Position numbers and translations under genes: made by a program
In this document: positions 1-64,000 of the stretch, piece after piece
How the letters are laid out: each line of letters starts with the position of its first letter
Position numbering within the stretch: the first letter of the stretch is position 1
Assembly: GCF_965152275.1 (NCBI RefSeq)
Contig: NC_134246.1
Location: 34,404,151-34,468,150, forward strand
Reading direction: 5' to 3'
Length of the DNA stretch: 64,000 bases
DNA from: Natator depressus
Taxonomy: Eukaryota
Notes under the pieces: model-generated
Database searches by the model: none
What the model saw: only the letters and a program-made list of their open reading frames with translations
Told to the model about the DNA's origin: nothing

Positions 1-510
1 CACCAAGTGGAGTGCCCCAAGGGTCGGTCCTGGGGCCGGTTTTGTTCAATATCTTCATAAATGATCTGGAGGATGGTGTGGATTGCACCCTCAGCAAGTT
101 TGCAGATGACACTAAACTGGGAGGAGAGGTAGATACGCTGGAGGGTAGGGATAGGATACAGAGGGACCTAGACAAATCAGAGGATTGTGCCAAAAGAAAT
201 CTGATGAGGTTCAACAAGGACAAGTGCAGAGTCCTGCACTTAGGACGGAAGAATCCAATGCACCGCTACAGACTAGGGACCAAATGGCTCGGCAGCAGTT
301 CTGCAGAAAAGGACCTAGGGGTTACAGTGGACAAGAAGCTGGATATGAGTCAACAGTGTGCCCTTGTTGCCAAGAAGGCCAATGGCATTTTGGAATGTAT
401 AAGTAGGGGCATTGCCAGCAGATCGAGGGACGTGATCGTTCCCCTCTATTTGACATTGGTGAGGCCTCATCCGGAGTACTGTGTCCAGTTTTGGGCCCCA
501 CACTACAAGA
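1..510 (+). mobile_element. CR1 LINE fragment (ORF2 reverse-transcriptase C-terminal region) joined abruptly to the next CR1 copy
   Basis: ORF 12..551 translates to [22 protein letters not shown]...FWAPHYKK. It is ~95% identical to residues of the 491..2662 ORF. The sequence is duplicated at 1770-2275. Confidence 0.8.
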
Positions 511-2750
511 AGGAGGCAGTGACCATGAGTTGGTTGAGTTCAGGATCCTGACGCAGGGAAGAAAGGTAAGCAGCAGGATACGGACCCTGGACTTCAGGAA
601 AGCAGACTTCGACTCCCTCAGGGAACAGATGGCCAGGATCCCCTGGGGGACTAACATGAAGGGGAAGGGAGTCCAGGAGAGCTGGCTGTATTTCAAGGAA
701 TCCCTGTTGAGGTTACAGGGACAAACCATCCCGATGAGTCGAAAGAATAGTAAATATGGCAGGCGACCAGCTTGGCTTAATGGTGAAATCCTAGCGGATC
801 TTAAACATAAAAAAGAAGCTTACAAGAAGTGGAAGGTTGGACATATGACCAGGGAAGAGTATAAAAATATTGCTCGGGCATGTAGGAAAGATATCAGGAG
901 GGCCAAATCGCACCTGGAGCTGCAGCTAGCAAGAGATGTCAAGAGTAACAAGAAGGGTTTCTTCAGGTATGTTGGCAACAAGAAGAAAGCCAAGGAAAGT
1001 GTGGGCCCCTTACTGAATGAGGGAGGCAACCTAGTGACAGAGGATGTGGAAAAAGCTAATGTACTCAATGCTTTTTTTGCCTCTGTTTTCACTAACAAGG
1101 TCAGCTCCCAGACTGCTGCGCTGGGCATCACAGAATGGGGAAGAGATGGCCAGCCCTCTGTGGAGATAGAGGTGGTTAGGGACTATTTAGAAAAGCTGGA
1201 CGTGCACAAGTCCATGGGGCCGGACGAGTTGCATCCGAGAGTGCTGAAGGAATTGGCGGCTGTGATTGCAGAGCCCTTGGCCATTATCTTTGAAAACTCG
1301 TGGCGAATGGGGGAAGTCCCGGATGACTGGAAAAAGGCGAATGTAGTGCCAATCTTTAAAAAAGGGAAGAAGGAGGATCCTGGGAACTACAGGCCAGTCA
1401 GCCTCACCTCAGTCCCTGGAAAAATCATGGAGCAGGTCCTCAAAGAATCAATCCTGAAGCACTTACACGAGAGGAAAGTGATCAGGAACAGTCAGCATGG
1501 GTTCACCAAGGGAAGGTCATGCCTGACTAATCTAATCGCATTTTATGATGAGATTACTGGTTCTGTGGATGAAGGGAAAGCAGTGGATGTATTGTTTCTT
1601 GACTTTAGCAAAGCTTTTGACACGGTCTCCCACAGTATTCTTGTCAGCAAGTTAAGGAAGTATGGGCTGGATGAATGCACTATAAGGTGGGTAGAAAGCT
1701 GGCTAGATTGTCGGGCTCAACGGGTAGTGATCAATGGCTCCATGTCTAGTTGGCAGCCGGTGTCAAATGGTGTGCCCCAGGGGTCGGTCCTGGGGCCGGT
1801 TTTGTTCAATATCTTCATAAATGATCTGGAGGATGGTGTGGATTGCACTCTCAGCAAATTTGCGGATGATACTAAACTGGGAGGAGTGGTAGATACGCTG
1901 GAGGGGAGGGATAGGATACAGAAGGACCTAGACAAATTGGAGGATTGGGCCAAAAGAAATCTGATGAGGTTCAATAAGGATAAGTGCAGGGTCCTGCACT
2001 TAGGATGGAAGAATCCAATGCACCGCTACAGACTAGGGACCGAATGGCTAGGCAGCAGTTCAGCAGAAAAGGACCTAGGGGTGACAGTGGACGAGAAGCT
2101 GGATATGAGTCAACAGTGTGCCCTTGTTGCCAAGAAGGCCAATGGCATTTTGGGATGTATAAGTAGGGGCATAGCGAGCAGATCGAGGGACGTGATCGTT
2201 CCCCTCTATTCGACACTGGTGAGGCCTCATCTGGAGTACTGTGTCCAGTTTTGGGCCCCACACTACAAGAAGGATGTGGATAAATTGGAGAGAGTCCAGC
2301 GAAGGGCAACAAAAATGATTAGGGGTCTAGAGCACATGACTTATGAGGAGAGGCTGAGGGAGCTGGGATTGTTTAGTCTGCAGAAGAGAAGAATGAGGGG
2401 GGATTTGATAGCTGCTTTCAACTACCTGAAAGGGGGTTCCAAAGAGGATGGCTCTAGACTGTTCTCAATGGTAGCAGATGACAGAACGAGGAGTAATGGT
2501 CTCAAGTTGCAATGGGGGAGGTTTAGATTGGATATTAGGAAAAACTTTTTCACTAAGAGGGTGGTGAAACACTGGAATGCGTTACCTAGGGAGGTGGTAG
2601 AATCTCCTTCCTTAGAGGTTTTTAAGGTCAGGCTTGACAAAGCCCTGGCTGGGATGATTTAACTGGGAATTGGTCCTGCTTCGAGCAGGGGGTTGGACTA
2701 GATGACCTTCTGGGGTCCCTTCCAACCCTGATATTCTATGATTCTAAGGA
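491..2750 (+). mobile_element. CR1 LINE copy, 5'-truncated. It has one uninterrupted 723-aa ORF2 remnant (end of AP-endonuclease, RT, C-terminal domain) plus a 3' UTR ending in an ATTCTATG microsatellite
   Basis: ORF 491..2662 carries RT motifs ([18 protein letters not shown]). The 3' tail reads ggactagatgacc...ccaaccctgatattctatgattcta, typical of a CR1 3' end. Confidence 0.85.
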
Positions 2751-3215
2751 TGTGGAAAAATTGGAAAGAGTCCAGCGGAGGGCAACAAAAATGATTAGGG
2801 GACTGGAACACATGACTTATGAGGAGAGGCTGAGGGAACTGGGATTGTTTAGTCTGCAGAAGAGAAGAATGAGGGGGGATTTGATAGCTGCTTTCAACTA
2901 CCTGAAAGGGGGTTCCAGAGAGGATGGATCGAGACTGTTCTCAGTGGTAGTGGATGACAGAACGAGGAGTAATGGTCTCAAGTTGCAGTGGGGGAGATTT
3001 AGGTTGGATATTAGGAAAAACTTTTTCACTAGGAGGGTGGTGAAACATTGGAATGTGTTACCTAGGGAGGTGGTGGAATCTCGTTTCTTAGAAGTTTTTA
3101 AGGTCAGGCTTGACAAAGACCTGGCTGGGATGATTTAGTTGGGGATTGGTCCTGCTTTGAGCAGGGGATTGGACTAGATGACCTCCGGAGGTACCTTCCA
3201 ACCCTGATATTCTAT
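2750..3215 (+). mobile_element. Short 5'-truncated CR1 copy inserted exactly at the 3' end of the previous copy
   Basis: ORF 2752..3138 matches the last 128 aa of CR1 ORF2. The same 3' UTR and ATTCTATG tail repeat at 3139-3215. Confidence 0.85.
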
Positions 3216-5939
3216 GACATTGAAAGCAAGAGCTTATCATTGTAACACAGTTTTCAATCCACCAGCCTCCTCCTCAGTACATTCCTTAATTGACAGGCAC
3301 AATAAAAACAAAATCATAAATGTAATCTTATGTGAGGGCTGCGATTTCGCTGTGGGCACCCTCTTCTAGAACTACCATCTCCTCCTCCTCATCATCTTCC
3401 TCTTGACAACCAAACCTTTTGCCATCTTTACTAACTTCAGGGGTCACGTCCAGTAACAGCTGATCAAGAGGCCTCTACCAACTATCTCACAGATCTGAAT
3501 ATCGACGCTGTCTTCCTTCAGCAGAAGAGCCTGGTGGTTTCCATATCTTGATCTAACACCAGCCACCAAAAACAGCTTCTGGCCACATCTTTCCTGGCTA
3601 CTTGTTCTGTGATTTGGCCACCCCAAAAGGGTATAGTGCACCACCTTAAGCTAAATGGGGTCATTCCTTCTTTCCAGAGTAATTTCCTTATCTGTAATAG
3701 GGAGGTTGTCTAGAAAAGAGATTCTATATCCAAAATTTTCTTCATGGGCGGCGCATAACGGAGGCTAGGAGAGGCTAAGCCTCCGCAAACCTCGTGCTGC
3801 TGTGTGGGGGGGGAAGGGGTGTCAGTGGCAGATTCCCACATGGCCTATGGGCCTCGGCCAATTTGGGGCCCCTGGAAAAATCTCCCCCAGCTATTGGGGC
3901 AGGGCTGGAGGAGCTCTTGCTCCCCTCTGCAGAGCTTTTCTGTTTTCAGGGCTGCAGCTGTGGGAGGAGGCAGGGACTTGTGGGGGGAGGCAGAGTGGGG
4001 GTGGGGCCATGGGAGAAGGGGATGAATGTGGGGGCTGGTGTGCTCTCTTCAGGGCAGAAAGGAACAAGACCTGTCACTACAACACACGGACAATCTAGTC
4101 AAACCTTTGACCCGGGTGATTTGTGAGCCATGCACGTCAGTGTGGGCAACTGCTTTTCTGCTGGTGTCTGTGGATTTCTTAGGGGAGGGGGAAGATCAGA
4201 CGAGCCAGATGCAGCATTGCAGGGTGGGGAGCCTGGCGCTCTGTCCCTGCTTCTCCATACTCCTTTTTGCCCACCCCCATTCTTCTCCTGTTCATTCTGC
4301 CCCGGGAGCCTCTGCTCCTTTTCGCCTCCCTTCAGCCCAGGCCTCCCGGGCCCAGCAGCAGAAGCATTAAACAGGAGTTCACCTGCCCTCACTGAAGCTG
4401 AGCAAATACGCAATTTTTCAGTTTGGTGGCTAAGGCAAAAAAAAACAGGAAAACAATCGGTTCATTTCTAACCCACACCGTTGTTTTTTCTCTTCAGTTT
4501 TTCTCACTGAAACAAAGAAACTAATAAAAGAAAGAGGGGGAAAGGGTTCGGGTTGAGCAAAACGTCCTGTCAACATTTCGCCTTGGAAATGTGTTAAAAC
4601 AAAATGTGGAAACGCGCCGTTGTGAAAATGTCGGAACAAATCATTTCAACTCTTGAGCAAGTTTTGCCTCATTTTCTAGTCAGCGGAAACCATTTGCTGG
4701 ATTGGACCCAAATCCGTGAATAGTTTTAATGCATTTTAAACCCGCAGCCCAGCTCAGCAGCGTGGCGCAATCAAGGCAGGGACACTCCTGCTCCCGGCTC
4801 GCAGCCAAATGGACGCACGAGACCCCCGGTGGGAAGAGGCAGATGGGGGTGACGGGCTGCAAACGTCACATCCAAGTAACTAGACCTGGCAGCCTTGATT
4901 TAATGTGTCCCCCAGCGTGTTATGTGAGAACCACAGCACCGCCCCCCCCCCCCGCCAAAACCGCCCACAGTTCCCTATGCCCAACAGTCATTTTAACACA
5001 TGTCACAGGTAGATGGTTAAGAATTTAGGGAATACTGCGGAAACTTGTGTTTCTTGGTGCCAAAGAATAATGTCTTTCAGCATTATAAATCCAAAATGTG
5101 AGTATCTTTAAGCGTTATTAAACCTTAGCGTTATTATCGGGCTGTATAATTATGAACTTTCTTTGTTTTAATTGGTTCACATGTAATAAATAAGGTCGAT
5201 AAAAGAAAAGTAACAGCGTTAAAGCTTAATAGACTACGAAAGTGACGACATCACACTCCAAGCGGGTAACCGTGAGGGAGGGGATTATTTTCCAAACAAC
5301 TGGTGTCGGGTTATAACGTTGAAAATGTCATTTTGTTTCCGTGTAAACACTGTTACTAGCTGTTTTAATAGGTAAGTGAGTGTATGTTACTAATCATTGA
5401 ATCTTTAAGCAGTGAAAAGACGTGTTGGGATGGCTGCAATGTGGTTTAAATCACCAACAATGTGGTGGGTGTGTCAGCCATCCTTAACGCTATAATACTT
5501 GCAGTCGGGAGCACAGTACATAACAATATTCAAATGCCCCATGGCAGCAAGAGGAAAAAGAAAACCCTCAGGAGCTGAGTATTGTAAATGAAAGGCTGAG
5601 AAGGAAAAGGACCAAGCAAAACAGCAGGGATCCTTCCTGAAATATCTTCTCTTTAATCCAAATAAAGATGGAAGCAGTTCACAGCATCCAAATGAAGGAA
5701 TTTTCCTTGGAGAGGAGGTTAGCTCACATCCGCATGGAAGCAGTTTGGAACATCAAGATGAAGGTATATTACTTCGAGATGAGGGTAGCTCACATCCACA
5801 AAAAAGCAGTTTGGAAACTCAAGATGATGGAAACTAGATGAAGGCAGCTCACAGCATCAGGCTGATATGGAAGTGGAGAAAATTTATTCACCTTCAGAGC
5901 AAATGTATAAATTGAAGTAAATGAAGTAGAAGGAAGAAA

Positions 5940-6860
5940 GGATGAGGAAGTTACAAACAAGTTACAGTATGGGGATCCAGCTTCATGGCCCAGATGTGAT
6001 GACAGTGTGTGGCAAATTCTTGTGGAACATGGAACCGAACAAGTTCATGAATTTCCCTTCCCTAAGGATGGAAATAAAAGAAAATTCTCTGCTCAGCATT
6101 ACAAGAGGAAACTCATTAATGGGGAAGAAATTCATCGAAACTGGTTCCAATATTCAGTGTCGAAGGACTCTGTGTTTTGCTTTTACTGCAAATTGTTTAG
6201 AAATCAAGGAATTGGTACATCACTTACTGACAATGGTTCGAAGGACTGGAAAAACATATCTTCAATTCTCTCTTCACATGAAAGAAGTACAGAACATTTG
6301 GAATGTTTTCAAAATTGGAAAGAACTTGAATTACAATTGAAAAAAGGAAAAATTATTGATGAAGAAAATTTACGTGTGATCAAGGAAAAAGAAGAACATT
6401 GGCAACAAATACTAGAGCATCTGATTGCTTTAGTCAGAGTTCTTGGTGGGCAAACTTTAGCATTCCGCGGCCATGGTAGAAATGAAAAATTATACACTTC
6501 TGGGTAATGGAAACTTTTAAAAATTTGTTGAATACCTCGCTTTGTTTGATCCAGGCATGAAGGAGCATCTACGTAAAATAACTGATCATGAAACACAGGT
6601 TCATTACTTAGGAAAAAATATGCGGAATGAACTGATTCAAATCCCAGCAAATGCCATTAAAAAAAATTGTAGACGCGGCCCATTCTGCAAAATGCTTTTC
6701 AATAACACTGGACTGTACACCAGATGTGAATCGTGTTGAACAAATCACGATGATCATTCATTTTGTGAATATGGAAAAGTCTGCAGATGAAGATAATGCT
6801 GAAGTGCTCATAAAGGAACATTTTTTGGGTTTCGTACCACTGAAAGAGACGACTTGAGCA
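5940..6860 (+). mobile_element. hAT-derived (ZMYM1-like, TTF-type zinc finger / DUF4371) transposase fragment, decayed
   Basis: ORF 6007..6507 contains CFYCKLF, a TTF-type zinc-finger motif. Frame-shifted continuations lie at 6542..6857. ~60-bp tandem repeats sit just upstream at 5640-5900. Confidence 0.5.
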
Positions 6861-7499
6861 TTTATGACTGAAACTATTCTACAAGAGCCTGAAACAATAT
6901 CATTATCTGTTGAAAATGTGATAGAGGCCAGAGATGAATGACTGCCAAGAGAAGATAGCATGGACCTTCTATTTGTAACACTGGGTCATTGACTAAAAGC
7001 AGAATATTTAAGTCATGAAGGATTTGAATCTGTGACTTTGTGCGTTCAAAGCAGTAGTTTAGCCTCTAGCTCACCCAACGAGAGCCCAGTAGCTTTATAG
7101 CTGGTGTGTGACTATGCTGGCTTTATACTCCAGACTCTTTGGAAGTGGGGTTCTGCTGCCCCGTATCTGTCTTTAGAGGAATTTCCCAGACAATTGTGCA
7201 AAGGGACCAAGGGATGGATTTAGACCTTCAAAGTTGTTTTGCAGACAGCCTAAAGGAGTTAAGTTCTCAGTATAGTCATCAGTAGAGCAGCCCTTTCTAA
7301 CCCACCCTGAGCCACTCCTGCCCCCTCTCCAGAGCTCGTTAGCTCCCCTTAGCAAATATAGTGGCCCAAGCCCATCTGCTCCTCTTTGCAAGCTTTAGCT
7401 GTTTTCTAAATGCAATTTGCAAAACTAGAACCTGCTATAAACCCAGGCCTTCTCTCACCCAAAATGAGAATCCCCTAGATCAATGAACTGGAGAGCAAA

Positions 7500-7931
7500 G
7501 CTACAGCGAAGGGTTAACACCATTATCCAAGGCACTGGTGAGCTCTCATCTGGAATACTGTGCAATTCTGGTCTTCCATGTGTAAGAAAGAGGAATTCAG
7601 ACTGGAACAGGTGCAGAGAAAGGCTACTAGAATGATCAGAGGAATGGAAAATCTGCCTTATGAGAGGAGACTCAAAGAGCTTGGCTTGTTTAGCCTAACC
7701 AAAAGAAGGCTGAGGGGGATACGATCACTCTCTATAAATACATCCAAGGGATAAACACCAGGGAGGGAGAGAAGATATTTAAGTTAAGTGCCAATGTTGA
7801 CACAAGAACTAATGGATATAAACTGGCCATCAACAAGTTTAGGCTTGAAATTAGGTGGAGGTTTCTAACCAATAGACGAGTGAGGTTCTGGAGTAGCCTC
7901 CCAAGGAGACCACTGGGGTAAAAAAAAAAAC
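7500..7931 (+). mobile_element. Old diverged CR1 3' fragment
   Basis: ORF 7560..7754 reads RLEQVQRKATRMIRGMENLPYERRLKELGLFSLTKRRLRG, which is the CR1 ORF2 C-terminus. It ends in an A-run at 7919-7931. Confidence 0.7.
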
Positions 7932-8191
7932 TGACTCCGGTTTGTTACTCAGAGATCAGGAGATAGGAAAGCCCCAATCCAGTTCCCTCGGGCTAGTGCA
8001 AGGGTTTTATTACTGCCTTAACAGGGTTATTTTTCACAAAGGAATAATCTCTGATTACAAACAGACAGGGCTCAGAGACAAAGCAATGGGATGGGATGGA
8101 TGTCTGCATGAAGAGAGATGGAAAAGGAGACGAACGAGAAGGGATGTGTTAGGGTATGTCTACACAGGGGTAAAAGCCCCTCAGCATCGCC

Positions 8192-8838
8192 ATGACTGGC
8201 CTGGGTCAGCTGACTCGAGTATGCAGGTGTCCTAAGGTTTTCCTTCTGTCCACCTTTGATCTAGAGAAGTACGATTTCCATGACCTGGTAGACACTTTGG
8301 ATCATGAACTTACCAATCACAAGAGACGGGCTTTCCTGCTCAGCCTGCCGGACGTTTCTCTACAGATCTTACAAAAGAAGAAGGAAGCCCTAGGACAGTA
8401 GATGTGGAAATTAGCCCTCTTATCGGGAGCTGCCTTTGGAGACGTGGCTGCAATTCCTGGTCTTCATGTCAAAAGTCTCTCTCTTACTTTTAATGTTCCC
8501 ATCTTGCTGAAACGCATTCACGATTATTCCAAGAGCTTCAGCCTGGAGGACGACTCCCTTGCAAAACTCGTTCAGCATTCTGGAAAGTCTGTCAATGACC
8601 TGAAAGCCATGATAAAGACCCCACTGGACGAAGATCTAACAGTCAAATATGCGTGGGAATTACTGAACCATTATTGTCTTCAATGGGAGCTAAATTGAAG
8701 GCCATGACTGAGACTTGGATGCTGGTACCAGATTTTAGTGAGTATTGTGGGAAAGTCCTACCTGTGTTATGTGCCCTCACAGCGAAGGGTAATTATTTTA
8801 GTACTTCCCCAAATATGACCAACTGTTCCAGAACTTAG
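8192..8838 (+). pseudogene. Unidentified protein-coding remnant: ~168 codons in one frame broken by a single in-frame TAG at 8399-8401, then a frameshift
   Basis: ORFs 8192..8401 and 8402..8698 share a frame. 8653..8838 continues in another frame. I recognise no known domain, and the region is flanked by repeats. Confidence 0.3.
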
Positions 8839-9039
8839 ATTGTAGCTTGCAGGTTTTTTGGATTTCAGAGTAAGGAGTTTCAACAAAGAAGATAAATTGT
8901 CCCATTTGCTGTCTAAACAACTAAACATTTCCTACATAAACTTCTTCCCAGGTAGAGAAACTTGCTATTTTTAGGAACATATAATTACAAGTACTCTGAT
9001 ATTCTTTGGGAGCGTAGATATTAAGTCTTCCCTTGACCA

Positions 9040-9885
9040 TCCCCCATCATGAAGAGGAGGTGGTGGGACGGTTAAAGCTTGCTGGTTCCTGTCATAAATA
9101 TAAAGGGAAGGGTAAACCCCTTTAAAATCCCTCCTGGCCAGAGGAAAAATCCTCTCACCTGTAAAGGGTTAAGAAGCTAGGATAACCTCGCTGGCACCTG
9201 ACCAAAATGACCAATGAGGAGACAAGATATTTTCAGAAGCTGGGGGGAAGGAAAAACAAAAGCTCTCTCTCTGTCTGTGTGATGCTTTTGCCGGGGACAG
9301 AACAGGAATGGAGTCTTAGAACTTAGTAAGTAATCTAGCTAGATATGCCTTAGATTCTGTTCGTTTAAAAGGCTGAGAAAATAAGCAGTGCTGAATAGAA
9401 TGGATGTTCCTGTCTTTGTATCTTTTTGTAACTTAAGGTTTTGCCTAGAGGGATTCTCTATGTTTTGAATCTAATTACCCTATAAGGTATTTATCATCCT
9501 GATTTTAAAGAGGTGATTCTTTTTACTTCTATTAAAATTCTTCTTTTAAGAAACTGAATGTTTTTTCATTGTTCTTAAGATCCAAGAGTTTGGGTCTGTG
9601 GTCACCTATGCAAATTGGTGAGGATTTTTATCAAACTTTCCCCAGGAAGTGGGGTGCAAGGTTTTGGGGAGGATTTTGGGGGGAAAGTCGTTTCCAAACG
9701 GCTCTTTCCCAGTAATAAACCCGGTTAGACGTTTGGTGGTGACAGTGAAAGTCCAAGGGCAACAGGTAAAATAGTTTATACCTTGGGGAAGTTTTAACCT
9801 AAGCTGGTAAAAGTAAGCTTAGGAGGTTTTCATGCAGGTCCCCACATCTGTACCCTAGAGTTCAGAGTGAGGAAGGAACCTTGAC
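9040..9885 (+). repeat. Copy 1 of a ~0.83-kb non-autonomous interspersed repeat (internal landmarks gtcataaatataaagggaagggtaa ... ccacatctgtaccctagagttcagagtg)
   Basis: Near-identical copies lie at 22338-23165, 24386-25275, 25276-26034 (rc) and 26795-27510. Confidence 0.7.
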
Positions 9886-10052
9886 AGTTTTGTTTTAAAG
9901 TTTCCAGTCCAAAAAACTGTGTACGCAGAACCAGGCCCCATGTGTTAAGACACCAAATCATAGAATCATAGAATCATAGAATATCAGGGTTGGAAGGGAC
10001 CTCAGGAGGTCATCTAGTCCAACCCCCTGCTCAAAGCAGGACCAATCCCCAA

Positions 10053-11555
10053 TCAAATCATCCCAGCCAAGGCTTTGTCAAGCCTGACCTTAAAAACTTC
10101 CAAGGAAGGAGATTCTACCACCTCCCTAGGTAACGCATTCCAGTGTTTCACCACCCTCCTAGTGAAAAAGTTTTTCCTAATATCCAACCTAAACCTCCCC
10201 CACTGCAACTTGAGACCATTACTCCTTGTCCTGTCCTCTTCTACCACTGAGAATAGTCTAGAACCATCCTCTCTGGAACCACCTCTCAGGTAGTTGAAAG
10301 CAGCTATCAAATCCCCCCTCATTCTTCTCTTCTGCAGACTAAACAATCCCAGTTCCCTCAGCCTCTCCTCATAAGTCATGTGTTCCAGACCCCTAATCAT
10401 TTTTGTTGCCCTTCGCTGGACTCTCTCCAATTTATCCACATCCTTCTTGTAGTGTGGGGCCCAAAACTGGACACAGTACTCCAGATGAGGCCTCACCAAT
10501 GTCGAAGAGAGGGGAACGATCACGTCCCTCGATCTGCTCGCTATGCCCCTACTTATACATCCCAAAATGCCATTGGCCTTCTTGGCAACAACGGCACACT
10601 GTTGACTCATATCCAGCTTCTCGTCCACTGTAACCCCTAGGTCCTTTTCCGCAGAACTGCTGCCTAGCCATTCGGTCCCTAGTCTGTAGCTGTGCATTGG
10701 GTTCTTCTGTCCTAAGTGCAGGACCCTGCACTTATCCTTATTGAACCTCATCAGGTTTCTTTTGGCCCAATCCTCCAATTTGTCTAGGTCCCTCTGTATC
10801 CTATCCCTGCCCTCCAGCGTATCTACCACTCCTCCCAGTTTAGTATCATCCGCAAATTTGCTGAGGGTGCAATCCACACCATCCTCCAGATCATTTATGA
10901 AGATATTGAACAAAACCGGCCCCAGGACCGACCCCTGGGGCACTCCACTTGACACCGGCTGCCAACTAGACATGGAGCCATTGATCACTACCCGTTGAGC
11001 CCAACAATCTAGCCAACTTTCTACCCACCTTATAGTGCATTCATCCAGCCCATACTTCTTTAACTTGCTGACAAGAATACTGTGGGAGACCGTGTCAAAA
11101 GCTTTGCTAAAGTCAAGAAACAATATATCCACTGCTTTCCCTTCATCCACAGAATCAGTAATCTCATCATAGAAGGCTATTAGATTAGTCAGGCATGACC
11201 TTCCCTTGGTGAATCCATACTGACTGTTCCTGATCACTTTCCTCTCATGTAAGTGCTTCAGGATTGATTCTTTGAGGACCTGCTCCATGATTTCTCCGGG
11301 GACTGAGGTGAGGCTGACTGGCCTGTAGTTCCCAGGATCCTCCTTCTTCCCTTTTTTAAAGATTGGCACTACATTAGCCTTTTTCCAGTCATCTGGGACT
11401 TCCCCCGTTCGCCACGAGTTTTCAAAGATAATGGCCAATGGCTCTGCAATCACATCCGCCAATTCCTTTAGCACTCTCGGATGCAACTCGTCCGGCCCCA
11501 TGGACTTGTGCACGTCCAGCTTTTCTAAATAGTCCCTAACCACCTCTTTCTCCAC
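10053..11555 (-). CDS. CR1 ORF2 reverse transcriptase + C-terminal domain (500 aa)
   Basis: 97-99% identical at protein level to the ORF at 491..2662. Confidence 0.85.
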
Positions 11556-12262
11556 AGAGGGCTGGCCATCTACTCCCCATGTTGCGATGCCCAGCGCAGC
11601 AGTCTGGGAGCTGTCCTAGTTAGTGAAGACAGAGGCAAAAAAAGCATTGAGCACATTAGCTTTTTCCACATCCTCTGTCACTAGGTTGCCTCCCTCATTC
11701 AGTAAGGGGCCCACACTTTCCTTGGCTTTCTTCTTGTTGCCAACATACCTGAAGAAACCCTTCTTGTTACTCTTGACATCTCTTGCTAGCTGCAGCTCCA
11801 GGTGCGATTTGGCCCTCCTGATTTCATTCCTACATGCCCGAGCAATATTTTTATACTCTTCCCTGGTCATATGTCCAACCTTCCACTTCTTGTAAGCTTC
11901 TTTTTTTATGTTTAAGATCCGCTAGGATTTCACTGTTAAGCCAAGCTGGTCGCCTGCCATATTTACTATTCTTTCGACTCATCGGGATAGTTTGTCCCTG
12001 TAACCTCAACAGAGATTCCTTGAAATACAGCCAGCTCTCCTGGACTCCTTTCCCCTTCATGTTAGTCCCCCAGGGGATCCTACCCATCCGCTCCCTGAGG
12101 GAGTCGAAGTCTGCTTTCCTGAAGTCCAGGGTCCGTATCCTGCTGCTTACCTTTCTTCCCTGAGTCAGGATTCTGAACTCAACCAACTCATGGTCACTGC
12201 CTCCCAGATTCCCGTCCACTTTTGCTTCCCCCACTAATTCTTCCCTGTTTGTGAGCAGCAGG

Positions 12263-12865
12263 TCAAGAAAAGCTCCCCCCAGTTGGCTCGTCTAGCACTT
12301 GCACCAGGAAATTGTCCCCTACGCTTTCCAAAAACTTCCTGGATTGTCTATGCACCGCTGTATTGCTCTCCCAGCAAATATCAGGAAAATTAAAGTCACC
12401 CATGAGAACCAGGGCGTGCGATCTAGTAGCTTCTGCGAGTTGCCGGAAGAAAGCTTCATCCACCTCATCCCCCTGGTCTGGTGGTCTATAGCAGACTCCC
12501 ACCACTACATCACTCTTGTTGCTCACACTTCTAAACTTAATCCAGAGACACTCAGGTTTTTCTGCAGTTTCGTACCGGAGCTCTGAGCAGTCATACTGCT
12601 CCCTTACATACAGTGCTACTCCACCACCTTTTCTGGCCTGCCTGTCCTTCCTGAACAGTTTATAACCATCCATGACAGTACTCCAGTCATGTGAGTTATC
12701 CCACCAAGTCTCTGTTATTCCAATCACATCATAATTCCTTGACATCACCAGGACCTCCAGTTCTCCCTGCTTGTTTCCAAGGCTTTGTGCATTTGTATAT
12801 AAGCACTTGAGATAACCTGCTGATCGCCCCTCCTTCTCAGTATGAGGCAGGAGCCCGCCTCTCAC
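12263..12865 (-). CDS. CR1 ORF2 apurinic-like endonuclease domain (200 aa)
   Basis: Carries EEP-family motifs (ITETW, GDFN). Confidence 0.75.
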
Positions 12866-12945
12866 AGACGTTCCTGCCTGTGTTTCCTCCCGGTATCCCG
12901 CTTTCCCACTTACCTCAGGGCTTTGGTCTCCTTCCCCCGGTGAAC

Positions 12946-13893
12946 CTAGTTTAAAGCCCTCCTCACTAGGTTAGCCAGCCTGCTCGCAAAGATGCTCTTC
13001 CCTCTCTTTGTAAGATGGAGCCCGTCTCTGCCCAGCACTCCTCCTTCATGGAACACCATCCCATGATCAAAGAATCCAAAGCCTTCTCTCCGACACCACC
13101 TGCGTAGCCATTCGTTGACTTCCACGATCCGACGGTCCCTGCCCCGTCCTTTTCCTTCCACGGGGAGGATGGACGAGAACACCACTTGCGCCTCTAACTC
13201 CTTTATCCTTCTTCCCAGAGCCACGTAGTCCGCAGTGATCCGCTCAAGGTCATTCTTGGCAGTATCATTGGTGCCCACGTGGAGAAGCAGGAAGGGGTAG
13301 TGATCCGAGGGCTTGATGAGTCTCGGCAGTCTCTCCGTCACATCACGAATCTTAGCCCCTGGCAAGCAGCAGACTTCTCGGTTTTCCCGGTCAGGGCGGC
13401 AGATAGATGACTCAGTCCCCCGGAGGAGAGAGTCCCCGACCACCACCACCCGCCTCCTTCTCTTGGGAGTGGTGGTCGTGGAACCCCCCATCTCAGGACA
13501 GTGCATCTCATGCCTTCCAACCAGCGGAGTCTCCTTCTGCTCCCTTCCCTCAGACGTATCATCTGGTCCACTCTCCGCATTAGTACCTGTGGAGAGAACA
13601 TGAAAGCGGTTAGTTACCTGTGTCTGCGTTGCTGAAACCCGGACATCCCCCTTTCTTCTTCTGGAGGTCACATGTTGCCAAGCCTCTTCACTGGCCTCTT
13701 GGCTCCGCTGTGCAACCTGCTCTAAATTTTTAGAGCTTTGTGCCCGTAGAAGCATATCCTGACTATGTGTGTCAATGTGATGTGTGTCAACAAAGGTTGC
13801 GCTATACACAATATACCTAACACAAAGCCAAGAAAGGAAAAGTGAAGGCAACCAGACAGTACGTGCCCTACTCTGCCACCCAGAGACACACAT
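12946..13893 (-). CDS. CR1 ORF1 with SGNH/GDSL-type esterase domain (315 aa)
   Basis: Contains [11 protein letters not shown] and [10 protein letters not shown], the GDSL esterase blocks described for CR1 ORF1. Confidence 0.7.
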
Positions 13894-14354
13894 CTCACCA
13901 GCCAGTTGCTCCCAGAATATTCCCTTTCCCCCTACATGTCCCAGTCATTGCTCATGCTCTCGGCTGTGGTTTGAGTTGTTATTAATGATTTTGTAGTTTA
14001 AATTGCCTGGGGCCAAATCCTTGTCCCCTCAAAGTCAATTGATTTGGTAGAGACGGAAGTGGTTGGGCCTTTTTATTTTATGCTGCTTTCGGGTTTACTT
14101 GTTTGTAATTGCTAGGAATTTGGAACACGATCAACATTCGTTATTCAGCAGTCAGCGTATTCACATGTACCCGATCTCAATAATCTCGGCATATATTGCT
14201 TCTGGTTTTTATCATTGCTGCTTATTGCAGAAAGAGCTTTGTAGTTCAATAGAGGCCCACAGAATCAGAACATTTGACTCCAACCACCATTCAAAGAACT
14301 CCAGTCAGGGGCCCTAAATGGAATCCAGCCCCACCTACATCTCAGATTAGTGGG

Positions 14355-14356
14355 AA

Positions 14357-14404
<48 letters not shown>

Positions 14405-14405
14405 A
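14355..14405. repeat. (AAAG)n microsatellite, ~12 units
   Basis: Seen in sequence. Confidence 0.95.
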
Positions 14406-15137
14406 ATGCTTCCTAACTTTCAGATAAGCTGGCTGAGTACAATAAAGCTACCCCAGGTTGTGTCTACATTAGGGTTATGATCTCAAGTTAGCTACCTCGT
14501 TGTAAACAAGGCTTCCTCCTTCATGTCCACCCCTTCCCTGCTGCAATTGAAGACAGCCAGGGACAGGAGAGGTTTGCATCAAAATGGAAGCAAAGCCTGA
14601 CTCGCCAGCCAGGAAACACGATGCATTTTCAGGGGGAAGAGGTTGCACAAGAGAAGCCAAAAGGGCACTTTTCACAGGCCTAGGTGTCAGTGCCTGGGGG
14701 TGGGGCTCTGCTGTCACACACCCCTCGAGAGGCCTCATCTTCTATCCAGAAAAGTTCCAGTTAAAGACAGCAAATTGAACTCTTGTCTCTGAGATGGGTT
14801 GTTTGCGTTAGGATGAGAAATTGAGGAGGCAAGATGGGTCTGTTCTGGGTGTGGTTTTGTATATTGCAAAGAATGCACACACAGTCCGGTTCTCTGAACA
14901 CAGTGGGAGCAAACAGCAGCAGGCAGGTTCCTTGCTCAGAAATCCCCACATCTGCACCTCCAGGTGGTTCTGTGCCCAAGAAATGCTGTCTTTCTGCTTC
15001 CTCTTCAACACACTCACAGTTCTCCTCGGGAATTTTTTACTCCAACACAGGCAGCTGGCAAATCAGTATCCCAGCCCCTGTGTTTGCAATCAGCACTTGC
15101 AATATTCACGCACCAGGTGAGAACCTAACCTTCAGAC

Positions 15138-17460
15138 TCAAAACATAGGGCAGTTAAAAGTGAATAAAACCATGCCCCAATGATAACTCCATATAGTCAT
15201 AGATAGAGAGATGGGTTTATACAGTTCTGTATAGAGAGAGAGATGGGAGTGCTTGGGGATGGATAGACTGCTGTATGTAGATAGACAGATGGCAGTGTGT
15301 GTGGGGACAGATAAACGGCTGTATGTAGATAGACAGATGGGAGTGTATGGGGATGGATAGTAGGCTGTATTTGGATAAACAGATGGGAGTGTATGGGGAC
15401 GGATAGTTGGTTGTATGTAGTGTGATGGGGCAAGGCCAGATGGCAAAAGGAAAGTAGTGAGAAACAGGTATATTTGCCCCAGGCTAAATAAACCCCTGTT
15501 AACATGATAACCAAATAGCAGTTGCTCCAGGTCAATTAAGACACTTGGGGCCAATTAAGATCCTTCTAGAAAGCAGTGGAGACAGCTAGGTTGATTGGGA
15601 CACCTGAAGCCAATCAAGGGCTGGATGGAACTAGTTAAAAGCCTCACAGTTAGTCAGTTAGGGGCCTGTGTCAGGAGCTTTAGGAGGAAGCCGCGCTGCT
15701 CAAGAAACTGGGTAGGACAAACCCTATCAGGCACAAGGAAGGAGGCACTGAGGTAAGGGTGAAGTAGATGTTGAGGAAGTGGGGGCTGCTGTGGGGAAGT
15801 GGCCCAGGGAATTGTGCTTGTCCTGTTTCAAAAAATCAGCTACCAATAGCTGCTACTATTAGGGTCCCTGGGCTGGAGCCCGCAGTAGAGGGTGGGCCCG
15901 GGCTTCTCCACCCCCATCCCCAATTAATCACAGAGACTGTGAGACAACAGAGACTGTGTGAGGGAGAGATGCTTCTTCCCACCTCCCTTGCTGTCTTATG
16001 ATGAAAATGGCTCAGTAGGCTGTGACCCTTGCCTCTAGAGAGAAAACGGCTATGTTGAGGGTCACAGTGAGCCTCTGAGGCTAGCATAATCCACCTGGAA
16101 GTGTGGGACCCACTGAGACAAGGTCAGAGCTTTGTCACAGTAGATGGATAGATGGGAGTGTGTGGAGAGGGATAGATGACTGTATGTGTATAGAGAGATG
16201 GGAGTGTATTGGGGATGGATAGACGGCGGTATTTGGATAGACAAATGGGCGTGTGTGGGGATGAACAGACAGCTATATGTAGATAGATGGGAGTGTATGC
16301 GGATGGATAGAAGTCTGTATGTAGATAGACAGATGGGAGTGTGTGGAGAGGGCTAGACTGCTGTATTTAGATAGAGAGACCAGAGTGTATGGGGATGGAT
16401 AAATGGCTGTATTTGGATAGACAGATGGTAGTGTGTGGAGATGAACAGACGGCTGTATGTAGATAGATGGGAGTGTATGGGGATGGATAGACAGCTGTAG
16501 TTGGATAGACAGATGGGAGTGTGTGGGGATGGATAAATGGCTGCATGTAGTGTGACGGGACAAGGCCAGATGGCTATAGAAAAGTAGTGGGAGATAGATA
16601 TATTAGCTCCAGGCTAAACAAATCCCTGGTACCAGGATAAGTTAAATGGCTGCTGCTCCAGGTCAATTAAGACACCTGGGGCCAATTAAGAACTTTCCAG
16701 AAGGCAGGGAGAAAGCTAGGTTGATTGGGACACCTGAAGCCAATCAAGGGCTGGCTGGAACAAGTTAAAAGCCTCCCAGTTAGTCAGGTGGGTGCGGATG
16801 TCAGGAGCTGTGGGAGGAAGTTGTGCTGTTGGAGAGACTGAGCAGTACACACCATATCAGGCACAAGAAAGGAGGCCCTGAGGTAAGGGTGAAATGGAGC
16901 TTGAGGAAGTGGGGGCTGCTGTGGGGAAGTAGCCCAGGGAATTGTATGTCATGTTTCTAAAAGGTCAGCTACCATAGCTGATGCTATTAGGGTCCCTGAG
17001 CTGGAGCCCAGAGTAGAGGGTGGGCCTGGGCTCCCCCTTCCCCCCCCCGCCCCCCTGATTAATCACTGAGACTGGGAGACAACAGAGACTGTGCAAGGGA
17101 GGATAGCTTCTCCTCACCTCCCTCGCTGGCTTATGATGAAAATGGCTCAGTAGACTGTGACCCTTGTCTCTAGAGAGAGAAGAGTTATGTGGAGGGTCAC
17201 AGTGAGCCTCTGAGGCTAGCGAAATCCGCCAGGAAATGCGGGGCCCACGGAGACAAGGACAGAGCTTTGTCACAATAGATAGACAGATGGGAGTGTATGG
17301 AGACAGATAGACAGCTTTTTGTAGATAGGAGTGTATGGGGATGGATAGATGGCTGTATGTAGATAAGACAGATGGGAGCGTGTGGGGATGGATAGATGGC
17401 TGGATGTAAATAGATAGATGGGAGTGTGTGGGGATGGATAGACAACTGTATGTAAATAGA
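15138..17460. repeat. Two tandem ~1.1-kb higher-order units, each an array of ~44-bp satellite monomers (gatggatagacggctgtatgtagatagacagatgggagtgtgtgggg) plus ~650 bp of unique-like sequence
   Basis: 15460-16270 and 16560-17260 are ~90% identical. Monomer arrays sit at 15180-15420, 16100-16560 and 17270-17460. ORFs on the minus strand here are repeat artefacts. Confidence 0.8.
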
Positions 17461-19548
17461 TCAGCGGGCGCCATGGTGCCTGCTGGGGCATTTATGTGCA
17501 CCCACTTAGTGACATGGTGTGAAAAATAGTGCCCAGCACCTGCTGGGAACAGAGAACTCCGGGGCTAAAGGCTGCGGGTGCCGGTGTTCTCTGTCCCCGG
17601 CAGGCGCGGGGCTGCGGCTTCTCTCCGGCTTCTCTCCGCACTGCCCAGAACTGCAAAAAAAAGAAATAAAAAAAAGCGGCTCGGACTGCCGCCGCCCGAA
17701 CTGCCAAAGTGCAAAAAAAAAAAAAACCGCTCGGACGCTGCCGCCAAAAGAATGGATGGAATGCCGCCCCTTAGCATGTGACACCCCAGGCATGTGCTTG
17801 CTCCTCTGGTGTCTGGAGCCGGCCCTGTAAGTGAGTATTCTTCCGCTGCACTGATACTGCCGTTTTCTTGTGCTTTGCGATTTATTATTTTTTTAACATT
17901 TTGCCCCAAAATGAGTGGTTCAAATAAAAGACAACATACATAGTATATCAATGCAGAGTGGGAAGATCTATTGGTTTATTGAAAATAAAGGGAAATGTGT
18001 TTGCTTATTGTGCGGTGGAACTGTTGCAGCGCTGAAAAAACATAATGTCGAACGCCATTTCCAAACTAATCACGGCTCTTTTGACATTAGCCATCCACTT
18101 AAATCTGAGTTGAGAAAGAAGAAAATTAATCAACTCAAATCAAACCTACCTGCCCAGCAACCTGTTTTCACCAGACAAGTGGTAAAGTCTAAAAATGCTA
18201 CTATTGCTTCCTTTAAAATTGCTCATCTGCTCGCAAAGAAGAAAAATCCCTTCCAAGATGGCGAATTGCTGTAGGAAGCATGTTCGACTGGTGCAGATTG
18301 CCTATTTCAAGGATTTCCTAACAAGCGTGAGATTTTGTCGGCAATACAAGACTTGCAGTTATCAGACAACACAGTTACGAGGAGGATACGTGCAATTTCA
18401 AGCGACATGCAAACTCAGCTAAAGGATGACTCGGAAATATGTGACTGGTTTTCACTGCAGTTCGATGAGTCGACAGATATGTCGGATACAGCGCAGTTGG
18501 CAGTTATGGTGAGGATGGTATTCAGTGACTTCCCCGTAAAAGAAGGGTTACTAAAAGTATTGCCTATGAAAGGGCGAACAAAGGGTGAGGACATCTATAA
18601 TTTATTCAAATCATACGCAACATCAATTAGCATGCCACTACACAAGCTGTCTGCAATCACCACTGATGGGGCACCAGAAATGATGGACAGCGCCTATGGA
18701 TTCATTGCATCCTGCAAGAAGAATGAATCCTTTCTGAACTTTATGTCTTATGATTGCATTATCCACCAAGAAGCTTTGTGCGTCAAAGTTCTTTCTTTTC
18801 AACAAGTCATGAATATCGTTATTAAAATAATTAACTCTATTCAAGCAAAACCTTTGCAACACCGACTTTTTAAGGCCCTGTTGGAAGACGTTGATGATAA
18901 ACAATCTGATCTTATCTTGCACACAGAAGTACGATGGCTGAGCAAAGGTAAAGTTCTTGCATGTTTTTTAAGCCAAATTGAAGAGATCAAAGAATTTCTG
19001 AAGTCCACAAATCAGAACTTCGAGCAACTAGAAGACTCCAGCTGGTTAATAGATTTGGCTTTTCTTGCCGACATTACTGACAAATTGAACATTTTAAATC
19101 TTGAGCTCCAGGGAAAAGACAAACATGTGGCTCAAATGATAGGTTCTGTAAAATCATTCAAAGCAAAACTGATCTTGTGAATGTCACATATGAAGACGAA
19201 GTCTCTCGTACATTTCCAAAGTATGAAGAAAATGGTATGTGACAGTGATTTTAACCCATCACCATTTGTTATCCACATTCAAACACTTCTGGAACAATTT
19301 GAAAAGAGATTTCAACAGTTCACCATCATTGAGCCTGTAGTTGCCTTTCTTGTGAATCCTTTTACTTGCCAAATAGAGGTAACAGAAATGGCTACATCAG
19401 CCTGCAGCCCCGGAGTTCTCTGTTCCCGGCAGGTCCGGGGCCACGGCTTCTCTCCCGTGCTGGGCACTACTTTTCACACCGTGTCACTAGGCAGGCACAC
19501 ATAAATGCCCCTGTGGGCGCCATGGCACCTGTGGGCACTGCGTTGGGG
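17461..19548 (+). mobile_element. hAT superfamily DNA transposon with ~110-150-bp terminal inverted repeats and a frameshifted transposase
   Basis: Left end 17461-17575 (cagcgggcgccatggtgcctgctggggcatttatgtgcacccacttagtgacatggtgtgaaaaatagtgcccagcac) is the reverse complement of 19440-19548. The internal ORFs look like a hAT/Charlie transposase. Confidence 0.75.
17915..19504 (+). pseudogene. hAT transposase (N-terminal zinc-finger region, catalytic core, C-terminal region) split over 3 frames
   Basis: ORF 17915..18274 has Cys/His spacing. ORF 18335..19180 reads TTDGAPEMM...IIHQEALC...RWLS, like ZBED5/GTF2IRD2/EPM2AIP1-type hAT proteins. ORF 19181..19504 follows. Confidence 0.7.
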
Positions 19549-19959
19549 ACCACTGGTTTAGACAGTCAGGAGTGTATGGGGATAGTTTCCATTAACCTGA
19601 AATTTTCAACCAAAAAAAAAAATCATTTTTTCAAAGGAACTGAAACATTTTCCTGACAAAGTTTAGTTTTCACCTCACAAACCAGAAAGCACAATCCTGA
19701 CTTTGGGGGGGTTCATTCTATCAATGACACCCTGAAAAAATTGCAATACATTTATTTTGCACAAAAAGAAAAACATTTTTCAGGCAATTCTTTTGTCAGA
19801 AGAATTATCCTTTGCTCCTAAGATGCTGGCGACATTGCAGACAAACCCCAGATGTTTCAAGAACGAGATGAAGAAATTTGGTTTAAAAAATTCCTTTTAC
19901 ATTTAGAATAACTCTGGCTCTTTCAAAACTCTTGACATGTGAGAAGAGAATGGTGCCCA

Positions 19960-20500
19960 CTTTTACCAGGCACACGAAGCCAAGTTGACTTCTTTAATAG
20001 CCGCCTCCGCCCTGCAGGCTCTGCCTCTCATGGGTGTGTCCAGTGTTGGTATCAGCCCATGGAACTTCCTGCCACTGGATGTTACTCAGGCTGACACCTC
20101 AGCCTCAGGATGTCTCTAGTTATCCACAGGGTCCTGCTCGGCTCTCTCAGGATGGTTCGCCAGCTGTACTAAGGCTGTGGAGGGTTTCCCTGCCTCTGTT
20201 CAGGGCTGGCTTCTTGCCAGTCACTCTGCAAAGCGAGATTGTTCCATAAGTGGCAAATTGAACAATATCATCCTGTCACTGGGGCAACCTGTGGGCTTAT
20301 CTTGCCTTCATTTGAACCTTTACACGTAATTAATCATTTTATTATCCATTAACCTTTGATACCGGGCTAAAATTGAGACTCAGAGTTCATACGGTTACTT
20401 TTGTGTAATCAACAGATCGTATCACTCCTTTAGTTACCTCAGTTTGTACCATGGAATCACTGTCTTGCTTCTTTACAGTTCACATCAACGTATAGAGGCC
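19960..20500 (+). repeat. Unclassified interspersed repeat (copy A)
   Basis: ~80% identical to 21620-22150. The shared 5' portion reads tttaatagc(c/t)gcctc(c/t)gcc(c/t)tgcaggctc. Confidence 0.6.
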
Positions 20501-21470
20501 CTGGGAGTTTTTCACCTTCCTCTGCAGTGTGGGGAACGGGTCACTTGCTGGAGGATTCTCTGCACCTTGAAGTCTTTAAACCACGATTTGAGGACTTCAG
20601 TAGCTCAGACATAAGTTAGGGGTTTGTTACAGGAGTTGGTGGGTGAGATTCCCTGGCCTGCGTTGTGCAGGAGGTCAGACTAGATGATCATAATGGTCCC
20701 TTCTGACCTTAAAGTCTATGATTCTATGATTCGGTTTCATTCCATTTCATTTTCCTCCCATAGCATTTGAATTAAACAGTTTTTATCTATTTCAAAGGAA
20801 AGTTCCTTTGCTTGGAAGATCCTAGTCCAGGGACTGGACCTTCTAGGGGGAGAATGAACCAGGCACAGAAATTAACCAATAACCCCAGTTCCAGCCTTTG
20901 TTCTTGTTTGTCGGATGAGAAACAATGAATTAATAATTCCATCGGACAGACTGTGGTTTCTGCCTGTTAGCAATTTGGAAAATTTGGGTTTGGTTTTTCG
21001 TTTGCTACATTCATTTTGAATGTTAAAATTCCCAGGGACTCACCAGTTTGAAGCACCCCCTTTTACCCCTCAAGGCAGGAAAGGGGAATACAAACCCACA
21101 GCCTGTGACAGCTATAACAGCATCCAGCCGTGTGCTGGACCAAGCTAATGGAATAAAGACAGTCATCACTGTTTAATTCCTTTGGGGGCCTCTATATGAA
21201 CAATGCAATTGCGGGGATGATTGCACGTTGGCTTGGCTACACTGAAAATACGAGAGGGCCACAGCTGTGCACACCTACGCCACCCAGGGCGGTTCTCCCA
21301 GCAGCGTGGTTAACCACCTCCCCGAGAGCTGGGAGCTAGGTTGAGGGAAGAATTCTAACCCACCCCCTGCCTCGCCAGCACCCTTCAGTTCTGGGCCCTT
21401 CTCAAGCTCTTTATCCCACCTTTGCAACTGTGCTCACCCACACCTGTCTGCTGCTTGCCCCAGCACTAGC

Positions 21471-21550
21471 TGCATCCTAAAGCCCATTTGCAAAAGGCCA
21501 ATCCGTGGGCTCATCCAGGATTTGAACCCAGGGCCTCTCACACCCGAAGC
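21471..21550 (-). pseudogene. tRNA-Pro(CGG)-derived pseudogene or SINE head
   Basis: The reverse complement reads GGCAGGGCTTGTTGGTCTAGGGGTATGATTCTTGCTTCGGGTGTGAGAGGCCCTGGGTTCAAATCCTGGATGAGCCCA. Compared with vertebrate tRNA-Pro-CGG as I recall it, six CG positions read TG, and one of them breaks the T-stem. Confidence 0.55.
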
Positions 21551-21619
21551 AAGAATCATACCCCTAGACCAACAAGCCCTGCCTAAAAAGGAGGTGCAGG
21601 TGCCTCACTAAGCTAGAAT

Positions 21620-22337
21620 ATGTCAGCATCTTTGCTTTTTAATAGCTGCCTCTGCCTTGCAGGCTCCACCGACCATGGGTGTGTTTGTTCTTGGCATCAG
21701 CCCATGGAACTCCCAGTCACTGGATGTTACTCAGGCTGACACCTCACCTTCAAGTCATCACAGGGCACCTTCCCGTATTTAGTTACCCAGTCCTGCTTGA
21801 CTCTCTAGGATGATGCATCAGCTGTAATAAGGCTGTGGAGAGTTTCCCTGCATCTGTCCAGGGCTGGCTACTTTCCAGTCATTCTTCCAAGTGAGATTGT
21901 TTGGTAAGTGGTGTATTAAACAGCATCCACCTGTCATTCGGGTGACCTGTGGACTTTGACTTTGTGACACTGTTTCTCTAGCCTCAGTTAATCATTTTAT
22001 CATACTTGATACTGGGCTGGACTTGATGTTCAGTGTTACTGCAGGTACTTCTGTGTTATCTACAGATCATATCACTCCTTTTGTTACCTGCTACACTGTC
22101 TAATCCAGCTCTTTGCTCCTTTTCATCTACAGTATCCTACCAATGGCCTGTGCTCAGGTCTGATACTCAGAGACTCAGAGGATGGAAAAGCCCCAGCCCA
22201 GCTCCCTCGGTCTAATGATAGATTCTCGTTAAAGAACTAACGGAGTTATTTGTCACTAAGGGTAATCTCTAACTGCAAGCAGAGAGGGCTCCGAGACAAG
22301 GCACCAGGACGGGAGAGGTCTCTATGAAGAGAGATGG
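21620..22337 (+). repeat. Unclassified interspersed repeat (copy B). Its 3' part matches 7940-8180 and 26440-26600. A 0.83-kb repeat is inserted at 22338
   Basis: The repeat sequence resumes at 23166-23230 (caaaaggagatgaatgagaggggatgtgttag), matching the uninterrupted copy at 8120-8150. Confidence 0.6.
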
Positions 22338-23165
22338 GAAAGGCTGGTACTGTCATAAATATAAAGGGAAGGGTAACAACCTTCCTGTATACAGTATTAT
22401 AAAATCCCTCCTTTACCTGTAAAGGGTTAAGAAACTCAGGTAACCTGGTTGGCACCTAACCAAAAGGACCAATGAGAGGAGAAGATACTTTCAAAATCTG
22501 TGGGGGCAGGGGTTTGCTTTTGTTCTCTTGGTTGTTCGCTCCGGGGTCAGCAAGGAACCAGGACAGGGAAAATACATCTCCCTAAGCCATATCTGCACTA
22601 AGCATCTAATCTTACAGAAATAGTAAGTAATAGCAAGGAAATGCGTTAGATTATCATTTGTTTCATCTTGTGAATTTTTCCTGTGCTAAGAGGGAGGTTT
22701 ATCCCTGTTTTTGTAACCTTAAAGTTTTGCCTAGAGGGGAAATCCTGTGTGTTTTAAATCTGATTACCCTGTGAGATTAGCTTCTCTTCTAATTTTACAG
22801 AGGCGCTTCTTTTACCTTTTTTCTTTCTAATAAAGTTCTGATTTTCTTTAAGAATCTGATTGGGGTTTTTAGTGTCCCAAAAACCCAAGGTTGGTCTGTG
22901 CTCATCTTGTTTATTCTCAAGCCTCCCCAGGAAAGAGGGTGTAGGGCTTGGGGGGATATTAGGTGGGGAGTAGGAACTCCAAGTGGTCCTTTCCCTGAGT
23001 TTTGTCTAATCACTTGGTGGTGGCAGCGTTACCTAATCCAAGGTACAAGGGAGAATTTGTGCCTTGGGGAGTTTTTAACTTAAGCTGGTAGAAATAAGCT
23101 TAGGGGGTCTTTCATGCAGGTCCCCACATCTGTACCCTAGAGTTCAGAGTGGAGAGGGAATCCTG
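22338..23165 (+). repeat. Copy 2 of the 0.83-kb non-autonomous repeat, nested in another repeat
   Basis: Flanked on both sides by gctggtactg, which may be a target-site duplication or a terminal direct repeat. Confidence 0.65.
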
Positions 23166-23649
23166 ACAGGCTGGTACTGCAAAAGGAGATGAATGAGAGG
23201 GGATGTGTTAGAACGGGACCTTCCCTTTGTAACCCCAGACACGGTGAGACCGAAAGGAGCCCTGGATTCCCACTGTACTGTACACACTAGTGTGATGATC
23301 TTTGTACAAAATGTGCCTTGTGCAGTATCATTTGAAAACAAATAATTGCTGGTCCTGGTGAAACGTCTGCAGCAACATTCGATGTGCAGTTCCGCACATT
23401 GTTCCTGACAATATTAGAGCAGCTGTCTGTGATAGAGAACCTGATTCAGTCTTGAGGGCCACAGAAATTGTGGATGCTTATATGCAAAATAGGGTTCGGG
23501 AAGGATATAAGTCCCATGGGAAGAGTAATCACTTTTCACCCTAATTTAAAAGGAGGGAAGGATTTAAAAATAAACCTACCCCCAACTTTGATAAAAGAAC
23601 TCATGGGAGTCCAGAGTTCATAACCTCTTGCCCTAAAGCAGGGGGTCTC

Positions 23650-24385
23650 AAACACGCCTTCCTTTTATTTGTATTAAACCTGCTGCCTATTAATTTCATT
23701 TGGTGACCCCTAGTTCTTGTGTTATGAGAAGTAGTAAACAACACTTCCTTATCTACTTTCTCTATACCAGTCATGATTTATTAGACCTCAATCCTATCTC
23801 CCCTTAGCCATCTCTTTTCCAAGCTGAAAAGTCCCAGTCTTATTCATCTCTCCTCATATGGAAGCTGTTCCATACCCCTAATCATTTTTGTTGCCCTTTT
23901 CTGAACCCTTTCCAATTCCAGTATATCTTTTTTGAGAACAAACGACCACATCTGCATGCAGTATTCAAGATGTGGGTGTACCATGGATTTATATAGAGGC
24001 AACATGATATTTTTTCTCCTATTATCTATCCCTTTCTTAATTATTCCCAGCATTCTGTTTGCTTTGTTGACTGCCGCAGTGAGTGGATGTTTTCAGAGAA
24101 TTATCCACAATGACTCCAAAGTCTCTTTCTTGAGTAGTAACAGCTAATTTAGACCCCATCATTTTATACGTGTAGTTGGGATTATGCATTCCAATGTGCA
24201 TTACTTTGCATTTATCTACATTAAATTTCATCTACCATTTTGTTGCCCAGACACCCAGTTTTGAGAGATCCTGTTGTAGCTCTTCGCAGTCTGCCTGGGT
24301 CTTAACTATCTTGAGTAATTTTGTATTATCTGCAAATTTTGCCACCTCACTGTTTAGCCCTTTTTCCAGATCATTTATGAATATG
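23650..24385 (-). mobile_element. CR1 copy, 3' portion (RT C-terminal half), diverged
   Basis: ORFs 23844..24053 and 24037..24231 read FNVDKCKVMHIG...[25 protein letters not shown]. The copy continues at 26035 after a 1.65-kb insertion. Confidence 0.7.
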
Positions 24386-25275
24386 TTTGTCAAGGTTCCT
24401 TCCCCACTCTGAACTCTAGGGTACAGATATGGGGACCTGCATGAAAACCCCCTAAGCTTATGTCATAAAAATAAAGGGAAGGGTAAAACCCCTTTAAAAT
24501 CCCTCCTGGCCAGAGGAAAAATCCTCTCACCTGTAAAAGGTTAAGAAGCTAAAGGTAACCTCGCTGGCACCTGACCAAAATGACCAATGAGAAGACAAGA
24601 TACTTTCAAAAACTGGGAGGAGGGAGAAAAACAAAGGGTCTGTGGCTGTCTGTGTGATGCTTTTCCCGGTGACAGAACAGGAATGGAGTCTTAGAACTTA
24701 GTAAGTAATCTGGCTAGGTATGTGTTAGATTATGATTTCTTTAAATGGCTGAGAAAATAGCTGTGCTGAATAGAATGAATATTCCTGTCTGTGTGGTGTT
24801 TTTTTTTTTTTTTTTTTTTTGTAACTTAAGGTTTTGCCTAGAGGGATTCTCTATGTTTTGAATCTAATTACCCTGTAAGGTATTCACCATCCTGATTTTA
24901 CAGAGGTGATTCTTTTTTTTACTTCCATTAAAAGTCTTCTTGTAAGGAAACTGAATGCTTTTTCATTGTTCTAAGATCCAACGGTTTGGGTCTGTGGTCA
25001 CCTATGCAAATTGGTGAGGATTTTTACCAAACCTTCCCCAGGAGGTGGGGTGCAAGGGTTGGGAGGATTTTGGGGGGAAAGACATGTCCAAACTCCGTTT
25101 TTTCAGGAACCCAGATAAAGTTTGGTGGTGGCAGTGGAAATCCAAGGGCAAAGGGTAAAATAATTTGTACCTTGGGGAAGTTTTAACCTAAGCTGGTAAA
25201 AGTAAGCTTAGGAGGTTTTCATGCAGGTCCCCACATCTGTACCCTAGAGTTCAGAATGCAGAAGGAACCTTGACA
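24386..25275 (+). repeat. Copy 3 of the 0.83-kb repeat, preceded by a ~70-bp inverted copy of its own 3' end (TIR-like)
   Basis: 24386-24458 is the reverse complement of 25200-25272. The body runs 24459-25275. A T(22) run lies at 24799-24820. Confidence 0.65.
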
Positions 25276-26034
25276 GCTTATTTTTACCAGCTTAGGTTAA
25301 AACTTCCCCAAGGTACAAACTATTTTACCTTTTGCCCCTGTACTTTATCCCTGCCACCACCAAGTGTCTAACAGATATATAACTGGGAAAGAGCCCACTT
25401 GGAAACATCTTTCCCCCCCAAAATCCTCCCCAAACCCTACACCCCCTTTCCTGGGGAAGGCTTGATAAAAATCCTCATCAATTTGCATAGGTGAACACAG
25501 ACCGAAACTCTTGGATCTTAAGAACAATGAAAAAAGCAATCAGGTTCTTAAAAGAAGAATTTTAATAGAAGAATAAGTAAAAAGAATCACCTCTGTAAAA
25601 TCAGGATGGTAAATACCTTACAGGGTAATCAGATTCAAAACACAGAGAATCCCTCTAGGCAAAACCTTAAGTTACAAAAAGATACAAAAACAGGAATATA
25701 CATTCCATTCAGCACAAATTATTTTATCAGCCATTTAAAGAAATCAGAATCTAACGCATCTCTAGCTAGATTACTTACTAAATTCTCAGACTCCATTCCT
25801 GTTCTGTTCCTGGCAAAAGCATCACAAAGACAGAGCGAGCCTTTGTTTCTTCCCCCCTCCCTCCCCCCGCACCTCCAGCTTTTGAAGGTATCTTGTCTCC
25901 TCATTGGTCATTTTGGTCAGGTGCCAGCGAGGTTATCCTAGCTTCTTAACCCTTTTCAGCTGAAAGGGTTTTTCCTCTGGCCAGGAGGGATTTTAAAGGG
26001 ATTTACCCTTCCCTTTATATTTATCACAATGTTG
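25276..26034 (-). repeat. Copy 4 of the 0.83-kb repeat, inverted and 3'-truncated, abutting copy 3 tail-to-tail
   Basis: The reverse complement of 25276-26034 aligns to 24459-25230. Confidence 0.65.
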
Positions 26035-26400
26035 AATAGGACTGGTCCCAGAACAGACCCCTGCGGGACACCACTATTTACCTCTCTCCATTCTGAAAAC
26101 TGACCATTTATACCTGCTCTTTGTTTCCTATCTTTTAACCAGTTACCAATCCATGGGAGGACCTTCCCTCTTATCCCATGGCAACTTACTTTGTATAAGA
26201 GCCTTTGGTGAGGGACCTTGTCAAAGGCTTTCTGAAAATCTAAGTACACTATATCTGCTGAATTCCCTTGGTCCATGTGCTTGTTGACCCCCTCAAAGAA
26301 TTCTAGTAGATTGGTGAGGCATGATTTCCCTTTACTAAAACCATGTTGACTCTTCCTCAGCAAATTATGTTCATCTATATATGTTCATCACTCCTTTTAG
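26035..26400 (-). mobile_element. CR1 copy, 5' portion (RT motifs up to ...VLFNIVIN) of the element at 23650-24385
   Basis: ORF 25956..26363 (minus) reads [14 protein letters not shown]...[13 protein letters not shown]...[18 protein letters not shown]. Its last residues are read through into the inserted repeat. Confidence 0.7.
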
Positions 26401-26794
26401 TTACCTGCTACACTGTCTAATCCAGCTCTTTGCTCCTTTTCATCTCCAGCATCCCGCCAAGGGCCTGTGCTCAGGTTTGTTACTCAGAGATTCGGGAATT
26501 GGGAGAGTCCCAGCTCAGCTCCCTCGGGCTAGTGCCAGATTCTCGTTAAAGACCTAACCGTGTTATTTGTCACTAAGGCACAATCTCTAACTGCCAGCAG
26601 AGAGGGCTCCGAGACAAGGCAGCAGTCGACAGCAGTCGGCAGCAGTCGACAGTTGCCTCGGTACTGTGGACACACTCTGCCGACTACATGCACTTAGAGC
26701 ATTTGTGTGGGGACACACACAATCAACTGTATAAAAATGCTTTTTACAAAACCGACTTCTATAAATTTGACCTAATTTTGTAATGTAGACATAC

Positions 26795-27510
26795 CCTAGG
26801 ATAACCTCGCTGGCACCTGACCAAAATGACCAATGAGGAGGCAAGATACTTTCAAAAGCTGGAGAGGGGGAGAAACAAAGGTCTGTGTGATGCTTTTGCC
26901 GGGGACAGAACAGGAATGGAGTCTTAGAACTTAGTAAGTAATCTAGCTAGATATGCGTTAGAGTCTGATTCCTTTAAATGGCTGAGAAAATAAGCTGTGC
27001 TGAATGGAATGTAGATTCCTGTTTTTGTGTCTTTTTGTAACTTAAGGTTTTGCCTAGAGGGATTCTCTGTGTTTTGAATCTGATTATCCTGTAAGGTATT
27101 TACCATCCTGATTTTACAGAGGTGATTCTTTTTACTTTTTTTTCTATTAAAATTCTTTTTAATAATCTGAATGCTTTTTTTCATTGTTCTTAAGATCCAA
27201 GGGTTTGGGTCTGTGTTCACCTATGCAAATTGGTGAGGATTTTTATCAAACCTTCCCCAGGAAAGGGGGTGTAAGATTTGGGAGGATTTTGGGGGGAAAG
27301 ACGTTTCCAAATGGACTCTTTCCCAGTAACCGGTGTTAGACGTTTGGTGGTGGCAGTGATAAAGTACAAGGGCAAAAGGTAAAATAGTTTGTACCTTGGG
27401 GAAGTTTTAACCTAAGCTGGTAAAAGTAAGTTTAGGAGGTTTTCATGCAGGTCCCCACATCTGTACCCTAGAGTTCAGAGTGGGGAAGGAACCTTGACAG
27501 GCACTAACCC
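26795..27510 (+). repeat. Copy 5 of the 0.83-kb repeat (5'-truncated)
   Basis: Ends ...ccacatctgtaccctagagttcagagtggggaaggaaccttgacag. Confidence 0.65.
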
Positions 27511-30500
27511 TGCTGCCATTTGAAAGCGAACAGTGAAATGGTCTTGGGCTGGTTTATGAATCCGGGAAAGCTGAAGCCATCACAATTACAGGTGCCGGGA
27601 GCTGCAGATGAGCCAGCACGCTGCCTGGTGGAAAGGTGTCATTGTCCCAGCACTGTCCAGCTGGGCTCCAGCATGCTTAAACAGCCAACAAATGCATCAG
27701 ACATTAAATGGGGACCCATTTTCTGCCTTTGGGAGCCTGTTTTACATTTGGGCTGAGACTTGGGGGAAAGCGAGTGGGGCAAATTAGCTTGCGAGCGGGT
27801 GCATCTGGGGACAGCTAGGTGGATTGATTAGCAGATCAATGCAAGAGCCAGGGTGTGTGATGCTGGCAGACCAGGTGGCAGCTCATGCCAAGGCCCCACT
27901 GACCCCTGGCAAATGCATGGCTGGCACCCAGGCTGGCTCACTGGCATTAGCCGTGTTAAAATAGATGCTACATTTCTAAGGCTGCGTTCAGTGTTTGGCC
28001 TTTATGAAACGCTTGGGAGCTGCTGCCTGCATTCATCTCATGCACACCAGCTGCATCCTGTGTTATGTCCCAGTGTTTGCTCTGTAACTACAGCTGTGTC
28101 TGCTAGGAAAGTGGACAGCCCCCCCAGACAGGAGAGAAGGAACACCAAGAGTGAGCTGCTAGTTCACCACGAGAGGCGTCAGCTTGTGCCCAGCAAAAAA
28201 AGACCCATAGACTCAAGACGAACCATCGTGGGACACCAGTGGATGGAAGACGTGGTTGATTCTTTTCCCCACCCCTTTGAAGAGGGACCTGCACAGATGC
28301 TCAAGCTCTGCAAGAAGGGCGTAAAACTCCCTGTCAAGAAGAAATTGTCGTCACTTTGCTGCTGGGAGAGGGCCAGGGATCTCCAGGCTGCTTAGCCAGT
28401 GTTAGCTCTAAAGGACGTTATAGCTGCTCCTGTTACTGTCTGGACCCACAGACGAACTCGTGTGTGTGTGTACTTGTTACCTGCTTTAACCTGCAAATCA
28501 CTTGCTTGCTCTCTTTCCCTCGTTAATAAATCTTTAGTTAGTTAATTACAGGGTTAGCTGCAGGTATTGGTTTGGGGTGAGGTCTGCGGTGCACTCGACC
28601 TCGGATCAGTGACTGGCACTGGATCTTGTGTGATTTTTGGTACAATGGACCAGCTCTCGCAAAGGGGTGTCGGGATACCCTGGGGCACCCAAGGGGCCAG
28701 CCTGGGCTCTCCCCATGGTAAGGTATGAAGAGTTCACATGTGATTGGTGAAATCGAGTTCTAGGACCTACCATCAGTTTAGGGCTTGTGCCATCTGTCCT
28801 GAGGCTGGTGCCTCAAAGCCCTCAAATTCCCCCTCCCCCCCGCCCATCCCAGCCCCTGGGGCCGCGCTCACGCAGCCTGTCCCGGTGGATCTGTTCTGCT
28901 CGGCATCAGTAATATACTAGGAAAAGCCAGAACTCCCAGGGGAGCCTCCAAACTCCCGGCCTGCTCTTGCTGGTCCTGCTCGCCGCTGGAACGGAGCCTC
29001 CTCCTAGCCATCCCAGGGATTAGCTCTGTGAGGCTGATGCCCCTTCCTGTGGTCACACGTATTTCACTGCTGTGGGCGCTCCGTGCCTTGGCCCCCCAGC
29101 CAGGTCCCTCTGCACTGCCATTTTCCATGCAGCGTCCTTCCAAATCCCTTCTGTTGGAGGGGCAGCCGGCCAGCCTCACACCTGGTGCCTTGACCCAGTC
29201 ACTCCTGCAGCGATCCCGCTCACTGCTCCACCGGTGCCCCTTACCCACTAGCGGTAGGGGAACCTGGGCCCACCCACTACTCGGGGTTCCAGCCCAAGTA
29301 CTCTGCAACACGCAGCCAAGGTCTGCTCAGTCCCCAACCTTGCTGCTTCCCACAAGCTCTCTTCTTCCTCCCTCCAGGCCAGACCCCCAGGGTCCCCCAT
29401 GCTCCCAGCGTTCCCTCCTGCCCTCTCTACTACTCCAACTTTCTCCTAGCAGCCTTTGCTGCTGCCAGCTCCCTGGGTTTAGACTAGCCCAGCCCGCCCC
29501 TGCTCAGCTGTGCCTTCCCCTAATTAGGGCTTTTCCTTTCACCCTGAATTGTCCCAGTTTATTGCCTGGCCTACCTCTGTGCTCTCACAGCCGCCATGGG
29601 GAGCGCACCCCATCACGCCAGCCTCCTATGTAATCCCGGGAGGTGGGAAACCCACCTGAGCATCTCTGCTCTAAACCAGAGCCCTGGAACCAGGTTTCAC
29701 ATGGCCCCCATAGCATGCCCAAGCCACTGGGTGCCCAGGGGGCATCTCTCCCTGCCCACTGAGGCTGAGCTGGCGCCAAACTCCAGCAGAGGGCTCGTGG
29801 CTGAGATCCCCGAGCGGCCTGGCAGTCAGGAGTTTAGAGGCCCCTTGCCAGTCCCATCCCGGCTGCCCCACTGCCACGCTCCTGGGCCAATCGCCCCACT
29901 GGCTTATGCACTGGCTCCTTCTGCCCCATCTGGGCTCGGTGCCAGTCAGTCTAATATTTTTCCAGCTAGGCTGACACCCAGGGGAGGTTATTAGTGGAGC
30001 TAAAGAGCTCCCTTCTTCCCTCTGCCCCCCAACAGACACGAACGAGCCACGCTTTCTTCATCAGCCCCTGATGGGCACTGAGGCAGAGCTAATTGGCAGG
30101 CCCATTCCCACCAGGACCCTAAAGCCCTCCCAGAGGTCATTAACGCCAGGAAAGATTTCCTCTGCCTGGAGGCCCCTGAGACATATGTGAGGGACCTGTA
30201 TCAGACCCACAGCTCCACTGCGGAGCAAGGGAGCTAGTCATGGCGCGGTCCCAGGTTGGGCCACCCTCATAGGGTGGCTGGGCCTGGGGTCAGTCACAAT
30301 GGGCCAGTCACAATGGGCCACAGAGAGGGAGTGGAGCAGCCAGTGGCTCCTGGGCCTCTTTGACTCTCTCGGTTCTGGGAAACAAACCCAGTCGCCTGAG
30401 AAAGGGACTGAAATTCTGCCAACACTGGGGGCTGGGCATGGTGACTCCACTGCCTTTGGAGACCCTTTGGGCCAGGGTTTCAGAGCACAGCTCAAACCAG

Positions 30501-32728
30501 GCCCATAAGGAACTGAAGAGACCAGCTGAAGCCCTCTTGTGAGGACAGCTTGTCCCTCATCTGCTACCGCAGTGGGCTGGTGCCTTCCCCTGACTTGGCT
30601 AGCACTCTCCCAGAGGGGCCGTGGGGACCAATCGAGGCGGGCAGTTCCCCAGCGCGATGGGCTTGGCTGCATCGTGGCAGCCCCATCCAAGCACCCAAGC
30701 ACCCGGCGTTGGCTGATGCTTCATCATGCCAAGCTTTCCTCAGCGCCCGCCAGCCCTCTCCCCATGACTCTCTCTCTTCCGCCTACTGGGCCAAGGTAGT
30801 TGTCCCCAGGACTGGGTGCCGAGCCAGGATGCAACCCCAGGGGATAGCCACCCCCCAGTCCCACCCCAGGGACAGGCCCGGCCAGAACAGGGCTGGCCAA
30901 GGGGCCTGGGTCAGCCCTGGTTTGGTTCCCATCCAGGACTCCTTTAGTAAGGCAAGAGAAAATCCGTGAGGGGTTCAGGACCAGATCTGCCGGGCTCCGC
31001 AGGGCAGGATTCGAGGGCCCAGCAGCTACATGACGTGAGTCCACTGGGCAAAGAGCACCAAAAGCACCTGGGGTTTCCAGTCAGGCCCTTCTGGCGTAGG
31101 ACGTGGGGTGCTCCGCTGAGCTGGAGAGAGCTGGGTCCACCCACTCAGTGGCAGGAGCCGCTGGGTCCATGCGCCGAGAGAGGATGTGCACGGAGTGGGT
31201 CAGAGGAGATGAGAGGGGTTCAGATACTCTCAGAAGGGGCTGGCTGGGGTCCTGTAATCACAGACACGGCAGGCTGGAAGGGACCTCACACGGTATCTAG
31301 TCCAGCCCCTGCACTGAGGCAGGGCCAAGTGACCCTAGACCAGCCCTGATGGTGGTTTGTCCAACCCTGTCTGCCACGCGACGCTCCCATTAATCCAGCC
31401 ATGACTCCTGCCACGACTCCTGCCCAGACTGGGAGTGGCCCAAGGAGTTCAGATACTCAGAGGGGAGGGCCAAAGGGGTTCACATGGGGATGGATGGACA
31501 GGTAACTTGGGGGACAGAGATGGGGGACGTCATGTGATGGCTGATTGGCGATAGGGCCTTCCCCCCGCCAGCCCGGATTCTGTAGGACCCCACTCAGAGG
31601 GTTTCACCCATCAGTAGCCAAGGGGGCAGGCGGCCCAGCACTGTGGCAACTGGCACTAACCGGCCAAAGACTCAACCCCTCCCTCCAGGATACAGTGGTG
31701 GAGGGTCACTGTGGAGTGGAGGAAAGACAGGAAGGGATGCAGAAATAGACCACACCCCTCACAAGCTAAGCCCTGCCCCTACAAGACAACACATCAGCCC
31801 GCCCCAAAATGCTTTCAAAGAAACTGAGCCATGAGACCCCCTTGGTTCTGTCATTGCTGTATTGTTAGCAAGGCGCAGCCGTGGAGTGGTCCTATGATAA
31901 AATGCAGCAGGGCAGGGAGGGGCAGAGCCGCCTGGTGTGGAAGGGAGCCAAACCCCCAGTTCACTGGGGGCTCCCCATTTCTGGGGCAGCTCTCAATCAT
32001 CCCAGCTGCAAACTGAGCATTGGTAACAAAACACATCACTGCAGAAGAGCCAGAATGGTCCAACATGAGAATGTGAAGAGGGGGCCGGCTCCCGCCTGCA
32101 CCAAACATGGCCTGACGCCTGGACAGGGTTGGGCAGCCATCCCCGCCTCCTCGGCGCTGAGCCGAGGGTTGGTCCCTTCCCAGCTGTGAGAAAGGGGGTT
32201 CGGATAACACCCCCGAGACGTTCCCCCGCCTGTGAGCAGGCGGCACAGGCTCAGGCGAACCGCCCAGGAGATTTAAGAGTGGCGTTCGCCATATCTCAGA
32301 CTACGCGGCCGAATGTGGGGTCTTTTGTGGGGTCAGTGGCCAGGTGACACTCCCCAGTAGCACCAGCAATGGAGGCAGGTGCTTTTGGGTGGAGCATCCT
32401 GGGCTGCATCCCTGGAGGGGGGCATTAGTGGGGGTTGGAGCTGAGACATGGGCTTGGGCAGGCGTCCCATGGTCTGCGGGACTCCAGCAGCCACGCTGTG
32501 AGCACCGCAGGACACCAGGCTCAGACGCCCCCCCATGGGGGAAGAGATGGGGTCAGGGGCTGCCTGAGGGGGGCTCTGGGCTGGGATAAGCGTACATGGG
32601 AGCCGGGAGCAGCGGCCACAAAAATCAAGAGTGGGGAGCAGGCTGGCAGAGCAAGCCGTGGGGGAAGGGGCAGGGCAGCAGTTTGCAGTGGAGGCAGGTG
32701 CCAGGGGAGGGGCCCCTCCCCCAGCCGG

Positions 32729-32943
32729 CTACACCAGGCCATTGCCCTTCATGCGCTCCACCAGCATGGAGACCAGGCGCTCCAACTTGAGAGCAGCCTG
32801 GCGCCCGGCCTCCAGCACCTCGGCATGGTTGGCCTTCTCCCGGGTCCCGTACTCCAGCACTGCCTTGTTGGTGATCAGAGAGAAGCCGAAGACACGCAGG
32901 CCGCAGTGCCGGGCCACAAGCACCTCGGGCACCGTGCTCATCC
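32729..32943 (-). CDS. PNP: PNP exon 6 (last coding exon, ...[27 protein letters not shown]...KGNGLV*)
   Basis: ORF 32729..32941 matches the purine nucleoside phosphorylase C-terminus. The acceptor cccccag|GGATG on the minus strand is phase 1. Confidence 0.85.
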
Positions 32944-33039
32944 CTGGGGGCAGAGCCTGTGTCAGTCTGCAGGGGGCGACAGAGAGCCGGCGATGCCCAG
33001 CCCCCGCCTGCAGCTGCTTGCCCTTCCTGTTCCCTCCTA

Positions 33040-33425
33040 AGCTCTGTTTGCCTCTTTCCTTCCCTCTCCTCCCTCCTATCCCTTCCTTCGCTACCTCCCT
33101 CCTCCTTCCCTCCCTCCCCGTTCCCTCCTCTGCCCCGTCCTTCCTCCCTCCCTTCTTTCCCTCCCTCCCTGTTCCCTATGCTGCCCCATTCCTTCCCATC
33201 CCTCCCTCCCCGTTCCTTCCTCTGCCCCATTCCCTTCCTTCCCCCCCTCCCTGTTCCCTCCTCTGCCCTGTTCCTTCCCTCCCTCCCTCCCTTTCCATTC
33301 CCTCCTCCTCTTCCCCCCTGTTCCCTCCTCTGCCCTGTTCCTTCCTTCTCTTCCCCCCTGTTCCCTCCTCTGCCCCGTTCCTTCCTTCCTGTCCCTCCCC
33401 ATTCCCTCCTCCCCTCCACCGCCCT
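33040..33425. repeat. Pyrimidine-rich minisatellite (ccctccctccccgttccctcctctgccccgttccttcc, ~38-bp unit) filling almost all of PNP intron 5
   Basis: Seen in sequence. It gives spurious P/S-rich and R/G/E-rich ORFs on both strands. Confidence 0.85.
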
Positions 33426-33437
33426 CCCTCGGCTCAC

Positions 33438-33628
33438 CTACGGCGTCGGCGCCCAGCTGCTGCAGGAAGCGGCACTCAGCGATGGTCTCGTAGTTGGGCC
33501 CCCCCACGGTGCAGTAGACACCCTCGTGCAGGCTGGGGCCGTAGCCCAGCTCCCTGCCCACTGCCAGCGCCAGGCCCCGTAACTGCTCGTCGTAGGAGTC
33601 CGACATGGCCGGGAAGCGGGGCCCAAAC
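33438..33628 (-). CDS. PNP: PNP exon 5 (191 nt: RFGPRFPAMSDSYDEQLRG...YETIAECRFLQQLGADAV)
   Basis: Minus-strand acceptor ctgcatag|GTTTGGG and donor GCCGTAG|gtgagccg. I recall exon 5 of human PNP as 191 nt. Confidence 0.85.
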
Positions 33629-34010
33629 CTATGCAGGCAGGGGAGGGGAGAGAGCTCGTGGGGGGGAAGGAGACAGAGGCGCACCCCCATCCCTTCCCAG
33701 AGCAGGGAATGGCCCTGGGGTCCCTTGTGCTGGGCTCTGGCCAGGACTCAGGGTCCTGTCCCCGCCCAGGGGCGCCCACCCATTTCCCGGGCTTTACACT
33801 GCTGCCACTACTGGCCATGGCAAGGGAGGAGCTGTAGGAAAATACTGGGGGGTAGGGGGCAGCAGGGAGGGAGGGCACTGGGTGCCCAGGGCAACAGGAG
33901 GGGGCCGGGTGCCTGGCAGGGCAGGGCAGCGGGGGGGCAGAGCAGCACAGGGGGCAGGGACAGGAGGTGCAGGGTGCCCGGCGGGGGGGGGGGGGGGGGG
34001 CAGCTCCTAC

Positions 34011-34186
34011 CTCTCATCACAGGGGCCGCTCAGCGGGTTGGTGCCTGCCAGGCCGGGCATGTTGATGTGGTCCCGGATCACCATGATGTCACCAACCTGA
34101 TACCCGCGGTTGAGGCCACCAGCCGCGTTGGTGACGATCAGGGTCCCTGCGCCCAGCAGGCGGAAGATCCGCACCGGGAACGTCAC
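34011..34186 (-). CDS. PNP: PNP exon 4 (176 nt: [59 protein letters not shown])
   Basis: Acceptor ctacag|GTGACG, donor GAGAG|gtaggag. ORF 34007..34213. Confidence 0.85.
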
Positions 34187-34199
34187 CTGTAGGGGGGGA

Positions 34200-34520
34200 G
34201 GAGGGGCATCCAATGCCAGACGCTACCCAGCCCTGGGTACCCCAATACAGCTCTGCTGGTGCCCCTCACCCCCAACCCGCAGCCCCCCTCCTCTCCCCTT
34301 TCCCCATGCCCCTCATTCCTGAATCGCAGCCCCCGTGTCCCTCACCCCCAACCCGCAGCCCCCCTTCCCTCCCCCCATGCCCCTCACACCCAACCCGCAG
34401 CTCCCCTCACTCCTGAACCACAGCCCCCCCATGTCCCTCACTCCTGAACTGCAGCTCCCTTTCCCTTCCCCCATGCCCCTCACTTCTGAACCGCAGCCCC
34501 CCGTGTCCCTCAGGGCCGGC
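34200..34520. repeat. ~58-bp minisatellite (cccctcactcctgaaccgcagcccccgtgtccctcacccccaacccgcagcccccctcc) in PNP intron 3. A second array of the same family lies at 39150-39420
   Basis: Seen in sequence. Confidence 0.8.
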
Positions 34521-35389
34521 CTTAAGGAAAATGGCACCCTAGGTGAATTTATATTTTGGTGCCCCATGAGTTTAACGATGTAGTACTTTCACTACAGGGT
34601 GTTGGGGGATGGGGCTGTAGTGAAAACTCTATGGTTTTTTTGCGGATAACTTAGAAATTAGCTGTTGATTTCACTGTACACACACAAATATTTCCATCAG
34701 TAATAAATAATTTATTTACAAATAGGGAAAGCAAGAAAAATGCTGCTTGAAAACTTGTTAGAGTCAAAATTCAGTGATCTAAACTTCTGAATTGGGCTTG
34801 TTACAAATGGACTAGTGAATGAATAGTTAAATCAACAAATCCTTTCTGGTTTTCGGATAGTTATTTTGTATATTTTGACATGTGATACTGACACTTAGTG
34901 GGTTTTGCTGTTTTGTTGTAGTCATGTTGGCACCTGGATATGAGAGCCATAAGGTGGGTGAGGTAATATCTTTAATTGGACTGACTTCAGTTGGTGAAAG
35001 AGACAAGATTTCAAACCCCACAGAGCTCTTCTCCAGGTCTGTGAAGTTCAAAAGGGCTTCTCTCTTTCACCAACCAAAGTTGGTCCAAACAAAGATATTA
35101 CCTCAGCCACCTTGTCTCTCTGTGTTTTAACAGCTTTAAAGCCTGAACTCTTTGAATCTCAACTTCTACTGTTATTAAAAAGTTAACTGACCTGCCCCCC
35201 ATAATTTCCCACAACTGTGAAAATTACAAACTATAAAAAGACAAAAAAGCTTAAAAATAAAGTTTATATTACACATCAACGTTATAAAAAAAATAAAAAG
35301 TGCATTCTACCAAGCCTATTTATAAGCCAGAGCAGCAGAGTTGAAGTGTGTGTGTGTGGGCGGGGGGGATTGGGAAACGCTTATGCCCA

Positions 35390-37215
35390 AATACATTTGT
35401 TAGTCTGTCAGGTGCCACAAGGACTAACAAATTTATTTGCGCATAAGCTTTCGTGGGCTATAACCCACTTCCTCAGATGCATGGAGTGAAAAATACAGTA
35501 GGCAGGTATAAATATACAGCACATGAAAAGATGGGAGTTGCCTTACCAAATGCGGGGTGAGTGCTAACGAGGCCAATTCAATTAGGGTGGATGTGGCCCA
35601 TTCCCAACAGTTGACAAGAAGGTGTGAGTATCAACAGAGGGAAAATTATTTTTTGTAGTGATCCAGCCACTCCCAGTCTACAAGCTGTCAGGAACAGTAT
35701 CCCCGATAATGTCATGGCAAACCTGGTGGCTGAGCTTTGTGACTTTGTCCTCACCCAGAACCATTTCAGATTCGGGGATGATTTATACCTTCAAGTCATC
35801 GGCACTGCTGTGGGTACCCACATGGCCCCACAGTATGCCAACATTTTTATGGCTGACTTAGAACAACGCTTCCTCAGCTCTCGTCCCCTAGCACCCCTAC
35901 TCTATTTGCACTACATTGATGACATCTTCATCATATGGACCCACAGGAAGGAGGCCCTTGAGGAATTCCACCAGGATTTCAACAATTTCCACCCCACCAT
36001 CAACCTCAGCCTGGACCAGTCCACACAATAGATCCACTTTCTGGACACTACAGTACAAATAAACAATGGTCACATAAACACCACCCTATACCGGAAACCT
36101 ACTGACTGCTGTACTTACCTACATGCCTCCAGCTTTCATCCAAACCACATCACATGATCCATTGTCTACAACCAAACCCTAAGATACAACCGCATTTGCT
36201 CCAATCCCTCAGACAGAGACAAACACCTACAGGATCTCTATCAAGCGTTCTTAAAACTACAATACCCACCTGGGGAAGTGCGGAAACAGATTGACAGAGT
36301 CAGAAGGGTCACCTACTACAGGACAGGCCCAATAAAGAAAGTAACAGAACACCACTAGACATCACCTACAGCCCGCAACTAAAACCTCTCCAGTGCATCA
36401 TCAAGGATCTACAGCCTATCCTGAAGGACGATCCCTCACTCTCACAGACCTTGGTAGACAGGCCAGTCCTCGCTTACAGACAGCCCCCCAAATTGAAGCA
36501 AATACTCACCAGCAACTACACAGGACACAACAGAAACACTAACCCAGGAACCCATCCGTGCAACAAACCCCGTTGCCAACTCTGTTCGCATATCTATTCA
36601 AGGGACCATCATAGGACCTAACCACATCAGCCACACTATCAGGGGCTCATTCACCTGCACATCTACTAATGTGATATATGCCATCATGTGCCAGCAATGC
36701 CCCTCTGTCGTGTACATTGGCCAGATCGGACAGACTCTACACAAAAGAATAAATGGACAGAAATCAGACATCAAGAACTGTAACATTCAAAACCCAGTAG
36801 GAGAGCACTTCAATCTCCCTGGACACTTAATAATAGACTTAAAAGTAGCCATTCTTCAACAAAAAAACTTCCAAAACAGACTTCAATGAGAAACTGCAGA
36901 ACTGGAATTAATTTGCAAACTTGACACCATCAAATTAGGCCTAAATAAAGACTGAGAGTGGCTGGGTCACTACAAAAAATAATTTTCCCTCTGTTGATAC
37001 TCACCCCTTCTTGTCAACTGTTGGGAATGAGCGACGTCCACCTTGATTGCATTGGTCTCGTTAGCACTGACCCCCCACACTTGGTAAGGTAACTCCCATC
37101 TTTTCATATGCTGTATGTTTATACCTGCTTAGTGTATTTTCACTCCATGCATCTGATGAAGTGGGTTTTAGCCCACAAAAGCTTATGCCCAAATAAATTT
37201 GTTAGTCTCTAAGGT
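35390..37215 (+). mobile_element. Penelope-like retroelement (PLE), 5'-truncated: RT (YIDD) + GIY-YIG endonuclease, bounded by ~270-bp inverted terminal repeats
   Basis: ORF 35624..36031 reads ...GTAVGTHMAPQYANIFMADLE...YLHYIDDIFIIW. ORF 36671..36889 reads CPSVVYIGQIGQTLHKRINGQKSD. 35395-35665 is the reverse complement of 36935-37215 (~88% identical). A third partial terminal repeat is at 37590-37720. Confidence 0.7.
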
Positions 37216-39149
37216 GCCACAAGGATGCTCGTCGTTTTTGCTGATACAGACTAAGGGTATGTCTACACTACCCATGTTACGCAGCAGTGCCCCCACGCTG
37301 TGCCATGGGCAGTACAGACACGCTTTATTGCGGGAGTGCGATGGTAGCTTTATCACCAGGAGTGCGGCTCCTGGTGATAAAGCGTTGTCTATACTGGCGC
37401 TTTTCAGTGCTAAAACTTTTCACACCCCTGAATGTTTTTTCACACCCCTGAATGACAAAAGTTTTAGCACTGAAAGTGGCAGTGCAGACACAGCCTTACA
37501 CGCTACCCCTCTGAAACCTATCCCTACTAGAGTTCTCTCTCAGCTTAAGGGCCTGATTGAAATTGTAAATCACAACCACCACACAGGTTTCAGAGTGGTA
37601 GCCGTGTTAGTCTGTATCAGCAAAAACAACAAAAACAACGAGGAGTCCTTGTGACACCTTAGAGACTAACAAATTTATTTGGGCTTAAGCTTTTGTGGGC
37701 TATCACACATTATCCTCAGTTCCATCCTCACACTAACAGCAGGAACCCGTGACTTCCAGAGGATGAATTAGGTTTGCAGGATATGTGATTAAGATGGGAG
37801 TAAAGAAAGGAGTTTCCTTATTCTTAATCTTGATGCAGCATAGAAATGTACACAACATTGTGCCCAACAGTTTAGATCAGGCTCTGCCCCAAGGAATTTC
37901 AGTATACTGTTAAGTACAACTTGTAGTGGAAACAGAAACTGTTGAAAAAAGAAAGCCTGAGGGTATGGGTAAGCAATCAGGGATTGAATGAAAGGTAAAT
38001 GGGTTTCAAGGAGATCACAGCAGGCAGGCAGACACCACCCACTGTGACTCCCATACCCACTCCTGTTCAGGTTGGGGGTGGGGGAGGAGGCACATGGGGG
38101 AGTTGATCTCAGTGTCACACTCATTTATCTCCTATGCACCCACCTGCCTGACTCTGGGGAGGCAGCAGCCCCCCTGGGACCAAGAAAGTAAAGCCTCTGA
38201 ACCAGGGGAGCAGGGAGGACAGGACCTTCAGCTGCTGAGGGGGGGGGGGAGAGGGCACAATTTAAAGGTCCCTCTCCATCAGCTGGAGTGTCATACAGCG
38301 CCCTCCCCAGGCAGCCCAGCCCTCCCCCTTGCCCTCAGGTCCTCTGTGGGAAAGCAGCTGTTCCCTCCTCCCTCCCATACCTAACCTCTCCCTGCAGAGC
38401 TGAAGCAGCAGCCCTTCCTCCCTACTGCTCCCAGGTGCCTCCAGCAAGCAGGGGAGGGAGGGGGAGAGATCAGCAGACAAATCCTGGCAGAAAACTGGGG
38501 AGGAGGGGTAACATGACCCAGCGCATGCCCCCCCATGTGTCAGCTCTCTGCAGGGAAGGGATGGGATGGGAGCAGGCAGGCTGCAGCAGCGCCCCTCGTG
38601 GTGCTCACTGTGTGGAGCTAAATATGCGCTCCAGTCCTGCGGGCTGTGCCAGGGGAAAGAGCAAGCCCTTACCTGGACAAGTGGGACTCTTAGTGGGGAA
38701 GGGGAAGAGAAGGGGGGTGGACCCTGACCTGCTCTACACTAAAGCACAACCAAAGAGCTGGGCTGCTGCAAGCCCCCAGTCAGCCGGCACACACAGAGAC
38801 AAGCTGCACACACACTCCTCCTTCAATACCATCCCCCCACCCCCGACATCAGGTCAGGACCCAGCACAGCCTGCCCCATGGTGTCTACAGGGGGCCCCCT
38901 GTGCCAGGAGAGTGGGGGGACCCCACCGGGCACCCACCCCTGCTCCTGCTCCTCTGGGTGAGTGAGTGCCTCAAGCTGCAGCTTGGATGCGTGTGTTTTT
39001 CTCTCCCCCCCCGGGCCAACCCTGGCTCGGCTGGCAGTAGGGCTTTCCCTCCTTAAGCCCAGCTGGCTGGCCACAGGTAAAGTCACAAGGGACCTATCAA
39101 ATGCGCCCCCATCAGCACCGTCGCCTTGGGCAGCTGCCCTTATCGCCCT

Positions 39150-39420
39150 GGTCAAAGGCCGGCCCTCACTCCCGAACCACAGCTCCCCTCCCCTCCTCCC
39201 ATGCCCTGCAATCCCGAACCACAGCCCCCCTCCCGTCCCCCCATGCCCCTCACTCCTGAACCGCAGCCCCCGTGTCCCTCACTGCCGACTCGCAGCTCCC
39301 CTCCCACCATGCCCCTCATTCCCAAATCGCAAACCCCTCCCCTCCCCCCTGACTCCCAAACCACAGACCCCCCATTCCCCTGTGCCCCTCAGTACCGACC
39401 CACAGCCCCCTGCTAGCCCA
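39150..39420. repeat. 58-bp minisatellite, second array of the PNP intron 3 family
   Basis: Same unit as 34200-34520. Confidence 0.8.
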
Positions 39421-39466
39421 GCCCTGGGCTCCCCCCACACCACCTTCCCCACAAGGAGCCACTCAC

Positions 39467-39570
39467 CTTCCACAGTGGGTACCCCTCATACATGTGGAAC
39501 CGGCCCTTCATCACCACGCAGCTTACCCCCGCCAGCATCCCGAACACCAGCTTCCCAGCATGGCCTGCCA
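39467..39570 (-). CDS. PNP: PNP exon 3 (104 nt: [35 protein letters not shown])
   Basis: Acceptor tctctggcag|TGGCAGG, donor TGGAAG|gtgagtgg. ORF 39413..39598. Confidence 0.85.
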
Positions 39571-39811
39571 CTGCCAGAGACGGGAAAGGGTTAAACACCG
39601 GCCCCAGGGCATTTACACAGTGTAGGTCCTGCCTCGCCTCTGCACCCCCTGCCCCTCATGCTCTGCACCCCCGCCCCCACCACTCGCCCTCTGCACCCCC
39701 CTGTCCCTCGCCCCATATTGCCCGTTATACAGTATAGCGGCCCTTTCCCTTCCCGCATCCTCTTCTGCCCCTAGTGCCCATTGTACAATATAGCTGCCCC
39801 TCGCTGGGTAC

Positions 39812-39981
39812 CTGTGCTCTGGGGAAAGTTGGGAATGTCCGTGTAGTTAAAAACCACTGGATCCTTCACCAGGTCAGCCAGGCCCCCAAGGCCAGAGCCA
39901 CAGATAATGGCCAAGCTAGGCCGGTGCTTGGTGTGATCCAGCAGCCATTCGGCTGTTTCCTTGTGCTGCTCATACGTGTAC
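39812..39981 (-). CDS. PNP: PNP exon 2 (170 nt: YTYEQHKETAEWLLDHTKHRPSLAIICGSGLGGLADLVKDPVVFNYTDIPNFPQST)
   Basis: Acceptor ccagcag|GTACACG, donor ACAG|gtaccc. ORF 39771..40079. Confidence 0.85.
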
Positions 39982-40019
39982 CTGCTGGGGGAGAGAGACG
40001 CAAGAGAGTTAAAACGAGT

Positions 40020-40182
40020 CATGTGTTTACACAGCAGGGCCGATCCCCTCCAGCAGGGGGTGCAGGGGGACACACACACTCACTCACACATATATACACA
40101 CACAGCAGGGTTGATCACCTCCAACAGGGGTGCAGCCACACACACAGAGAGTAGGGCTGAATCCCTCCAGCAAGGGGCGCAA

Positions 40183-40225
<43 letters not shown>

Positions 40226-40400
40226 AGGGCCGATCCCCTCCAGCAGGGGTGCAGGGACACACACACACACCAGGGCAGATCCCCTCCAGCAGGGGTGCAG
40301 GGACACACACATACTCACTCACACATATATACACTCACAACAGGGCCGATCCCCTCCAGCAGGGGGCGCAAGGACACAGGGACACACACACACACTCATC
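40020..40400. repeat. ~60-bp minisatellite containing (CA)n tracts (cacacacagcagggccgatcccctccagcaggggtgcagggacacacaca) in PNP intron 1
   Basis: Seen in sequence. Its longest (CA) run, ~25 units, is at 40186-40235. Confidence 0.85.
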
Positions 40401-41745
40401 CAGCTCCCAGCCCATCTCAGCGGCCTGGCATGGGCTGACACTGGGCGGGAGGGCGGTGCAGAGCTGCAGGGGTACAGGGGGCTGGAGCCGGGCTGGGCCA
40501 GAGGGAGAATGCCAGGGTGGGAGCAGTGGCCACGGTAGGGCAGGACGGAATTACAGAGCAAGGGGAAGAGACGGGGCCAGAGGATGGGCGAGGCGCCAAC
40601 CCCAGGGAGGCCAGGGCGAGGGCAGGGACCTCTGAGCTGCCAGGCTCCTGAGCTGGTCCTGCAGGGAGCTGCCTCCTCTTTGTCCCCAGGAGAAGGGCCC
40701 CAGCCTGGCAGGACACGGCACTTTACCAGCACCATCCACCCTGCGTGGGCTTGCGGGGAAATCTCCCCCCACCCCAGCTTTGCCGGTGCCCCTCACTCCA
40801 AACCCGCAGCCCCCACTAGTCCGGGAGATAGCCTGGGCCTGATCTCCTGTCACTGGAGGGTAGAGAAGGGTGCTGGGGGCAGGCAGCCTGCAGAGTCAGG
40901 CAGGCTGGCCTGGGATTGCTCCCTGGCCTGTTGATCGTTAACTAAGGGGTATGTGGGGAGCAGGATCAGCCCAGGCCACTGAAGGGGAAGTGGCTGCCCC
41001 AGGGGCCCATTACTCCGCAGGACCAGGCGCTAGCAGGGCACCACCTGGGCGGTGGTTTTCCAGAAAAGAGAGATGTCTCTGCCCCGATCCCCCCTCAGCC
41101 ATTATTCTGCAGGGCCCTGCGCTGGCAGGTTGCCATCTGGGCGGTGGTTTCCCGGAATAGAGAGACGTCTCTGCCCCGCTTCCTGCCGGTCCCCCTCCTA
41201 CTCCCCCGCAATTGAGTCACACACTGGGTTTTGGAGGGAAATGTGCCAAGCTGGCTGTTTGGGTCAGGCGGCTTTGACTCATCCGGGTGCTGGGGGAGCC
41301 TGGAGGCACCATAAACATGAGAATCTGGTCTTAGCAAGGGGTGGAATAGCAGGGCGCCGTGGGTTGGGACTGAGGGGCACCAGTAAACTCTCCTTGCAGC
41401 TGCCAGGGGCTGGATCAGAGCCAGCGCCCCCTGGACTGCAACAACCCCATGCCCCATTCCCCCCCCCCCCCCCCGCCAGCATGGCATTAAGGGGTCAGGG
41501 AGAGTCTCACATTCCCTGCAGGAGCAGACGGCCCCTCACCCATTACGAGTGGATCAGAACTAGCCCTACTGCACCAGGCTGGGGTCACTGTGCAGGGCTC
41601 CGCACAGCTAGGGGCCCTGGGCTGCAGGGGGAGTACAGCAGGGGGCGCTGGGCAACGGGGGGATATAGCAGGGGGCACAACAAGGGTGCTGGGCTAAGGG
41701 GGCGCAGCCAGGGGAGTACAGCGGGGGCGCTGGGCAGTCAGGGGG

Positions 41746-42012
41746 CACAGCAGGGGGCGCTCTCCGCAGGCAGACCATTTGCCCTAGAGCAGTGGTTCTC
41801 AAACTTTTTTACTGGTGACCCCCTTTCCCATAGGAACCCTCTGAGTGCGACCCCCCTTATGAATTAAAAACACCTTTCTATGTATTTCACACCATTATAA
41901 ATGCAGGAGGCAAAGCAGGGTTTGGGGTGGAGGTTGACAGCTGGCGACCACCGATATAATCACCTCACGACCCCCTCAGGGGTCCCGACCACCAGTTTGA
42001 GAACCCCTGCAC
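41746..42012. mobile_element. MITE (~266 bp) with ~23-bp terminal inverted repeats
   Basis: The left end ctagagcagtggttctcaaact is the reverse complement of the right end agtttgagaacccctgcactagag. The element lies in PNP intron 1. Confidence 0.6.
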
Positions 42013-42290
42013 TAGAGGATCACCTCAGCCCTCCCTGGGGTCCTGGCCCCAGTGCCAGCCGCTGTCAGTGCCAGGGCTAATTAAGGCTCCCCCAGACTGC
42101 CCGGCACACCCCACAGCACCTCGACACCCTCTCAGGGCATCAGTGACAGAGATCCCAGGCGACCTGCCCCCCCCCCCCGCTGTAACCACTAGACAGCACT
42201 CCCCTCCCATCACTGGGGATGGGACCCAGGAGTCCTAGTTCCAGCCCTCCCGGAGAGGACCCAGGAGTCCGCCCCTCCCCCCGCGCACAC

Positions 42291-42320
42291 CTGCGCTCCT
42301 CAGACGCTGCCGGCTCCATG
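42291..42320 (-). CDS. PNP: PNP exon 1, coding part (ATG GAG CCG GCA GCG TCT GAG GAG CGC AG|gtgtgcg), predicted
   Basis: The ATG on the minus strand is 110 bp from the start of a GC-rich region. The phase-2 donor CGCAG|GTGTGCG joins the phase-matched exon 2 acceptor to give MEPAASEERRYTYEQHK... Human PNP, from memory, also has a tiny first coding exon. Confidence 0.5.
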
Positions 42321-42479
42321 GCGGGTCCGGGCGATGCTGAGCCGGGCGCGGCCGGGCCCGGGTGACTCCGCCTGCTTCGCCCCGCCCCCAGCCCAGCCCC
42401 ACCAGCCGCAGCCCCGCTCTCTGTCCCGTTCCGGCTCCGGCAGAGCCCCCCACCCCGCCCGCCAGCCAGCCAGCAGCCG

Positions 42480-43265
42480 GGGAGACCCCCCCACCCAGTC
42501 CCCCAGCACCGGGGAGAGACCCCCATTTTAGCCCCCCATTCCCAGCGCCCAGGGGAGATCCCCTATTCTAGCCCCTCAGCGCCAGAGACACCACCCTTTC
42601 CACCCTCCAGCATCAGGGGAGACCCCCCATACTGCCCCACCATTCCCAGCCCCTCAGTGCCCAGAGGAGACCCCCCAATCCAGCCCCCCAGCATCGGGGG
42701 AGACCCCATAATTCTAGCCCCTCCCCATTCCCAGCATCCCGACGCCAGAGACACCCCGCAATCCAACCCCACTACTCCCAGCTGGCCGGCAGCAGACACC
42801 CCCCCAATCCAGCCCCCTACTCCCAGCCCCCCGGCGCCAGAGACACCCCCCTTTCCAGACCCCGTACTCCTATCCCCCCAGCACCAGAGATATCTCCATT
42901 CCAGCCCCCCAGCACCAGAGACACCCCCAATCCAGCCCCCCATTCCTAGCGCCCAGCACCAGAGACACCCCCAATCCAGCCCCCCATTCCTAGCCCCCAG
43001 CACCAGAGACACCCCCCAATCCAGGCCCCCTACCCCCAGTGCCAGAGACACCCCCCAATCCAGCCCCACTATTCCTAGCCCCCCAGCACCAGAGACACCC
43101 CCCAATCCAGCCCCCCAGTGCCAGAGACTCCCCCCATCCAGCCCCCCTACTCCCAGCCCCCCAGCGCCAGAGACACACCCCTTTCCTGCCCCCCTATTCC
43201 CAGCCCCCCAGCGCCAGAGACACCCCCTAATCCAGCCCCCCTATTCCCAGCCCCCCGGAGTCGAG
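42480..43265. repeat. ~50-bp minisatellite, ~15 units (ccagccccccagcaccagagacaccccccaatccagccccccattcc), between the divergent PNP and PIP4P1 promoters
   Basis: Seen in sequence. It is the source of the P-rich ORFs 42657..43271 and 42563..43105. Confidence 0.85.
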
Positions 43266-43739
43266 GAGTGACCAGACCTCCCGATTTTCGGGGCTTTCTC
43301 TTATACATGTAACTGTAACACCCGCCGCCCCCGATTGTTCACCCTCTCCCAGCGCTGGAGCGACCCCCCCGATCTCCAGCAGAACGCCCCCACATCCCAC
43401 TGGCGCCGGGGGGCTCGGGGGCGGGGCCACATGCTTCCCAGGCAGTAAACGGCGGGCTTTTACAGCGGGGTGGGGCCAAGCTGAGAGCTCGGGGGGTGGG
43501 GCCAGGGATGGCCCCTGCCCCCGGCGTGCTCAGTCCCGCCCCGTAGGCCGAGTTCCCCCTTCCCCCGACAAGGAGCCTGGAGATTGCGGAGGGCGGGGCT
43601 ATAAGGAGGGTCGTTGACAGGCAGTGGGAGGGGCCCTCGCTGGGAGTGGGTATGGCCAACGGGGTGAGGCCCGGCTCAACTGACATGGGAAACAGCCAAC
43701 GAGGCGCACTGCGCCTGGAAGGCGGGAGCGGAGCAGTTA

Positions 43740-44231
43740 ATGAGGGCGGGGCTTGGTGGGTCGGGCGAGTTCGACGGTAGCCAATGGGCGGGGGCCGGAG
43801 GGGTCGTGCGAGGGGTAGTTGCTGCTTCCAGCCAGTCAGGCGGCGTGAAAGCGCTGACGATACGACGGGCTGAGCGATTGGCCAATCAGAGTTTTCAACA
43901 TGTGGGACTGATCGCCAAGGTCCAGCCAGTAAGAGAAGCCACCGGGATCACGTGGGGGAAAGCACCGTTAGTCGAGCCATTCAGGGAGCCCATTTAGAGT
44001 CACATGAGAAGGGTGACGAATCCAGCCAATGGGTGGGGAGCATTAATGTCACGTGCTGGCAATTGGCCGCCGCCAGTCAATGAGAGAACGACTTGAGCTC
44101 ACGTGATGTTGGTGTCACATGACTGCTACCAGGTCTCCTCTTGGCCAATAGGCGGCCGTCTCCCTCTCACGTGACTCAGGACATCGCTGCGGGGAGCCGG
44201 GGACGGGCGCTACGGCAGCCGGGAAGCGACG
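43740..44231 (+). promoter_or_regulatory. PIP4P1/TMEM55B promoter region: CCAAT boxes, 4 CACGTG and 2 CACATG E-boxes, three of them TCACGTGA-type (CLEAR-like)
   Basis: ccaatggg at 43772 and 44027, gccaatca at 43881, ttggccaata at 44141. atcacgtggg at 43947, gtcacgtgct at 44049, ctcacgtgatg at 44099, ctcacgtgactc at 44167, agtcacatgag at 43999, gtcacatgac at 44116. Confidence 0.6.
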
Positions 44232-44394
44232 ATGTCGGGGGACGGCGAACGCTCCCCGTTGCTGCCCGCGGAGCTCGGCGAGCCGGGCACTCCCGGGGCG
44301 GGCGGGGTCCTGGCCGGGCCTGGCGGGCTCGTGCCCTCCGCGCCGCTCCCGCCCTACGGGGGTCCCGCCGCAGAGAAGCCGGCCCCGCCCCATG
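44232..44394 (+). CDS. PIP4P1: PIP4P1 (TMEM55B) exon 1 (MSGDGERSPLLPAELGEPGTPGAGGVLAGPGGLVPSAPLPPYGGPAAEKPAPPH-G)
   Basis: Matches the human TMEM55B N-terminus (MAADGERSPLL...SAPPYG). Donor CATG|gtgagcgg, phase 1. Confidence 0.8.
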
Positions 44395-44731
44395 GTGAGC
44401 GGCCCCGCCCCCACGGCCTTGCAGGGGCGGGGCTAATGAGCGTGGGGGAGGGGCGGTGTGGGTGGGGCTAAGGCTGAGTGGGCAGGGCTGTGGGGGCTAC
44501 AAGTTCTGGGGAGGGGTTGGGGTCTTGATCGATGGGGCGGGGGGGGCTGCAGCTGTCAGGGAGGTCTTGGTGGGCGGGGCTAAGGGAACTGGGAGGAGCT
44601 ATGTGGCTTGTTGGGTGGAGCTAATGGCTGGAGGGTGGGACTGGGGGAGGAGCTTTGGGAGGTGGGTGGGGCTAAGGGGCCTAGGGCAGGCTGACTTGCA
44701 GGTGGCTGTAGCCTGTGGTTCCCTCACCCAG

Positions 44732-44922
44732 GCTTCCCACCATTCCTGGACGGCCACCCAGCCGTGCTGCATGGCGAAGACCCCCCGCCCTACTCACCCA
44801 TGGCCAGCCCTGACAGTGGCAGCACCCCCATGATCACCTGCCGCGTCTGCCAGAGCCTCATCAACGTGGAGGGCAAGATGCACCAGCATGTGGTGAAGTG
44901 CAGCGTCTGCAACGAGGCCACG
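44732..44922 (+). CDS. PIP4P1: PIP4P1 exon 2 ([63 protein letters not shown])
   Basis: Acceptor cacccag|GC, donor ACG|gtgagc. Nearly identical to the human protein. Confidence 0.9.
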
Positions 44923-45340
44923 GTGAGCTGGGCCACACTGATTTCACAGGTCTTCCTGTGGGGGGCTGGATCTCCCATTCACCTCCCTGTGAGGTCCCAC
45001 TACCCTCTTCCCCCACCATATGCCTGTCTCTGTCTCTCCAGTGAGCTCGGCTGGGGTCCCTGAGGGGCCCCCCAGGAATGGGAGGGATTTGGGGGTTGTC
45101 TGTCGGCCCCTGGCACGAGGCGTCAGGGGATGGTCTCTCCGTAGAGCTGGAATGGCAATTCTCAGCTCTGAAGACTCCCTTGGGATCTGGCTGGAGCTGG
45201 GAGACCCCGAGGCTTGGACCAGGGGAAGTGGAGCAAAAGGCCTGAGATTGCTGTGCCCCCTCCAGAGCCAGGGGTGCAACCCAGAAGTCCTAGCCTCCAG
45301 CACCCCCAAGGCTCATGCCTCCTCTCTGTTTCTGCTGCAG

Positions 45341-45447
45341 CCGATCAAGAACGCCCCCCCGGGGAAGAAGTACGTGAGATGTCCCTGCAACTGCCTGCTG
45401 ATCTGCAAGGTGACATCCCAGCGCATTGCCTGTCCCCGGCCCTACTG
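45341..45447 (+). CDS. PIP4P1: PIP4P1 exon 3 ([36 protein letters not shown])
   Basis: Acceptor ctgctgcag|CCG, donor TACTG|gtgagc. Confidence 0.9.
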
Positions 45448-45821
45448 GTGAGCCATTTGGGGGGGGGGGTTCCCAAGCCGTGCTGGGCAGCGGGGAGGGG
45501 CGGCACTGAGGGCACGTTAGGCCTGGGTGATGCTTCCCGGGGTACCTGAGTGGGAGGAAACCTGTCTGTGCCCAACTGGCCTTAACTTCAGGAACGCAAC
45601 TTCCAGTGTAGACACAATCCTCTCGCTCTCAGCCATGCAAATGTCTCACGTGGTGAATTAGTGTGCAGCTATCTGATCCCGGGGATCCCTGTAACCTCCT
45701 GGCCACACCCTGTGCCCCCTACCTGTTGGCACCAGCAGTCCCTAGGTCACAGCCTGGCTTGGTACCCAGGACAGGGCAGGGCTCCGGTTTCATCCCTGTT
45801 GCTTTCTCTCGCCTGCTGCAG

Positions 45822-45927
45822 CAAAAGGATCATTAACCTGGGCCCAGTGCACCCAGGGCCTCTGAGCCCTGAGCCCCAGCCTGTGGGAGTGCGGGTCATC
45901 TGTGGACACTGCAAGAATACTTTCCTG
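45822..45927 (+). CDS. PIP4P1: PIP4P1 exon 4 ([35 protein letters not shown])
   Basis: Acceptor ctgctgcag|CAAAAGG, donor CTG|gtaagc. Confidence 0.9.
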
Positions 45928-45934
45928 GTAAGCG

Positions 45935-46340
45935 GGGGCAGCCAGGACTCCTGGGTTCTGTCCCTGGCTCTGGGAGGGGTGCGGGTGTAGTGGGTTCAGC
46001 ACGGGGGTGGGAACCAGGACTCCTGGGTTCTGGCTGTGGGAGGGGCGTTGGGTCTGGTGGGTAGAGTAGGGAAGGCTGGGAGCCAGGACTCCTGGACTCT
46101 ATTCCAGCTCTGGGAGGGGAGTGGGGTCTAGTGGTTAGAGCAGGAGACGGTGAGGCTGGGAGACAGGACTCCTGGGTTCTAACCGTGGCTGTAGGAGGGG
46201 CGTTGGGTCTAGTGGGTAAAGTAGGAGGCTGGGAGCCAGGATTCCTGGGTTCTGGCTGTGGGAGGGGCATTGTGTCTTCCTGAGTTCTGGCTGTGGGAGG
46301 GGCATGCGGTATAGTGGATAGAGCAGGAGGCTGGGTGTCT
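45935..46340. repeat. Tandem array of ~5 tRNA-derived SINE fragments (core ccaggactcctgggttct ... ctgggaggggagtggggtctagtggttagagcagg), unit ~75-85 bp, in PIP4P1 intron 4
   Basis: Seen in sequence. Dispersed copies of the same SINE lie at 42195-42290, 46590-46750, 49665-49750, 53595-53760, 58655-58770, 60140-60290, 60400-60480, 61670-61745 and 62885-62960. Confidence 0.75.
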
Positions 46341-46374
46341 CATGTGTGTTTCTTTCTGGTTCTCCTTCTTCCAG

Positions 46375-46427
46375 TGGACAGAGTTCACAGACCGCACCTT
46401 AGCCCGCTGCCCGCACTGCCGCAAAGT
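46375..46427 (+). CDS. PIP4P1: PIP4P1 exon 5 ([18 protein letters not shown])
   Basis: Acceptor ttccag|TGG, donor AAAGT|gtaagt (consensus GTAAGT). The phase is verified against exon 6. Confidence 0.85.
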
Positions 46428-46777
46428 GTAAGTTTCTTGCCCCGAGACCCATTGCCCCGGGCCACAGCTACAGGACAGAGAGAGACCTGGTCCTGGGGGT
46501 GGGGCTGGGCCCATGTGGGCTGGGGAGGCTGAGGGGTGGAAGGGGCTGTGAAAGCGAGGCCGAAGTGTGGGGTCTAAGGGCATGGGGAGTGGTTGAGCTC
46601 AGAGGCAGGCCTTCTGGGTTCTCTCCCTGGCTCTGGGGAGGGGTATGGGGTCGAGTGGGGCTGGGGGCCAGGACTCCTGGGTTCTCTCCCTGGCTCTGGG
46701 AGGGGAATAGGGTGGCTGGGGGCAGGGGACCAGGACTCCTGGGTGTCCATGTCTGACTCTGACTCTCTCCCCCGCAG

Positions 46778-46868
46778 CTCCTCCATCGGGCGCAGGTACC
46801 CCCGGAAGAGATGCATCTGCTGCCTCCTCCTAGGTGTCCTAGTGGCGGTAGCTGCCACAGGCCTAGCG
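46778..46868 (+). CDS. PIP4P1: PIP4P1 exon 6 (SSIGRRYPRKRCICCLLLGVLVAVAATGLA), start of TM1
   Basis: Acceptor ccccgcag|CTCC, donor GCG|gtgagtg. Confidence 0.85.
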
Positions 46869-47102
46869 GTGAGTGTGTGACCGGGGCAGGGGAGCAGGCC
46901 ATGCTGACGGAGCCTTAGGACAGTCTAAGTCGCCGTGCTGCCCTGGGAGAAAGGGGGCATTGAGTGGGGAATGGTCTTTTGGACATAGAACCTAGGAGTC
47001 CTGATCCCAACCCCCCTGCCCCCTCAACCATTAGACCCCCCTCCCCGCGCAGAGCCAGGCTGGAACACAGGTGTCCTGACACTGCTGTCTCTCTCTGCGC
47101 AG

Positions 47103-47246
47103 TTTGGCACGTGGAAGCACGCCCGGCGGTACGGTGGGATCTACGCCTCCTGGGCGCTGGTCATTCTCCTGGCTGTGCTGTGTCTGGGCCGGGCCATGTA
47201 CTGGGCCTGCATGCGAGTCAGCCACCCCGTCCAGAACTTCTCCTGA
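47103..47246 (+). CDS. PIP4P1: PIP4P1 exon 7 (FGTWKHARRYGGIYASWALVILLAVLCLGRAMYWACMRVSHPVQNFS*)
   Basis: Acceptor ctctgcgcag|TTTGGC, stop TGA at 47244-47246. The translated product is 284 aa (human TMEM55B is 277 aa as recalled). Confidence 0.9.
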   Translation, partial: FGTWKHARRYGGIYASWALVILLAVLCLGRAMYWACMRVSHPVQNFS

Positions 47247-47439
47247 GCCGCCCCCAGCCCCTGCTGTGGGGAGCCCCACCCATCTCAGCCAGCTTCTGCC
47301 CAGCCCCCTGGTCCGCTCCTGTGCCCCTCGCCTTGGTCCTGTTTCCCTCCCATCCCGCCTGAGCAGGAGACTCCCACAGAACGTGACCAATGGAGGCAGC
47401 TGCGGTGGTATCAAGGGCAAGGGGCCCCACCAGCCCAAG

Positions 47440-47900
47440 AGGGCAGCTGGACTATGGTAGCTCTGTCTGGACCAACCCAAGAGGGAGCTGGATTACAGTG
47501 GCTCAGCTGGGACCTACCCAGCCAAGGGACGCTGAGTGACAGAGATGGGACCTGACACCCGCCCCCCAGCCAAGAGACACTGGGCAACAGAGATGGGACC
47601 CCCTTTCGCCCCCAAGGGACACTGAGCGATGGAGCTGGGACCCACCACCCAGGAGACTTCACGCACCCGAGGGACGCTGGGCGACGGAGCTGGGACCCAT
47701 CACCCCAGAGACCTCACACACCCAAGGGACACTGGATGACGGAGACGGGACTCTCCACCCTTGAGACCCCGCGCACCCAAGGGACACTGGATGACGGAGA
47801 CGGGACTCTCCACCCTTGAGACCCCGCGCACCCAAGGGACACTGGATGACGGAGCTGGCACCTACCAGCCCCAACACCCTGGGTAACAGAGCAGCGACTC
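47440..47900. repeat. ~55-bp minisatellite, ~8 units (ccaagggacactggatgacggagacgggactctccacccttgagaccccgcgcac), in the PIP4P1 3' UTR
   Basis: Seen in sequence. Confidence 0.8.
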
Positions 47901-49183
47901 TCTGCCCAGGATGAGGTGGCCAGAGGGAAGAAGGAAGCCCCCATAGCTGCCAAGTCACTGGGGGTCCCATATCCATCCTGATGGGGACACTGCCACACCC
48001 AGCACCCCCTTGGCCTGCAGGGAAGTGGGGCGGGAGGGGGGCCCCCCAGCTTTGGGGGCATTGAGTACATTCTGGGGGGGATGGGACCTACTGGGGACGG
48101 GAGCTGACACCAGGGGACAGGGGTGATGAGTAGGATTCAGCTCGCTGCTGCTTCATGGTGGGTTCATCTCTTAGGCCACTGTTCACCCCACTGATCTGTG
48201 CTCTGTCAGGCCTGCCCCCCAAGCCAGCCAGTCTTCTGCCCTGGGGCCACATCAGAGCTGGTGCTCTCTTGAGGGAACAGACCCCATGTCCCATTCCCTT
48301 CCTCCCTGAACCAGCCAGTCCCTGCCCTGGGGCCAGATGGGAGCCGGTACCCCTTAGAAGGGAAAGGCCTGTGCCCTGGCTCTGTTTAGGGACCAAAGCT
48401 GACCTTTATTTGGGTGGGAGAGCTGGAGGGGAGCAGCCCCTGCCCTGATCTCTCCCCCCCCACCCCAATGCCCGGGGGGAAGCTGCTCTGGGTTTGCTCT
48501 CTCACCCCCCCACCCCCCCGGCTGCTCTGGTTCTTTGCACATTCCTGCAGGGGAGCCAATGGGTAATGCCCCTGTCGCATGGGGGCCCTGAGCCTTCCCA
48601 GCATGCCTCTGAGCTCCCCCACGGGGCCACCCCTTCCCATCCAGCCCCTGCTCTGACTGGGCTGATCGCTGCAGCCTGGGGAGCAGAGCGCTGCCCCTAT
48701 TGCCGCATGTGGGGGGTGTGATCCTAACTCAACCCCCTCTCCCGCCCCCTAACTCCTCCCCTCCCCACACGGCCCTGCACCAGCTCCCTTGGCTGGGCCC
48801 TGCCTCCCCTGGTGTGGGGTTGGGGACCCCAGTGGGATGGGGCAGTGGGGTGGAAAGGACAGGGGGTGATCTGCCTGGAGGGTTGGTGATGAGGGGTGCC
48901 TGGTGCTGGCCTCCCACTCGGGGAGGGAGAACAGAACGTCTCCGGCCTCGGTTCTTCAGGGATCTTTGGGGAGCTGGGAAATAGGGTTCACCCCCTTTCC
49001 CAGGGCTCCCTGCTGTTCTGGCTTGTACATACTGACCACTCCCCTGTACATAGCTATTTAAATCCAGCCCCGGGCTTCTTCCCCCATTTCCCCTCTGCCC
49101 CCCACCCCGTGCAGTACTACTTTAATCTGGTGTGTCTGTCCTGGGGGAGGGCTGGCCCAACTGATGGATGCCCTCACAGTGTA

Positions 49184-49189
49184 AATAAA
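49184..49189 (+). other. Candidate PIP4P1 polyadenylation signal (AATAAA), implying a ~1.9-kb 3' UTR
   Basis: gtaaataaagagattccatatgg. It is the only AATAAA between the stop codon and the tail-to-tail APEX1 3' end. Confidence 0.4.
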
Positions 49190-50989
49190 GAGATTCCATA
49201 TGGCACCTGCCTGCCTGGCTCCATCGCTCTGCCCCATGGTGACCCTGGGGGGGAAGAGGGCTAGGTCTGGGGGTCCCATTGCCAGCTTGAGAGCCCACCA
49301 ACTCATTACACCACAGGGGCAACAACAGCCAGGGACAGCCACTGTGGTTAGAGCGGGGGGGCCCCATACTTCTGAGCCAGCCAGCCCGCACTGTGGGGCC
49401 TGACCTGAGCTGGTACCCCCTAGAGGGGAAAGGCCCTGTGTCCCATTCCCCTGCCCTGCCACAGGGCTGGATCGTGGCCGACACCCCCTAGAAGGGAAAG
49501 GCCCCGTGTCCCATTCCCCACCCCGAGCCAGCCAGTCCCCTGCCATGGGGCTAGCGCCCCCTAGATTGGCAGTGGTTGAAGGTATCTGAGGTTTCCAGCT
49601 AGGGGGCTGATTGGAGCTCAGTCCCCTGAGTGCTGGCAACCCCTAGAGCCTCCTGCTCCTGGCTTGGATGGGGATTTCTGGGAGGGGAGTGGGGTCTAGT
49701 AGTTACAGCAGGGGCCTGGGAGCCAGGACTCCTGGGATCTCTTCCAGCTCATGGGGGTGGGAGGGGCAGGGTGTGCAGCAAGAGTCCTGGGAGAGAAGCA
49801 TCCTGTAGACAGGCTGGTGTCTCCACCAGGCCAGGGCTGGATCCACCCCTTTGCTGGAGATGTGGGGGGCCCCCTGAGGGTGTCCCTCTGTAGGACCCCA
49901 ACTCCTCCTCAGCCTGCATATGGCTGAACCAGCTGCAGGTGGATTAAGGCACCCCCTGTCCATGCCTTCCTCCCTCCCCAGGAGCAGGAGGGCTCTGCTC
50001 ACCAAACCTCTCCTTCAGGCGTGGAGTTGGTTCCCCCAGAGCAGTGGGGCTGGGATGGAACACCCCACTGAGATGCATGGAACAGTTCCCCCTCTCCCAT
50101 CAATAGGTTCAGGCTCTCGGCAGAACCAGGTAATGTCAGTCATGCTCGTGGTTGCTCCCCCCATCACCCAGCAATGGGCTCAGGCTGTCGGCAGACCCAG
50201 GCAGCATCAGTCACACTCAGAGCAGCTCCCTCTTACCCAGCCATTATTTCTGTAACTGGAAGCTGAGTGTCTGCAGGGATCCCTCCGTTCTAGGCTGTGA
50301 TGTCCCAGGCAGGGCCTTCAGTCCAACTCTGCTTCCCCACAAAGCCCCCCTTCCCTTGCAGCTGCCTTCTGCGGGACCCCAGCTAGAAAGGCCAGTGGGC
50401 AGCATGAGGGTGACTGTCTCCCAGCTCTGCCTCACTCCCCCCCAGGGCGAGATGAAACACAGCATCTCCTTTCAAAGCCTTTAATCAATGCTCCTCACAG
50501 CTCCGTGCCCCCCTGCAAAGAATGGGGGGCTGGTTTAAAGGCAAGGCAGCAGCTTAGTTCTACAGGTAAAAAACAGTTCCTGGGGTGAGGAATTCTCTGG
50601 AGGCTAGGATGGGGGGAGGTTGGTATAAGGGGGGTTGCTTGGATGGCCCTCCAAGTTCAGGGGCCTCCTGGCCTCAGACTGGGGGTCACTGGGTGAGTTT
50701 GGGGGTTCAGGGCTGAATTTGGGAGGCTCATGGTCTTTCAGATGGGGAGGGATCTGCTGATATTCTGGGATTTACTGCACCAGGGCCCACAAGTTGGGGG
50801 GTTGAATCAGGTCTCATTTTGGGGGGAAGTCACCCATGATCTTGGGGGCGGGGGCTTTCCCTCTACTCCACCTGGCCTCACAGGGACGTATAGGGGCACG
50901 TGAGTCCAATCCCTTCTTGCTCACAAAGCCATAGAAGTGTACGTGCCACCCTGCTCACAGGACTAGAGAAAGAGGGTGCAGGGCCACAT

Positions 50990-51240
50990 ACGGCCATATG
51001 GATCCCCCACCTCACGCAGGGCCATAGAGAGGTGTATGGGCCCACTCCCACAGCTATAGAGGGGGTGTTGAGCCCATACCTAGCTGTATGGCCCCAACCC
51101 CCCGTCATACGGCCATACAGGGGTGTCAGAGCCATAGCAGGCTGTATGGCCCACCCCCCTCCTGCCCTGTTCCCAGGACCATACAGGGGTGTTGGGACCA
51201 TATCAGGCTGCTCACAGGGCCATGTAGAGGGTGACGGGGC
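50990..51240. repeat. ~45-bp minisatellite, ~6 units (ggccatacaggggtgt..gagccata.caggctgtatggccc) immediately 3' of APEX1. Its last unit overlaps the final codons and stop
   Basis: The unit ggccatgtagagggtgac is the reverse complement of GTCACCCTCTACATGGCC (VTLYMA). The upstream units are diverged copies of it. Confidence 0.7.
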
Positions 51241-51726
51241 AGTGGTCACTGCCCATGGCCTGGGAGCGGATCTTGCTGTCGCACAGCGCCCCCAGCAGGC
51301 GCATTGAGACCAGGAAGTAGTCGAGGCGCCAGCCCACGTTCTTGGCGCGGGCATTCATCATGTAGGTCCAGAAGGTGTAGGCATGGGGCGTGTCAGGATA
51401 GAGGTGGCGGAAGGTGTCAGTGAAGCCGGCTGCCAGCAGCTCCCCAAAGCCCTGGCGCTCCTCGGGCGTGAAGCCTGCCGATTTCTTGTTGCCCTTGGGG
51501 TTCTTCAGGTCGATCTCGGCGTGGGCCACGTTGAGATCCCCGCAGAGCACCAGGGGCTTGCGAGCATCCAGCCCCTGCAGATAAGCCCGGAAGGCGGCAT
51601 CCCAGCGCTGGCGGTACTCCAGCCTCACCAGCCCCCGGCCCGCGTTGGGCACGTAGGCCGTCACCAGGAAGTGCGAGGGGAACTCGGCCGTGATCACACG
51701 ACCCTCCTGGTCGTGCTCCTCCTCGC
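51212..51726 (-). CDS. APEX1: APEX1 exon 5 (last: [41 protein letters not shown]...[13 protein letters not shown])
   Basis: ORF 51212..51808. Acceptor ctcccggcag|GCGAGG on the minus strand. The active-site block [14 protein letters not shown] and the C-terminal DHCPITL-type motif match human APE1. Confidence 0.9.
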
Positions 51727-51969
51727 CTGCCGGGAGACAAGGGGCTTGCATCAGAGGCCAAAGGGGAGAGGCCCTGGGCATAGGGGGCATGGCAAGGGAA
51801 AGGGACAAGGGGAAAGGCCAGAGGGCCTGTCCGAGGCTGTAGGTGGCACAGAGAGGGATTGGCAGGCAGTGGGCAAAGAGGGGTCTGCAGGCAGAGGTTG
51901 GTAGGGGGTATGGTGAGCAGGGAGCATGGGCTCAGCAGGCAGAGGCTGGGGGGTGGGGCAGGTCCCTAC

Positions 51970-52162
51970 CAATGCCGTAGGTGATGCTGAGCGGTTCTCT
52001 CTTGCAGAGCAGAGCCACCCCGCTGTAGCCCTCCTTGGTGCCGGCGCAGGCCCAGTACTTGTGGGGATACTCGGGCATCTCCCGCATCTCGGGGGGCAGC
52101 AGCTTCTCTGCACACTTGGTCTCCTGCAGGCACAGTACGTCGGGGTCCTCCTCACGCACCCA
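51970..52162 (-). CDS. APEX1: APEX1 exon 4 (WVREEDPDVLCLQETKCAEKLLPPEMREMPEYPHKYWACAGTKEGYSGVALLCKREPLSITYGI-G)
   Basis: ORF 51932..52159. Acceptor cctgcag|TGGGTG, donor ATTG|gtaggg. Confidence 0.9.
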
Positions 52163-54536
52163 CTGCAGGGGGAAAGCAGGGTCAGCGGGGCTGGGAGCCT
52201 TTCTCTGGGAACCTCATAGGATGAGGAAGGAACCCAGGTTTCCTGCCCCCCAACTCCACCCCACTTCCCTCCGGCTCATCCCCTCCCTCGGAGCACCTGT
52301 GTCCTCCCTGCCCCTGGCCGTGGATTTCTGGTGCTGGTTGCTGGGGACCAGCTGGACCAGCGACAGCACTTTCAGGCCAGTAAAACTGCTTCCACACTAC
52401 GGACAGTCACAGATCCAAGGCCAGAAGGGACCAGTGGGATCATTTCGTCCAACTGCTTGGATAGCACAGGCTGGCGAACCGCCCCGCAACAATTCCTAGC
52501 GCAGAGCTGTTCAAAATTGCCAGGGATGGAGAATCCACCACGACCCTTGGCACATTGTTCCAATTAGTCACCTTCATTATTGTACCCCTTATTTGTACCC
52601 CTTATTTCCAGGCTGCATCTGTCTAGCTTCAATTCCCAGAAGTAAAATAACCTCTCTGCACCTACTCCAGATTTGCCTGTTTCTTCATCCCGGAGTCGTA
52701 TGACTCCAGCGGGCCCCAGCAATGCCCTATGAGCTCCTACCCAGCTGCTTATCCACCCTCATCCCAACCCCCAAATCTTTTTCAGACTTCAGACCCATTT
52801 GAACGATCCCACTGGAACCAAACTGGGTACAAATCCAGCTGTGGACCAGGCTCGAGGGAATCAGCCATTCATGAACCCAAGTTAACTGCTTCAGTTTTTT
52901 ACAGCCGCATCATTTTCCCCCTGTCCAGCGGGATTTGGGGGATGACGAATGTCAATTTTGAGTTAAAATTTCATTCTGGGTTACGAAAAGCAAACATGTT
53001 TGGAAATTTAGGACACCCCCATGCTCCAATCCCCATTTACCAGCCAGGAAATGTAACAGAGGCAGGATGCCTAGGATTCAAATTGCCTGTTTTTCCCCTA
53101 TTCTAGGATGTCTCCAAGAGTCTCTAATTTGGAGAAGACTTAGTGAGTGCCCAAGGGACCTAGGAGTCTGGGGCAGCAGAGCGGGAAGGTCCACTAAGAA
53201 GCTGTGCGTCTCTGGCATTAGGTGACTTTTCCAACACAAGCCAACGTTCCCACAGCCCAGCCGTTGTTCACTGCGCTCAACTTGGAGGCACAAAGCAGGA
53301 GAGGAAAATGGAATAAATCTAAAAATCCAAAATTTCTAGATTTGCAAAAAAATCCTGAAGTAGTGAATGTGGGAATCCAAACTCCAGGTGGAAAATCTGA
53401 CCCATGAAATACACTGCGAAATCCCCCGCAACCTGGAAGATTTTTTCTGCAGGGAAAAAATCCCAATCCCTAACTCGGCTAGTGCACTTCTCAGCACTTT
53501 TCAGCAGAGCTCAAAGCCCCTTCCAAAGGAGGTCAGGATCCTTATCCCCACTGCATAGGTGGGGAAACAGGCATGGGGAGGGGAAGGGACTAGCCCAAGG
53601 TCACCCAGCAGGTCAATAGCAGAGCCAGGGAGAGAACCCAGAAGTCCTGGCTCCCAGCCCCACTGCTCTAACCCACTAGATCCCACTCCACTCCCCTCAC
53701 CTAGCTGGGATAGAACCCAGGAGTCCTGGCTCCCAGCCCCCTCTGCTGTAAGATCTCTAGCTGTAATCACAAGGCCACACTGCAGCCTCTGCAGGGCAGG
53801 GCCGTCCTTACCCATATGCAAATTTCCTGGTGCCTTACGCAGCTGTGTGCTGCTCCAGTGGCAGCCCGTGCCAGCCAGGAAAGCTGCCCATGCCCCTGCT
53901 CTGCCTCTTCCCCATGGCCCCCGCCCCTGCTCTGCACCAGCACCACCCCCACTCCACCCCTTCCCCTGAGCAACATCCCGGGGGACTGCAGCAGGGGTCA
54001 GGTACACCCTGCATTCATGGGGTAGCAGGAAGTGGAGCGACCCGGCCACAGCTCGCTCTGCATCGCTGGTGTGTTCTGGGGGGCAGTTCCCCCCTGCCCC
54101 CTCAAGTCCCCAAGGCTAGGAACCAGGGGAGCAGAGCGGAGCGGGCTGGGGCTGGGTCACTCCACTTCCCGCTGCCCCTGGAGTGCGGGGTCGGGCCTTC
54201 CCTGCACTCACCGGGCGGCAGGAAGTGGAGCAACCCATCTGCAACCCACTCCGCCGGCTCATGCTGGGGGGCCGTTTCCCCCCTGCCCCCCAAGCCTGCT
54301 CCTTCCCCCCCGCGGAGGCCTGGGGCCAGCCCCTCCCCCCGTGGGGGGGGGCTGTGTAGGGCACCAAAATGTCTAGGGACAGCTCTGCTGCAGGGGCAGG
54401 GGTGGCCTTAGCCCCTGGCACCCTGTTACTACCAGGTGTAGACCAGGGCCCCAACGCGGGTGGTCCAAACTGGGGAGGAGCTGCCTAGCCCAGCGAGGAC
54501 TGGCAGAGCTCAGCGCCCTGAGAGAGCTGCTCCTAC

Positions 54537-54724
54537 CTCCAGGCCCTTCTTCTTGACCCAGGCCCGGAGCCCATCCACGTTCCACGATGTGACCTTCAGG
54601 GTGTACTTCTGCCCACCGGGAGAGATGAGCTTGTCGGGCGGATCCTGGTACAGGATGGGGCCCTCCGCCACCTTCTCCTTGGGGCCCTTCGCTGCCCCCT
54701 TCTTGCTCTTCTTTGCCCCAGGCT
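54537..54724 (-). CDS. APEX1: APEX1 exon 3 ([63 protein letters not shown])
   Basis: Acceptor ctccccag|AGCCTGG, donor CTGGAG|gtaggagc. Matches human APE1 residues ~20-83, including the lysine-rich NLS/redox N-terminus. Confidence 0.85.
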
Positions 54725-55005
54725 CTGGGGAGCAGAAGAGAGAAGGAAAGCTGGGACGTGGTGCTGAGCAGCCGGGGGGGTGCCAAGAACATAAGGACGT
54801 AAGAATGGCCCTAGTGGGTCAGACCAAAGGTCCATCCAGCCCTCCTAGCATCATACACAAGGAATGATGGGGGATTGCCATTCCGCACGGACTGGAGCGG
54901 GGCTCAGAAGGGGGCACCGTGCCGCGAGGAGTGCAGTGGGGAACACAAGCGGGCACCAGGGAGCAGGGAGGGGTCGCTGTGCCACAGGGAGTGGGCCGCG
55001 GTTAC

Positions 55006-55066
55006 CTGTGGCCTCGAACTCGTCCGTGCTGTCCACATCCTCTGCCTTCTTCCCCCGTTTGGGCAT
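55006..55066 (-). CDS. APEX1: APEX1 exon 2, coding part (MPKRGKKAEDVDSTDEFEAT-). The exon probably extends to 55091 as 5' UTR
   Basis: ATG at 55066-55064 on the minus strand. MPKRGKK is the canonical APE1 start. Donor CACAG|gtaaccgc, candidate acceptor gctcctcag|CACAGG at 55091. Confidence 0.8.
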
Positions 55067-55239
55067 CTCACTCCACCAGCTGGGCCCTGTGCTGAGGAGC
55101 CGACACTGCCAAGCTGCGAGCCGCAGGATCCTGAGGGCAGCGTGTGGGGGGGAGAGGAATGGGCACAAGGCAATCAGCACCAGGGGCACAGGCCATGGAC
55201 CCAGCAGTCCAGAGAACCAGGGAGGACAGGCCAAAAGCC

Positions 55240-55640
55240 CATTCCTGCTCCCCAGCCAATCACAAACCTTCTTGCATTATAGTCTCCCCAAACCCTGGCC
55301 AATTACAGAGCTCCTTGCACAATAAACCCCCTGCTCCCCGGCCAATCCCAATCGCAGTCCTCCTTGCACAATAAACACCCATCTCCCCTGCCAATTAACA
55401 CCCACCCCCCTGGCCAATCATAGCCCTCCTAGCATGATACACACCCACCCGCTCCCGGGCCAATCACAGAGCTCCTCGTACAATAAACTCCCTGTTCTCT
55501 GGCCAATAGCAGCCCTTCTTCCACACCAAACACCCACCCACTCCATAGACAATCACAGAGCTCCTGGCACAATAAACAACCAACCTCCCCGGCCAATAAA
55601 CACCCACCTCCCTGGCCAATCGCAGCCCTCCAGCGCAAGA
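55240..55640. repeat. ~60-bp tandem repeat, ~7 units, each carrying a GGCCAAT (CCAAT box) and CAATAAAC (ccccggccaataaacacccacctccctggccaatcacagagctcctggcacaataaac), inside APEX1 intron 1 and 400-800 bp upstream of the OSGEP start
   Basis: Seen in sequence. CCAAT boxes at ~55247, 55300, 55334, 55399, 55449, 55500, 55583, 55612. Confidence 0.8.
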
Positions 55641-55659
55641 ACCCCGCCCCCTCTCTCAC

Positions 55660-55730
55660 CGTCCGGCTCCCGGCCACTCAGGACCCGCTCCGAGCCCCGC
55701 GCGCCCCACAACCCGTCCGAGGACAAAGCG
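55660..55730 (-). other. APEX1: APEX1 non-coding exon 1 (5' UTR), predicted from the donor CGGACG|gtgagag
   Basis: Human APEX1 has a non-coding first exon. The donor lies directly downstream of the E-box/GC-box promoter. The TSS is not determinable from sequence. Confidence 0.4.
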
Positions 55731-56030
55731 CCGTAGGTTCCGAGGGGCACACGTGCGGGCGCGGTCACGTGCCGGGGAAAGGGCGGGGCTAGAGCGCTGC
55801 GCTGTCACGTGCTGGAGCCCTGGGGCTGCGGCGGACTGTGGGGAGCGGACGGCCGTGGGCGGGACTCCCGTGTCACGTGAGGCGGGAGCGGCCAGGAACT
55901 CCGGTGTCACGCGGGGCGGGAAGGAGAGTGGTCATCGCGCTCCGGTGTCACGTGGGGTGAGAGGGGCGGGGCTGCGTTGTGACTTAGCAGCGCGAGGACG
56001 CCGGGCTGCATGCGCCGCGCCGGACCCGCC
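55731..56030. promoter_or_regulatory. APEX1/OSGEP bidirectional promoter: array of 4 GTCACGTG E-boxes plus ACGTG and GTCACGCG variants at ~35-70-bp spacing, with GC boxes (GGGCGGGG)
   Basis: cacgtg at 55766, 55806, 55874 and 55949. acgtg at 55752. gtcacgcg at 55906. gggcgggg at 55781, 55857, 55913 and 55964. Confidence 0.6.
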
Positions 56031-56151
56031 ATGCCCGCGGTGACGGTGCTGGGGCTGGAAGGCAGCGCCAACAAGGTGGGGACGGGGCTGGTGCGGGACG
56101 GGCAGGTGCTGAGCAACCCCCGCCGGACCTTCGTGCCCGCGCCGGGCCAGG
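56031..56151 (+). CDS. OSGEP: OSGEP exon 1 ([41 protein letters not shown])
   Basis: Matches the human OSGEP N-terminus [39 protein letters not shown]. Donor CAGG|gtgagccgg. An in-frame upstream ATG at 56010 is less likely. Confidence 0.85.
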
Positions 56152-57760
56152 GTGAGCCGGGGCCTCCCCGTCCTTACCCGTCCCCCCCCCGGCCCCCCCT
56201 TTCCTTACCCATCCCCCCCCGCGCCCCTCCCCTGCCCCGGGCCCTCCCGTCCTTACGCATCCCCCCCCACGCGCCCCTCCCCCTCCCCGGGCCCCCCTGT
56301 CCTTACCCATCCCCCCCGTGTCCCTCCCCTGCCCCGGCCCCCCCCCCGTCCTTACCCATCCCCCCCCCGTGTCCCTCCCCTGCCCCGGCCCCCCCCCCGT
56401 CCTTACCCATCCCCCCCCCGTGTCCCTCCCCCACCCAGGGACCCAGCCCCCCCATCCTTACCCATCCCCCTCCCCCACCCTGGGACACCCCCCCCAGGCC
56501 TCCCCGTCCTTACCCCTCCCTCCCCTGGGACCCTTCCCTCCCCCGTCCCCGGGCCTCCCCGTCCTTTCCCATCTCCATCTTCCCTCCGTCTGCCCCCCAG
56601 GCCCCATACACATAGACAGACACACACACACACAGCCGGGCCTCCCTGTCCTTACCCATCTGCCCCCCATCCCTCCTGCGCCCCTACCCTGCTCTGGGAC
56701 CTTTCCCCCCCACAGGCCTCCCCATCCTTACCCATTCCCATCCTCCCTCTGTCTGCCCCCTATCCCCCCTGCGCCCCACCCCGAGACACTCCCCCCCCCT
56801 TCTCCCCGGGCCTCCCTGTCCTTAGCGGTCCTACCGTGCCCTGGGACACCCCCCGCCCCTCCGGGGCCTCCCCATCCTTACCCATTCCCCGTCCGCCCAC
56901 CAGCCCTGACACACACCCCCACACCCCGGGCCTCCATGTCCTTACCCATCCACCCCCCATCCCTCCTGTGCCCCTACCCTGCTCCGGGACACCCCCCCAC
57001 CCCCCACGGGCCTCCCCATCCTCCCTCCGTCTGCCCCCTATCCCCCCTGCGCCCCCACCCCGAGACACTCCCCGTTCTTACCGGTCCTACCCTGCCCTGG
57101 GACACACCCCCCCCCCCCGGGGCCTCCCCGTCCTTACCCATCCCCATCGCTCCTCTGTCCGCCCCACTGCTCCAATACACACGCACCCGGGCCTCCCCTA
57201 GGAGCTCCCCGTTGCGAGCCTCCCCAGAACCCCTGCTGGGACCCCCAGTCCTTTACCCATCCTCTCTCCGTCCGCCCCGCCCCAGGACCCCCAACCTCTC
57301 CCCTGATCCCCATCCCTCCTGCGCCCCCCCTGGGGCCTCCCCATCCCGGGCCTCCCCAGGACTTCCGCTGGGACCCCCCCCCCATCCTTACTCATTTCTT
57401 CCTCCATCCGCCTCCCCAGGACCCTGCCTGGGTCTCCCAATCCTGAGCCGCTCTGGGACTCTCGCTGGGACCCCCCCCATCCTTACCCATCCACCCACTG
57501 TCCACCCCGGGACCCCCCAACCTCCGCCCCGATCCCCATTCCCCCTGCGCCCCTACCCTGCCCTGGGACCCCCCACTGGCCTCCCCATCACGAGCCTCCC
57601 CGGGACCCCTGCTGGGACCCCCTTCATCCCCATCCCCATCCCCACCCCGCCTGGGCCTCCCCATCCCGAGCCTCTCAGGGACCCCCGCTAGGACCCCTCC
57701 CTTTCCTTACCCATCTTCCCACCGTCCACCCTCCTGCCCCGGGACCCCCCCCCCAACCTC
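56150..57760. repeat. 1.6-kb C-rich minisatellite (ccgtccttacccatcccccccccgtgtccctcccctgccccggccccccc, ~60-bp unit, ~25 units) filling most of OSGEP intron 1
   Basis: Seen in sequence. It is the source of the 457-aa and 349-aa proline-rich ORFs at 56318..57691 and 56152..57201 and of the G-rich ORFs on the minus strand. A C(21) run lies at 57960-57980. Confidence 0.9.
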
Positions 57761-58025
57761 CCCCCTGGGCTCTCTCTCCTCCTTGAATCTGGCCTCCCAT
57801 TCAACCCCCTCCCCGTGACAGACACCCCACTCCAGGCCAGGGTGAATCCAGGCTTCCTGACCCCCCCATATCCCCCTTCCCCATTGCTCTGGGGCAGGAT
57901 GAGTCTGGTTCTCTTCTCCAGGCTCCTCCATCTGATCCCTTTTATTCCCCCCATCCAGCCCCCCCCCCCCCCCCCCCATTTGGTCCCTGACAGCTCCACC
58001 CCTTGACGCTGTCTCTCTGGGGCAG

Positions 58026-58145
58026 GGTTCCTGCCGGGGCAGACAGCGAGGCACCACCAGGGCTGTGTGCTGGCCCTGTTGCAGGAAGCTCTGCAGGAGG
58101 CAGGGCTGGAGTCTGCAGATGTGGACTGTGTGGCCTACACCAAGG
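58026..58145 (+). CDS. OSGEP: OSGEP exon 2 ([41 protein letters not shown])
   Basis: Acceptor ctggggcag|GGTTCC, donor AAGG|gtgagtg. Confidence 0.85.
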
Positions 58146-58272
58146 GTGAGTGTGGGTGGGGCAGGGCCTGTGCCCAGGGTGAGTGGGGGTGTGGGTGGAT
58201 GCCCAGGGTGAGTGGGGGTGTGTGTGGGTGGCTCCCCGAGGGCCCCGTGCTGACCCAGTGCTCTCCCTGCAG

Positions 58273-58448
58273 GCCCCGGCATGGGTGCCCCACTGGTGAC
58301 TGTGGCCGTGGTGGCCCGGACATTGGCCCAGCTCTGGAACAAGCCCCTGCTGGGCGTCAATCACTGTGTGGGCCACATTGAGATGGGCCGGCTGATCACA
58401 GGCGCCCAGAACCCCACAGTGCTGTATGTCAGCGGGGGCAACACCCAG
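58273..58448 (+). CDS. OSGEP: OSGEP exon 3 ([58 protein letters not shown])
   Basis: ORF 58281..58733. The HCVGH metal-binding motif is conserved. Acceptor tccctgcag|GCCCC, donor CAG|gtaggg. Confidence 0.9.
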
Positions 58449-58550
58449 GTAGGGCTGGCGCTCCCCCTCCCCGCCCAGCGCTACACTGGTCCCTCACCCG
58501 GGAGATCCCAGCAGCCCTGCACATCCCACCGCTCTGCTCCTCTCACCCAG

Positions 58551-58646
58551 GTCATCGCATACTCGGAGCGCCGGTATCGCATCTTCGGGGAGACCATCGA
58601 CATCGCCGTGGGCAACTGCCTGGACCGCTTCGCCCGTGTGCTGAAG
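58551..58646 (+). CDS. OSGEP: OSGEP exon 4 ([32 protein letters not shown])
   Basis: Acceptor tctcacccag|GTC, donor AAG|gtgaga. Confidence 0.9.
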
Positions 58647-60060
58647 GTGAGAGGGCCGTGGGGAGCCAGAGGGCTGGGAGTCAGGACTCCTGGGTTCTAT
58701 CCCTGGCTTGGGAGGGGAGTGAGGGTCTGGTGATTAGAGTAGAGGGGGCTTGGAGCCAGGACAGCTGGGTTCTGTTCTCATTAAGTGAATCACCCAGAGT
58801 TTCTCTGTTGCCTGATTGTGGCACTTCAACATTAACCAGTTTTTTGGTATTTAATTTCCTCGCTTTTTAAAAAGACAAGGTGACAGCCCTGAGAGAAAAC
58901 TTCCCCAATCCCCCTGGTTCCTTCCCTAGCAACGTTTAGCGACAGCAACTTTGGAGAAATGCTGCTTCAAGAGTCACATGACTCCAAGTTCTGGTGTGTT
59001 TAAGGGTGAAGTTGTTGTTTTTAAATGTAAGGAAATTTCAGATTAGTGTTGGTTTTATGCACACGCTCGTCAAAAAAATATTCAGTGCGATTTGAAACTT
59101 AACCTAAGATTTTTGGAGTGGAATTTCCTTGCTTTTTTTCTAAAAACAAACAAGAATTTTCTTTGTTTAAAAAGCAACCAAACTAACTCACAATTTTATT
59201 CTCTTTATAATCCAAGAATACTATACAAAATCCAACAATTTTTAGCTTTTTCTCATGGAAAATAGGACTTGAAATCAATCTCTATCACAAACATTCTATA
59301 TCCTTCCATTTTTTAAAAACCTCACACCCAATTTCCTGTATTTCTTGTAAAATCCTTTTCTTCCCTGTGGCAGGAGTAACTGAAGATGAGATTTTCTGGC
59401 ATGGAATTTCTTTGCTTTTTAAGGAAAACCATAACTTTTGTTCTCCTTCTCCCTGAAATTAGGGAAGTTAAATGCCGAAATCTAAGGTTAATGGTAACTT
59501 TATAGTCAGACATTTCCAACTAAGGCTAGTATAAAATCAAATACTTTTGTCAGATAATCTGCACTCACTTAGTTGGAGACTTTGCATGGATTTTAACCTT
59601 AATCTAAGATTTTTGGCATTCAGTTTTCTGCTTTTAAGAGCTAGGAGCGGGCTGTGGGAATCTTCAGCACTAACCGAGGTTCTTGGCCGAGAATTTCCTT
59701 GTTTGTTTGCAAGTGAAGTAGAAAATGATTGTGAGATTTAGCAGTAAATCTATACAGAGCTTTGGCAAAGGGGCCCCAGGCTTTGTTCCCCTCCCTGTAG
59801 CTCAAAATGGGGGGGACTGATTTCACCAGAATCCCACCCGAATACCCCCCTACCCTGAGCCCCGCTGCAGGAAAGGTTTTGGCCTGAAAGGAGTTGGTGT
59901 CTTCAAGTTACATGCCCCCCTCCCCCCCCCAATGGATCAAAGCTGGGGGAGGGAGGGGTTGGTCACCATAGGGTCTGGGGGGCTCAGAGGTTGGGATGGG
60001 GCCTTCTGGTACCCCCACATCCAGCCTTACCCCCCCCCCCTTGGTGTCTCTTCCTCCTAG

Positions 60061-60110
60061 ATATCCAATGACCCCAGCCCTGGCTATAACATCGAACAGA
60101 TGGCAAAGAA
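60061..60110 (+). CDS. OSGEP: OSGEP exon 5 (ISNDPSPGYNIEQMAK-K)
   Basis: Acceptor ttcctcctag|ATATCC, donor GAA|gtgagt, phase 2. Confidence 0.85.
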
Positions 60111-60317
60111 GTGAGTAGGACCAGCTCCGGGAGGGGAGTGGGGTCCAGGGAATTGGAGTGGGGCTGGGAGGCAGGACTCTGGGGTTATATCCCTGGCTCT
60201 GAGGGCAGTGGGATCTACTAGTTAGAGCAGTGGGAGGGGGCTGGGAGTCAGGACTCCGGGGTTATATCCCTGGCTCTGGGAGGGTCTAACAAAGTCTTCC
60301 CCTCCCCTCCCCCCCAG

Positions 60318-60396
60318 GGGACAAAAGTTGGTGGAGCTGCCCTACACAGTGAAGGGAATGGATGTGTCCTTCTCAGGGATCCTGTCCCACATAGAG
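60318..60396 (+). CDS. OSGEP: OSGEP exon 6 ([26 protein letters not shown])
   Basis: Acceptor cccccccag|GGGACAA, donor GAG|gtgagg. Confidence 0.85.
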
Positions 60397-60509
60397 GTGA
60401 GGAACCCAGAAGTCCTGGCTCCCAGCCCTTGCTCTACCCACTAGCCACCACTCCCCTCCCTGAGCTGGAAGGGATCCCAGGAGCCCTGAACCCTCTCTCT
60501 GCCCTGTAG

Positions 60510-60575
60510 GAGGTGGCTCACAAGATGCTGGCATCAGGAGAATGCACCCCAGAGGATCTCTGCTTCTCTCTCCAG
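60510..60575 (+). CDS. OSGEP: OSGEP exon 7 ([22 protein letters not shown])
   Basis: Acceptor gccctgtag|GAGGTG, donor CAG|gtgagg. Confidence 0.85.
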
Positions 60576-60639
60576 GTGAGGAACAGCCCAGCTCAGGGCC
60601 GGGAGAGCAGGGGCTGCAGGTTGAGAGTTACGAGCACCA

Positions 60640-60910
60640 TTCCTGGATATCAGAAGGTGGGGACTATGGGTTGGGAGTGAGAAGCACCATGGGAGCTGGG
60701 GAAGGGGGCTGAGAATCTGGAGTGAGGAGCACTATGGGAGCACTGAGGCCGGGGGGCTGCGGGTCGGGAGCGAGCAGCACTGAGGCCGGGGGGCTGCGAG
60801 TCGGGAGCGAGCAGCACTGAGGCCGGGGGGCTGCGGGTCGGGAGCGAGCAGCACTGAGGCCGGGGGGCTGCGGGTCGGGAGCGAGCAGCACTGAGGCCGG
60901 GGGGCTGCGC
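60640..60910. repeat. 39-bp minisatellite, ~5 units (gggctgcgggtcgggagcgagcagcactgaggccgggg), in OSGEP intron 7. Related to the 62-bp array downstream of the gene
   Basis: Seen in sequence. It gives artefactual ORFs on the minus strand at 60650..61151. Confidence 0.85.
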
Positions 60911-60930
60911 CGCCCCCTCTCTCCCCCCAG

Positions 60931-61021
60931 GAGACACTCTTCGCGATGCTGGTGGAGATTACGGAGCGGGCCATGGCGCACTGCGGCTCACAGGAGGCCC
61001 TCGTCGTGGGCGGTGTCGGCT
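60931..61021 (+). CDS. OSGEP: OSGEP exon 8 ([31 protein letters not shown])
   Basis: Acceptor ctccccccag|GAGACA, donor GGCT|gtacgt, phase 1. Confidence 0.85.
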
Positions 61022-61432
61022 GTACGTGCCAGGACCGTGGGGGGTGCGGGAAAGGATCACTGCATGGGAACCCTGACTTCCCCCTGTCCCTATACCTAGC
61101 CCCCCACTTGCCCCCTGCCTCCATCCTAGTGCGCCCAGCCTCCCCCCCCAACCCCCACTGGGTTTGCTGCCCTAGGGCAGGGGCTTTCTGGGCTCTCCCC
61201 CACAGTCCTGGCAGGCGCAGCCTGGGGCTGGTGCCCCAGGCTCAGCTGAGGCCATCGCAGCTTATGTCAATTATGACCTGGGACTGGGGTCTCAGCTTGA
61301 AACCTGCCCCCTCCCCAGGTGTCACCCACCCCACCCCAGCGTGTGCCCTCCCAGCTCTAATCCTGCCCCCTCCCCCAGTGTCCCCCCCAGCCTCTGCCTC
61401 CCCCCCAGCTCTAACCTTGTTCTCTTCCTCAG

Positions 61433-61508
61433 GTAACATGCGGCTGCAGGAGATGATGCAGATCATGTGTGCAGAGAGGGGAGCCAAGCTGTTTGCTACA
61501 GATGAGAG
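61433..61508 (+). CDS. OSGEP: OSGEP exon 9 ([26 protein letters not shown])
   Basis: Acceptor cttcctcag|GTAACATG, donor GAGAG|gtactg. Confidence 0.85.
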
Positions 61509-61959
61509 GTACTGACTGCCCTGCCCGTCAGCTCGCCCTGCAAAGCTAGGGTCCCAGCAACCCCTCAGCCTGCCTTAGCTTGGTGGGAGAGGTGGAATTA
61601 TCCCCTTAGACAGGCGCTCTGGGATTCCCCATGAGGATTCTGGACTATGGTGCTTTAGGGCATTGGCACCCCTACCCCAGAGTCGGGAGAGAACCCAGGA
61701 GTCCTGGCTCTCAACCCCCCTCCTCCCGTCTCTAACCACTAGACCAGGCCTGCACAACTTGTAAAGCGGCAAGGGCCATATTACTCCAAAGAAAACAGCT
61801 GAGGGCCGAACCCCCCAGCGCCGCCCTGCCGAAACAGCTGTGGGCCGAAAAGGAAGGGAGGGTGATAATTTAAAAAATTGTTTGATTTAATTGAAAAATT
61901 CTTAATAAAGTATTTTAATTTTTTTTAATGAATCATGGAATTTGGGTAGGGGGAGGAGG

Positions 61960-62260
61960 TCTGGGGTGCAGGGCCTGGGTTGGGGCAGGGGATTACGGTG
62001 TAGGACGGTTGAGAGGTTGGGCTCTGGGATGGAGTCTGGGGTGCGGGCTCTGGGATGGAGTCTGGGGTGCGGGCTCTGGGATGGAGTCTGGGGGCTGGGT
62101 GCGGGCTCCGGGCTGGGGCACAGGGTGGGGTGCAGGATGGGTGGAGGGACGCAGGCTCTGGGAGGGAGTTTGGGGGCAGGGGAGGGTGTGTGGGAAGAGG
62201 TGGGGGTGCAGGCTCTGGAAGGGAGTTTGGGGGCTGGAGAGGGGGTGGTGGGTGCTGGGG
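61960..62260. repeat. 33-bp minisatellite (gggctctgggatggagtctggggtgcg x3 perfect, then diverged units) in OSGEP intron 9
   Basis: Seen in sequence. Confidence 0.8.
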
Positions 62261-63012
62261 GCGGGAGGGGGGGACTGCCATCACATGTGGCTTCCTTCCT
62301 CCCCTGCTGCCTCTCACTGTAGCCTCACTGGGGGTGGGGGATGAGGCTACCCCTTCCCCAGTGTTGGGCAGGAGTGGTGGCTGGGGGGGCGGATCACAGG
62401 ATCAAACACTCACCGAAGCTCCAGCAGCTGCTCAGGTGAGTCACGGATCCACTCCAGATGTCTCCTGCCGCCGGAAGCCCCCTCGGGGTCTGGAGCTGGG
62501 GGAGGGGAGGGCTGCCAAGCATATGTGCCCCCTCGCTCTCCCCCTCCCCCTCCTGAGGTGCGGTAGCAGCAGCAGCAGCTGCCTCAGCCTGCTGCCGGCC
62601 TTGCTCTTGTGCTGTGCTGTAGTGGCCAGCAACGGAGGCAAGGGAAAGCCGTGCTGCTTTCACTAGGGCAGGGGTGCTCTGAGGGCAGGCGGAGGCCTGG
62701 GATGCTCCAGACAGGGCCGGGGGAGAGACCCAGCTCCAAACATTGGTGGAGCAGGGCTCCCAGCCCTGAAAATTCCTGGAGCCCAGGCACCACTAGAGGA
62801 TATAACTCGCTGCCCCTACTCACCCCCCATGAGCTGCACAGTGAGCCCACAGGGGCCGCATGTTGTGCAGGCCTGCACTAGACCCTACTCCCCTCCCAGA
62901 GTTGGGGATAGAACCCAGGGGTCCTGGCTCCCAGCACCCTGCTCTAACCACTAGCCCCCACGCCCCGCTGCCTGCAGGAGGTCTCATCTCCCTCCCCCAC
63001 CCCCATCCCCAG

Positions 63013-63111
63013 GTTCTGCATTGACAATGGGGCCATGATTGCGCAGGCCGGCTGGGAGATGTTCCGCACAGGGCAGGTGACGCAGCTAAAGGATTCATGG
63101 ATCACGCAGAG
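63013..63111 (+). CDS. OSGEP: OSGEP exon 10 ([33 protein letters not shown])
   Basis: Acceptor atccccag|GTTCTGC, donor CAGAG|gtagag. Confidence 0.85.
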
Positions 63112-63185
63112 GTAGAGAAGGGGGGAGTGGGGGGGGGGGAGGCCGCAGCAGTGGGGCAGCCCCCTGACACACTCTCCTCCCCACA

Positions 63186-63225
63186 GGTACCGAACAGATG
63201 AAGTGGAGGTGACCTGGCGCGATTA
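63186..63225 (+). CDS. OSGEP: OSGEP exon 11 (R-YRTDEVEVTWRD*)
   Basis: Acceptor ccccacag|GTACCG. The C-terminus matches human ...RYRTDEVEVTWRD. The product is 337 aa (human 335 as recalled). Confidence 0.9.
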
Positions 63226-63341
63226 ACCCCTTCCCTCCCACGCAGAGGATGGGCCCCAAAGCGGCTGCTGCGCCCAGCCTGCGCAGAGCAGGGCGTCCGC
63301 GGCTGGAGGGTCCCGCTGGCTGGAACTCGGCCCTAACACAC

Positions 63342-63347
63342 AATAAA
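63342..63347 (+). other. OSGEP polyadenylation signal AATAAA
   Basis: cacacaataaagacttcggcttttgtaac, 117 bp after the stop. Confidence 0.6.
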
Positions 63348-63479
63348 GACTTCGGCTTTTGTAACTGGGATTCCTTTCCTGAACCCTGGGGGCTGGGCAG
63401 GGAGCAGCTTCTGGGCCTGGCCCCAGCACCACAGCGGGCCCCACTCAGCCTGAAACCTGCCACTGGGGAAATGAGTTGG

Positions 63480-64000
63480 GGTACTCAGCCTGCCTTCCTA
63501 GTTACCATGGGCTGGGCTAGCATGGGCTGCAGGTCAGGACTGAGGGGTACCAGCAGAGTTTGGGGGGGGGGGGGGCAGGGCTGGGCTAGCAGGGGCCTGC
63601 GGGTCGGGAGTGAGGGGCACTGGCAGAACTGCGGGGAGGCAGGGCCTGCAGGTCAGGAGTAAGGAGTACCAGCAGCGCTGCGGGGGAGCCCAGGGATGGG
63701 CTAGGAGAGGGCTGCGGGTCGGGAGTGAGGGGCACCAGCAGAGCTGGTGTGGGGGCAGGATTCGGCTAGCATGGGCTGCAGGTCAGGACTCAGGCACTGG
63801 CAGAGCTGCGGGGGGCTGGGCTAGCAGGGGCTGCGGGTTGGGAGTGAGGGGCGCTGGCAGAGCTGGGGGTGGGGGGGCCAGGGGCTGCAGGTCAGGAGTG
63901 AGGGGCGCTGGCAGAGCTGGGGAGGCAGGACAGGGCTGGGTAGCAAGGGACTGCAGGTTGGGAGTGAGGGGCACTGGCAGAGCTGGTGCGGGGGCAGGGC
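63480..64000. repeat. ~62-bp minisatellite, at least 8 units (gggctgggctagcaggggctgcgggtcgggagtgaggggcactggcagagctgcggggg), downstream of OSGEP and running off the window edge
   Basis: Seen in sequence. Confidence 0.85.

Follow-up and report, generated by a model that had tools for sequence, protein, structure and literature searches.

The closest described relatives of the locus studied here are the hAT transposons of the Buster clade (TcBuster, SPIN and AnBuster, with the domesticated ZBED5, FAM200 and GTF2IRD2). Published active Buster elements are 2.5-3.0 kb long, encode transposases of 597-677 amino acids and have terminal inverted repeats (TIRs) of 14-16 bp (PMC12637253); the consensus of their target site duplication (TSD) is nnnTAnnn (PMC3517528). 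hAT left ends are described as bearing multiple transposase-binding sites (PMC10368747).

A second group of relevant systems comprises the maize Ds-del and Ds2 elements, which derive from Ac, and MITEs born at microhomologies (PMC3260210, PMC3814204). These elements are non-autonomous but retain their termini and TSD, and they have internal deletions at short microhomologies, with rearranged or filler DNA (PMC3260210, PMC3814204). The copy described below shares all these features. It differs from the Ds type in that its 'filler' is its own inverted 5′ end, which replaces the 3′ end outright.

We analysed a window of 64,000 nucleotides of Natator depressus DNA. A defective hAT copy spans 17462-19555 (2,094 bp), and it is a decayed, non-autonomous derivative of a Buster-clade hAT transposon. 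It shares with the clade a homologous transposase with PF27073, PF27046, a candidate SPIN-DOC-type zinc finger and DUF4371, and the relatives of its family resemble the clade also in having a C-terminal PF05699 domain, a length of ~2.9 kb, a protein of ~610 aa, 14-15-bp TIRs starting with CAG and an nnnTAnnn TSD. In contrast, the window copy has neither the dimerisation domain nor the native right end, in the place of which it carries an inverted duplicate of the left end, and its left TIR was ruined by a 21-nt deletion. The parts of the copy are as follows.

17462-17574, plus strand: left arm, the 5′ end of the hAT element; starts with the terminal CAG and has a 21-nt and an internal 24-nt gap relative to the right arm
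17531-17636, plus strand: 5′ subterminal hairpin; stem 17531-17562/17581-17612, extending to about 17636; loop ~17563-17580
17641-17827, plus strand: 3′ part of an unrelated nested hAT-type MITE with the terminal repeat CTGGAGCCGGCCCTG at 17813-17827; the start at 17641 was placed by eye, and the homology supported by blast is 17699-17831
17850-17910, plus strand: native 5′ UTR, just upstream of the start codon; homology to the Pelodiscus copy begins at 17850 (L001 5443)
17911-19399, plus strand: transposase pseudogene, codons 1 to ~497 of ~610
19398-19399, plus strand: 2-nt junction microhomology (CA), from alignment with the Pelodiscus and Eretmochelys copies and the reverse-complemented loop of the left arm
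19400-19555, minus strand: right arm, a putative inverted 5′ end of the family, running from the terminus CAGTGGTCCCCAAC... inward for ~156 nt to the hairpin loop

The proteins closest to the encoded transposase are turtle 'GTF2IRD2A-like' hAT-derived predictions from Pelodiscus sinensis (89-91% identity) and Eretmochelys imbricata (89%). Next come intact transposases of 610-612 aa with 69-72% identity, which carry PF14291, PF27073, PF27046, PF18658 and PF05699; the best figures against 610-aa transposases were E=1e-219 and 72% identity. By sequence, the transposase resembles the GTF2IRD2/ZBED5/FAM200 group. The protein and nucleotide identities and a shared MITE suggest by themselves that the DNA is from a turtle. 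An Rfam scan of 15000-21000 gave no match.

The reading frame starts with an ATG at 17911 and meets an in-frame TAG at 17941-17943. Alignment with the Pelodiscus copy revealed a 2-nt deletion at 17966/17967, after which one frame continues to 19399 with two further stops, TAG at 18272-18274 and TGA at 19178-19180. The last 113 codons, about 19% of the protein, are lost (about 81% is covered). With the 610-aa transposase P0002 as query, tblastn aligned residues 21-497 to 17969-19405 at 70% identity, and residues 1-610 to the Pelodiscus loci. A Pfam search of the window translation found the SPIN-DOC-type zinc finger and DUF4371, both under the cut-off, whereas PF05699, the hAT dimerisation domain, gave no match. 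The N-terminal zinc finger PF18658 scored 25.2 bits in the window copy and 28.9 in P0002 (cut-off 27.3). In P0002, PF05699 occupies residues 525-585 (28 bits, cut-off 21.4); the window copy ends at residue 497, and the domain has therefore been lost. A sequence search with P0002 against PDB chains gave no match.

The original prediction of a hAT element was borne out by the protein identities, 89-91% with the hAT-derived turtle proteins and about 70% with intact transposases of 610 aa. Its description of the transposase has to be revised: it proposed a largely intact protein of ~800 aa broken by two frameshifts only, whereas the coding region has ~497 codons, the full-length relatives have ~610 aa, and the damage consists of three stops, one 2-nt deletion and the loss of 113 codons. 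The domain profiles that it suggested for checking yielded a zinc finger just short of the PF18658 cut-off, and no PF05699.

Homology to the turtle copies covers 17850-19399 and ends abruptly at 19399. Past this point the turtle copies, both the Pelodiscus (L001, L002) and the Eretmochelys (L003) ones, go on into C-terminal coding sequence, and L001 covers residues 1-610, whereas the window goes into the right arm. Also unlike the window copy, L003 finishes in a native right end with a short TIR. The window copy has nothing left of the native sequence 3′ of codon 497; it has lost the dimerisation domain together with the 3′ UTR and the native right end, a portion of about 0.65-0.95 kb in the relatives. 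The native parts that it retains are the 5′ end, the 5′ UTR and codons 1-497. In its present state the copy is, judging from these lesions, immobile and non-coding.

The native ends of the family were defined from relatives. The freshwater-metagenome contig L005 (~75% nucleotide identity) contains a complete element of 2,895 bp (149-3043) with 15-bp TIRs (CAGAGGTTCCCAACC and CAGGGGTTCCCAACC) and a perfect 8-bp TSD, ATCTAGAT, on both sides. The Eretmochelys copy has its native right end at L003 7931 (...GGTTGGGGGCCACTG, then CGCTAGAT), the contigs L011/L012 supply a third native right end with a short TIR, and the native left end of the Pelodiscus copy lies at L001 4502 (C[C]GTGGTCCCCAACACGGTGCCCG). 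The TIRs of the family are 14-15 bp long and start with CAG.GG..CCCAAC, the autonomous relatives are ~2.9 kb long and encode ~610 aa, and TA occupies positions 4-5 in all five flanks, including the two in the window. Judged on the copies compared, the family is an ordinary short-TIR Buster hAT. A candidate right end of the Pelodiscus copy (L001 11906-11926) was rejected for its four mismatches and unconvincing context, and the Logan contigs L008-L010 were discarded as witnesses of the ends, being chimeric and containing the N-terminal coding part only.

A repeat search in the window detected two pairs of inverted arms, 17467-17539/19457-19529 (73 nt, 84% identity) and 17531-17574/19398-19441 (44 nt, 89% identity), which blastn merged into a single inverted alignment (E=8e-17). 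Gapped alignment of 17462-17574 with 19400-19533 showed 16 differences at 110 shared positions (85.5% identity, 14.5% divergence). A 24-nt segment is present in the right arm only. The left arm lacks 21 nt, comprising TIR and subterminal sequence, directly after the terminal CAG, and the canonical left TIR is therefore destroyed: the left end keeps CAG alone, whereas at the right end, where the minus strand reads CAGTGGTCCCCAAC from 19555, a classical hAT-type terminus is intact. Thus the inverted identity of more than 100 bp that was reported earlier is real (~85%), but its right boundary was placed 7 nt short, at 19548 instead of 19555.

The arms could in principle be the native TIRs, of 110-150 bp, of an atypical hAT family, as the original prediction suggested, and inverted identity over about 110-156 nt does exist at this locus. 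The relatives speak against such a family. The right arm has only the 14-nt TIR in common with the native right ends of L003, L005 and L011, and diverges beyond it. The right ends of L003 and L005 have a right-end-specific subterminal motif of their own, AG.GTGG.GGGCACCA, which in both occupies positions 50-75 from the tip, and in L005, a full-length relative, arm sequence occurs at the left end only. Short TIRs were thus found in other copies as far as the compared ones (L003, L005, L011) allow, and we give a family with long native TIRs hardly any credence.

Comparison with left ends gave a different picture. Read inward, the outer 67 nt of the right arm, terminus included, align with the L005 left end (z=18.7 vs shuffles); within this alignment lie the near-palindrome GG.GCCATGGCGCC and recurrent GTGCCC-type motifs. 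The left arm has the 5′-end motif GGCGCCATGG and GTGCCC-type subterminal motifs in common with the left end of L005, and the GTGCCC-type motifs recur in both arms. The turtle copies contain no arm sequence beyond about 24 nt, the extent of the match between the arms and the left end of the Pelodiscus copy (L001 4502); none of those recovered has an intact long 5′ subterminal region, and arm positions 68-156 and the hairpin were unmatched there. From these alignments the right arm appears to duplicate the 5′ end of the element itself in inverted orientation and to have replaced the native 3′ third, the relatives matching its outer 67 nt only. The long inverted ends would then exist because an inverted duplicate of the 5′ end took the place of the missing 3′ part.

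At its inner end, the right arm terminates within the sequence of the loop of the 5′ subterminal hairpin. The stem pair was found in the repeat search (32 nt, 84%), and the predicted DNA fold has an energy of -33.3 kcal/mol (z=-4.1). The segments 17581-17626 and 19410-19455, which have the same orientation, are 87% identical.

That the left region is itself a foldback structure (arm, loop and start of an inverted arm) is a feature expected of the other arrangement put forward at the outset, a hAT fragment that lies within an unrelated palindromic MITE through nesting or capture, and a fragment of a genuine, unrelated MITE does lie between the left arm and the ORF. However, the outer 67 nt of the arms, terminus included, are homologous to the 5′ end of the hAT family itself (z=18.7), the coding fragment lacks termini and a TSD of its own, and the 5′ UTR and the ORF are in native orientation relative to the left arm. 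The unit as a whole looks like one insertion accompanied by an 8-bp TSD, and we regard nesting in a palindromic MITE as very improbable.

The surroundings of the copy provided evidence on the number of insertions. The features outside the element that are relevant to this question are listed below.

15227-17460, no strand: two ~1.13-kb higher-order tandem units, 15227-16329 and 16361-17460, each with a block of 46-bp satellite
17454-17461, plus strand: left TSD copy, AAATAGAT, which fits nnnTAnnn (PMC3517528)
19556-19563, plus strand: right TSD copy, GTTTAGAC, which fits nnnTAnnn and is backed by the empty-site comparison
19559-19582, plus strand: rest of the interrupted 46-bp monomer, matching the satellite consensus at 21 of 24 positions (z=9.4 vs shuffles)

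In self-blast the two higher-order units were 82.8% identical over 1120 bp, and families of direct repeats were spaced by 1128-1135 bp. TRF found arrays of period 46 at 15232-15420, 16143-16550 and 17322-17461. The third satellite block (17285-17461) was the host of the insertion. The 1.1-kb higher-order tandem duplication of the original prediction (15227-16329 vs 16361-17460, 82.8%) is thereby upheld. Its single array of 44-bp monomers at 15138-17460 has to be replaced by three separate blocks with a period of 46 bp, and its statement that the left end abuts the last monomer needs correction: the end does lie in the satellite and higher-order-repeat region, but inside a monomer, which resumes on the other side of the element.

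The search for flanking 8-bp TSDs that it recommended returned the pair AAATAGAT/GTTTAGAC, with TA at positions 4-5 in both copies but only four of the eight positions identical. The flanks were compared with the paralogous unit (16290-16350), which is itself just ~83% identical, and colinearity without gaps was obtained only when the element and exactly one 8-mer were removed: where the window has AAATAGAT, the element and GTTTAGAC, the paralogue has a single AGATAGAC. Because the satellite monomer resumes on the right and the paralogue is colinear after removal of the element and one 8-mer, the comparison supports one insertion event, which hit a 46-bp satellite monomer and made an 8-bp TSD that has since decayed. 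It likewise supports an insertion that postdates the 1.13-kb duplication.

These flanks bear on a scheme with two hAT copies inserted head-to-head, adjacent or nested, followed by a deletion that took away the 3′ part of the first copy and left just 156 nt of the second. Such a deletion would likewise leave an inverted 5′ end on the right and a simple junction with microhomology. With two independent insertions, though, colinear flanks would need a coincidence of satellite phase of about 1 in 46, and a nested second copy would adjoin hAT sequence, not satellite. Two insertions are in our judgement highly unlikely.

The age of the copy was estimated from the shared ORF, in which nucleotide identity to the turtle copies is 94.2-94.6%. 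The ORFs of the window copy, Pelodiscus and Eretmochelys are roughly equally distant from one another, in a star-like pattern, with K2P distances of 0.054-0.060 (0.034-0.043 at non-CpG positions). Between the arms, CpG decay accounts for 11 of the 16 differences; several of these are TG in one arm and CA in the other, from the same ancestral CG. The remaining non-CpG divergence of the arms, ~5%, compares with 4.3% between the turtle ORF copies. As non-CpG divergence of the arms approximates that of family copies, the two arms were probably identical at about the time when the family was active. Descent of the arms from different source elements, which the 14.5% divergence might suggest, was rejected, because CpG decay explains 11 of the 16 differences and the ~5% remainder corresponds to the age of the family. 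Later decay produced the 21-nt and 24-nt deletions of the left arm, the truncated nested MITE, the CpG decay, one frameshift and three stops. The relatively recent activity postulated for the element is at odds with these data: the copy is ~6% diverged from the turtle copies, its arms differ by 14.5%, and it has four disabling mutations in addition to the C-terminal loss. On sequence divergence, the element is old and its activity was not recent.

We propose, with a probability of roughly 0.6, that the copy is a rearranged Buster hAT whose long arms arose, in the active period of the family, by abortive gap repair with template switching. Abortive gap repair is the class of events invoked for Ds-type derivatives and for the birth of MITEs (PMC3260210, PMC3814204), and the features expected of a derivative of this kind, namely termini, TSD, a breakpoint with microhomology and rearranged DNA, are all present here. 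The individual steps are deduced from the anatomy of the copy. A full-length copy would have been excised, and the double-strand gap repaired by synthesis-dependent copying. After copying the 14-15-nt TIR, a strand primed from the right flank would have changed template to the left end, whose TIR is identical. Having copied the left end inward as far as the hairpin, it may have dissociated there, to be joined by microhomology to the strand copied from the left through codon 497. Gap repair with a switch between identical TIRs is suggested by the retained termini and TSD, by a copied segment that starts at the terminus and stops at the hairpin, and by the microhomology.

The same anatomy might have been inherited. 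The duplication could have arisen once, in turtles, and founded a non-autonomous subfamily with two left ends and ~156-bp TIRs that was amplified by mobilisation in trans. The copy has an intact right terminus, an nnnTAnnn target and an 8-bp TSD, and could have transposed in its present form; the divergence of the arms dates to the active period of the family; and the GTGCCC-type motifs in both arms recall the multiple transposase-binding sites reported for hAT left ends (PMC10368747). On the other hand, in situ gap repair would preserve termini and TSD equally well, and several searches, all of them weak tests, found no second copy of the arm or the junction. There was none elsewhere in the 64-kb window or in 39 kb of Pelodiscus and Eretmochelys loci, the right arm translated in its open frame had no match in a collection of 5.8 billion proteins, and JGI metagenome contigs scanned for an arm-specific 22-mer and a degenerate pattern of the family 5′ end had none either. 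Two exact ORFs of the window, one across the ORF/arm junction and one starting with MQTQ, were likewise without a recorded match. We consider such a subfamily doubtful.

On our preferred reading, abortive gap repair with template switching, the rearranged copy is a single decayed DNA transposon of a common type, situated in repeat-rich DNA, and it has little biological weight. For annotation, it cautions that a long TIR in a single copy should not be taken as a trait of the family. Its clean breakpoints (an exact terminus, a hairpin loop and a 2-nt microhomology) fit template switching in gap repair and make it a case study. If the same junction existed in multiple copies, it would document the birth of a lineage of long-TIR non-autonomous hAT elements. 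If a two-left-end subfamily did exist, a Buster-type transposase could mobilise substrates with two 5′ ends, and there would be one route by which a short-TIR hAT gives rise to a long-TIR, foldback-like non-autonomous family.

Two minor observations may be added. The gecko locus L013 and the contigs L011/L012 had as their sole yield one more short-TIR right end. The 5′ region of the window copy is also rearranged, as the fragment of the unrelated MITE sits between the hairpin and the native 5′ UTR. This fragment is without the 5′ ~66-70 nt of the MITE, of which a complete 166-bp copy with a perfect 8-bp TSD (GAAGCAGC) is present in Eretmochelys (L003 12963-13128).

Every member of the hAT family that we examined carries the motif GTGCCC(G/A)C, repeated subterminally at both ends. 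The sites were located as follows.

Both arms of the window element: GTGCCC(G/A)C sites
149-215 and 2960-3043 of L005 (freshwater-metagenome contig with a full-length relative): GTGCCC(G/A)C sites
Right end in L011 (contig giving a short-TIR right end): GTGCCC(G/A)C sites
7860-7931 of L003 (Eretmochelys locus): GTGCCC(G/A)C sites

GTGCCC(G/A)C is a plausible candidate for a repeat bound by the transposase.

Intact ORFs of 610 aa with approximately 70-72% protein identity to the window hAT were found in freshwater metagenome contigs (L004-L007, comprising freshwater metagenome and Logan contigs), and one freshwater metagenome relative has perfect TIRs and a perfect TSD. Similar proteins (P0006 and P0009) are encoded in the genome of the scorpion Centruroides sculpturatus. 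Such patchy occurrence is of a sort that, for Buster elements, is commonly attributed to horizontal transfer. Three Logan contigs of about 1.8 kb (L008-L010; SRR22107227, SRR22107229 and SRR22107231) encode a 163-aa product, in which an Ala/Thr/Gly-rich N-terminus is fused to the N-terminal zinc-finger part of the hAT transposase. The fusion may represent a chimeric or an exonised transcript.

In Pelodiscus the same hAT copy is present at two loci of one chromosome (CM112041.1, L001 at 11.24 Mb and L002 at 3.12 Mb). The two copies are 100% identical over 1165 bp, and they share the same flanks, including a tRNA-like sequence immediately upstream. The pair reflects either a recent segmental duplication or a duplication in the assembly. 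In the window, ARAGORN predicted a tRNA-Pro (CGG) at 21505-21579 on the - strand, a candidate for a tRNA gene or for the head of a tRNA-derived SINE.

The Eretmochelys locus contains a 166-bp MITE (L003 12963-13128) with the TIRs CAGGGCCGGCTCTAG and CTAGAGCCGGTCCTG, flanked by a perfect 8-bp TSD, GAAGCAGC. A 5′-truncated copy of this MITE lies within the window hAT element, at 17641-17827.

Two LINEs were seen in the left part of the window: a near-complete CR1-type element with long open frames (10053-13893, - strand) and a second LINE at 491-3217 on the + strand. Their coding segments are listed below.

12946-13893, - strand: CR1-type LINE, ORF with a GDSL-lipase/esterase domain
12263-12865, - strand: CR1-type LINE, endonuclease, next after the GDSL-lipase/esterase ORF
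10053-11555, - strand: CR1-type LINE, reverse transcriptase, after the endonuclease
491-2662, + strand: second LINE, 723-aa ORF for a reverse transcriptase

The 3′ part of the 723-aa ORF is tandemly duplicated (2270-3217, period 476 bp, 2.0 copies, 93%).

The GC content of the right half of the window (28000-64000) is far above that of the left half, reaching 54-72% in 15 of its 18 2-kb windows; C-rich and G-rich minisatellites are abundant there (e.g. 33049-33412, 42570-43256 and 56177-56573).

Follow-up and report, generated by a model that had tools for sequence, protein, structure and literature searches.

Intron 3 of PNP in the window (the whole stretch of DNA analysed here, 64,000 nucleotides) holds a reverse transcriptase (RT) remnant between inverted repeats, which raises the question of what kind of element this is and whether the hammerhead-like motifs in its repeats descend from ribozymes. 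The first-pass annotation had proposed a Penelope-like element (PLE) with inverted pseudo-LTRs (pLTRs) at 35390-37720. We confirm a decayed PLE with minimal hammerhead ribozyme (min-HHR) motifs in its inverted repeats, and the analysis supports the PLE and hammerhead interpretation as essentially right. Homologues that carry RVT_1 and GIY-YIG domains, the inverted arms, and the published layout of PLEs all uphold the class assignment. The proposed extent does cover a real element, but its left end lies further out, at 35375. We conclude with high confidence that 35375-37725 holds a dead, 5′-truncated, canonical endonuclease-bearing (EN+) PLE in PNP intron 3 with the min-HHR motif in its repeats. 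Its features and surroundings are as follows.

35349-35374, no strand: (GT)n microsatellite followed by a G-run, the left flank that directly adjoins the element (read from the sequence).
35375-35423, plus strand: 49-nt sense-oriented fragment of a PLE tail, from the GAAA box to ...CACAAGGA (direct repeat D1, 92% identical to 37177-37225).
35422-35679, minus strand: upstream inverted pLTR, an antisense copy of the ORF end, 3′ UTR, and hammerhead (inverted repeats I1-I3; blastn to the Gopherus unit).
35439-35483, minus strand: min-HHR copy 1 with every core base kept, GCAU CUGAGGA A GUGGGU-UAUA-GCCCAC GAAA GC UU/AUGC, the slash marking the predicted cleavage site (pattern, descriptor, covariance model R1, fold).
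35680-37254, plus strand: sense 5′-truncated PLE body, ORF remnant and then 3′ UTR (blastn, tblastn, homologues).
About 35909-35920, plus strand: RT motif YIDD in the ORF remnant.
About 36560-36590, plus strand: linker CNKPRCQLC (CX4CxxC), read in the window and in the related proteins P0008 and P0019.
About 36670-36790, plus strand: GIY-YIG core in the ORF remnant.
36949-37254, plus strand: sense 3′ repeat (pLTR region) up to the MITE insertion point (pairs with 35422-35679; tail alignment with Gopherus, Chrysemys, and Emydura).
37146-37190, plus strand: min-HHR copy 2 with G12 changed to A, GCAU CUGAUGA A GUGGGU-UUUA-GCCCAC AAAA GC UU/AUGC (R1, relaxed descriptor, fold).
37255-37495, no strand: 241-bp palindromic MITE-like insertion unrelated to the PLE, with TIRs GGGTATGTCTACACTACC and GGCAGTGCAGACACAGCC (internal inverted repeats).
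37496-37521, plus strand: resumption of the sense PLE and its 3′ end, ...CACGCTACCCCTCTGAAAC (aligns to the Gopherus terminus ...CACGGCTACCCTCTGATA, which adjoins the TSD of that element).
37584-37725, minus strand: separate antisense fragment, the last ~140 nt of a PLE, lying tail-to-tail with the sense copy (blastn to Gopherus unit positions 2984-3106).
About 37679-37723, minus strand: degenerate third hammerhead inside the antisense fragment (fold z = 0.11; missed by R1 at E ≤ 1).

Read 5′ to 3′, three parts follow one another in the element: 258 bp of the 3′ end in inverted orientation, a sense remnant of C-terminal RT, linker, and GIY-YIG, and a sense 3′ repeat. The repeat search pairs the arms 35422-35679 and 36949-37207 over 258 bp with 90-94% complementarity. 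The DNA of the body is 76% identical by blastn to positions 1537-3091 of the 3106-position Gopherus unit. The pLTR architecture is evident in the 5′ truncation, with the sense copy starting at Gopherus unit position 1537, and in the inverted copy upstream of it. The element stands antisense to PNP. On its left, the 35375-35423 fragment and the adjoining inverted copy form a snap-back junction, seen in the repeat search as the local hairpin I7. This fragment may be a PLE "tail", or it may be an earlier PLE fragment that was used as the target. The flanking microsatellite is of the kind of target reportedly favored by PLEs with a CX2-5CxxC linker (PMC8557442). A TSD of at least 7 nt was not found at either candidate right boundary.

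The coding remnant was identified through its homologues. As annotated in the first pass, HYIDDIFI lies in an RT ORF (35624-36031) and VVYIGQIGQTLHKRINGQKSD in a GIY-YIG ORF (36671-36889). A tblastn alignment with the 715-aa P0008 shows that the remnant corresponds to residues 259-699 and is interrupted by five stops and two frameshifts. At E ≤ 1e-10 the repaired ORF has 210 protein matches; turtle proteins lead them, with 75-83% identity and E values down to 1e-238, and P0001 is 83% identical over 100% of the ORF length. Intact family members carry RVT_1 and GIY-YIG above the Pfam cutoffs (29.6 and 22.6 bits, respectively) in one ORF: 43.7 and 25.7 bits in P0001, 45.1 and 23.9 bits in P0019. 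[quoted passage not shown] By itself, the window fragment reaches 26.5 bits for RVT_1, short of the cutoff, and its EN segment has no Pfam GIY-YIG match. The EN+ PLE motif as defined in PMC8557442 can be read directly as VIYAIMCQQCPSVVYIGQ...H...GEHF. In the window copy, RINGH has Q in place of its H, and the region of the DKG motif, present in P0008 as EADKGG, is deleted. The CX4CxxC linker is of the Neptune/Nematis type, and by this motif alone the element would be assigned to those clades. A PDB sequence search with a full-length relative returned weak generic RT matches and no PLE structure.

The 3′ side of the element is interrupted. The first-pass annotation had placed a separate ~350-bp insertion at 37240-37590; an insertion is present, but it is the 241-bp MITE at 37255-37495, and it lies inside the PLE tail. 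The MITE is flanked by TAA (37252-37254) and TTA (37496-37498), and alignment to other copies shows that the tail is continuous across it. The TWA duplication alone suggests a PIF/Harbinger family. No further copies of the MITE or of the neighboring inverted-repeat element were found in the window or in the related loci. Beyond the tail end at 37521 there is an unrelated 62-bp spacer and then the third repeat fragment, annotated at 37590-37720. This fragment exists, but its boundaries are 37584-37725 and it is a separate antisense 3′-end piece, 81.5% identical to 37146-37254. Nothing in the window copy can still function as a transposon: it lacks the first 258 residues of the protein as well as the 5′ UTR, the ORF has five stops and two frameshifts, and the MITE sits in the tail.

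Each of the two repeats contains a 45-nt minimal type-I hammerhead motif without helix III. The PLE min-HHR described by Cervera and de la Peña (2014; PMC4209133) consists of helix I, CUGANGA, a bulged A, helix II, GAAA, a palindromic GC, UH, and the return strand of helix I. Copy 1 has the entire core (C3-U4-G5-A6-N7-G8-A9, G12-A13-A14, A15.1-U16.1, and H17), and copy 2 departs from it at G12. The G12 to A change predicts that copy 2 is catalytically dead, as the sense hammerhead appears to have lost its catalytic G12; the core of copy 1 probably survived by chance. The two window copies have the bulge, G10.1-C11.1, and the GC before UH, as do 11 of 12 distinct related sequences. Both motifs quoted in the first-pass annotation are found where it put them (35442-35485 and 37146-37190), and it correctly recognized that one copy keeps GAAA on the minus strand, the core-intact 35439-35483. 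Other details needed correction. CTGATGA was said to be in both repeats and is found in the right copy, but the left copy reads CTGAGGA; both fit CUGANGA. The hairpin is real, but helix II has 6 bp (GUGGGU/GCCCAC, with one U-G pair), not the 5 bp proposed. The "AAA-type junction" is the GAAA box, after which come GC and UU, where cleavage is predicted.

Descriptors, a purpose-built covariance model (R1), folding, and covariation were used to evaluate the motif. The strict min-HHR pattern has one match in 64 kb versus 0.01 expected, and a fuller descriptor gives 0.01 matches per shuffled window. Of the nine related PLE loci (L001-L009), seven contain a match to this descriptor. The match follows the ORF in Gopherus, Alligator, Pelodiscus, Eublepharis, Emydura, and an ENA eukaryote contig, but in Heptranchias it lies elsewhere, at 622 on the minus strand. 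R1 scores copy 1 at 65.3 bits and copy 2, which is found by the relaxed descriptor only, at 65.2 bits. It also recovers loci outside its building set: Chrysemys, with 52.6 bits twice in an inverted pair flanking the ORF, and Heptranchias, with 34.4 bits at 6175-6216 downstream of the ORF. Single-sequence minimum free energy folds of the motif reproduce helices I and II, with z = −2.27 for copy 1 and −2.22 for copy 2. Among 12 distinct sequences from the nine related loci, 87.7% of cells are paired and 9 of 11 pairs change on both sides, counts that are inflated because pairing was a requirement of the descriptor that found most loci, and the sequences were aligned to fit the model. Slid controls are 26-46% paired, and the covariation score is 0.628 compared to 0.313 in shuffles (0 of 500 reach it). 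The strict descriptor, R1, and covariation support the fold of helix I and helix II.

The check proposed in the first-pass annotation, a search with Rfam hammerhead models, gave no hammerhead match. RF00163, RF00008, and RF02275-7 did not match at E ≤ 10 on 4 kb or on the 121 nt around copy 1, and the whole window had no hammerhead match at the gathering threshold. The same models also missed the hammerhead in 251 nt around the intact Gopherus motif, which makes the Rfam negative uninformative here. They expect helix III and are therefore uninformative for a class that lacks it. A negative cmscan result for PLE hammerheads is thus not evidence of absence, as intact helix III-less motifs escape the Rfam models. 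An extended helix III built from the tail hairpins I4, I7, and I8, as in a conventional type-I hammerhead, was considered and rejected because no helix I partner follows the hairpin. These hairpins mark where PLE tails of opposite orientation meet, and the MITE splits one of them.

The published account of PLE retrotransposition suggests how such a copy could arise. The single PLE ORF would encode an RT fused to a GIY-YIG nuclease; the nuclease would cleave the target, and the RT would copy the element RNA from the cut (target-primed reverse transcription), beginning slightly inside the RNA 3′ end. Copying of this kind would typically leave 5′-truncated copies, partial tandems (the pLTRs), and an inverted 3′-end copy upstream. 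The hammerhead in the repeats is thought to cut multimeric or read-through transcripts, and two copies would pair through the palindromic A-G-C-U around the cleavage site. RNAcofold dimers of the motif are trivial domain-swapped duplexes only, and are uninformative on this 4-bp AGCU helix III. Metazoan min-HHRs have low ribozyme activity in vitro, and ribozyme activity is dispensable for the in vitro insertion of an Anolis PLE.

One alternative is that CUGANGA...GAAA is a chance look-alike in retroelement 3′ UTR repeats without ribozyme ancestry. The missing Rfam match, the shortness of the conserved core, the poor in vitro cleavage by metazoan min-HHRs, and the proliferation of PLEs with an N-terminal EN that have no hammerheads are all consistent with this idea. 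However, the full descriptor, with only ~0.01 matches expected per 64 kb, matches most of the related PLE loci, and both helices vary in sequence while pairing is kept. The bulged A, G10.1-C11.1, and the palindromic GC are also present, and none of these was built into the original 2014 descriptor. The Rfam result loses its force with the intact Gopherus motif, which is missed as well. We consider chance resemblance very unlikely. It is extremely unlikely that the locus is something other than a PLE, such as a DIRS-like element with inverted terminal repeats, a LINE or LTR fragment, or a TIR DNA transposon that captured a piece of RT. Inverted repeats do stand at both ends, the Pfam signal of the window itself is a sub-threshold RVT_1 only, and no TSD was found. 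Against this, the ORF is 83% identical to proteins with RVT_1 and C-terminal GIY-YIG, and the element has neither a tyrosine recombinase nor an integrase, nor an AP or REL nuclease. The arms duplicate the ORF end and 3′ UTR and are not dedicated TIRs, and the intact relative has direct pLTRs together with the inverted 5′ copy.

The host gene bears on whether the locus has acquired a new role. The placement in PNP intron 3 is right provided that a short first exon exists as in human. PNP in the window is 100% identical to Natator PNP, and the Natator locus, which carries the same insertion, has 99.18% DNA identity; the host is a cheloniid sea turtle, Natator depressus or a species very close to it. 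The insertion is absent from Carettochelys PNP, where intron 3 is ~124 bp, which indicates that it is not deeply conserved. Copy 1 lies on the PNP pre-mRNA strand. Exaptation of 35439-35483 as an intronic self-cleaving or regulatory PNP RNA, or of the ~260-bp arms as a pre-mRNA dsRNA element, would fit this location on the transcribed strand, the retention of all 15 core positions when the sister copy lost G12, and the conserved intronic hammerheads known in amniotes. By our own calculation, though, chance retention of the 15 core bases has a probability of ~0.5 at ~4-5% divergence per copy. The motif lacks helix III and its sole same-strand partner, ~37679-37723, is degenerate. The Carettochelys gene lacks the insertion, and the remaining element decays neutrally. 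Exaptation is extremely improbable. There is a very slim chance that the core-intact 35439-35483 could weakly cleave PNP pre-mRNA, for instance with host chaperones or by pairing in trans with transcripts from other PLE copies, or that the ~260-bp arms could form dsRNA that alters PNP splicing or editing. If true, either effect would amount to a regulatory exaptation specific to the sea turtle lineage.

The locus is best described as an ordinary, long-dead PLE copy of an already known element class with an already known ribozyme motif, described for PLEs, turtles included, since 2014. Its importance beyond annotation is small: the repeat family is abundant in turtle genomes, and this is a single decayed member of it. 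Separately, the protein homologue search showed that PLE fragments contaminate many turtle gene models; "isoforms" of TANGO2, MVB12B, DNAJB13, endothelin-3, and others are largely PLE RT.

The window copy can be compared with several known systems. Metazoan non-LTR retrozymes (Cervera and de la Peña 2020, PMC7229834; Li et al. 2026, bioRxiv) likewise have type-I hammerheads, which are related to PLE pLTR sequences. Retrozymes are short non-coding tandem units, whereas this locus has RT/EN coding sequence and no tandem array, and a retrozyme identity was rejected on these grounds. In the Poseidon PLE of Anolis carolinensis (PAc; Frangieh et al. 2024, PMC11167929) the ORF starts inside hammerhead stem II, whereas in the window family the hammerhead lies ~80-200 nt downstream of the ORF end. 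PAc is a member of the Penelope/Poseidon clade, and the additional linker motif of the window copy is typical of Neptune and Nematis. The intact Gopherus element (L001), which has the same layout as the window copy, is enclosed by a 13-bp TSD and combines direct pLTRs with an inverted copy upstream; its three hammerheads are identical. A 30-40-bp "tail" extension at one end is a trait of canonical EN+ PLEs. The inverted copy of L001 stops short of the final 35 nt seen at its 3′ end, and the 49-nt opposite-strand tail fragment of the window (35375-35423) may reflect the same phenomenon or another one. The canonical EN+ PLEs with a CX2-5CxxC linker (Neptune/Nematis; Arkhipova 2006; Craig et al. 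2021, PMC8557442) resemble the window copy in the RT with C-terminal GIY-YIG, the two Cys inside the GIY...YIG core, the CX4CxxC linker, insertion at a microsatellite, truncation at the 5′ end, an inverted 3′-end copy upstream, and repeats that each carry a hammerhead. Unlike them, the window copy is a pseudogene without the N-terminal half of the ORF and without a recognizable TSD, and it preserves the inverted pLTR pair only, not the direct pair. Turtle PLE families are in Repbase, for example Penelope-2_CPB as cited in PMC9004415. The putative hammerheads of the window differ from the PLE min-HHRs of PMC4209133 in the G12 to A change of the sense copy and in the degenerate third copy. They agree with them in a 4-5 bp helix I, the CUGANGA box, a single unpaired nucleotide ahead of helix II, G10.1-C11.1, a longer than usual helix II (6 bp), GAAA, palindromic 15.2/16.2 (GC), the UH site, the lack of helix III, and the location in PLE repeats; such motifs were already noted in turtle and snakes in that study.

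Direct reading of region 34800-38400, with a listing of its ORFs, found the peptides that the first-pass annotation had reported for a Penelope-like element (PLE), HYIDDIFI in the ORF at 35624-36031 and VVYIGQIGQTLHKRINGQKSD in the ORF at 36671-36889, and both of its 44-nt hammerhead-like motifs are where it had placed them. Mending two frameshifts gave a 424-aa PLE ORF query with 210 protein matches at E<=1e-10. The top matches are turtle proteins labelled 'uncharacterized' or RT-domain that are 75-83% identical over the whole query; Chrysemys, Caretta, Lepidochelys, Natator, and Gopherus are among the best, and alligator, lizards, frog, shark, and invertebrates supply remoter ones. In Pfam domain scoring, the window fragment alone reaches 26.5 bits for RVT_1, below the 29.6 cutoff, and no GIY-YIG domain was found with it. 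Two intact relatives carry both domains above cutoff in one ORF, P0001 (RVT_1, 43.7 bits; GIY-YIG, 25.7 bits against a cutoff of 22.6) and P0019 (RVT_1, 45.1 bits; GIY-YIG, 23.9 bits, cutoff 22.6). In a tblastn search with P0008, a Gopherus protein of 715 aa, only residues 259-699 prove to be encoded in the window. Two frameshifts (near 36310 and near 36600) and five in-frame stops (36029, 36155, 36887, 36953, and 36980) interrupt them. The endonuclease RINGH motif has an H>Q change. The window copy is a truncated and disabled homologue of RT and GIY-YIG proteins. Its linker reads CNKPRCQLC, and two cysteines lie within GIY...YIG (VIYAIMCQQC...YIG). A CX2-5CxxC linker marks the Neptune and Nematis clades, and cysteines inside GIY...YIG are the CCHH feature common to all canonical EN+ PLEs (Craig et al. 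2021).

The PLE ORF also matches many 'isoforms' that RefSeq lists for unrelated, ordinary turtle genes (TANGO2, MVB12B, KIAA0930, DNAJB13, DNAJC15, endothelin-3, CTR1, WDR86, and ZNF577-like), with ~80% identity over most of their length, which indicates that such gene models are contaminated by intronic PLE fragments.

A repeat search resolved the inverted architecture. Positions 35422-35679 are the reverse complement of 36949-37207 in three contiguous blocks (90-94%), 49 nt are directly repeated at 35375-35423 and 37177-37225 (92%), an additional antisense tail copy lies at 37646-37709, and an inverted 24-nt pair (37231-37254 and 37607-37630) encloses 352 nt. By blastn, window 35679-37254 corresponds to 1537-3091 of 3106 in the Gopherus unit (76% identity), and 37725-37584 on the minus strand corresponds to the final ~125-140 nt of that unit. 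A tail alignment shows that the sense PLE runs on past 37254, since ACAGACTAA...TTACACGCTACCCCTCTGAAAC is uninterrupted in other copies; 37255-37495 is therefore foreign, and the sense PLE ends near 37521. The first-pass annotation had the kind of element right and misdrew only the boundaries on this 3' side, those of the insertion and of the third repeat, which are 37255-37495 and 37584-37725. A target-site duplication (TSD) was looked for around the window PLE and not found.

Layout of the window copy
35375-35423, plus strand: 49-nt sense tail fragment adjoining the inverted arm, with (GT)n/G-run before it
37255-37495: 241-bp foreign insertion in the PLE tail, with imperfect terminal inverted repeats and TAA/TTA flanks
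Near 37521, plus strand: 3' end of the sense PLE, from the tail alignment
62 bp: spacer between the sense PLE end and the antisense fragment
37584-37725, minus strand: separate antisense 3'-end fragment, from blastn and the tail alignment

The insertion is palindromic, and its imperfect terminal inverted repeats are ~18 bp (GGGTATGTCTACACTACC / GGCAGTGCAGACACAGCC). The TAA/TTA flanks suggest a PIF/Harbinger-type TWA duplication, and from these features we infer a putative PIF/Harbinger-like MITE. No second copy was found within the window. Weak Rfam miRNA and snoRNA look-alike matches in 37255-37495 only mirror its hairpin.

An intact PLE copy is carried by a Gopherus flavomarginatus locus.

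Layout of the Gopherus flavomarginatus copy (locus coordinates)
2039-2051 and 6346-6358: 13-bp TSD, TAGTTGTTAATAA
2052 to ~3240: antisense 5'-truncated copy, beginning 35 nt short of the true 3' end
After the antisense copy and before the ORF: sense partial pseudo-LTR
4001-6148: ORF
Ending at 6345 with ...CAGACTAACACGGCTACCCTCTGATA: 3' pseudo-LTR

This arrangement is the published PLE layout: 5' truncation, partial tandems that give pseudo-LTRs, an adjoining inverted copy that is itself 5'-truncated, and a tail of 30-40 bp. The tail is ascribed to reverse transcription starting inside the RNA 3' end (Frangieh et al. 2024). An ENA contig (assembly ERZ22157276, 1617-6093) has two head-to-head PLE ORFs (2251-3999 minus and 4001-5791 plus) with hammerhead (HHR) motifs at 1617-1661(+), 1949-1993(-), and 6049-6093(+), and clearly illustrates the inverted arrangement in another host.

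The minimal hammerheads (min-HHRs) of metazoan PLEs are type-I motifs. As defined by Cervera & de la Peña 2014, helix I spans 4-5 bp and is followed by CUGANGA; a single unpaired nucleotide precedes a long helix II, whose closing pair is G10.1-C11.1; and GAAA, the palindromic 15.2/16.2 pair, UH, and the return strand of helix I complete the motif. Helix III is absent and has to be formed by the pairing of two copies, which is why searches for min-HHRs call for a special descriptor. The window copies match this definition position by position, and the tetranucleotide A15.1-G-C-U16.1 can pair with itself, a requirement of the dimer model.

Min-HHR copies in the window
35439-35483, minus strand: GCAU-CUGAGGA-A-GUGGGU(UAUA)GCCCAC-GAAA-GC-UU/AUGC, core bases all intact
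37146-37190, plus strand: as the first, with CUGAUGA and with AAAA for GAAA (G12>A)
~37679-37723, minus strand: degenerate third copy, whose fold does not surpass those of shuffles (z = 0.11)

Rfam hammerhead models matched nothing in 4 kb at E<=10, in the 121 nt that surround the best copy, or in the whole window at gathering threshold. Such a non-match had been named beforehand as a refutation, yet it does not refute the assignment because the intact Gopherus motif, the positive control, was missed too. G12 is the general base in established hammerhead chemistry, so G12>A would kill the sense ribozyme at 37146-37190. The core of the inverted copy was presumably kept by chance, because 15 core bases survive ~4-5% change per copy at a probability near 0.5. 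We infer that the window PLE copy is inert.

Several lines of evidence speak against a chance resemblance. A strict IUPAC min-HHR pattern has one match in the window, where 0.01 would be expected, and a fuller descriptor requiring both helices gives 0.01 matches per shuffled window. Descriptor matches lie downstream of the PLE ORF in Gopherus (n = 3), Alligator, Pelodiscus, Eublepharis, Emydura, and the ENA contig (n = 3); the Heptranchias match is elsewhere in its locus (622, minus strand). R1, a covariance model trained on nine descriptor-found sequences, scores both window copies at 65 bits. Among non-training sequences, it finds two Chrysemys copies (52.6 bits each) that form an inverted pair on either side of the ORF, and one from Heptranchias at 6175-6216, downstream of the ORF there (34.4 bits). 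In the min-HHR alignment the paired share of cells is 87.7%, both sides have changed in 9 of 11 pairs, and the covariation score is 0.628 versus 0.313 in shuffles (0/500 reach 0.628), values that are inflated because the pairing descriptor found several of the sequences and the alignment was fitted to the model. Helix I varies as GCAU/AUGC, UGAU/AUCA, UUGC/GCAA, and AGC/GCU, and helix II as GUGGG/CCCAC, GAGAA/UUCUC, GGGUU/AACCC, and GUGAG/CUCAC; registers slid by 1-3 columns pair only 26-46% of cells. The descriptor enrichment and the non-training R1 matches are independent of the pairing bias. Folded singly, the two main copies have helices I and II as their minimum free energy structure (z = -2.27 and -2.22).

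A PLE whose 586-aa ORF is open lies, in Chrysemys picta bellii, between an inverted pair of identical HHR motifs, 2907-2951(-) and 5950-5994(+), with the core CCGAAGA (U4>C). This change is expected to inactivate the hammerhead, so an open ORF is no guarantee of an intact ribozyme.

A ~180-bp element ~250 bp upstream of the PLE (34943-35121) has two 65-nt inverted arms, 83% complementary and 49 nt apart. R1 matches its centre at 34999-35043 on the minus strand (18.5 bits, E = 0.008), which reads AGAC-CUGgAGA-A-GAGCUC(UGUG)GGGUUU-GAAA-UC-UU/GUCU and is a decayed min-HHR from a different sequence family; the motif folds no better than shuffles. The element is likely a further repeat that derives from a PLE tail or resembles a retrozyme. 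Neither the rest of the window nor the unrelated loci contain a second copy, and the sole match is the orthologous Natator site.

PNP exons were placed by mapping human PNP onto the window.

PNP coding exons (minus strand, human PNP mapping)
39980-39813: coding exon
39586-39461: coding exon
~34204-34010: coding exon
33630-33439: coding exon
~32953-32759: coding exon

Joined together, the exons match Natator depressus PNP at 100% identity. The PLE sits antisense to PNP between the second and third mapped exons, in an intron of 5.3 kb, and the earlier placement in intron 3 is right provided that the gene starts with a short exon as human PNP does. A Natator locus carries the same insertion (99.18% identity to window 31729-43209). 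The equivalent Carettochelys insculpta intron (6753-6878 of its locus) is ~124 bp versus ~5.3 kb in the sea turtle and has no PLE, so the insertion is lineage-specific, not deeply conserved. Nearly the whole sea-turtle intron 3 appears to be lineage-specific repeat insertions. The 6-10% divergence of the arms, identical when inserted, indicates an old event.

GC-rich segments at both ends of intron 3 (~34110-34590 and ~38960-39600) contain long spurious ORFs that share proline-rich repeat peptides (e.g. ...SLLNRSPRVPH...PQPAAPLP...), which suggests a GC-rich minisatellite or repeat family common to both ends, near the exon boundaries. The sole Rfam gathering-threshold match in the window is a tRNA-like sequence at 21507-21578 minus (37 bits over the full length of the model). 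It may be either a tRNA gene or the tRNA-derived head of a SINE.

In the literature, the RT-EN protein of PLEs carries out target-primed reverse transcription, internal initiation produces the tail, and tandem and inverted copies arise in the published model; the HHR is proposed to cut multimeric transcripts as a dimer, its in-vitro activity is low, and it is not required for insertion in vitro. Judged by sequence, the locus fits the defining features tested: canonical EN+ PLE, Neptune/Nematis-type linker, and PLE min-HHR. RT and GIY-YIG homology, layout, and min-HHR fit bear out the original recognition of a PLE with a hammerhead, in which only the 3'-side boundaries went astray. Turtle and snake min-HHRs are mentioned in Cervera & de la Peña 2014, and turtle Penelope families are present in Repbase. 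Both this class of element and the ribozyme it carries have been published, so this is a feature of an already known kind.

Follow-up and report, generated by a model that had tools for sequence, protein, structure and literature searches.

Among the systems with which the promoter described here can be compared are the CLEAR network, reportedly introduced by Sardiello et al. in 2009, and the stereo-positioned E-box-CCAAT composite of NF-Y and USF said to have been described by Fleming in 2013; the MiT/TFE factors, for their part, need a T that flanks the CAC[G/A]TG core. In the human TMEM55B (PIP4P1) gene, which has a lysosomal function, four CLEAR motifs have been listed, AACACGTGAC at -288, GTCACGTGCA at -193, GTCATGTGAC at -154 and ATCACGTGCT at -36 (Willett et al., 2017; PMC5691037), and induction of the gene has been found to be TFEB/TFE3-dependent, with TFE3 ChIP-seq signal at the gene, in mouse and human cells (PMC5691037), so that an earlier note on this DNA had rightly referred to TMEM55B as a published TFEB/TFE3 target. 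Equally, TMEM55B is upregulated upon sterol depletion or treatment with U18666A in a partly SREBF2-dependent manner, the effect of SREBF2 being smaller than that of its combined loss with TFEB/TFE3 (PMC5691037), and SREBPs have been shown to bind palindromic E-boxes, with NF-Y or Sp1 needed alongside (PMC3522477). Furthermore, the ChIP-seq peaks of USF2 centre on GTCACGTG, which equals the CLEAR core, and CLEAR motifs are sites of competition between USF2 and TFEB (PMC11436898), while stereo-positioning of NF-Y relative to USF/MAX E-boxes has been described at a distance of 10-12 bp (Dolfini, 2016; PMC4889920).

The window, that is, the whole 64-kb stretch of DNA from a cheloniid sea turtle that was analysed, contains PIP4P1/TMEM55B with its ATG at 44232 and seven exons encoding 284 aa, as derived from tblastn and a splice-site search. 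The predicted protein matches isoform X1 of Lepidochelys/Caretta at NCBI in full, belongs to PF09788 and is 80% identical to the rodent protein, by which both the identity of the gene and the non-mammalian nature of the sequence, as proposed previously, are borne out. As isoform X2 differs from X1 at the 3' end only, PIP4P1 is without an alternative first exon. The order of the genes, PNP, PIP4P1, APEX1 and OSGEP (Table 1), is that of the synteny at human 14q11. A bidirectional promoter common to PNP and PIP4P1, as hinted at by the annotation of the eagle, was considered and rejected, as the ATG of PNP is located 1.9 kb away from the ATG of PIP4P1 and the PNP start, although equipped with GC boxes, is devoid of an E-box; the E-box cluster is thus PIP4P1's own. 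A scan with Rfam, which covered the whole window, identified no RNA family in or near the promoter region.

Table 1. Sequence features of the turtle PIP4P1 promoter and neighbouring genes; scores are matches to the CLEAR consensus.
Feature	Positions	Strand	Position relative to ATG	Remarks
PNP	exons 39980 down to 32759	-		ATG ~42319
Upstream CCAAT box (AGCCAATGGGCGGGG)	43781..43785	+	-451	
CCAGT	43832..43836	+		canonical CCAAT (AGCCAATCAGA) in 4 related assemblies
ATTGGCCAAT	43877..43886	+	-355 (ATTGG, 43877); -350 (CCAAT, 43882)	inverted and direct CCAAT boxes back-to-back
CATGTG	43899..43904	+		12 nt after CCAAT 43882; without T flank in the window
CCAGT, degenerate CCAAT-like pentamer	43926..43930	+		23 nt before E-box 1
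E-box 1, TCACGTGG	43948..43955	+	-283	CACGTG core at 43949; 7/10
CCATT, degenerate CCAAT-like pentamer	43977..43981	+		24 nt before E-box 2
E-box 2, TCACATGA	44000..44007	+	-231	CACATG core at 44001; M-box-like; 8/10
CCAAT box (AGCCAATGGG)	44026..44030	+	-206	24 nt before E-box 3
E-box 3, GTCACGTGCT	44049..44056	+	-182	CACGTG core at 44050; 8/10
Inverted CCAAT (ATTGG)	44062..44066	-	-170	6 nt after E-box 3
TCAAT, degenerate CCAAT-like pentamer	44077..44081	+		23 nt before E-box 4
E-box 4, TCACGTGA	44099..44106	+	-132	CACGTG core at 44100; 8/10
E-box 5, within GTCACATGAC	44115..44122	+	-116	CACATG core at 44116 (TCACATGA); 9/10
CCAAT box (GGCCAATAGG)	44145..44149	+	-87	23 nt before E-box 6
E-box 6, proximal, TCACGTGAC	44167..44174	+	-64	CACGTG core at 44168; 9/10
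PIP4P1/TMEM55B coding exon 1 (MSGDGERSPLL...)	44232..44394	+		
APEX1	54725 to 51215	-		
OSGEP		+		ATG at 56031

Six T-flanked E-boxes, four TCACGTG and two TCACATGA, are found 64-283 bp upstream of the PIP4P1 ATG. On the + strand all six cores are preceded by the 5' T and four are also followed by a 3' A, the order of the sites with their flanks being TCACGTGG, TCACATGA, TCACGTGC, TCACGTGA, TCACATGA and TCACGTGA and the spacing from one E-box to the next 52, 49, 50, 16 and 52 bp; two of the six are of the TCATGTGA type. Rescoring against the CLEAR consensus GTCACGTGAC agrees with the 9/10 and 8/10 matches that had been given before for the sites at 44167 and 44099. The composition of the region does not account for this density: 20,000 dinucleotide-preserving shuffles of 43900-44231 yield an expectation of 0.12 for CACGTG and of 0.13 for T-flanked E-boxes, as compared to the four and six observed, numbers reached by none of the shuffles (0/20,000 in either case), and the cluster of four CACGTG and two CACATG upstream of the ATG, the central claim made for this promoter beforehand, accordingly stands. 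At least three T-flanked E-boxes per 300 bp occur at only two places of the window, the PIP4P1 promoter and 55766-55949. A TGACTCA motif at 44172-44178 overlaps E-box 6.

CCAAT boxes are likewise enriched, with six CCAAT/ATTGG in 43700-44231 compared to 0.89 expected (P = 1e-4, shuffles). Four CCAAT are indeed present on the + strand, the number announced by the earlier note, which, however, placed all of them within 300 bp of the ATG, where only two (-206 and -87) are located. When anchored on the E-box cores, a CCAAT-like pentamer starts 23-24 nt upstream (start to start) of five of the six E-boxes, which leaves a gap of 18-19 nt with the CCAAT upstream in each of these five main modules. 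The pentamers in register read CCAGT, CCATT, CCAAT, TCAAT and CCAAT, two of the five thus being canonical, and four further CCAAT/ATTGG are situated outside of the register. With offsets of 6-60 nt on both sides, both orientations and up to one mismatch allowed, not one of 5,000 shuffles placed five E-boxes in one register. A gap of 10-12 bp between E-box and CCAAT is seen in the turtle only in the CCAAT-N12-CATGTG at 43882-43904. As NF-Y has a very low tolerance for variants of CCAAT, decay of former sites is a likelier account of the three degenerate pentamers than present function, a reading with which it agrees that the CCAGT at 43832 and the ACATGTG at 43899 of the window are a canonical CCAAT and TCATGTG, respectively, in four related assemblies. 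A tandem-repeat origin of the turtle cluster was rejected as demonstrable, since TRF, run over 43600-44230 with a score as low as 30, reported no tandem repeat and the autocorrelation at lag 50, 0.315, remains inside the null and disappears once the motifs are masked; such an origin is true only for the eagle.

Among six cheloniid sequences, the window and five assemblies, the promoter is 97% identical without any indels, and the promoter stretch of the window is identical to that of assembly GCA_965152195.1. E-box 2 and E-box 4 are invariant in all six sequences, E-box 1 reads TCATGTGG with a CATGTG core in one assembly (L022), and E-box 3 has been lost through a change to TTACGTG in three of the five related assemblies (L021, L023 and L025), which shows individual sites to be dispensable. 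A count from the alignment gives variation at about 2 of 42 motif positions as compared to a background of about 5%, and footprinting of the six sequences thus detects no extra constraint at motif positions, in a comparison that is without power at such distance.

At larger distance, orthologous loci were retrieved via the annotated proteins and motifs were counted in the 600 bp that precede each ATG, where shuffles predict 0.02-0.21 T-flanked E-boxes over all species and 0.02-0.18 over the amniotes. T-flanked E-boxes and CCAAT/ATTGG number six and six in the turtle of the window, four and five in the rat as well as in Apodemus, four and six in the mole and in each of two lacertid lizards, and five and five in the eagle. 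Every sampled amniote hence possesses 4-6 E-boxes (P < 2e-4) and 5-6 CCAAT/ATTGG (P <= 0.0012), and the comparison of orthologous promoters that had been proposed previously speaks for retention of the E-boxes in rodents, mole, lizards and eagle. The frogs Pyxicephalus and Bombina have three (P = 0.0006) and two (P = 0.019) T-flanked E-boxes, respectively, next to one and zero CCAAT/ATTGG, which are not enriched. Near the annotated ATG, enrichment of E-boxes is absent in perch and gar (one E-box each, not significant; one CCAAT/ATTGG each, not enriched), in the whale shark (zero; two, not enriched) and in the stingray (zero and zero), species in which an unannotated non-coding first exon could hide the true promoter. 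The N-terminus of gar PIP4P1 looks atypical. The notion of an 'ancient' regulation can consequently be retained for amniotes and, with two to three sites, partly for frogs, and does not extend to perch, gar, whale shark and stingray near the annotated ATG; judged from these sequences, the E-box and CCAAT architecture appears to be as old as the amniotes and in part as old as the tetrapods, an older age not being demonstrable.

As the spacers of the multi-species promoters are unalignable by MAFFT and only few motif blocks anchor the alignment, orthologues were compared by the order and spacing of motifs. The mole carries all four human CLEAR decamers letter for letter, and rodents have GTCACGTGCA and GTCATGTGAC exactly together with variants of the other two decamers, at collinear positions. 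In the turtle, AGCCAATGG-N17-GTCACGTGCT can be aligned gap-free with the TTCCAATGG-N17-GTCACGTGCA of rat and mole at the -193 site, and the CCAATGG located 24 nt upstream of E-box 3 is part of a CCAATGG-N17-GTCACGTGC with a gapless match to this mammalian site; E-box 3 therefore probably corresponds to the CLEAR motif GTCACGTGCA at human -193. The reverse complement of E-box 5 equals the human -154 motif GTCATGTGAC, and the distance to the downstream CCAAT is 29 nt from GTCACATGAC in the turtle compared to 29 nt (rat) and 31 nt (mole) from GTCATGTGAC. The CACATG of the turtle and the CATGTG of mammals may both descend from an ancestral CACGTG in which deamination of the CpG affected one strand in the former case and the other strand in the latter. 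MAFFT pairs the proximal E-box 6 with its proximal equivalents in rodents and lizards, and the proximal site of the eagle is a perfect GTCACGTGAC. The 24-nt register of CCAAT and E-box, on the other hand, has a single instance in mammals (the -193 site) and a single exact one in lizards, which in addition show 26 and 31 nt, and the promoter of the eagle is a genuine array of tandem units with a period of ~92 bp (autocorrelation 0.466, >99th percentile of the null), in which the unit TCACGTG-N11-CCAAT is found four times. Taken together, the ingredients are conserved, whereas each lineage has rebuilt their arrangement. Downstream of the eagle gene, a 29-bp minisatellite with more than 20 T-flanked E-boxes was observed.

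In the rat, five RNA-seq contigs follow the genomic sequence collinearly in front of the ATG without a 5' intron and have their 5' ends at -83 to -146, the longest contig beginning 14 nt upstream of the core of the proximal E-box. Rodent transcription hence starts inside the cluster, and a transcription start far from this region, which had been named as an observation that would speak against a promoter function, is not what is seen in rodents. By homology with rodents, the start of turtle PIP4P1 would be expected inside the cluster as well.

The bidirectional promoter of APEX1/OSGEP in the same window provides an internal control. Within its 205 bp (55750-55954), five CACGTG are present compared to 0.22 expected, four of them as GTCACGTG, and many CCAAT boxes adjoin the E-boxes; the rodent promoter has three CACGTG and two ATTGG within 70 bp. 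The human APEX1/OSGEP promoter is a high-confidence USF2-NFYA target by ChIP-seq (PMC5223348), and a passage of PMC9181002 cites APE1 as a reported MITF target (Liu, 2009). This promoter resembles the PIP4P1 promoter in its equally dense CACGTG cluster near CCAAT boxes, and differs from it in that it serves non-lysosomal genes, in that blocks of CCAAT and E-boxes are separate rather than interleaved and in that CACATG is lacking. CLEAR-like E-boxes, even when densely clustered, consequently do not identify a promoter as lysosomal or as TFEB-specific. Nor does the sequence reveal TFEB specificity, the motif being common to USF1/2, SREBP and partly MYC/MAX, and clusters of GTCACGTG do not allow an assignment to TFEB by sequence alone. 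On the other hand, judged by the established flank preferences of bHLH-ZIP factors, the T next to each core and the pair of TCATGTGA-type sites agree with MiT/TFE and argue against MYC/MAX.

Considering these data, we regard it as the best explanation, with a probability of roughly 0.7, that the proximal promoter of turtle PIP4P1 is orthologous to the four-CLEAR promoter of human and mouse and constitutes a platform for bHLH-ZIP factors on which MiT/TFE would activate, USF would compete and SREBF2 might act, with support by NF-Y on the CCAAT boxes. For the turtle, the identity of the bound factors and the physiological outcome are inferred by homology with mammals. The six TCAC[G/A]TG E-boxes would be bound by bHLH-leucine-zipper dimers, with TFEB and TFE3 expected on the sites when mTORC1 is off; their occupancy would upregulate PIP4P1 and subsequently lead to JIP4/dynein-dependent clustering of lysosomes. 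The interleaved CCAAT boxes would be bound by NF-Y and provide basal activity and open chromatin. In fed cells, these E-boxes would be contested by USF2 (and MYC/MAX), and at low sterol SREBF2 could use them.

Alternatively, a constitutive housekeeping module, with dimers or tetramers of USF1/2 on the E-boxes and NF-Y on the CCAAT boxes, might drive basal transcription from the CpG island, the MiT/TFE input being minor or specific to mammals. That USF2 peaks centre on GTCACGTG (PMC11436898), that a similar cluster occurs in APEX1/OSGEP, a human USF2-NFYA target (PMC5223348), and that the 10-12 bp rule for NF-Y and USF (PMC4889920) is obeyed by the fourfold CACGTG-N11-CCAAT of the eagle and by CCAAT-N12-CATGTG of the turtle is in line with such a module; the five main turtle modules, however, deviate from this geometry with their gap of 18-19 nt and the CCAAT upstream, and three of their five pentamers are no canonical CCAAT. 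As a replacement of the platform proposed above this alternative seems unlikely, and it is compatible with it, as competition between USF2 and TFEB has been reported at the same sites. Considerably less probable is that the CCAAT-N18-TCAC modules represent sterol-response units of SREBF2 and NF-Y that couple PIP4P1 to the cholesterol status, although sterol depletion or U18666A raises TMEM55B partly via SREBF2 (PMC5691037), SREBPs on palindromic E-boxes depend on nearby NF-Y or Sp1 (PMC3522477) and every turtle site starts with TCAC preceded by a CCAAT-like element (in register at 5/6). A scan for the classical SRE (TCACNCCAC) found none in the cluster and no enrichment in the window, the sole match in the promoter region, with one mismatch, being located on the - strand at 43840-43848, some 100 bp before E-box 1; furthermore, a true CCAAT is present in only two of the five pentamers and the published effect of SREBF2 stays below that of its combined loss with TFEB/TFE3.

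The cluster could equally be a neutral, minisatellite-like by-product of local tandem duplication without selection on the sites, for which the ~92-bp array of the eagle, its downstream 29-bp minisatellite and the cheloniid sites that vary no less than the background could be brought forward. The motifs and the register of the turtle, however, persist without a repeat at the sequence level, neither by TRF nor at lag 50, and 4-6 E-boxes and 5-6 CCAAT have been kept in lineages with unalignable spacers, which makes a purely neutral origin extremely improbable. A further, speculative and rather doubtful suggestion is that the PIP4P1 promoter is a composite NF-Y/bHLH-ZIP unit re-amplified in each amniote lineage, in which the number and phasing of units might set the gain of a TFEB/USF switch, the factors assembling cooperatively along a single helical face. 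Its geometry differs between lineages, with five [CCAAT-like]-N18-19-TCAC(G/A)TG modules ~50 bp (approximately five helical turns) apart in the turtle and four to five tandem units of ~92 bp with E-box-N11-CCAAT in the eagle. If true, re-amplification would be a general route to tune the dosage of CLEAR genes by amplification of modules, not by turnover of single sites.

The multi-CLEAR architecture of TMEM55B/PIP4P1, known from human and mouse, is common to turtles, squamates and birds, with a reduced form in frogs, and the transcriptional link between nutrient or lysosomal stress and the positioning of lysosomes is accordingly probably at least as old as the amniotes. The register of CCAAT-like pentamers and E-boxes in the turtle and the tandem array of the eagle are new but minor details. 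These observations provide a helpful background to comparative studies of the CLEAR network and leave the current understanding unchanged.

Compared with the composite of NF-Y and USF, the turtle promoter shares the co-occurrence of E-box and CCAAT in a CpG-island promoter, the 10-12 bp distance being kept by the N11 of the eagle and by turtle 43882-43904, whereas the five main modules of the turtle are CCAAT-first, more widely spaced and in three cases degenerate. With SREBP/NF-Y promoters such as those of HMGCS, FDPS and DHCR24 (PMC3522477), it has a bHLH-ZIP site of the TCAC type beside a CCAAT and a gene reported to be sterol-responsive in common, while the turtle cluster is without the non-palindromic SRE of those promoters. 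The closest relative is the TMEM55B promoter of human and mouse, with which the gene, the synteny, several GTCACGTGAC-like E-boxes within ~300 bp and the 24-nt spacing from CCAAT to E-box at the -193 site are shared, as is the order of CCAAT, E (GTCACGTGC), E' (GTCA[TG/CA]TGAC), CCAAT and proximal E. The turtle differs from human and mouse by six instead of four sites, by two CACATG instead of one CATGTG, by an additional E-box, at 44100, that falls between the equivalents of sites -193 and -154, and by 23 nt instead of ~85 nt from the last CCAAT to the proximal E-box. As multimerised CLEAR sites have already been published for TMEM55B, the turtle promoter adds conservation to this known system rather than a new principle.

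Besides the E-boxes and CCAAT boxes of the turtle PIP4P1 promoter, the perfect AP-1/TRE heptamer TGACTCA, which overlaps the proximal E-box (TCACGTGACTCAGG), is unchanged across six cheloniid sequences and is missing from the corresponding site in lizards, the eagle and rodents. In L021, L023 and L025, three related cheloniid assemblies, the window sequence GTCACGTGC at 44049 (column 320 of A2, the alignment of cheloniid promoter sequences) reads GTTACGTGC, by which the E-box corresponding to the mammalian -193 CLEAR motif is lost and a HIF-site-like TACGTG core remains.

In the eagle, the PIP4P1 promoter consists of 4-5 tandem units of ~85-92 bp, every one of them containing TCACGTG-N11-CCAAT, and has a GC content of 0.78. 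Immediately downstream of the eagle gene, a ~29-bp minisatellite (GTCA[C/T]GTGACACGCCTGGGACACGCCTGC) harbours more than 20 T-flanked E-boxes, showing that E-box clusters can arise by repeat expansion. Equally at this locus, the annotated start of the PNP CDS, which precedes the PIP4P1 ATG by 585 bp and reads MAGRWAGRMRGG..., is without resemblance to PNP and is probably an artefact of gene prediction.

Further repeats occur in the turtle window, including a C-rich tandem repeat between the promoters of PNP and PIP4P1 and a very C-rich minisatellite at the start of OSGEP intron 1; the GC skew is strongly negative at 56-58 kb. The sole Rfam match in the window is to tRNA; it scores 37 bits against a gathering score of 29 and may represent either a tRNA gene or a repeat derived from one.

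Coordinates of features in the turtle window and at the eagle locus (L013)
Feature	Position	Strand	Repeat units
tRNA match (Rfam)	21507-21578	-	
PNP intron 1 (GT)n microsatellite	40030-40400	- (reading)	interspersed ~60 bp (CCCTGCACCCCTGCTGGAGGGGATCGGCCCTG)
C-rich tandem repeat	43003-43256		47 and 78 bp (CCAGAGACACCCCCCAATCCAGCCCC...)
AP-1/TRE heptamer	44172-44178		
CCAAT tandem array	55244-55620		~43 and 23 bp (GGCCAATCACAGAGCTCC...CAATAAAC)
APEX1/OSGEP E-box cluster	55750-55954		
SRE-1 core	55952-55960	-	
OSGEP intron 1 minisatellite	56177-56573		~51 and 98 bp (CCCCGTCCTTACCCATCCCCCCCC...)
Eagle annotated PNP start	L013 2415		
Eagle PIP4P1 promoter array	L013 2590-2950		
Eagle minisatellite	L013 9220-10140		

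A second dense cluster of E-boxes is found in the bidirectional APEX1/OSGEP promoter, with five CACGTG versus 0.22 expected, four of which are GTCACGTG, and one GTCACGCG in addition. The final E-box of the OSGEP promoter (GTCACGTGGGGTGA) is overlapped by an exact LDLR-type SRE-1 core, TCACCCCAC. Between APEX1 exon 1 and this cluster, a tandem array carries ten CCAAT boxes on the + strand. Three CACGTG and two ATTGG are retained in the rodent promoter, the human APEX1/OSGEP promoter is a USF2-NFYA target (PMC5223348), and APE1 is a reported MITF target (Liu 2009, cited in PMC9181002). At APEX1/OSGEP, E-boxes and CCAAT boxes lie in separate blocks, in which this promoter differs from that of PIP4P1.

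Follow-up and report, generated by a model that had tools for sequence, protein, structure and literature searches.

Organisation of the APEX1/OSGEP locus

Two essential housekeeping genes, APEX1, which acts in base-excision repair and redox regulation, and OSGEP, which acts in tRNA t6A synthesis, lie head-to-head in the flatback turtle Natator depressus, and the sequence between them carries two sets of repeated motifs, a cluster of E-boxes and an array of CCAAT boxes. The locus thus raises the question of how these two modules arose and what they might contribute to a promoter serving both genes. To our knowledge, the shared APEX1/OSGEP promoter has been studied only in mammals.

The identities and orientation of the two genes, APEX1 on the minus strand and OSGEP on the plus strand, were those proposed by the initial annotation and were borne out by protein homology and orthologous gene calls. 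The downstream APEX1 exons match the Natator depressus APEX1 protein at 100%; a Natator assembly with gene calls for OSGEP, APEX1, TMEM55B and PNP agrees with the window (the whole 64-kb stretch of DNA analysed) at 99.5% identity; and the orthologous OSGEP gene calls contain the PF00814 TsaD domain. The start codons, at 55066 (minus) for APEX1 and 56031 (plus) for OSGEP, are separated by 964 bp, so that, judged by start codons, the spacing is below 1 kb. The OSGEP(-)/APEX1(+) pairing is kept in five turtle loci, alligator, gecko and ostrich, and the literature describes it in mammals too (PMC3121118, PMC3418287). The APEX1 ATG is kept across all turtle loci. Both repeat modules fall between the two start codons and are non-random. 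The main features are as follows.

55006 to 55066, minus strand: coding part of the first coding exon of APEX1, translation MPKRGKKAEDVDSTDEFEAT, with the ATG at 55066-55064
55092 to 55659, minus strand: putative APEX1 intron 1 (5'UTR intron), read from the sequence
55244 to 55640, plus strand: CCAAT-box minisatellite of ~9 units of 43-46 bp, consensus CCTGCTCCCCGGCCAATCACAGAGCTCCTTGCACAATAAACAC, and two 23-bp hybrid units
55661 to 56030, no strand assigned: CpG-island core, from the putative APEX1 exon-1 donor to the OSGEP ATG, GC 74%, CpG o/e 1.02
56031 to 56151, plus strand: coding part of OSGEP exon 1, with a donor GT at 56152
56163 to 56573, plus strand: C-rich ~51/98-bp minisatellite at the start of OSGEP intron 1, called by TRF

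The C-rich minisatellite of OSGEP intron 1 borders the CpG island on the side opposite the CCAAT array.

On the APEX1 side, the exon-1 donor G/GTGAGA is found at 55660/55659 (minus), the intron starting at 55659, and this donor is kept in Trachemys. Candidate acceptors are the CAG trinucleotides at 55094-55092 and 55082-55080, which would place the 5' end of the first coding exon at 55091 or 55079; the donor of that exon follows 55006. Caretta has a 12-bp deletion, after which a CAG acceptor is still present. Exon 1 of mammalian APEX1 is non-coding and, partly by analogy with it, we infer that the CCAAT array probably sits within the APEX1 5'UTR intron.

The E-box and GC-box core

The 370-bp CpG island spans the intergenic core, as in bidirectional promoters, and is presumed to be the site of both transcription start sites (TSSs). 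The motifs recognised within it are listed below.

55669 to 55686, plus strand: proximal CCAAT-box relic CCCGGCCACTCAGGACCC, recognised from the repeat family and the Trachemys/Gopherus alignment
55748 to 55771, plus strand: E0 (CACACGTG at 55748) and E1 (GTCACGTG at 55764), followed by the GC box GGGCGGGGC at 55781
55804 to 55811, plus strand: E2 (GTCACGTG), whose context GCGCTGTCACGTGCTGG repeats that of E1
55865 to 55967, plus strand: E3 (GTCACGTG at 55872), E4 (GTCACGCG at 55906) and E5 (GTCACGTG at 55947), in three ~34-41-bp modules

The four perfect E-boxes and two variants proposed earlier were recovered by the motif counts, all on the plus strand: exact copies of GTCACGTG start at 55764, 55804, 55872 and 55947, and the variants are E0 and E4. 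CACGTG occurs five times in the core, four of these as GTCACGTG. Local dinucleotide-preserving shuffles of 55661-56030 gave means of 0.03 for GTCACGTG and 0.20 for CACGTG, and the observed counts were reached in 0/5000 of them. The repeated contexts around the E-boxes are equally genuine, with three copies of a 28-nt context at 75-82% identity and two of a 17-nt context at 88%. When the octamer itself was left out, the flanks of the six sites were still alike (mean matches 14.5 versus a null of 11.3, P~2e-4), and this similarity was strongest among E3-E5 (mean 19/36 versus 11.2, P<2e-4). These three modules share the form CTCCsGTGTCACGyGrGGyGrGA with a GC-rich stretch after each, and GGGCGG boxes at 55914 and 55964 come after E4 and E5. 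The head-to-tail order and the likeness outside the motif are those of tandem duplication, in agreement with the origin first put forward for the promoter core. This suggests that the E-box modules arose by local duplication, a reading of sequence similarity to which a shared E-box and GC-box grammar could also contribute. The periodicity attributed to the E-boxes was overstated: the start-to-start spacings of 16, 40, 68, 34 and 41 bp are only quasi-periodic, so that strict periodicity was rejected, and TRF called no tandem repeat in the E-box region, where the likeness between modules is too decayed.

The E-boxes are conserved across turtle families, and clusters are also found in alligator and gecko. 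The E-box hexamers of Natator and Trachemys agree at 36/36 positions, whereas identity elsewhere in the island is 74% (Fisher P=4e-5); the comparison with Gopherus was not significant, owing to a 53-bp deletion through which this genus lost E1 and E2. The CACGTG of E2 is retained in Trachemys, and the E3-E5 modules are kept in both Trachemys and Gopherus. The E0/E1 pair with its GC box is found also in Carettochelys and alligator, and a module of E5 and a GC-box-like sequence is present in gecko. The ostrich interval contains zero CACGTG; the ostrich, together with Gopherus lacking E1/E2, argues against a fixed E-box requirement. As a motif, CACGTG with T at -4 (GTCACGTG) would fit USF and MiT/TFE sites, and the predicted class takes in TFE3/TFEB, MAX/MYC and BHLHE40, from which the motif cannot tell USF. 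The neighbouring PIP4P1/PNP promoter has similar GTCACGTG-type sites, so the motif is not specific to the APEX1/OSGEP promoter.

The CCAAT array in Natator

The second module had been described as a 60-bp unit repeated about seven times. The repeat exists, at 55244-55640, but its unit does not have this length: TRF (periods 43 and 23), a repeat search and the direct CCAAT spacing all rejected a 60-bp period in favour of units of 43-46 bp plus two 23-bp hybrids. The repeat family comprises nine copies with spacings of 43, 49, 23, 43, 46, 43, 46 and 24 bp. The earlier count of about seven probably arose because seven of the ten CCAAT boxes read exactly GGCCAAT. A 61-bp unit, composed of one full and one short unit, occurs only in Carettochelys. 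Across 421 bp there are 10 CCAAT on the plus strand and 0 ATTGG, with 1.7 expected, and the count was reached in 0/5000 shuffles. A fit to RRCCAATSR was found for 4/10 boxes in Natator (55256, 55414, 55460 and 55616), 13/19 in alligator and 9/10 in ostrich. Two Natator assemblies are 99.7-99.8% identical in both modules and have the same copy number, and haplotype polymorphism in Natator was therefore rejected.

The array lies 300-700 bp upstream of the OSGEP ATG as a low-CpG block (o/e 0.42) outside the CpG-island core, and the claim that the promoter core is built from it is accordingly unsupported. The likely TSS of either gene would be several hundred bp away, and in any case probably more than 100 bp, whereas NF-Y boxes usually lie at -60 to -100; this distance speaks against selection on the array. 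The unit core of the array matches the CCAAT box proximal to the promoter. Trachemys and Gopherus retain this box intact as GGCTCCCGGCCAATCAGG, and in the three sea turtles it has become CCACT. The proximal box is likely to be the founder of the array.

Conservation and turnover of the array

What is new at this locus is that the CCAAT array has counterparts in the matching position in further turtles as well as in alligator and ostrich. The comparison covered six other turtle genera, alligator, ostrich and one gecko. The position and orientation of the array are the same in the six turtle genera, alligator and ostrich, so that it is retained in 9/9 archelosaur genera sampled; the boxes are always on the OSGEP strand, and none of the turtle, alligator or ostrich loci has an ATTGG between the two genes. 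The gecko examined lacks the array and has four clustered CACGTG and one CCAAT. Copy number differs greatly between species. Chelonia and Caretta have the array layout of Natator, Trachemys has six CCAAT and Gopherus nine, and the Chelydra array consists of 6.3 copies of 43 bp at 100% identity. In Carettochelys there are arrays of 61 bp x6, 40 bp x11 and 39 bp x40, and the last of these, the largest sub-array there, has CCGAT in place of CCAAT; expansion therefore does not need the CCAAT box. The alligator array (40 bp x16) is organised as a 120-bp higher-order repeat, and two assemblies differ by exactly three units (19 versus 16 CCAAT), the older stretch containing 107 N. The ostrich array is 70 bp x7.3.

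An nhmmer profile built from turtle units gave 12 matches in the alligator array, on the correct strand, and no match in the ostrich array, whose homology is judged by position and an ~18-nt core only. The arrays are orthologous in turtles and alligator, and probably in ostrich as well. Their consensus units share GCCAATC, the only invariant block, together with the 5' flank CCCGCTCC..G, and differ in the 3' part. The units turn over in each lineage and the GCTCC..GCCAATC core stays. When ungapped columns were compared, identity was 93% in CCAAT pentamers and 76-81% elsewhere (P=0.03 and 0.004), a modest effect, and CCAAT columns conserved across all three lineages numbered 37/50 versus 193/371 (P=0.002). 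Single boxes have decayed in Trachemys (CCAAC, CCGAT, CCAGT) and in Gopherus.

Origin and possible function

Several explanations of the array have to be weighed. It could be a selectively neutral minisatellite whose founder happened to hold a CCAAT and which persists by slippage and unequal exchange, CCAAT being frequent because homogenised units copy the founder; only the CpG-island core, with its E-boxes, GC boxes and proximal CCAAT, would then be regulatory. The rise of the CCGAT variant to about 40 copies in Carettochelys is what such a process would produce, as are the 85-100% homogenisation of the Chelydra, ostrich and alligator arrays, which indicates recent turnover, the three-unit difference between alligator assemblies and the loss of several boxes in Trachemys and Gopherus. 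The low CpG o/e, unlike that of a protected CpG island, and the good NF-Y flanks in just four of the ten Natator boxes point the same way. However, old, non-homogenised arrays hold CCAAT more than the rest of the unit (P=0.002-0.03), GCCAATC is the sole block left invariant between the lineages, all nine genera have kept the array, and consensus-quality RRCCAATSR is present in nearly all ostrich and alligator units. Neutral persistence is consequently a reading to be taken seriously, one that we hold to be possible and somewhat short of likely.

The position of the array allows a different view, in which it is not intronic and forms the upstream promoter of APEX1, with the start of APEX1 at about 55100-55240 and inverted CCAAT boxes, the CpG-island core being essentially the promoter of OSGEP. 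In ostrich the array reaches to within ~55 bp of the APEX1 ATG, and the gap holds GC boxes but lacks a convincing acceptor site, which is in keeping with this view; so are the weak polypyrimidine tracts of the Natator acceptor candidates and the fact that inverted CCAAT boxes are normal in NF-Y promoters. Nevertheless, the strong donor with its conservation in Trachemys, the CAG acceptor that survives the Caretta deletion, the lack of CpG-island character at 55100-55240 and the non-coding exon 1 of mammals make this arrangement improbable. Least probable by far is a chance insertion beside the promoter, whether of a dispersed satellite or of part of a transposable element such as an LTR bearing LTR12-like U3 repeats; a lineage-specific transposon fragment was raised at the outset. 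The formal likeness to LTR12 U3 repeats (~41 nt, CCAAT, 5-17 copies) speaks for it, as does a segment of APEX1 intron 2 (54838-54859) that matches one unit over 22 nt at 95% and lies beside sequence that we take to look TE-like. BLAST and nhmmer searches of the window and the fetched loci, roughly 130 kb of orthologous sequence, recovered no other copy than this 22-nt segment, to which the profile gave marginal matches (E about 0.45) in three turtle loci, and a dispersed-repeat origin was rejected. Moreover, turtles, alligator and ostrich have the array in an orthologous position and in one orientation, the unit core equals that of the proximal box, and no LTR, TSD or ORF features were seen. 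No Rfam family matched in 54000-57500, and a structured-RNA explanation was likewise rejected.

The explanation that we prefer, to which we give an even chance, is a CpG-island promoter with an E-box/GC-box core and an ancient CCAAT minisatellite seeded from the proximal box. The core would consist of five ~35-40-bp modules, each with a CACGTG-type E-box and mostly then an Sp1-type GC box, derived from old local duplications and now presumably under purifying selection. USF-type or related bHLH-ZIP factors, together with Sp1, would most likely bind it and drive both genes. The array would have been seeded by tandem amplification of the proximal CCAAT box (GCTCCCGGCCAATCA) and would have persisted at this spot since before the turtle/archosaur split, its units expanding, contracting and homogenising independently in each lineage. 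It may thereby supply many putative NF-Y sites in the same orientation, about four helical turns apart, which could keep the island flank open and boost the bidirectional promoter, in the manner of the ABO 43-bp minisatellite and the LTR12 U3 repeats. This scheme builds on observed structure, statistics, orthology and conservation; the intron assignment, TSS positions, occupancy by NF-Y, USF and Sp1 and effect on transcription enter it as predictions. The array is most likely an old amplification of the promoter's CCAAT box within the putative APEX1 5'UTR intron, and it may serve as a multi-copy NF-Y binding platform. A stronger version, which we regard as tentative and rather doubtful, is a regulatory minisatellite under selection since before the turtle/archosaur divergence, in which copy number and NF-Y core are kept through unit turnover (concerted evolution) and which forms a dosage-tunable platform able to replace the proximal box mutated in sea turtles.

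The turtle/archosaur split dates to roughly 250 million years ago. If the stronger version is true, the locus would be a rare, datable example of a transcription factor site array conserved by turnover, not by sequence constancy. Functional arrays would offer a natural experiment on how NF-Y site number tunes a bidirectional promoter, and would imply that regulatory tandem repeats stay in place for very long while their units are replaced. Even a neutral array would be a well-dated case of a minisatellite that was seeded from a promoter element and then persisted over a long time.

Comparison with known systems

The mammalian bidirectional OSGEP/APEX1 promoter was reportedly treated by Seki et al. 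2002 (Gene 285:101) and Ikeda et al. 2002 (BBRC 296:785). Experiments on the human and mouse OSGEP/APEX promoter have validated a CCAAT box and an Sp1 site (PMC3121118 table 3; PMC3418287), and computer-predicted, putative Sp1, USF and CCAAT-like sites are given for the human APE1 promoter (PMC2275136). The architecture of Sp1 and CCAAT sites with a computer-predicted USF site matches the published mammalian promoter. The USF/NF-Y-type regulatory model of the initial annotation has been anticipated, since work of 2002 validated both the CCAAT box and the Sp1 site of this gene pair in human and in mouse. Whether the array is functional or neutral, the logic known for this promoter is not extended by the motifs seen here (CCAAT, E-box, GC box). 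Mammals share with turtles the same head-to-head pair, a TATA-less CpG-island promoter and the same three motif classes. Compared by description, single boxes are reported in mammals, whereas turtles have a ~400-bp CCAAT minisatellite and the E-box/GC-box module five to six times. By experiment, the mammalian promoter requires a CCAAT box and an Sp1 site; in sea turtles, the proximal CCAAT box is mutated (CCACT).

Promoters with multiple CCAAT boxes, such as those of TOP2A, CCNB1/2 and CDC25C, have two to five NF-Y boxes, spaced at about 31-33 bp and all less than 200 bp from the TSS. They resemble the present locus in having several regularly spaced NF-Y boxes in one promoter, but they are not minisatellites; in the array loci described here, 10-30 CCAAT boxes recur in true tandem units, every 40-46 bp or, in ostrich, every 70 bp.

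Closer parallels are found among tandem repeats. Kominato 1997 is said to have described the ABO upstream minisatellite enhancer as a 43-bp unit in one or four copies, bound by CBF/NF-Y. Binding of NF-Y to the ABO 43-bp minisatellite is documented (PMC7187371). Both systems are tandem CCAAT units of the same 43-bp period, and the ABO enhancer acts through NF-Y. However, the ABO repeat is ~3.8 kb upstream, primate-specific and polymorphic between alleles, whereas the turtle array abuts the CpG island, is probably intronic and is ancient, and the two share no sequence homology. The U3 repeats of LTR12 (ERV9), of ~41 nt in 5-17 copies, are bound by NF-Y, which keeps chromatin open (PMC11853044). 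They likewise have ~40-bp tandem units with a conserved CCAAT and variable copy number, with NF-Y/GATA-2/MZF1 as their factors. LTR12, a retroviral LTR, is dispersed and brings its own TSS, in contrast to the turtle array, which is host-derived, orthologous across reptiles and birds, and single-copy in the sequence searched, no multiple dispersed copies being found in the 64-kb window and the fetched loci. The arrangement typical of ABO and LTR12, head-to-tail CCAAT units of ~40-43 bp in one orientation, is present at this locus, where turtle units measure 43-46 bp and those of alligator 40 bp.

Gene Layout at the APEX1/OSGEP Locus

A Natator depressus (flatback sea turtle) protein matched the APEX1 exons of the window with 100% identity, and a Natator chromosome assembly was 99.5% identical to the window across 21 kb. 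In window orientation, the genes are arranged as follows:

PNP, - strand
PIP4P1 (TMEM55B), + strand
51212-55066, - strand, APEX1 coding sequence
56031, + strand, OSGEP start codon (ATG)

A 964-bp interval separates the start codons of APEX1 and OSGEP, which lie head-to-head. The putative APEX1 exon-1 donor of the initial annotation is present as sequence (G|GTGAGA, 55660/55659, - strand) and is kept in Trachemys. Candidate intron-1 acceptors are found at 55094-55092 and 55082-55080, and a CAG acceptor remains in Caretta despite a 12-bp deletion; the array-bearing segment described below would be APEX1 intron 1. For Natator, the public gene model (P0001, 320 aa) places its start at an internal ATG (MFLAPPRLL...; 10001 of the retrieved Natator locus, window 54792) that falls within APEX1 intron 2 of the window and bypasses the conserved MPKRGKK start, probably as an annotation artefact.

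E-Boxes in the CpG-Island Core

The 64-kb window contains six exact copies of the octamer GTCACGTG, where 0.46 would be expected. As annotated, four copies lie on the + strand of the island core (55764, 55804, 55872, and 55947), together with two variants, CACACGTG at 55748 and GTCACGCG at 55906; the six sites are termed E0 to E5 by position. When the 370-bp island (55661-56030) was shuffled locally with dinucleotides preserved, the mean count was 0.03 for the 8-mer and 0.20 for CACGTG, and the observed counts were reached in 0/5000 shuffles. The sites had been called periodic, but their spacings (16, 40, 68, 34, and 41 bp) are quasi-regular only, and TRF called no tandem array over the E-box region. 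The repeated contexts around them were rightly noted: with the octamer left out, the flanks resemble each other beyond random same-island positions (P~2e-4), most strongly in E3-E5, with the module CTCCsGTGTCACGyGrGGyGrGA (repeat family D5), and GCGCnGTCACGTGCyGG is common to E1 and E2 (D7). GGGCGG GC boxes follow E1, E4, and E5, with a fourth between E2 and E3. Given this flank similarity and these GC boxes, it is plausible that the E-box and GC-box module arose by old local duplication, and a common motif grammar may account for part of the resemblance.

E-box positions are orthologous across Cheloniidae, Emydidae, and Testudinidae. E-box number is variable among turtles, as shown by Gopherus flavomarginatus, in which a 53-bp deletion (aligned to window 55769-55821) takes out both E1 and E2 and leaves GGTCACGGGG. 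The E0-E1-GC-box module is discernible in Carettochelys and alligator, the gecko carries an E5-like module (TCACGTGgagagggaggagggcggggct), and no E-box was found in the ostrich APEX1/OSGEP locus.

Next door, the head-to-head PIP4P1/PNP promoter (43750-44232) also combines E-boxes and CCAAT boxes, with four CACGTG (TGTCACGTGCTGG, CTCACGTGATG, CTCACGTGACTC, and ATCACGTGGGG), two TCACATGA-type sites, and several CCAAT/ATTGG, a CLEAR-like (TFEB/TFE3) pattern. Its 13-mer TGTCACGTGCTGG is identical to E2 (55803-55815).

The CCAAT Array and Its Distribution

A CCAAT array exists at 55244-55640, but the 60-bp unit repeated about seven times that had been proposed is contradicted by TRF (periods 43 and 23) and by repeat family D1, whose nine copies are spaced 43, 49, 23, 43, 46, 43, 46, and 24 bp apart; the unit is 43-46 bp. 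A full unit joins a head half (CTCCCCGGCCAATCACAGAG) and a tail half (CTCCTTGCACAATAAACACCCAC), and two 23-bp units (55391 and 55593) are head-tail hybrids. The array holds 10 CCAAT on the + strand (seven as GGCCAAT) and no ATTGG, with 1.7 expected and the count reached in 0/5000 shuffles. With a GC content of 56% and a CpG o/e of 0.42, against 74% and 1.02 in the core, it lies outside the CpG-island core.

A C-rich minisatellite (56163-56573; 63% C; ~51/98-bp units with GTCCTTACCCATCCCCCCCC) opens OSGEP intron 1, so arrays flank the core on both sides, with the + strand C-rich in each (GC skew -0.5 and -0.7). A C-rich array is found at the equivalent place in Chelonia, Caretta, Trachemys, Gopherus, and ostrich, and is absent in alligator.

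Orthologous loci of turtles, alligator, ostrich, and gecko were retrieved via APEX1 proteins, and CCAAT lies on the OSGEP strand in every locus compared.

CCAAT arrays at orthologous loci
Chelonia, Caretta: laid out as in Natator, 96-98% identical
Trachemys: degenerate, 6 CCAAT
Gopherus: degenerate, 9 CCAAT
Chelydra: 43 bp x6.3, 100% identity
Carettochelys: ~2.7 kb; 61 bp x6, 40 bp x11, 39 bp x40
Alligator: 40 bp x16, 120-bp higher-order repeat
Ostrich: 70 bp x7.3, perfect AGCCAATCAG boxes

The gecko (Paroedura) locus has no array, and its single CCAAT lies within a cluster of four CACGTG. Two Alligator mississippiensis assemblies carry 19 and 16 CCAAT, a difference of three 40-bp units, or one 120-bp higher-order repeat, reflecting either copy-number polymorphism or assembly collapse; the older stretch has 107 N.

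Besides CCAAT, the tail half of turtle units (window 55319-55605) contains the conserved motif CAC(A/T)ATAAACACC. In reverse complement it gives the forkhead-like TGTTTAT, and on the + strand it also reads AATAAA (TATAAA in Carettochelys). It is missing from alligator and ostrich units.

Origin of the Array

A turtle-unit profile gave 12 matches to the alligator array on the expected strand and none to the ostrich array. The string CCCGCTCC..GCCAATC is common to the turtle, alligator, and ostrich consensus units, whose 3' parts differ, and is also the promoter-proximal box GGCTCCCGGCCAATCAGG of Trachemys and Gopherus, changed to CCACT at 55677 in sea turtles. Because the unit core matches this box, we read the array as an amplified copy of the promoter's own CCAAT box, apparently older than the turtle-archosaur split and then reshaped by lineage-specific turnover; homology of the ostrich array is less certain.

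Beyond the arrays, the profile gave only marginal matches (E ~0.45), to a 22-nt APEX1 intron 2 segment in three turtle loci. In the window, 54838-54859 matches array unit 55422-55443 (AGCCCTCCTAGCATGATACACA) at 95%. The match recurs in Chelonia, Caretta, and Trachemys and could reflect gene conversion, a relic unit, or chance. The adjacent GGCCCTAGTGGGTCAGACCAAAGGTCCATCCAGCCC may be TE-like.

Constraint and Regulatory Interpretation

Between Natator and Trachemys, E-box hexamers are identical at 36/36 positions, against 74% in the remaining island (P=4e-5). In ungapped columns, CCAAT pentamers are 93% identical, against 81% for Trachemys (P=0.03) and 76% for Gopherus (P=0.004) at other array positions; 37/50 CCAAT positions are conserved in all three lineages versus 193/371 others (P=0.002). 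By these comparisons, the E-boxes are clearly constrained and the CCAAT boxes modestly so. The 39-bp x40 expansion of Carettochelys, with CCGAT in place of CCAAT, and scattered box losses indicate that array dynamics are not strictly box-dependent. The tail-half motif is kept even in this CCAAT-less variant.

The best reading, to which we give about even odds, is that the CpG-island core with its E-box/GC-box modules drives APEX1 and OSGEP alike, and that the adjoining array would offer many same-orientation putative NF-Y sites at intervals of about four helical turns, and these might help hold the island flank open and raise output. On sequence grounds, more than one bHLH-ZIP factor is a candidate user of the E-boxes. 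Its main rival, a neutral, self-perpetuating minisatellite with regulation confined to the core, is a serious but somewhat less probable explanation. That the array is instead an upstream promoter of APEX1, and not intronic, is hinted at by the ostrich layout and seems improbable. A transposon origin is very improbable, as the 64-kb window and about 130 kb of retrieved orthologous loci gave no dispersed copies, and the array position is orthologous. Rfam gave no match at 54000-57500.

Comparison with Known Promoters and NF-Y Arrays

The initial interpretation of the locus is thus partly supported. Its interest lies mainly in a CCAAT minisatellite kept in deep positional conservation while its units turn over; within a limited literature search, this minisatellite appears undescribed at the APEX1/OSGEP locus of turtles, crocodilians, and birds. 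The proposed USF/NF-Y architecture agrees with published promoter knowledge but is not new, since mammalian promoter elements and NF-Y-site arrays have already been described. The bidirectional nature of the mammalian OSGEP/APEX promoter is established, and its CCAAT-box and Sp1 elements have been validated (Seki 2002 and Ikeda 2002, cited in PMC3121118 and PMC3418287). For the human APE1 promoter, putative Sp1, USF, and CCAAT-like sites have been predicted by computer (PMC2275136). Tandem NF-Y-site arrays with an enhancer role include the ABO 43-bp minisatellite (PMC7187371) and the ~41-nt U3 repeats of LTR12/ERV9 (PMC11853044).
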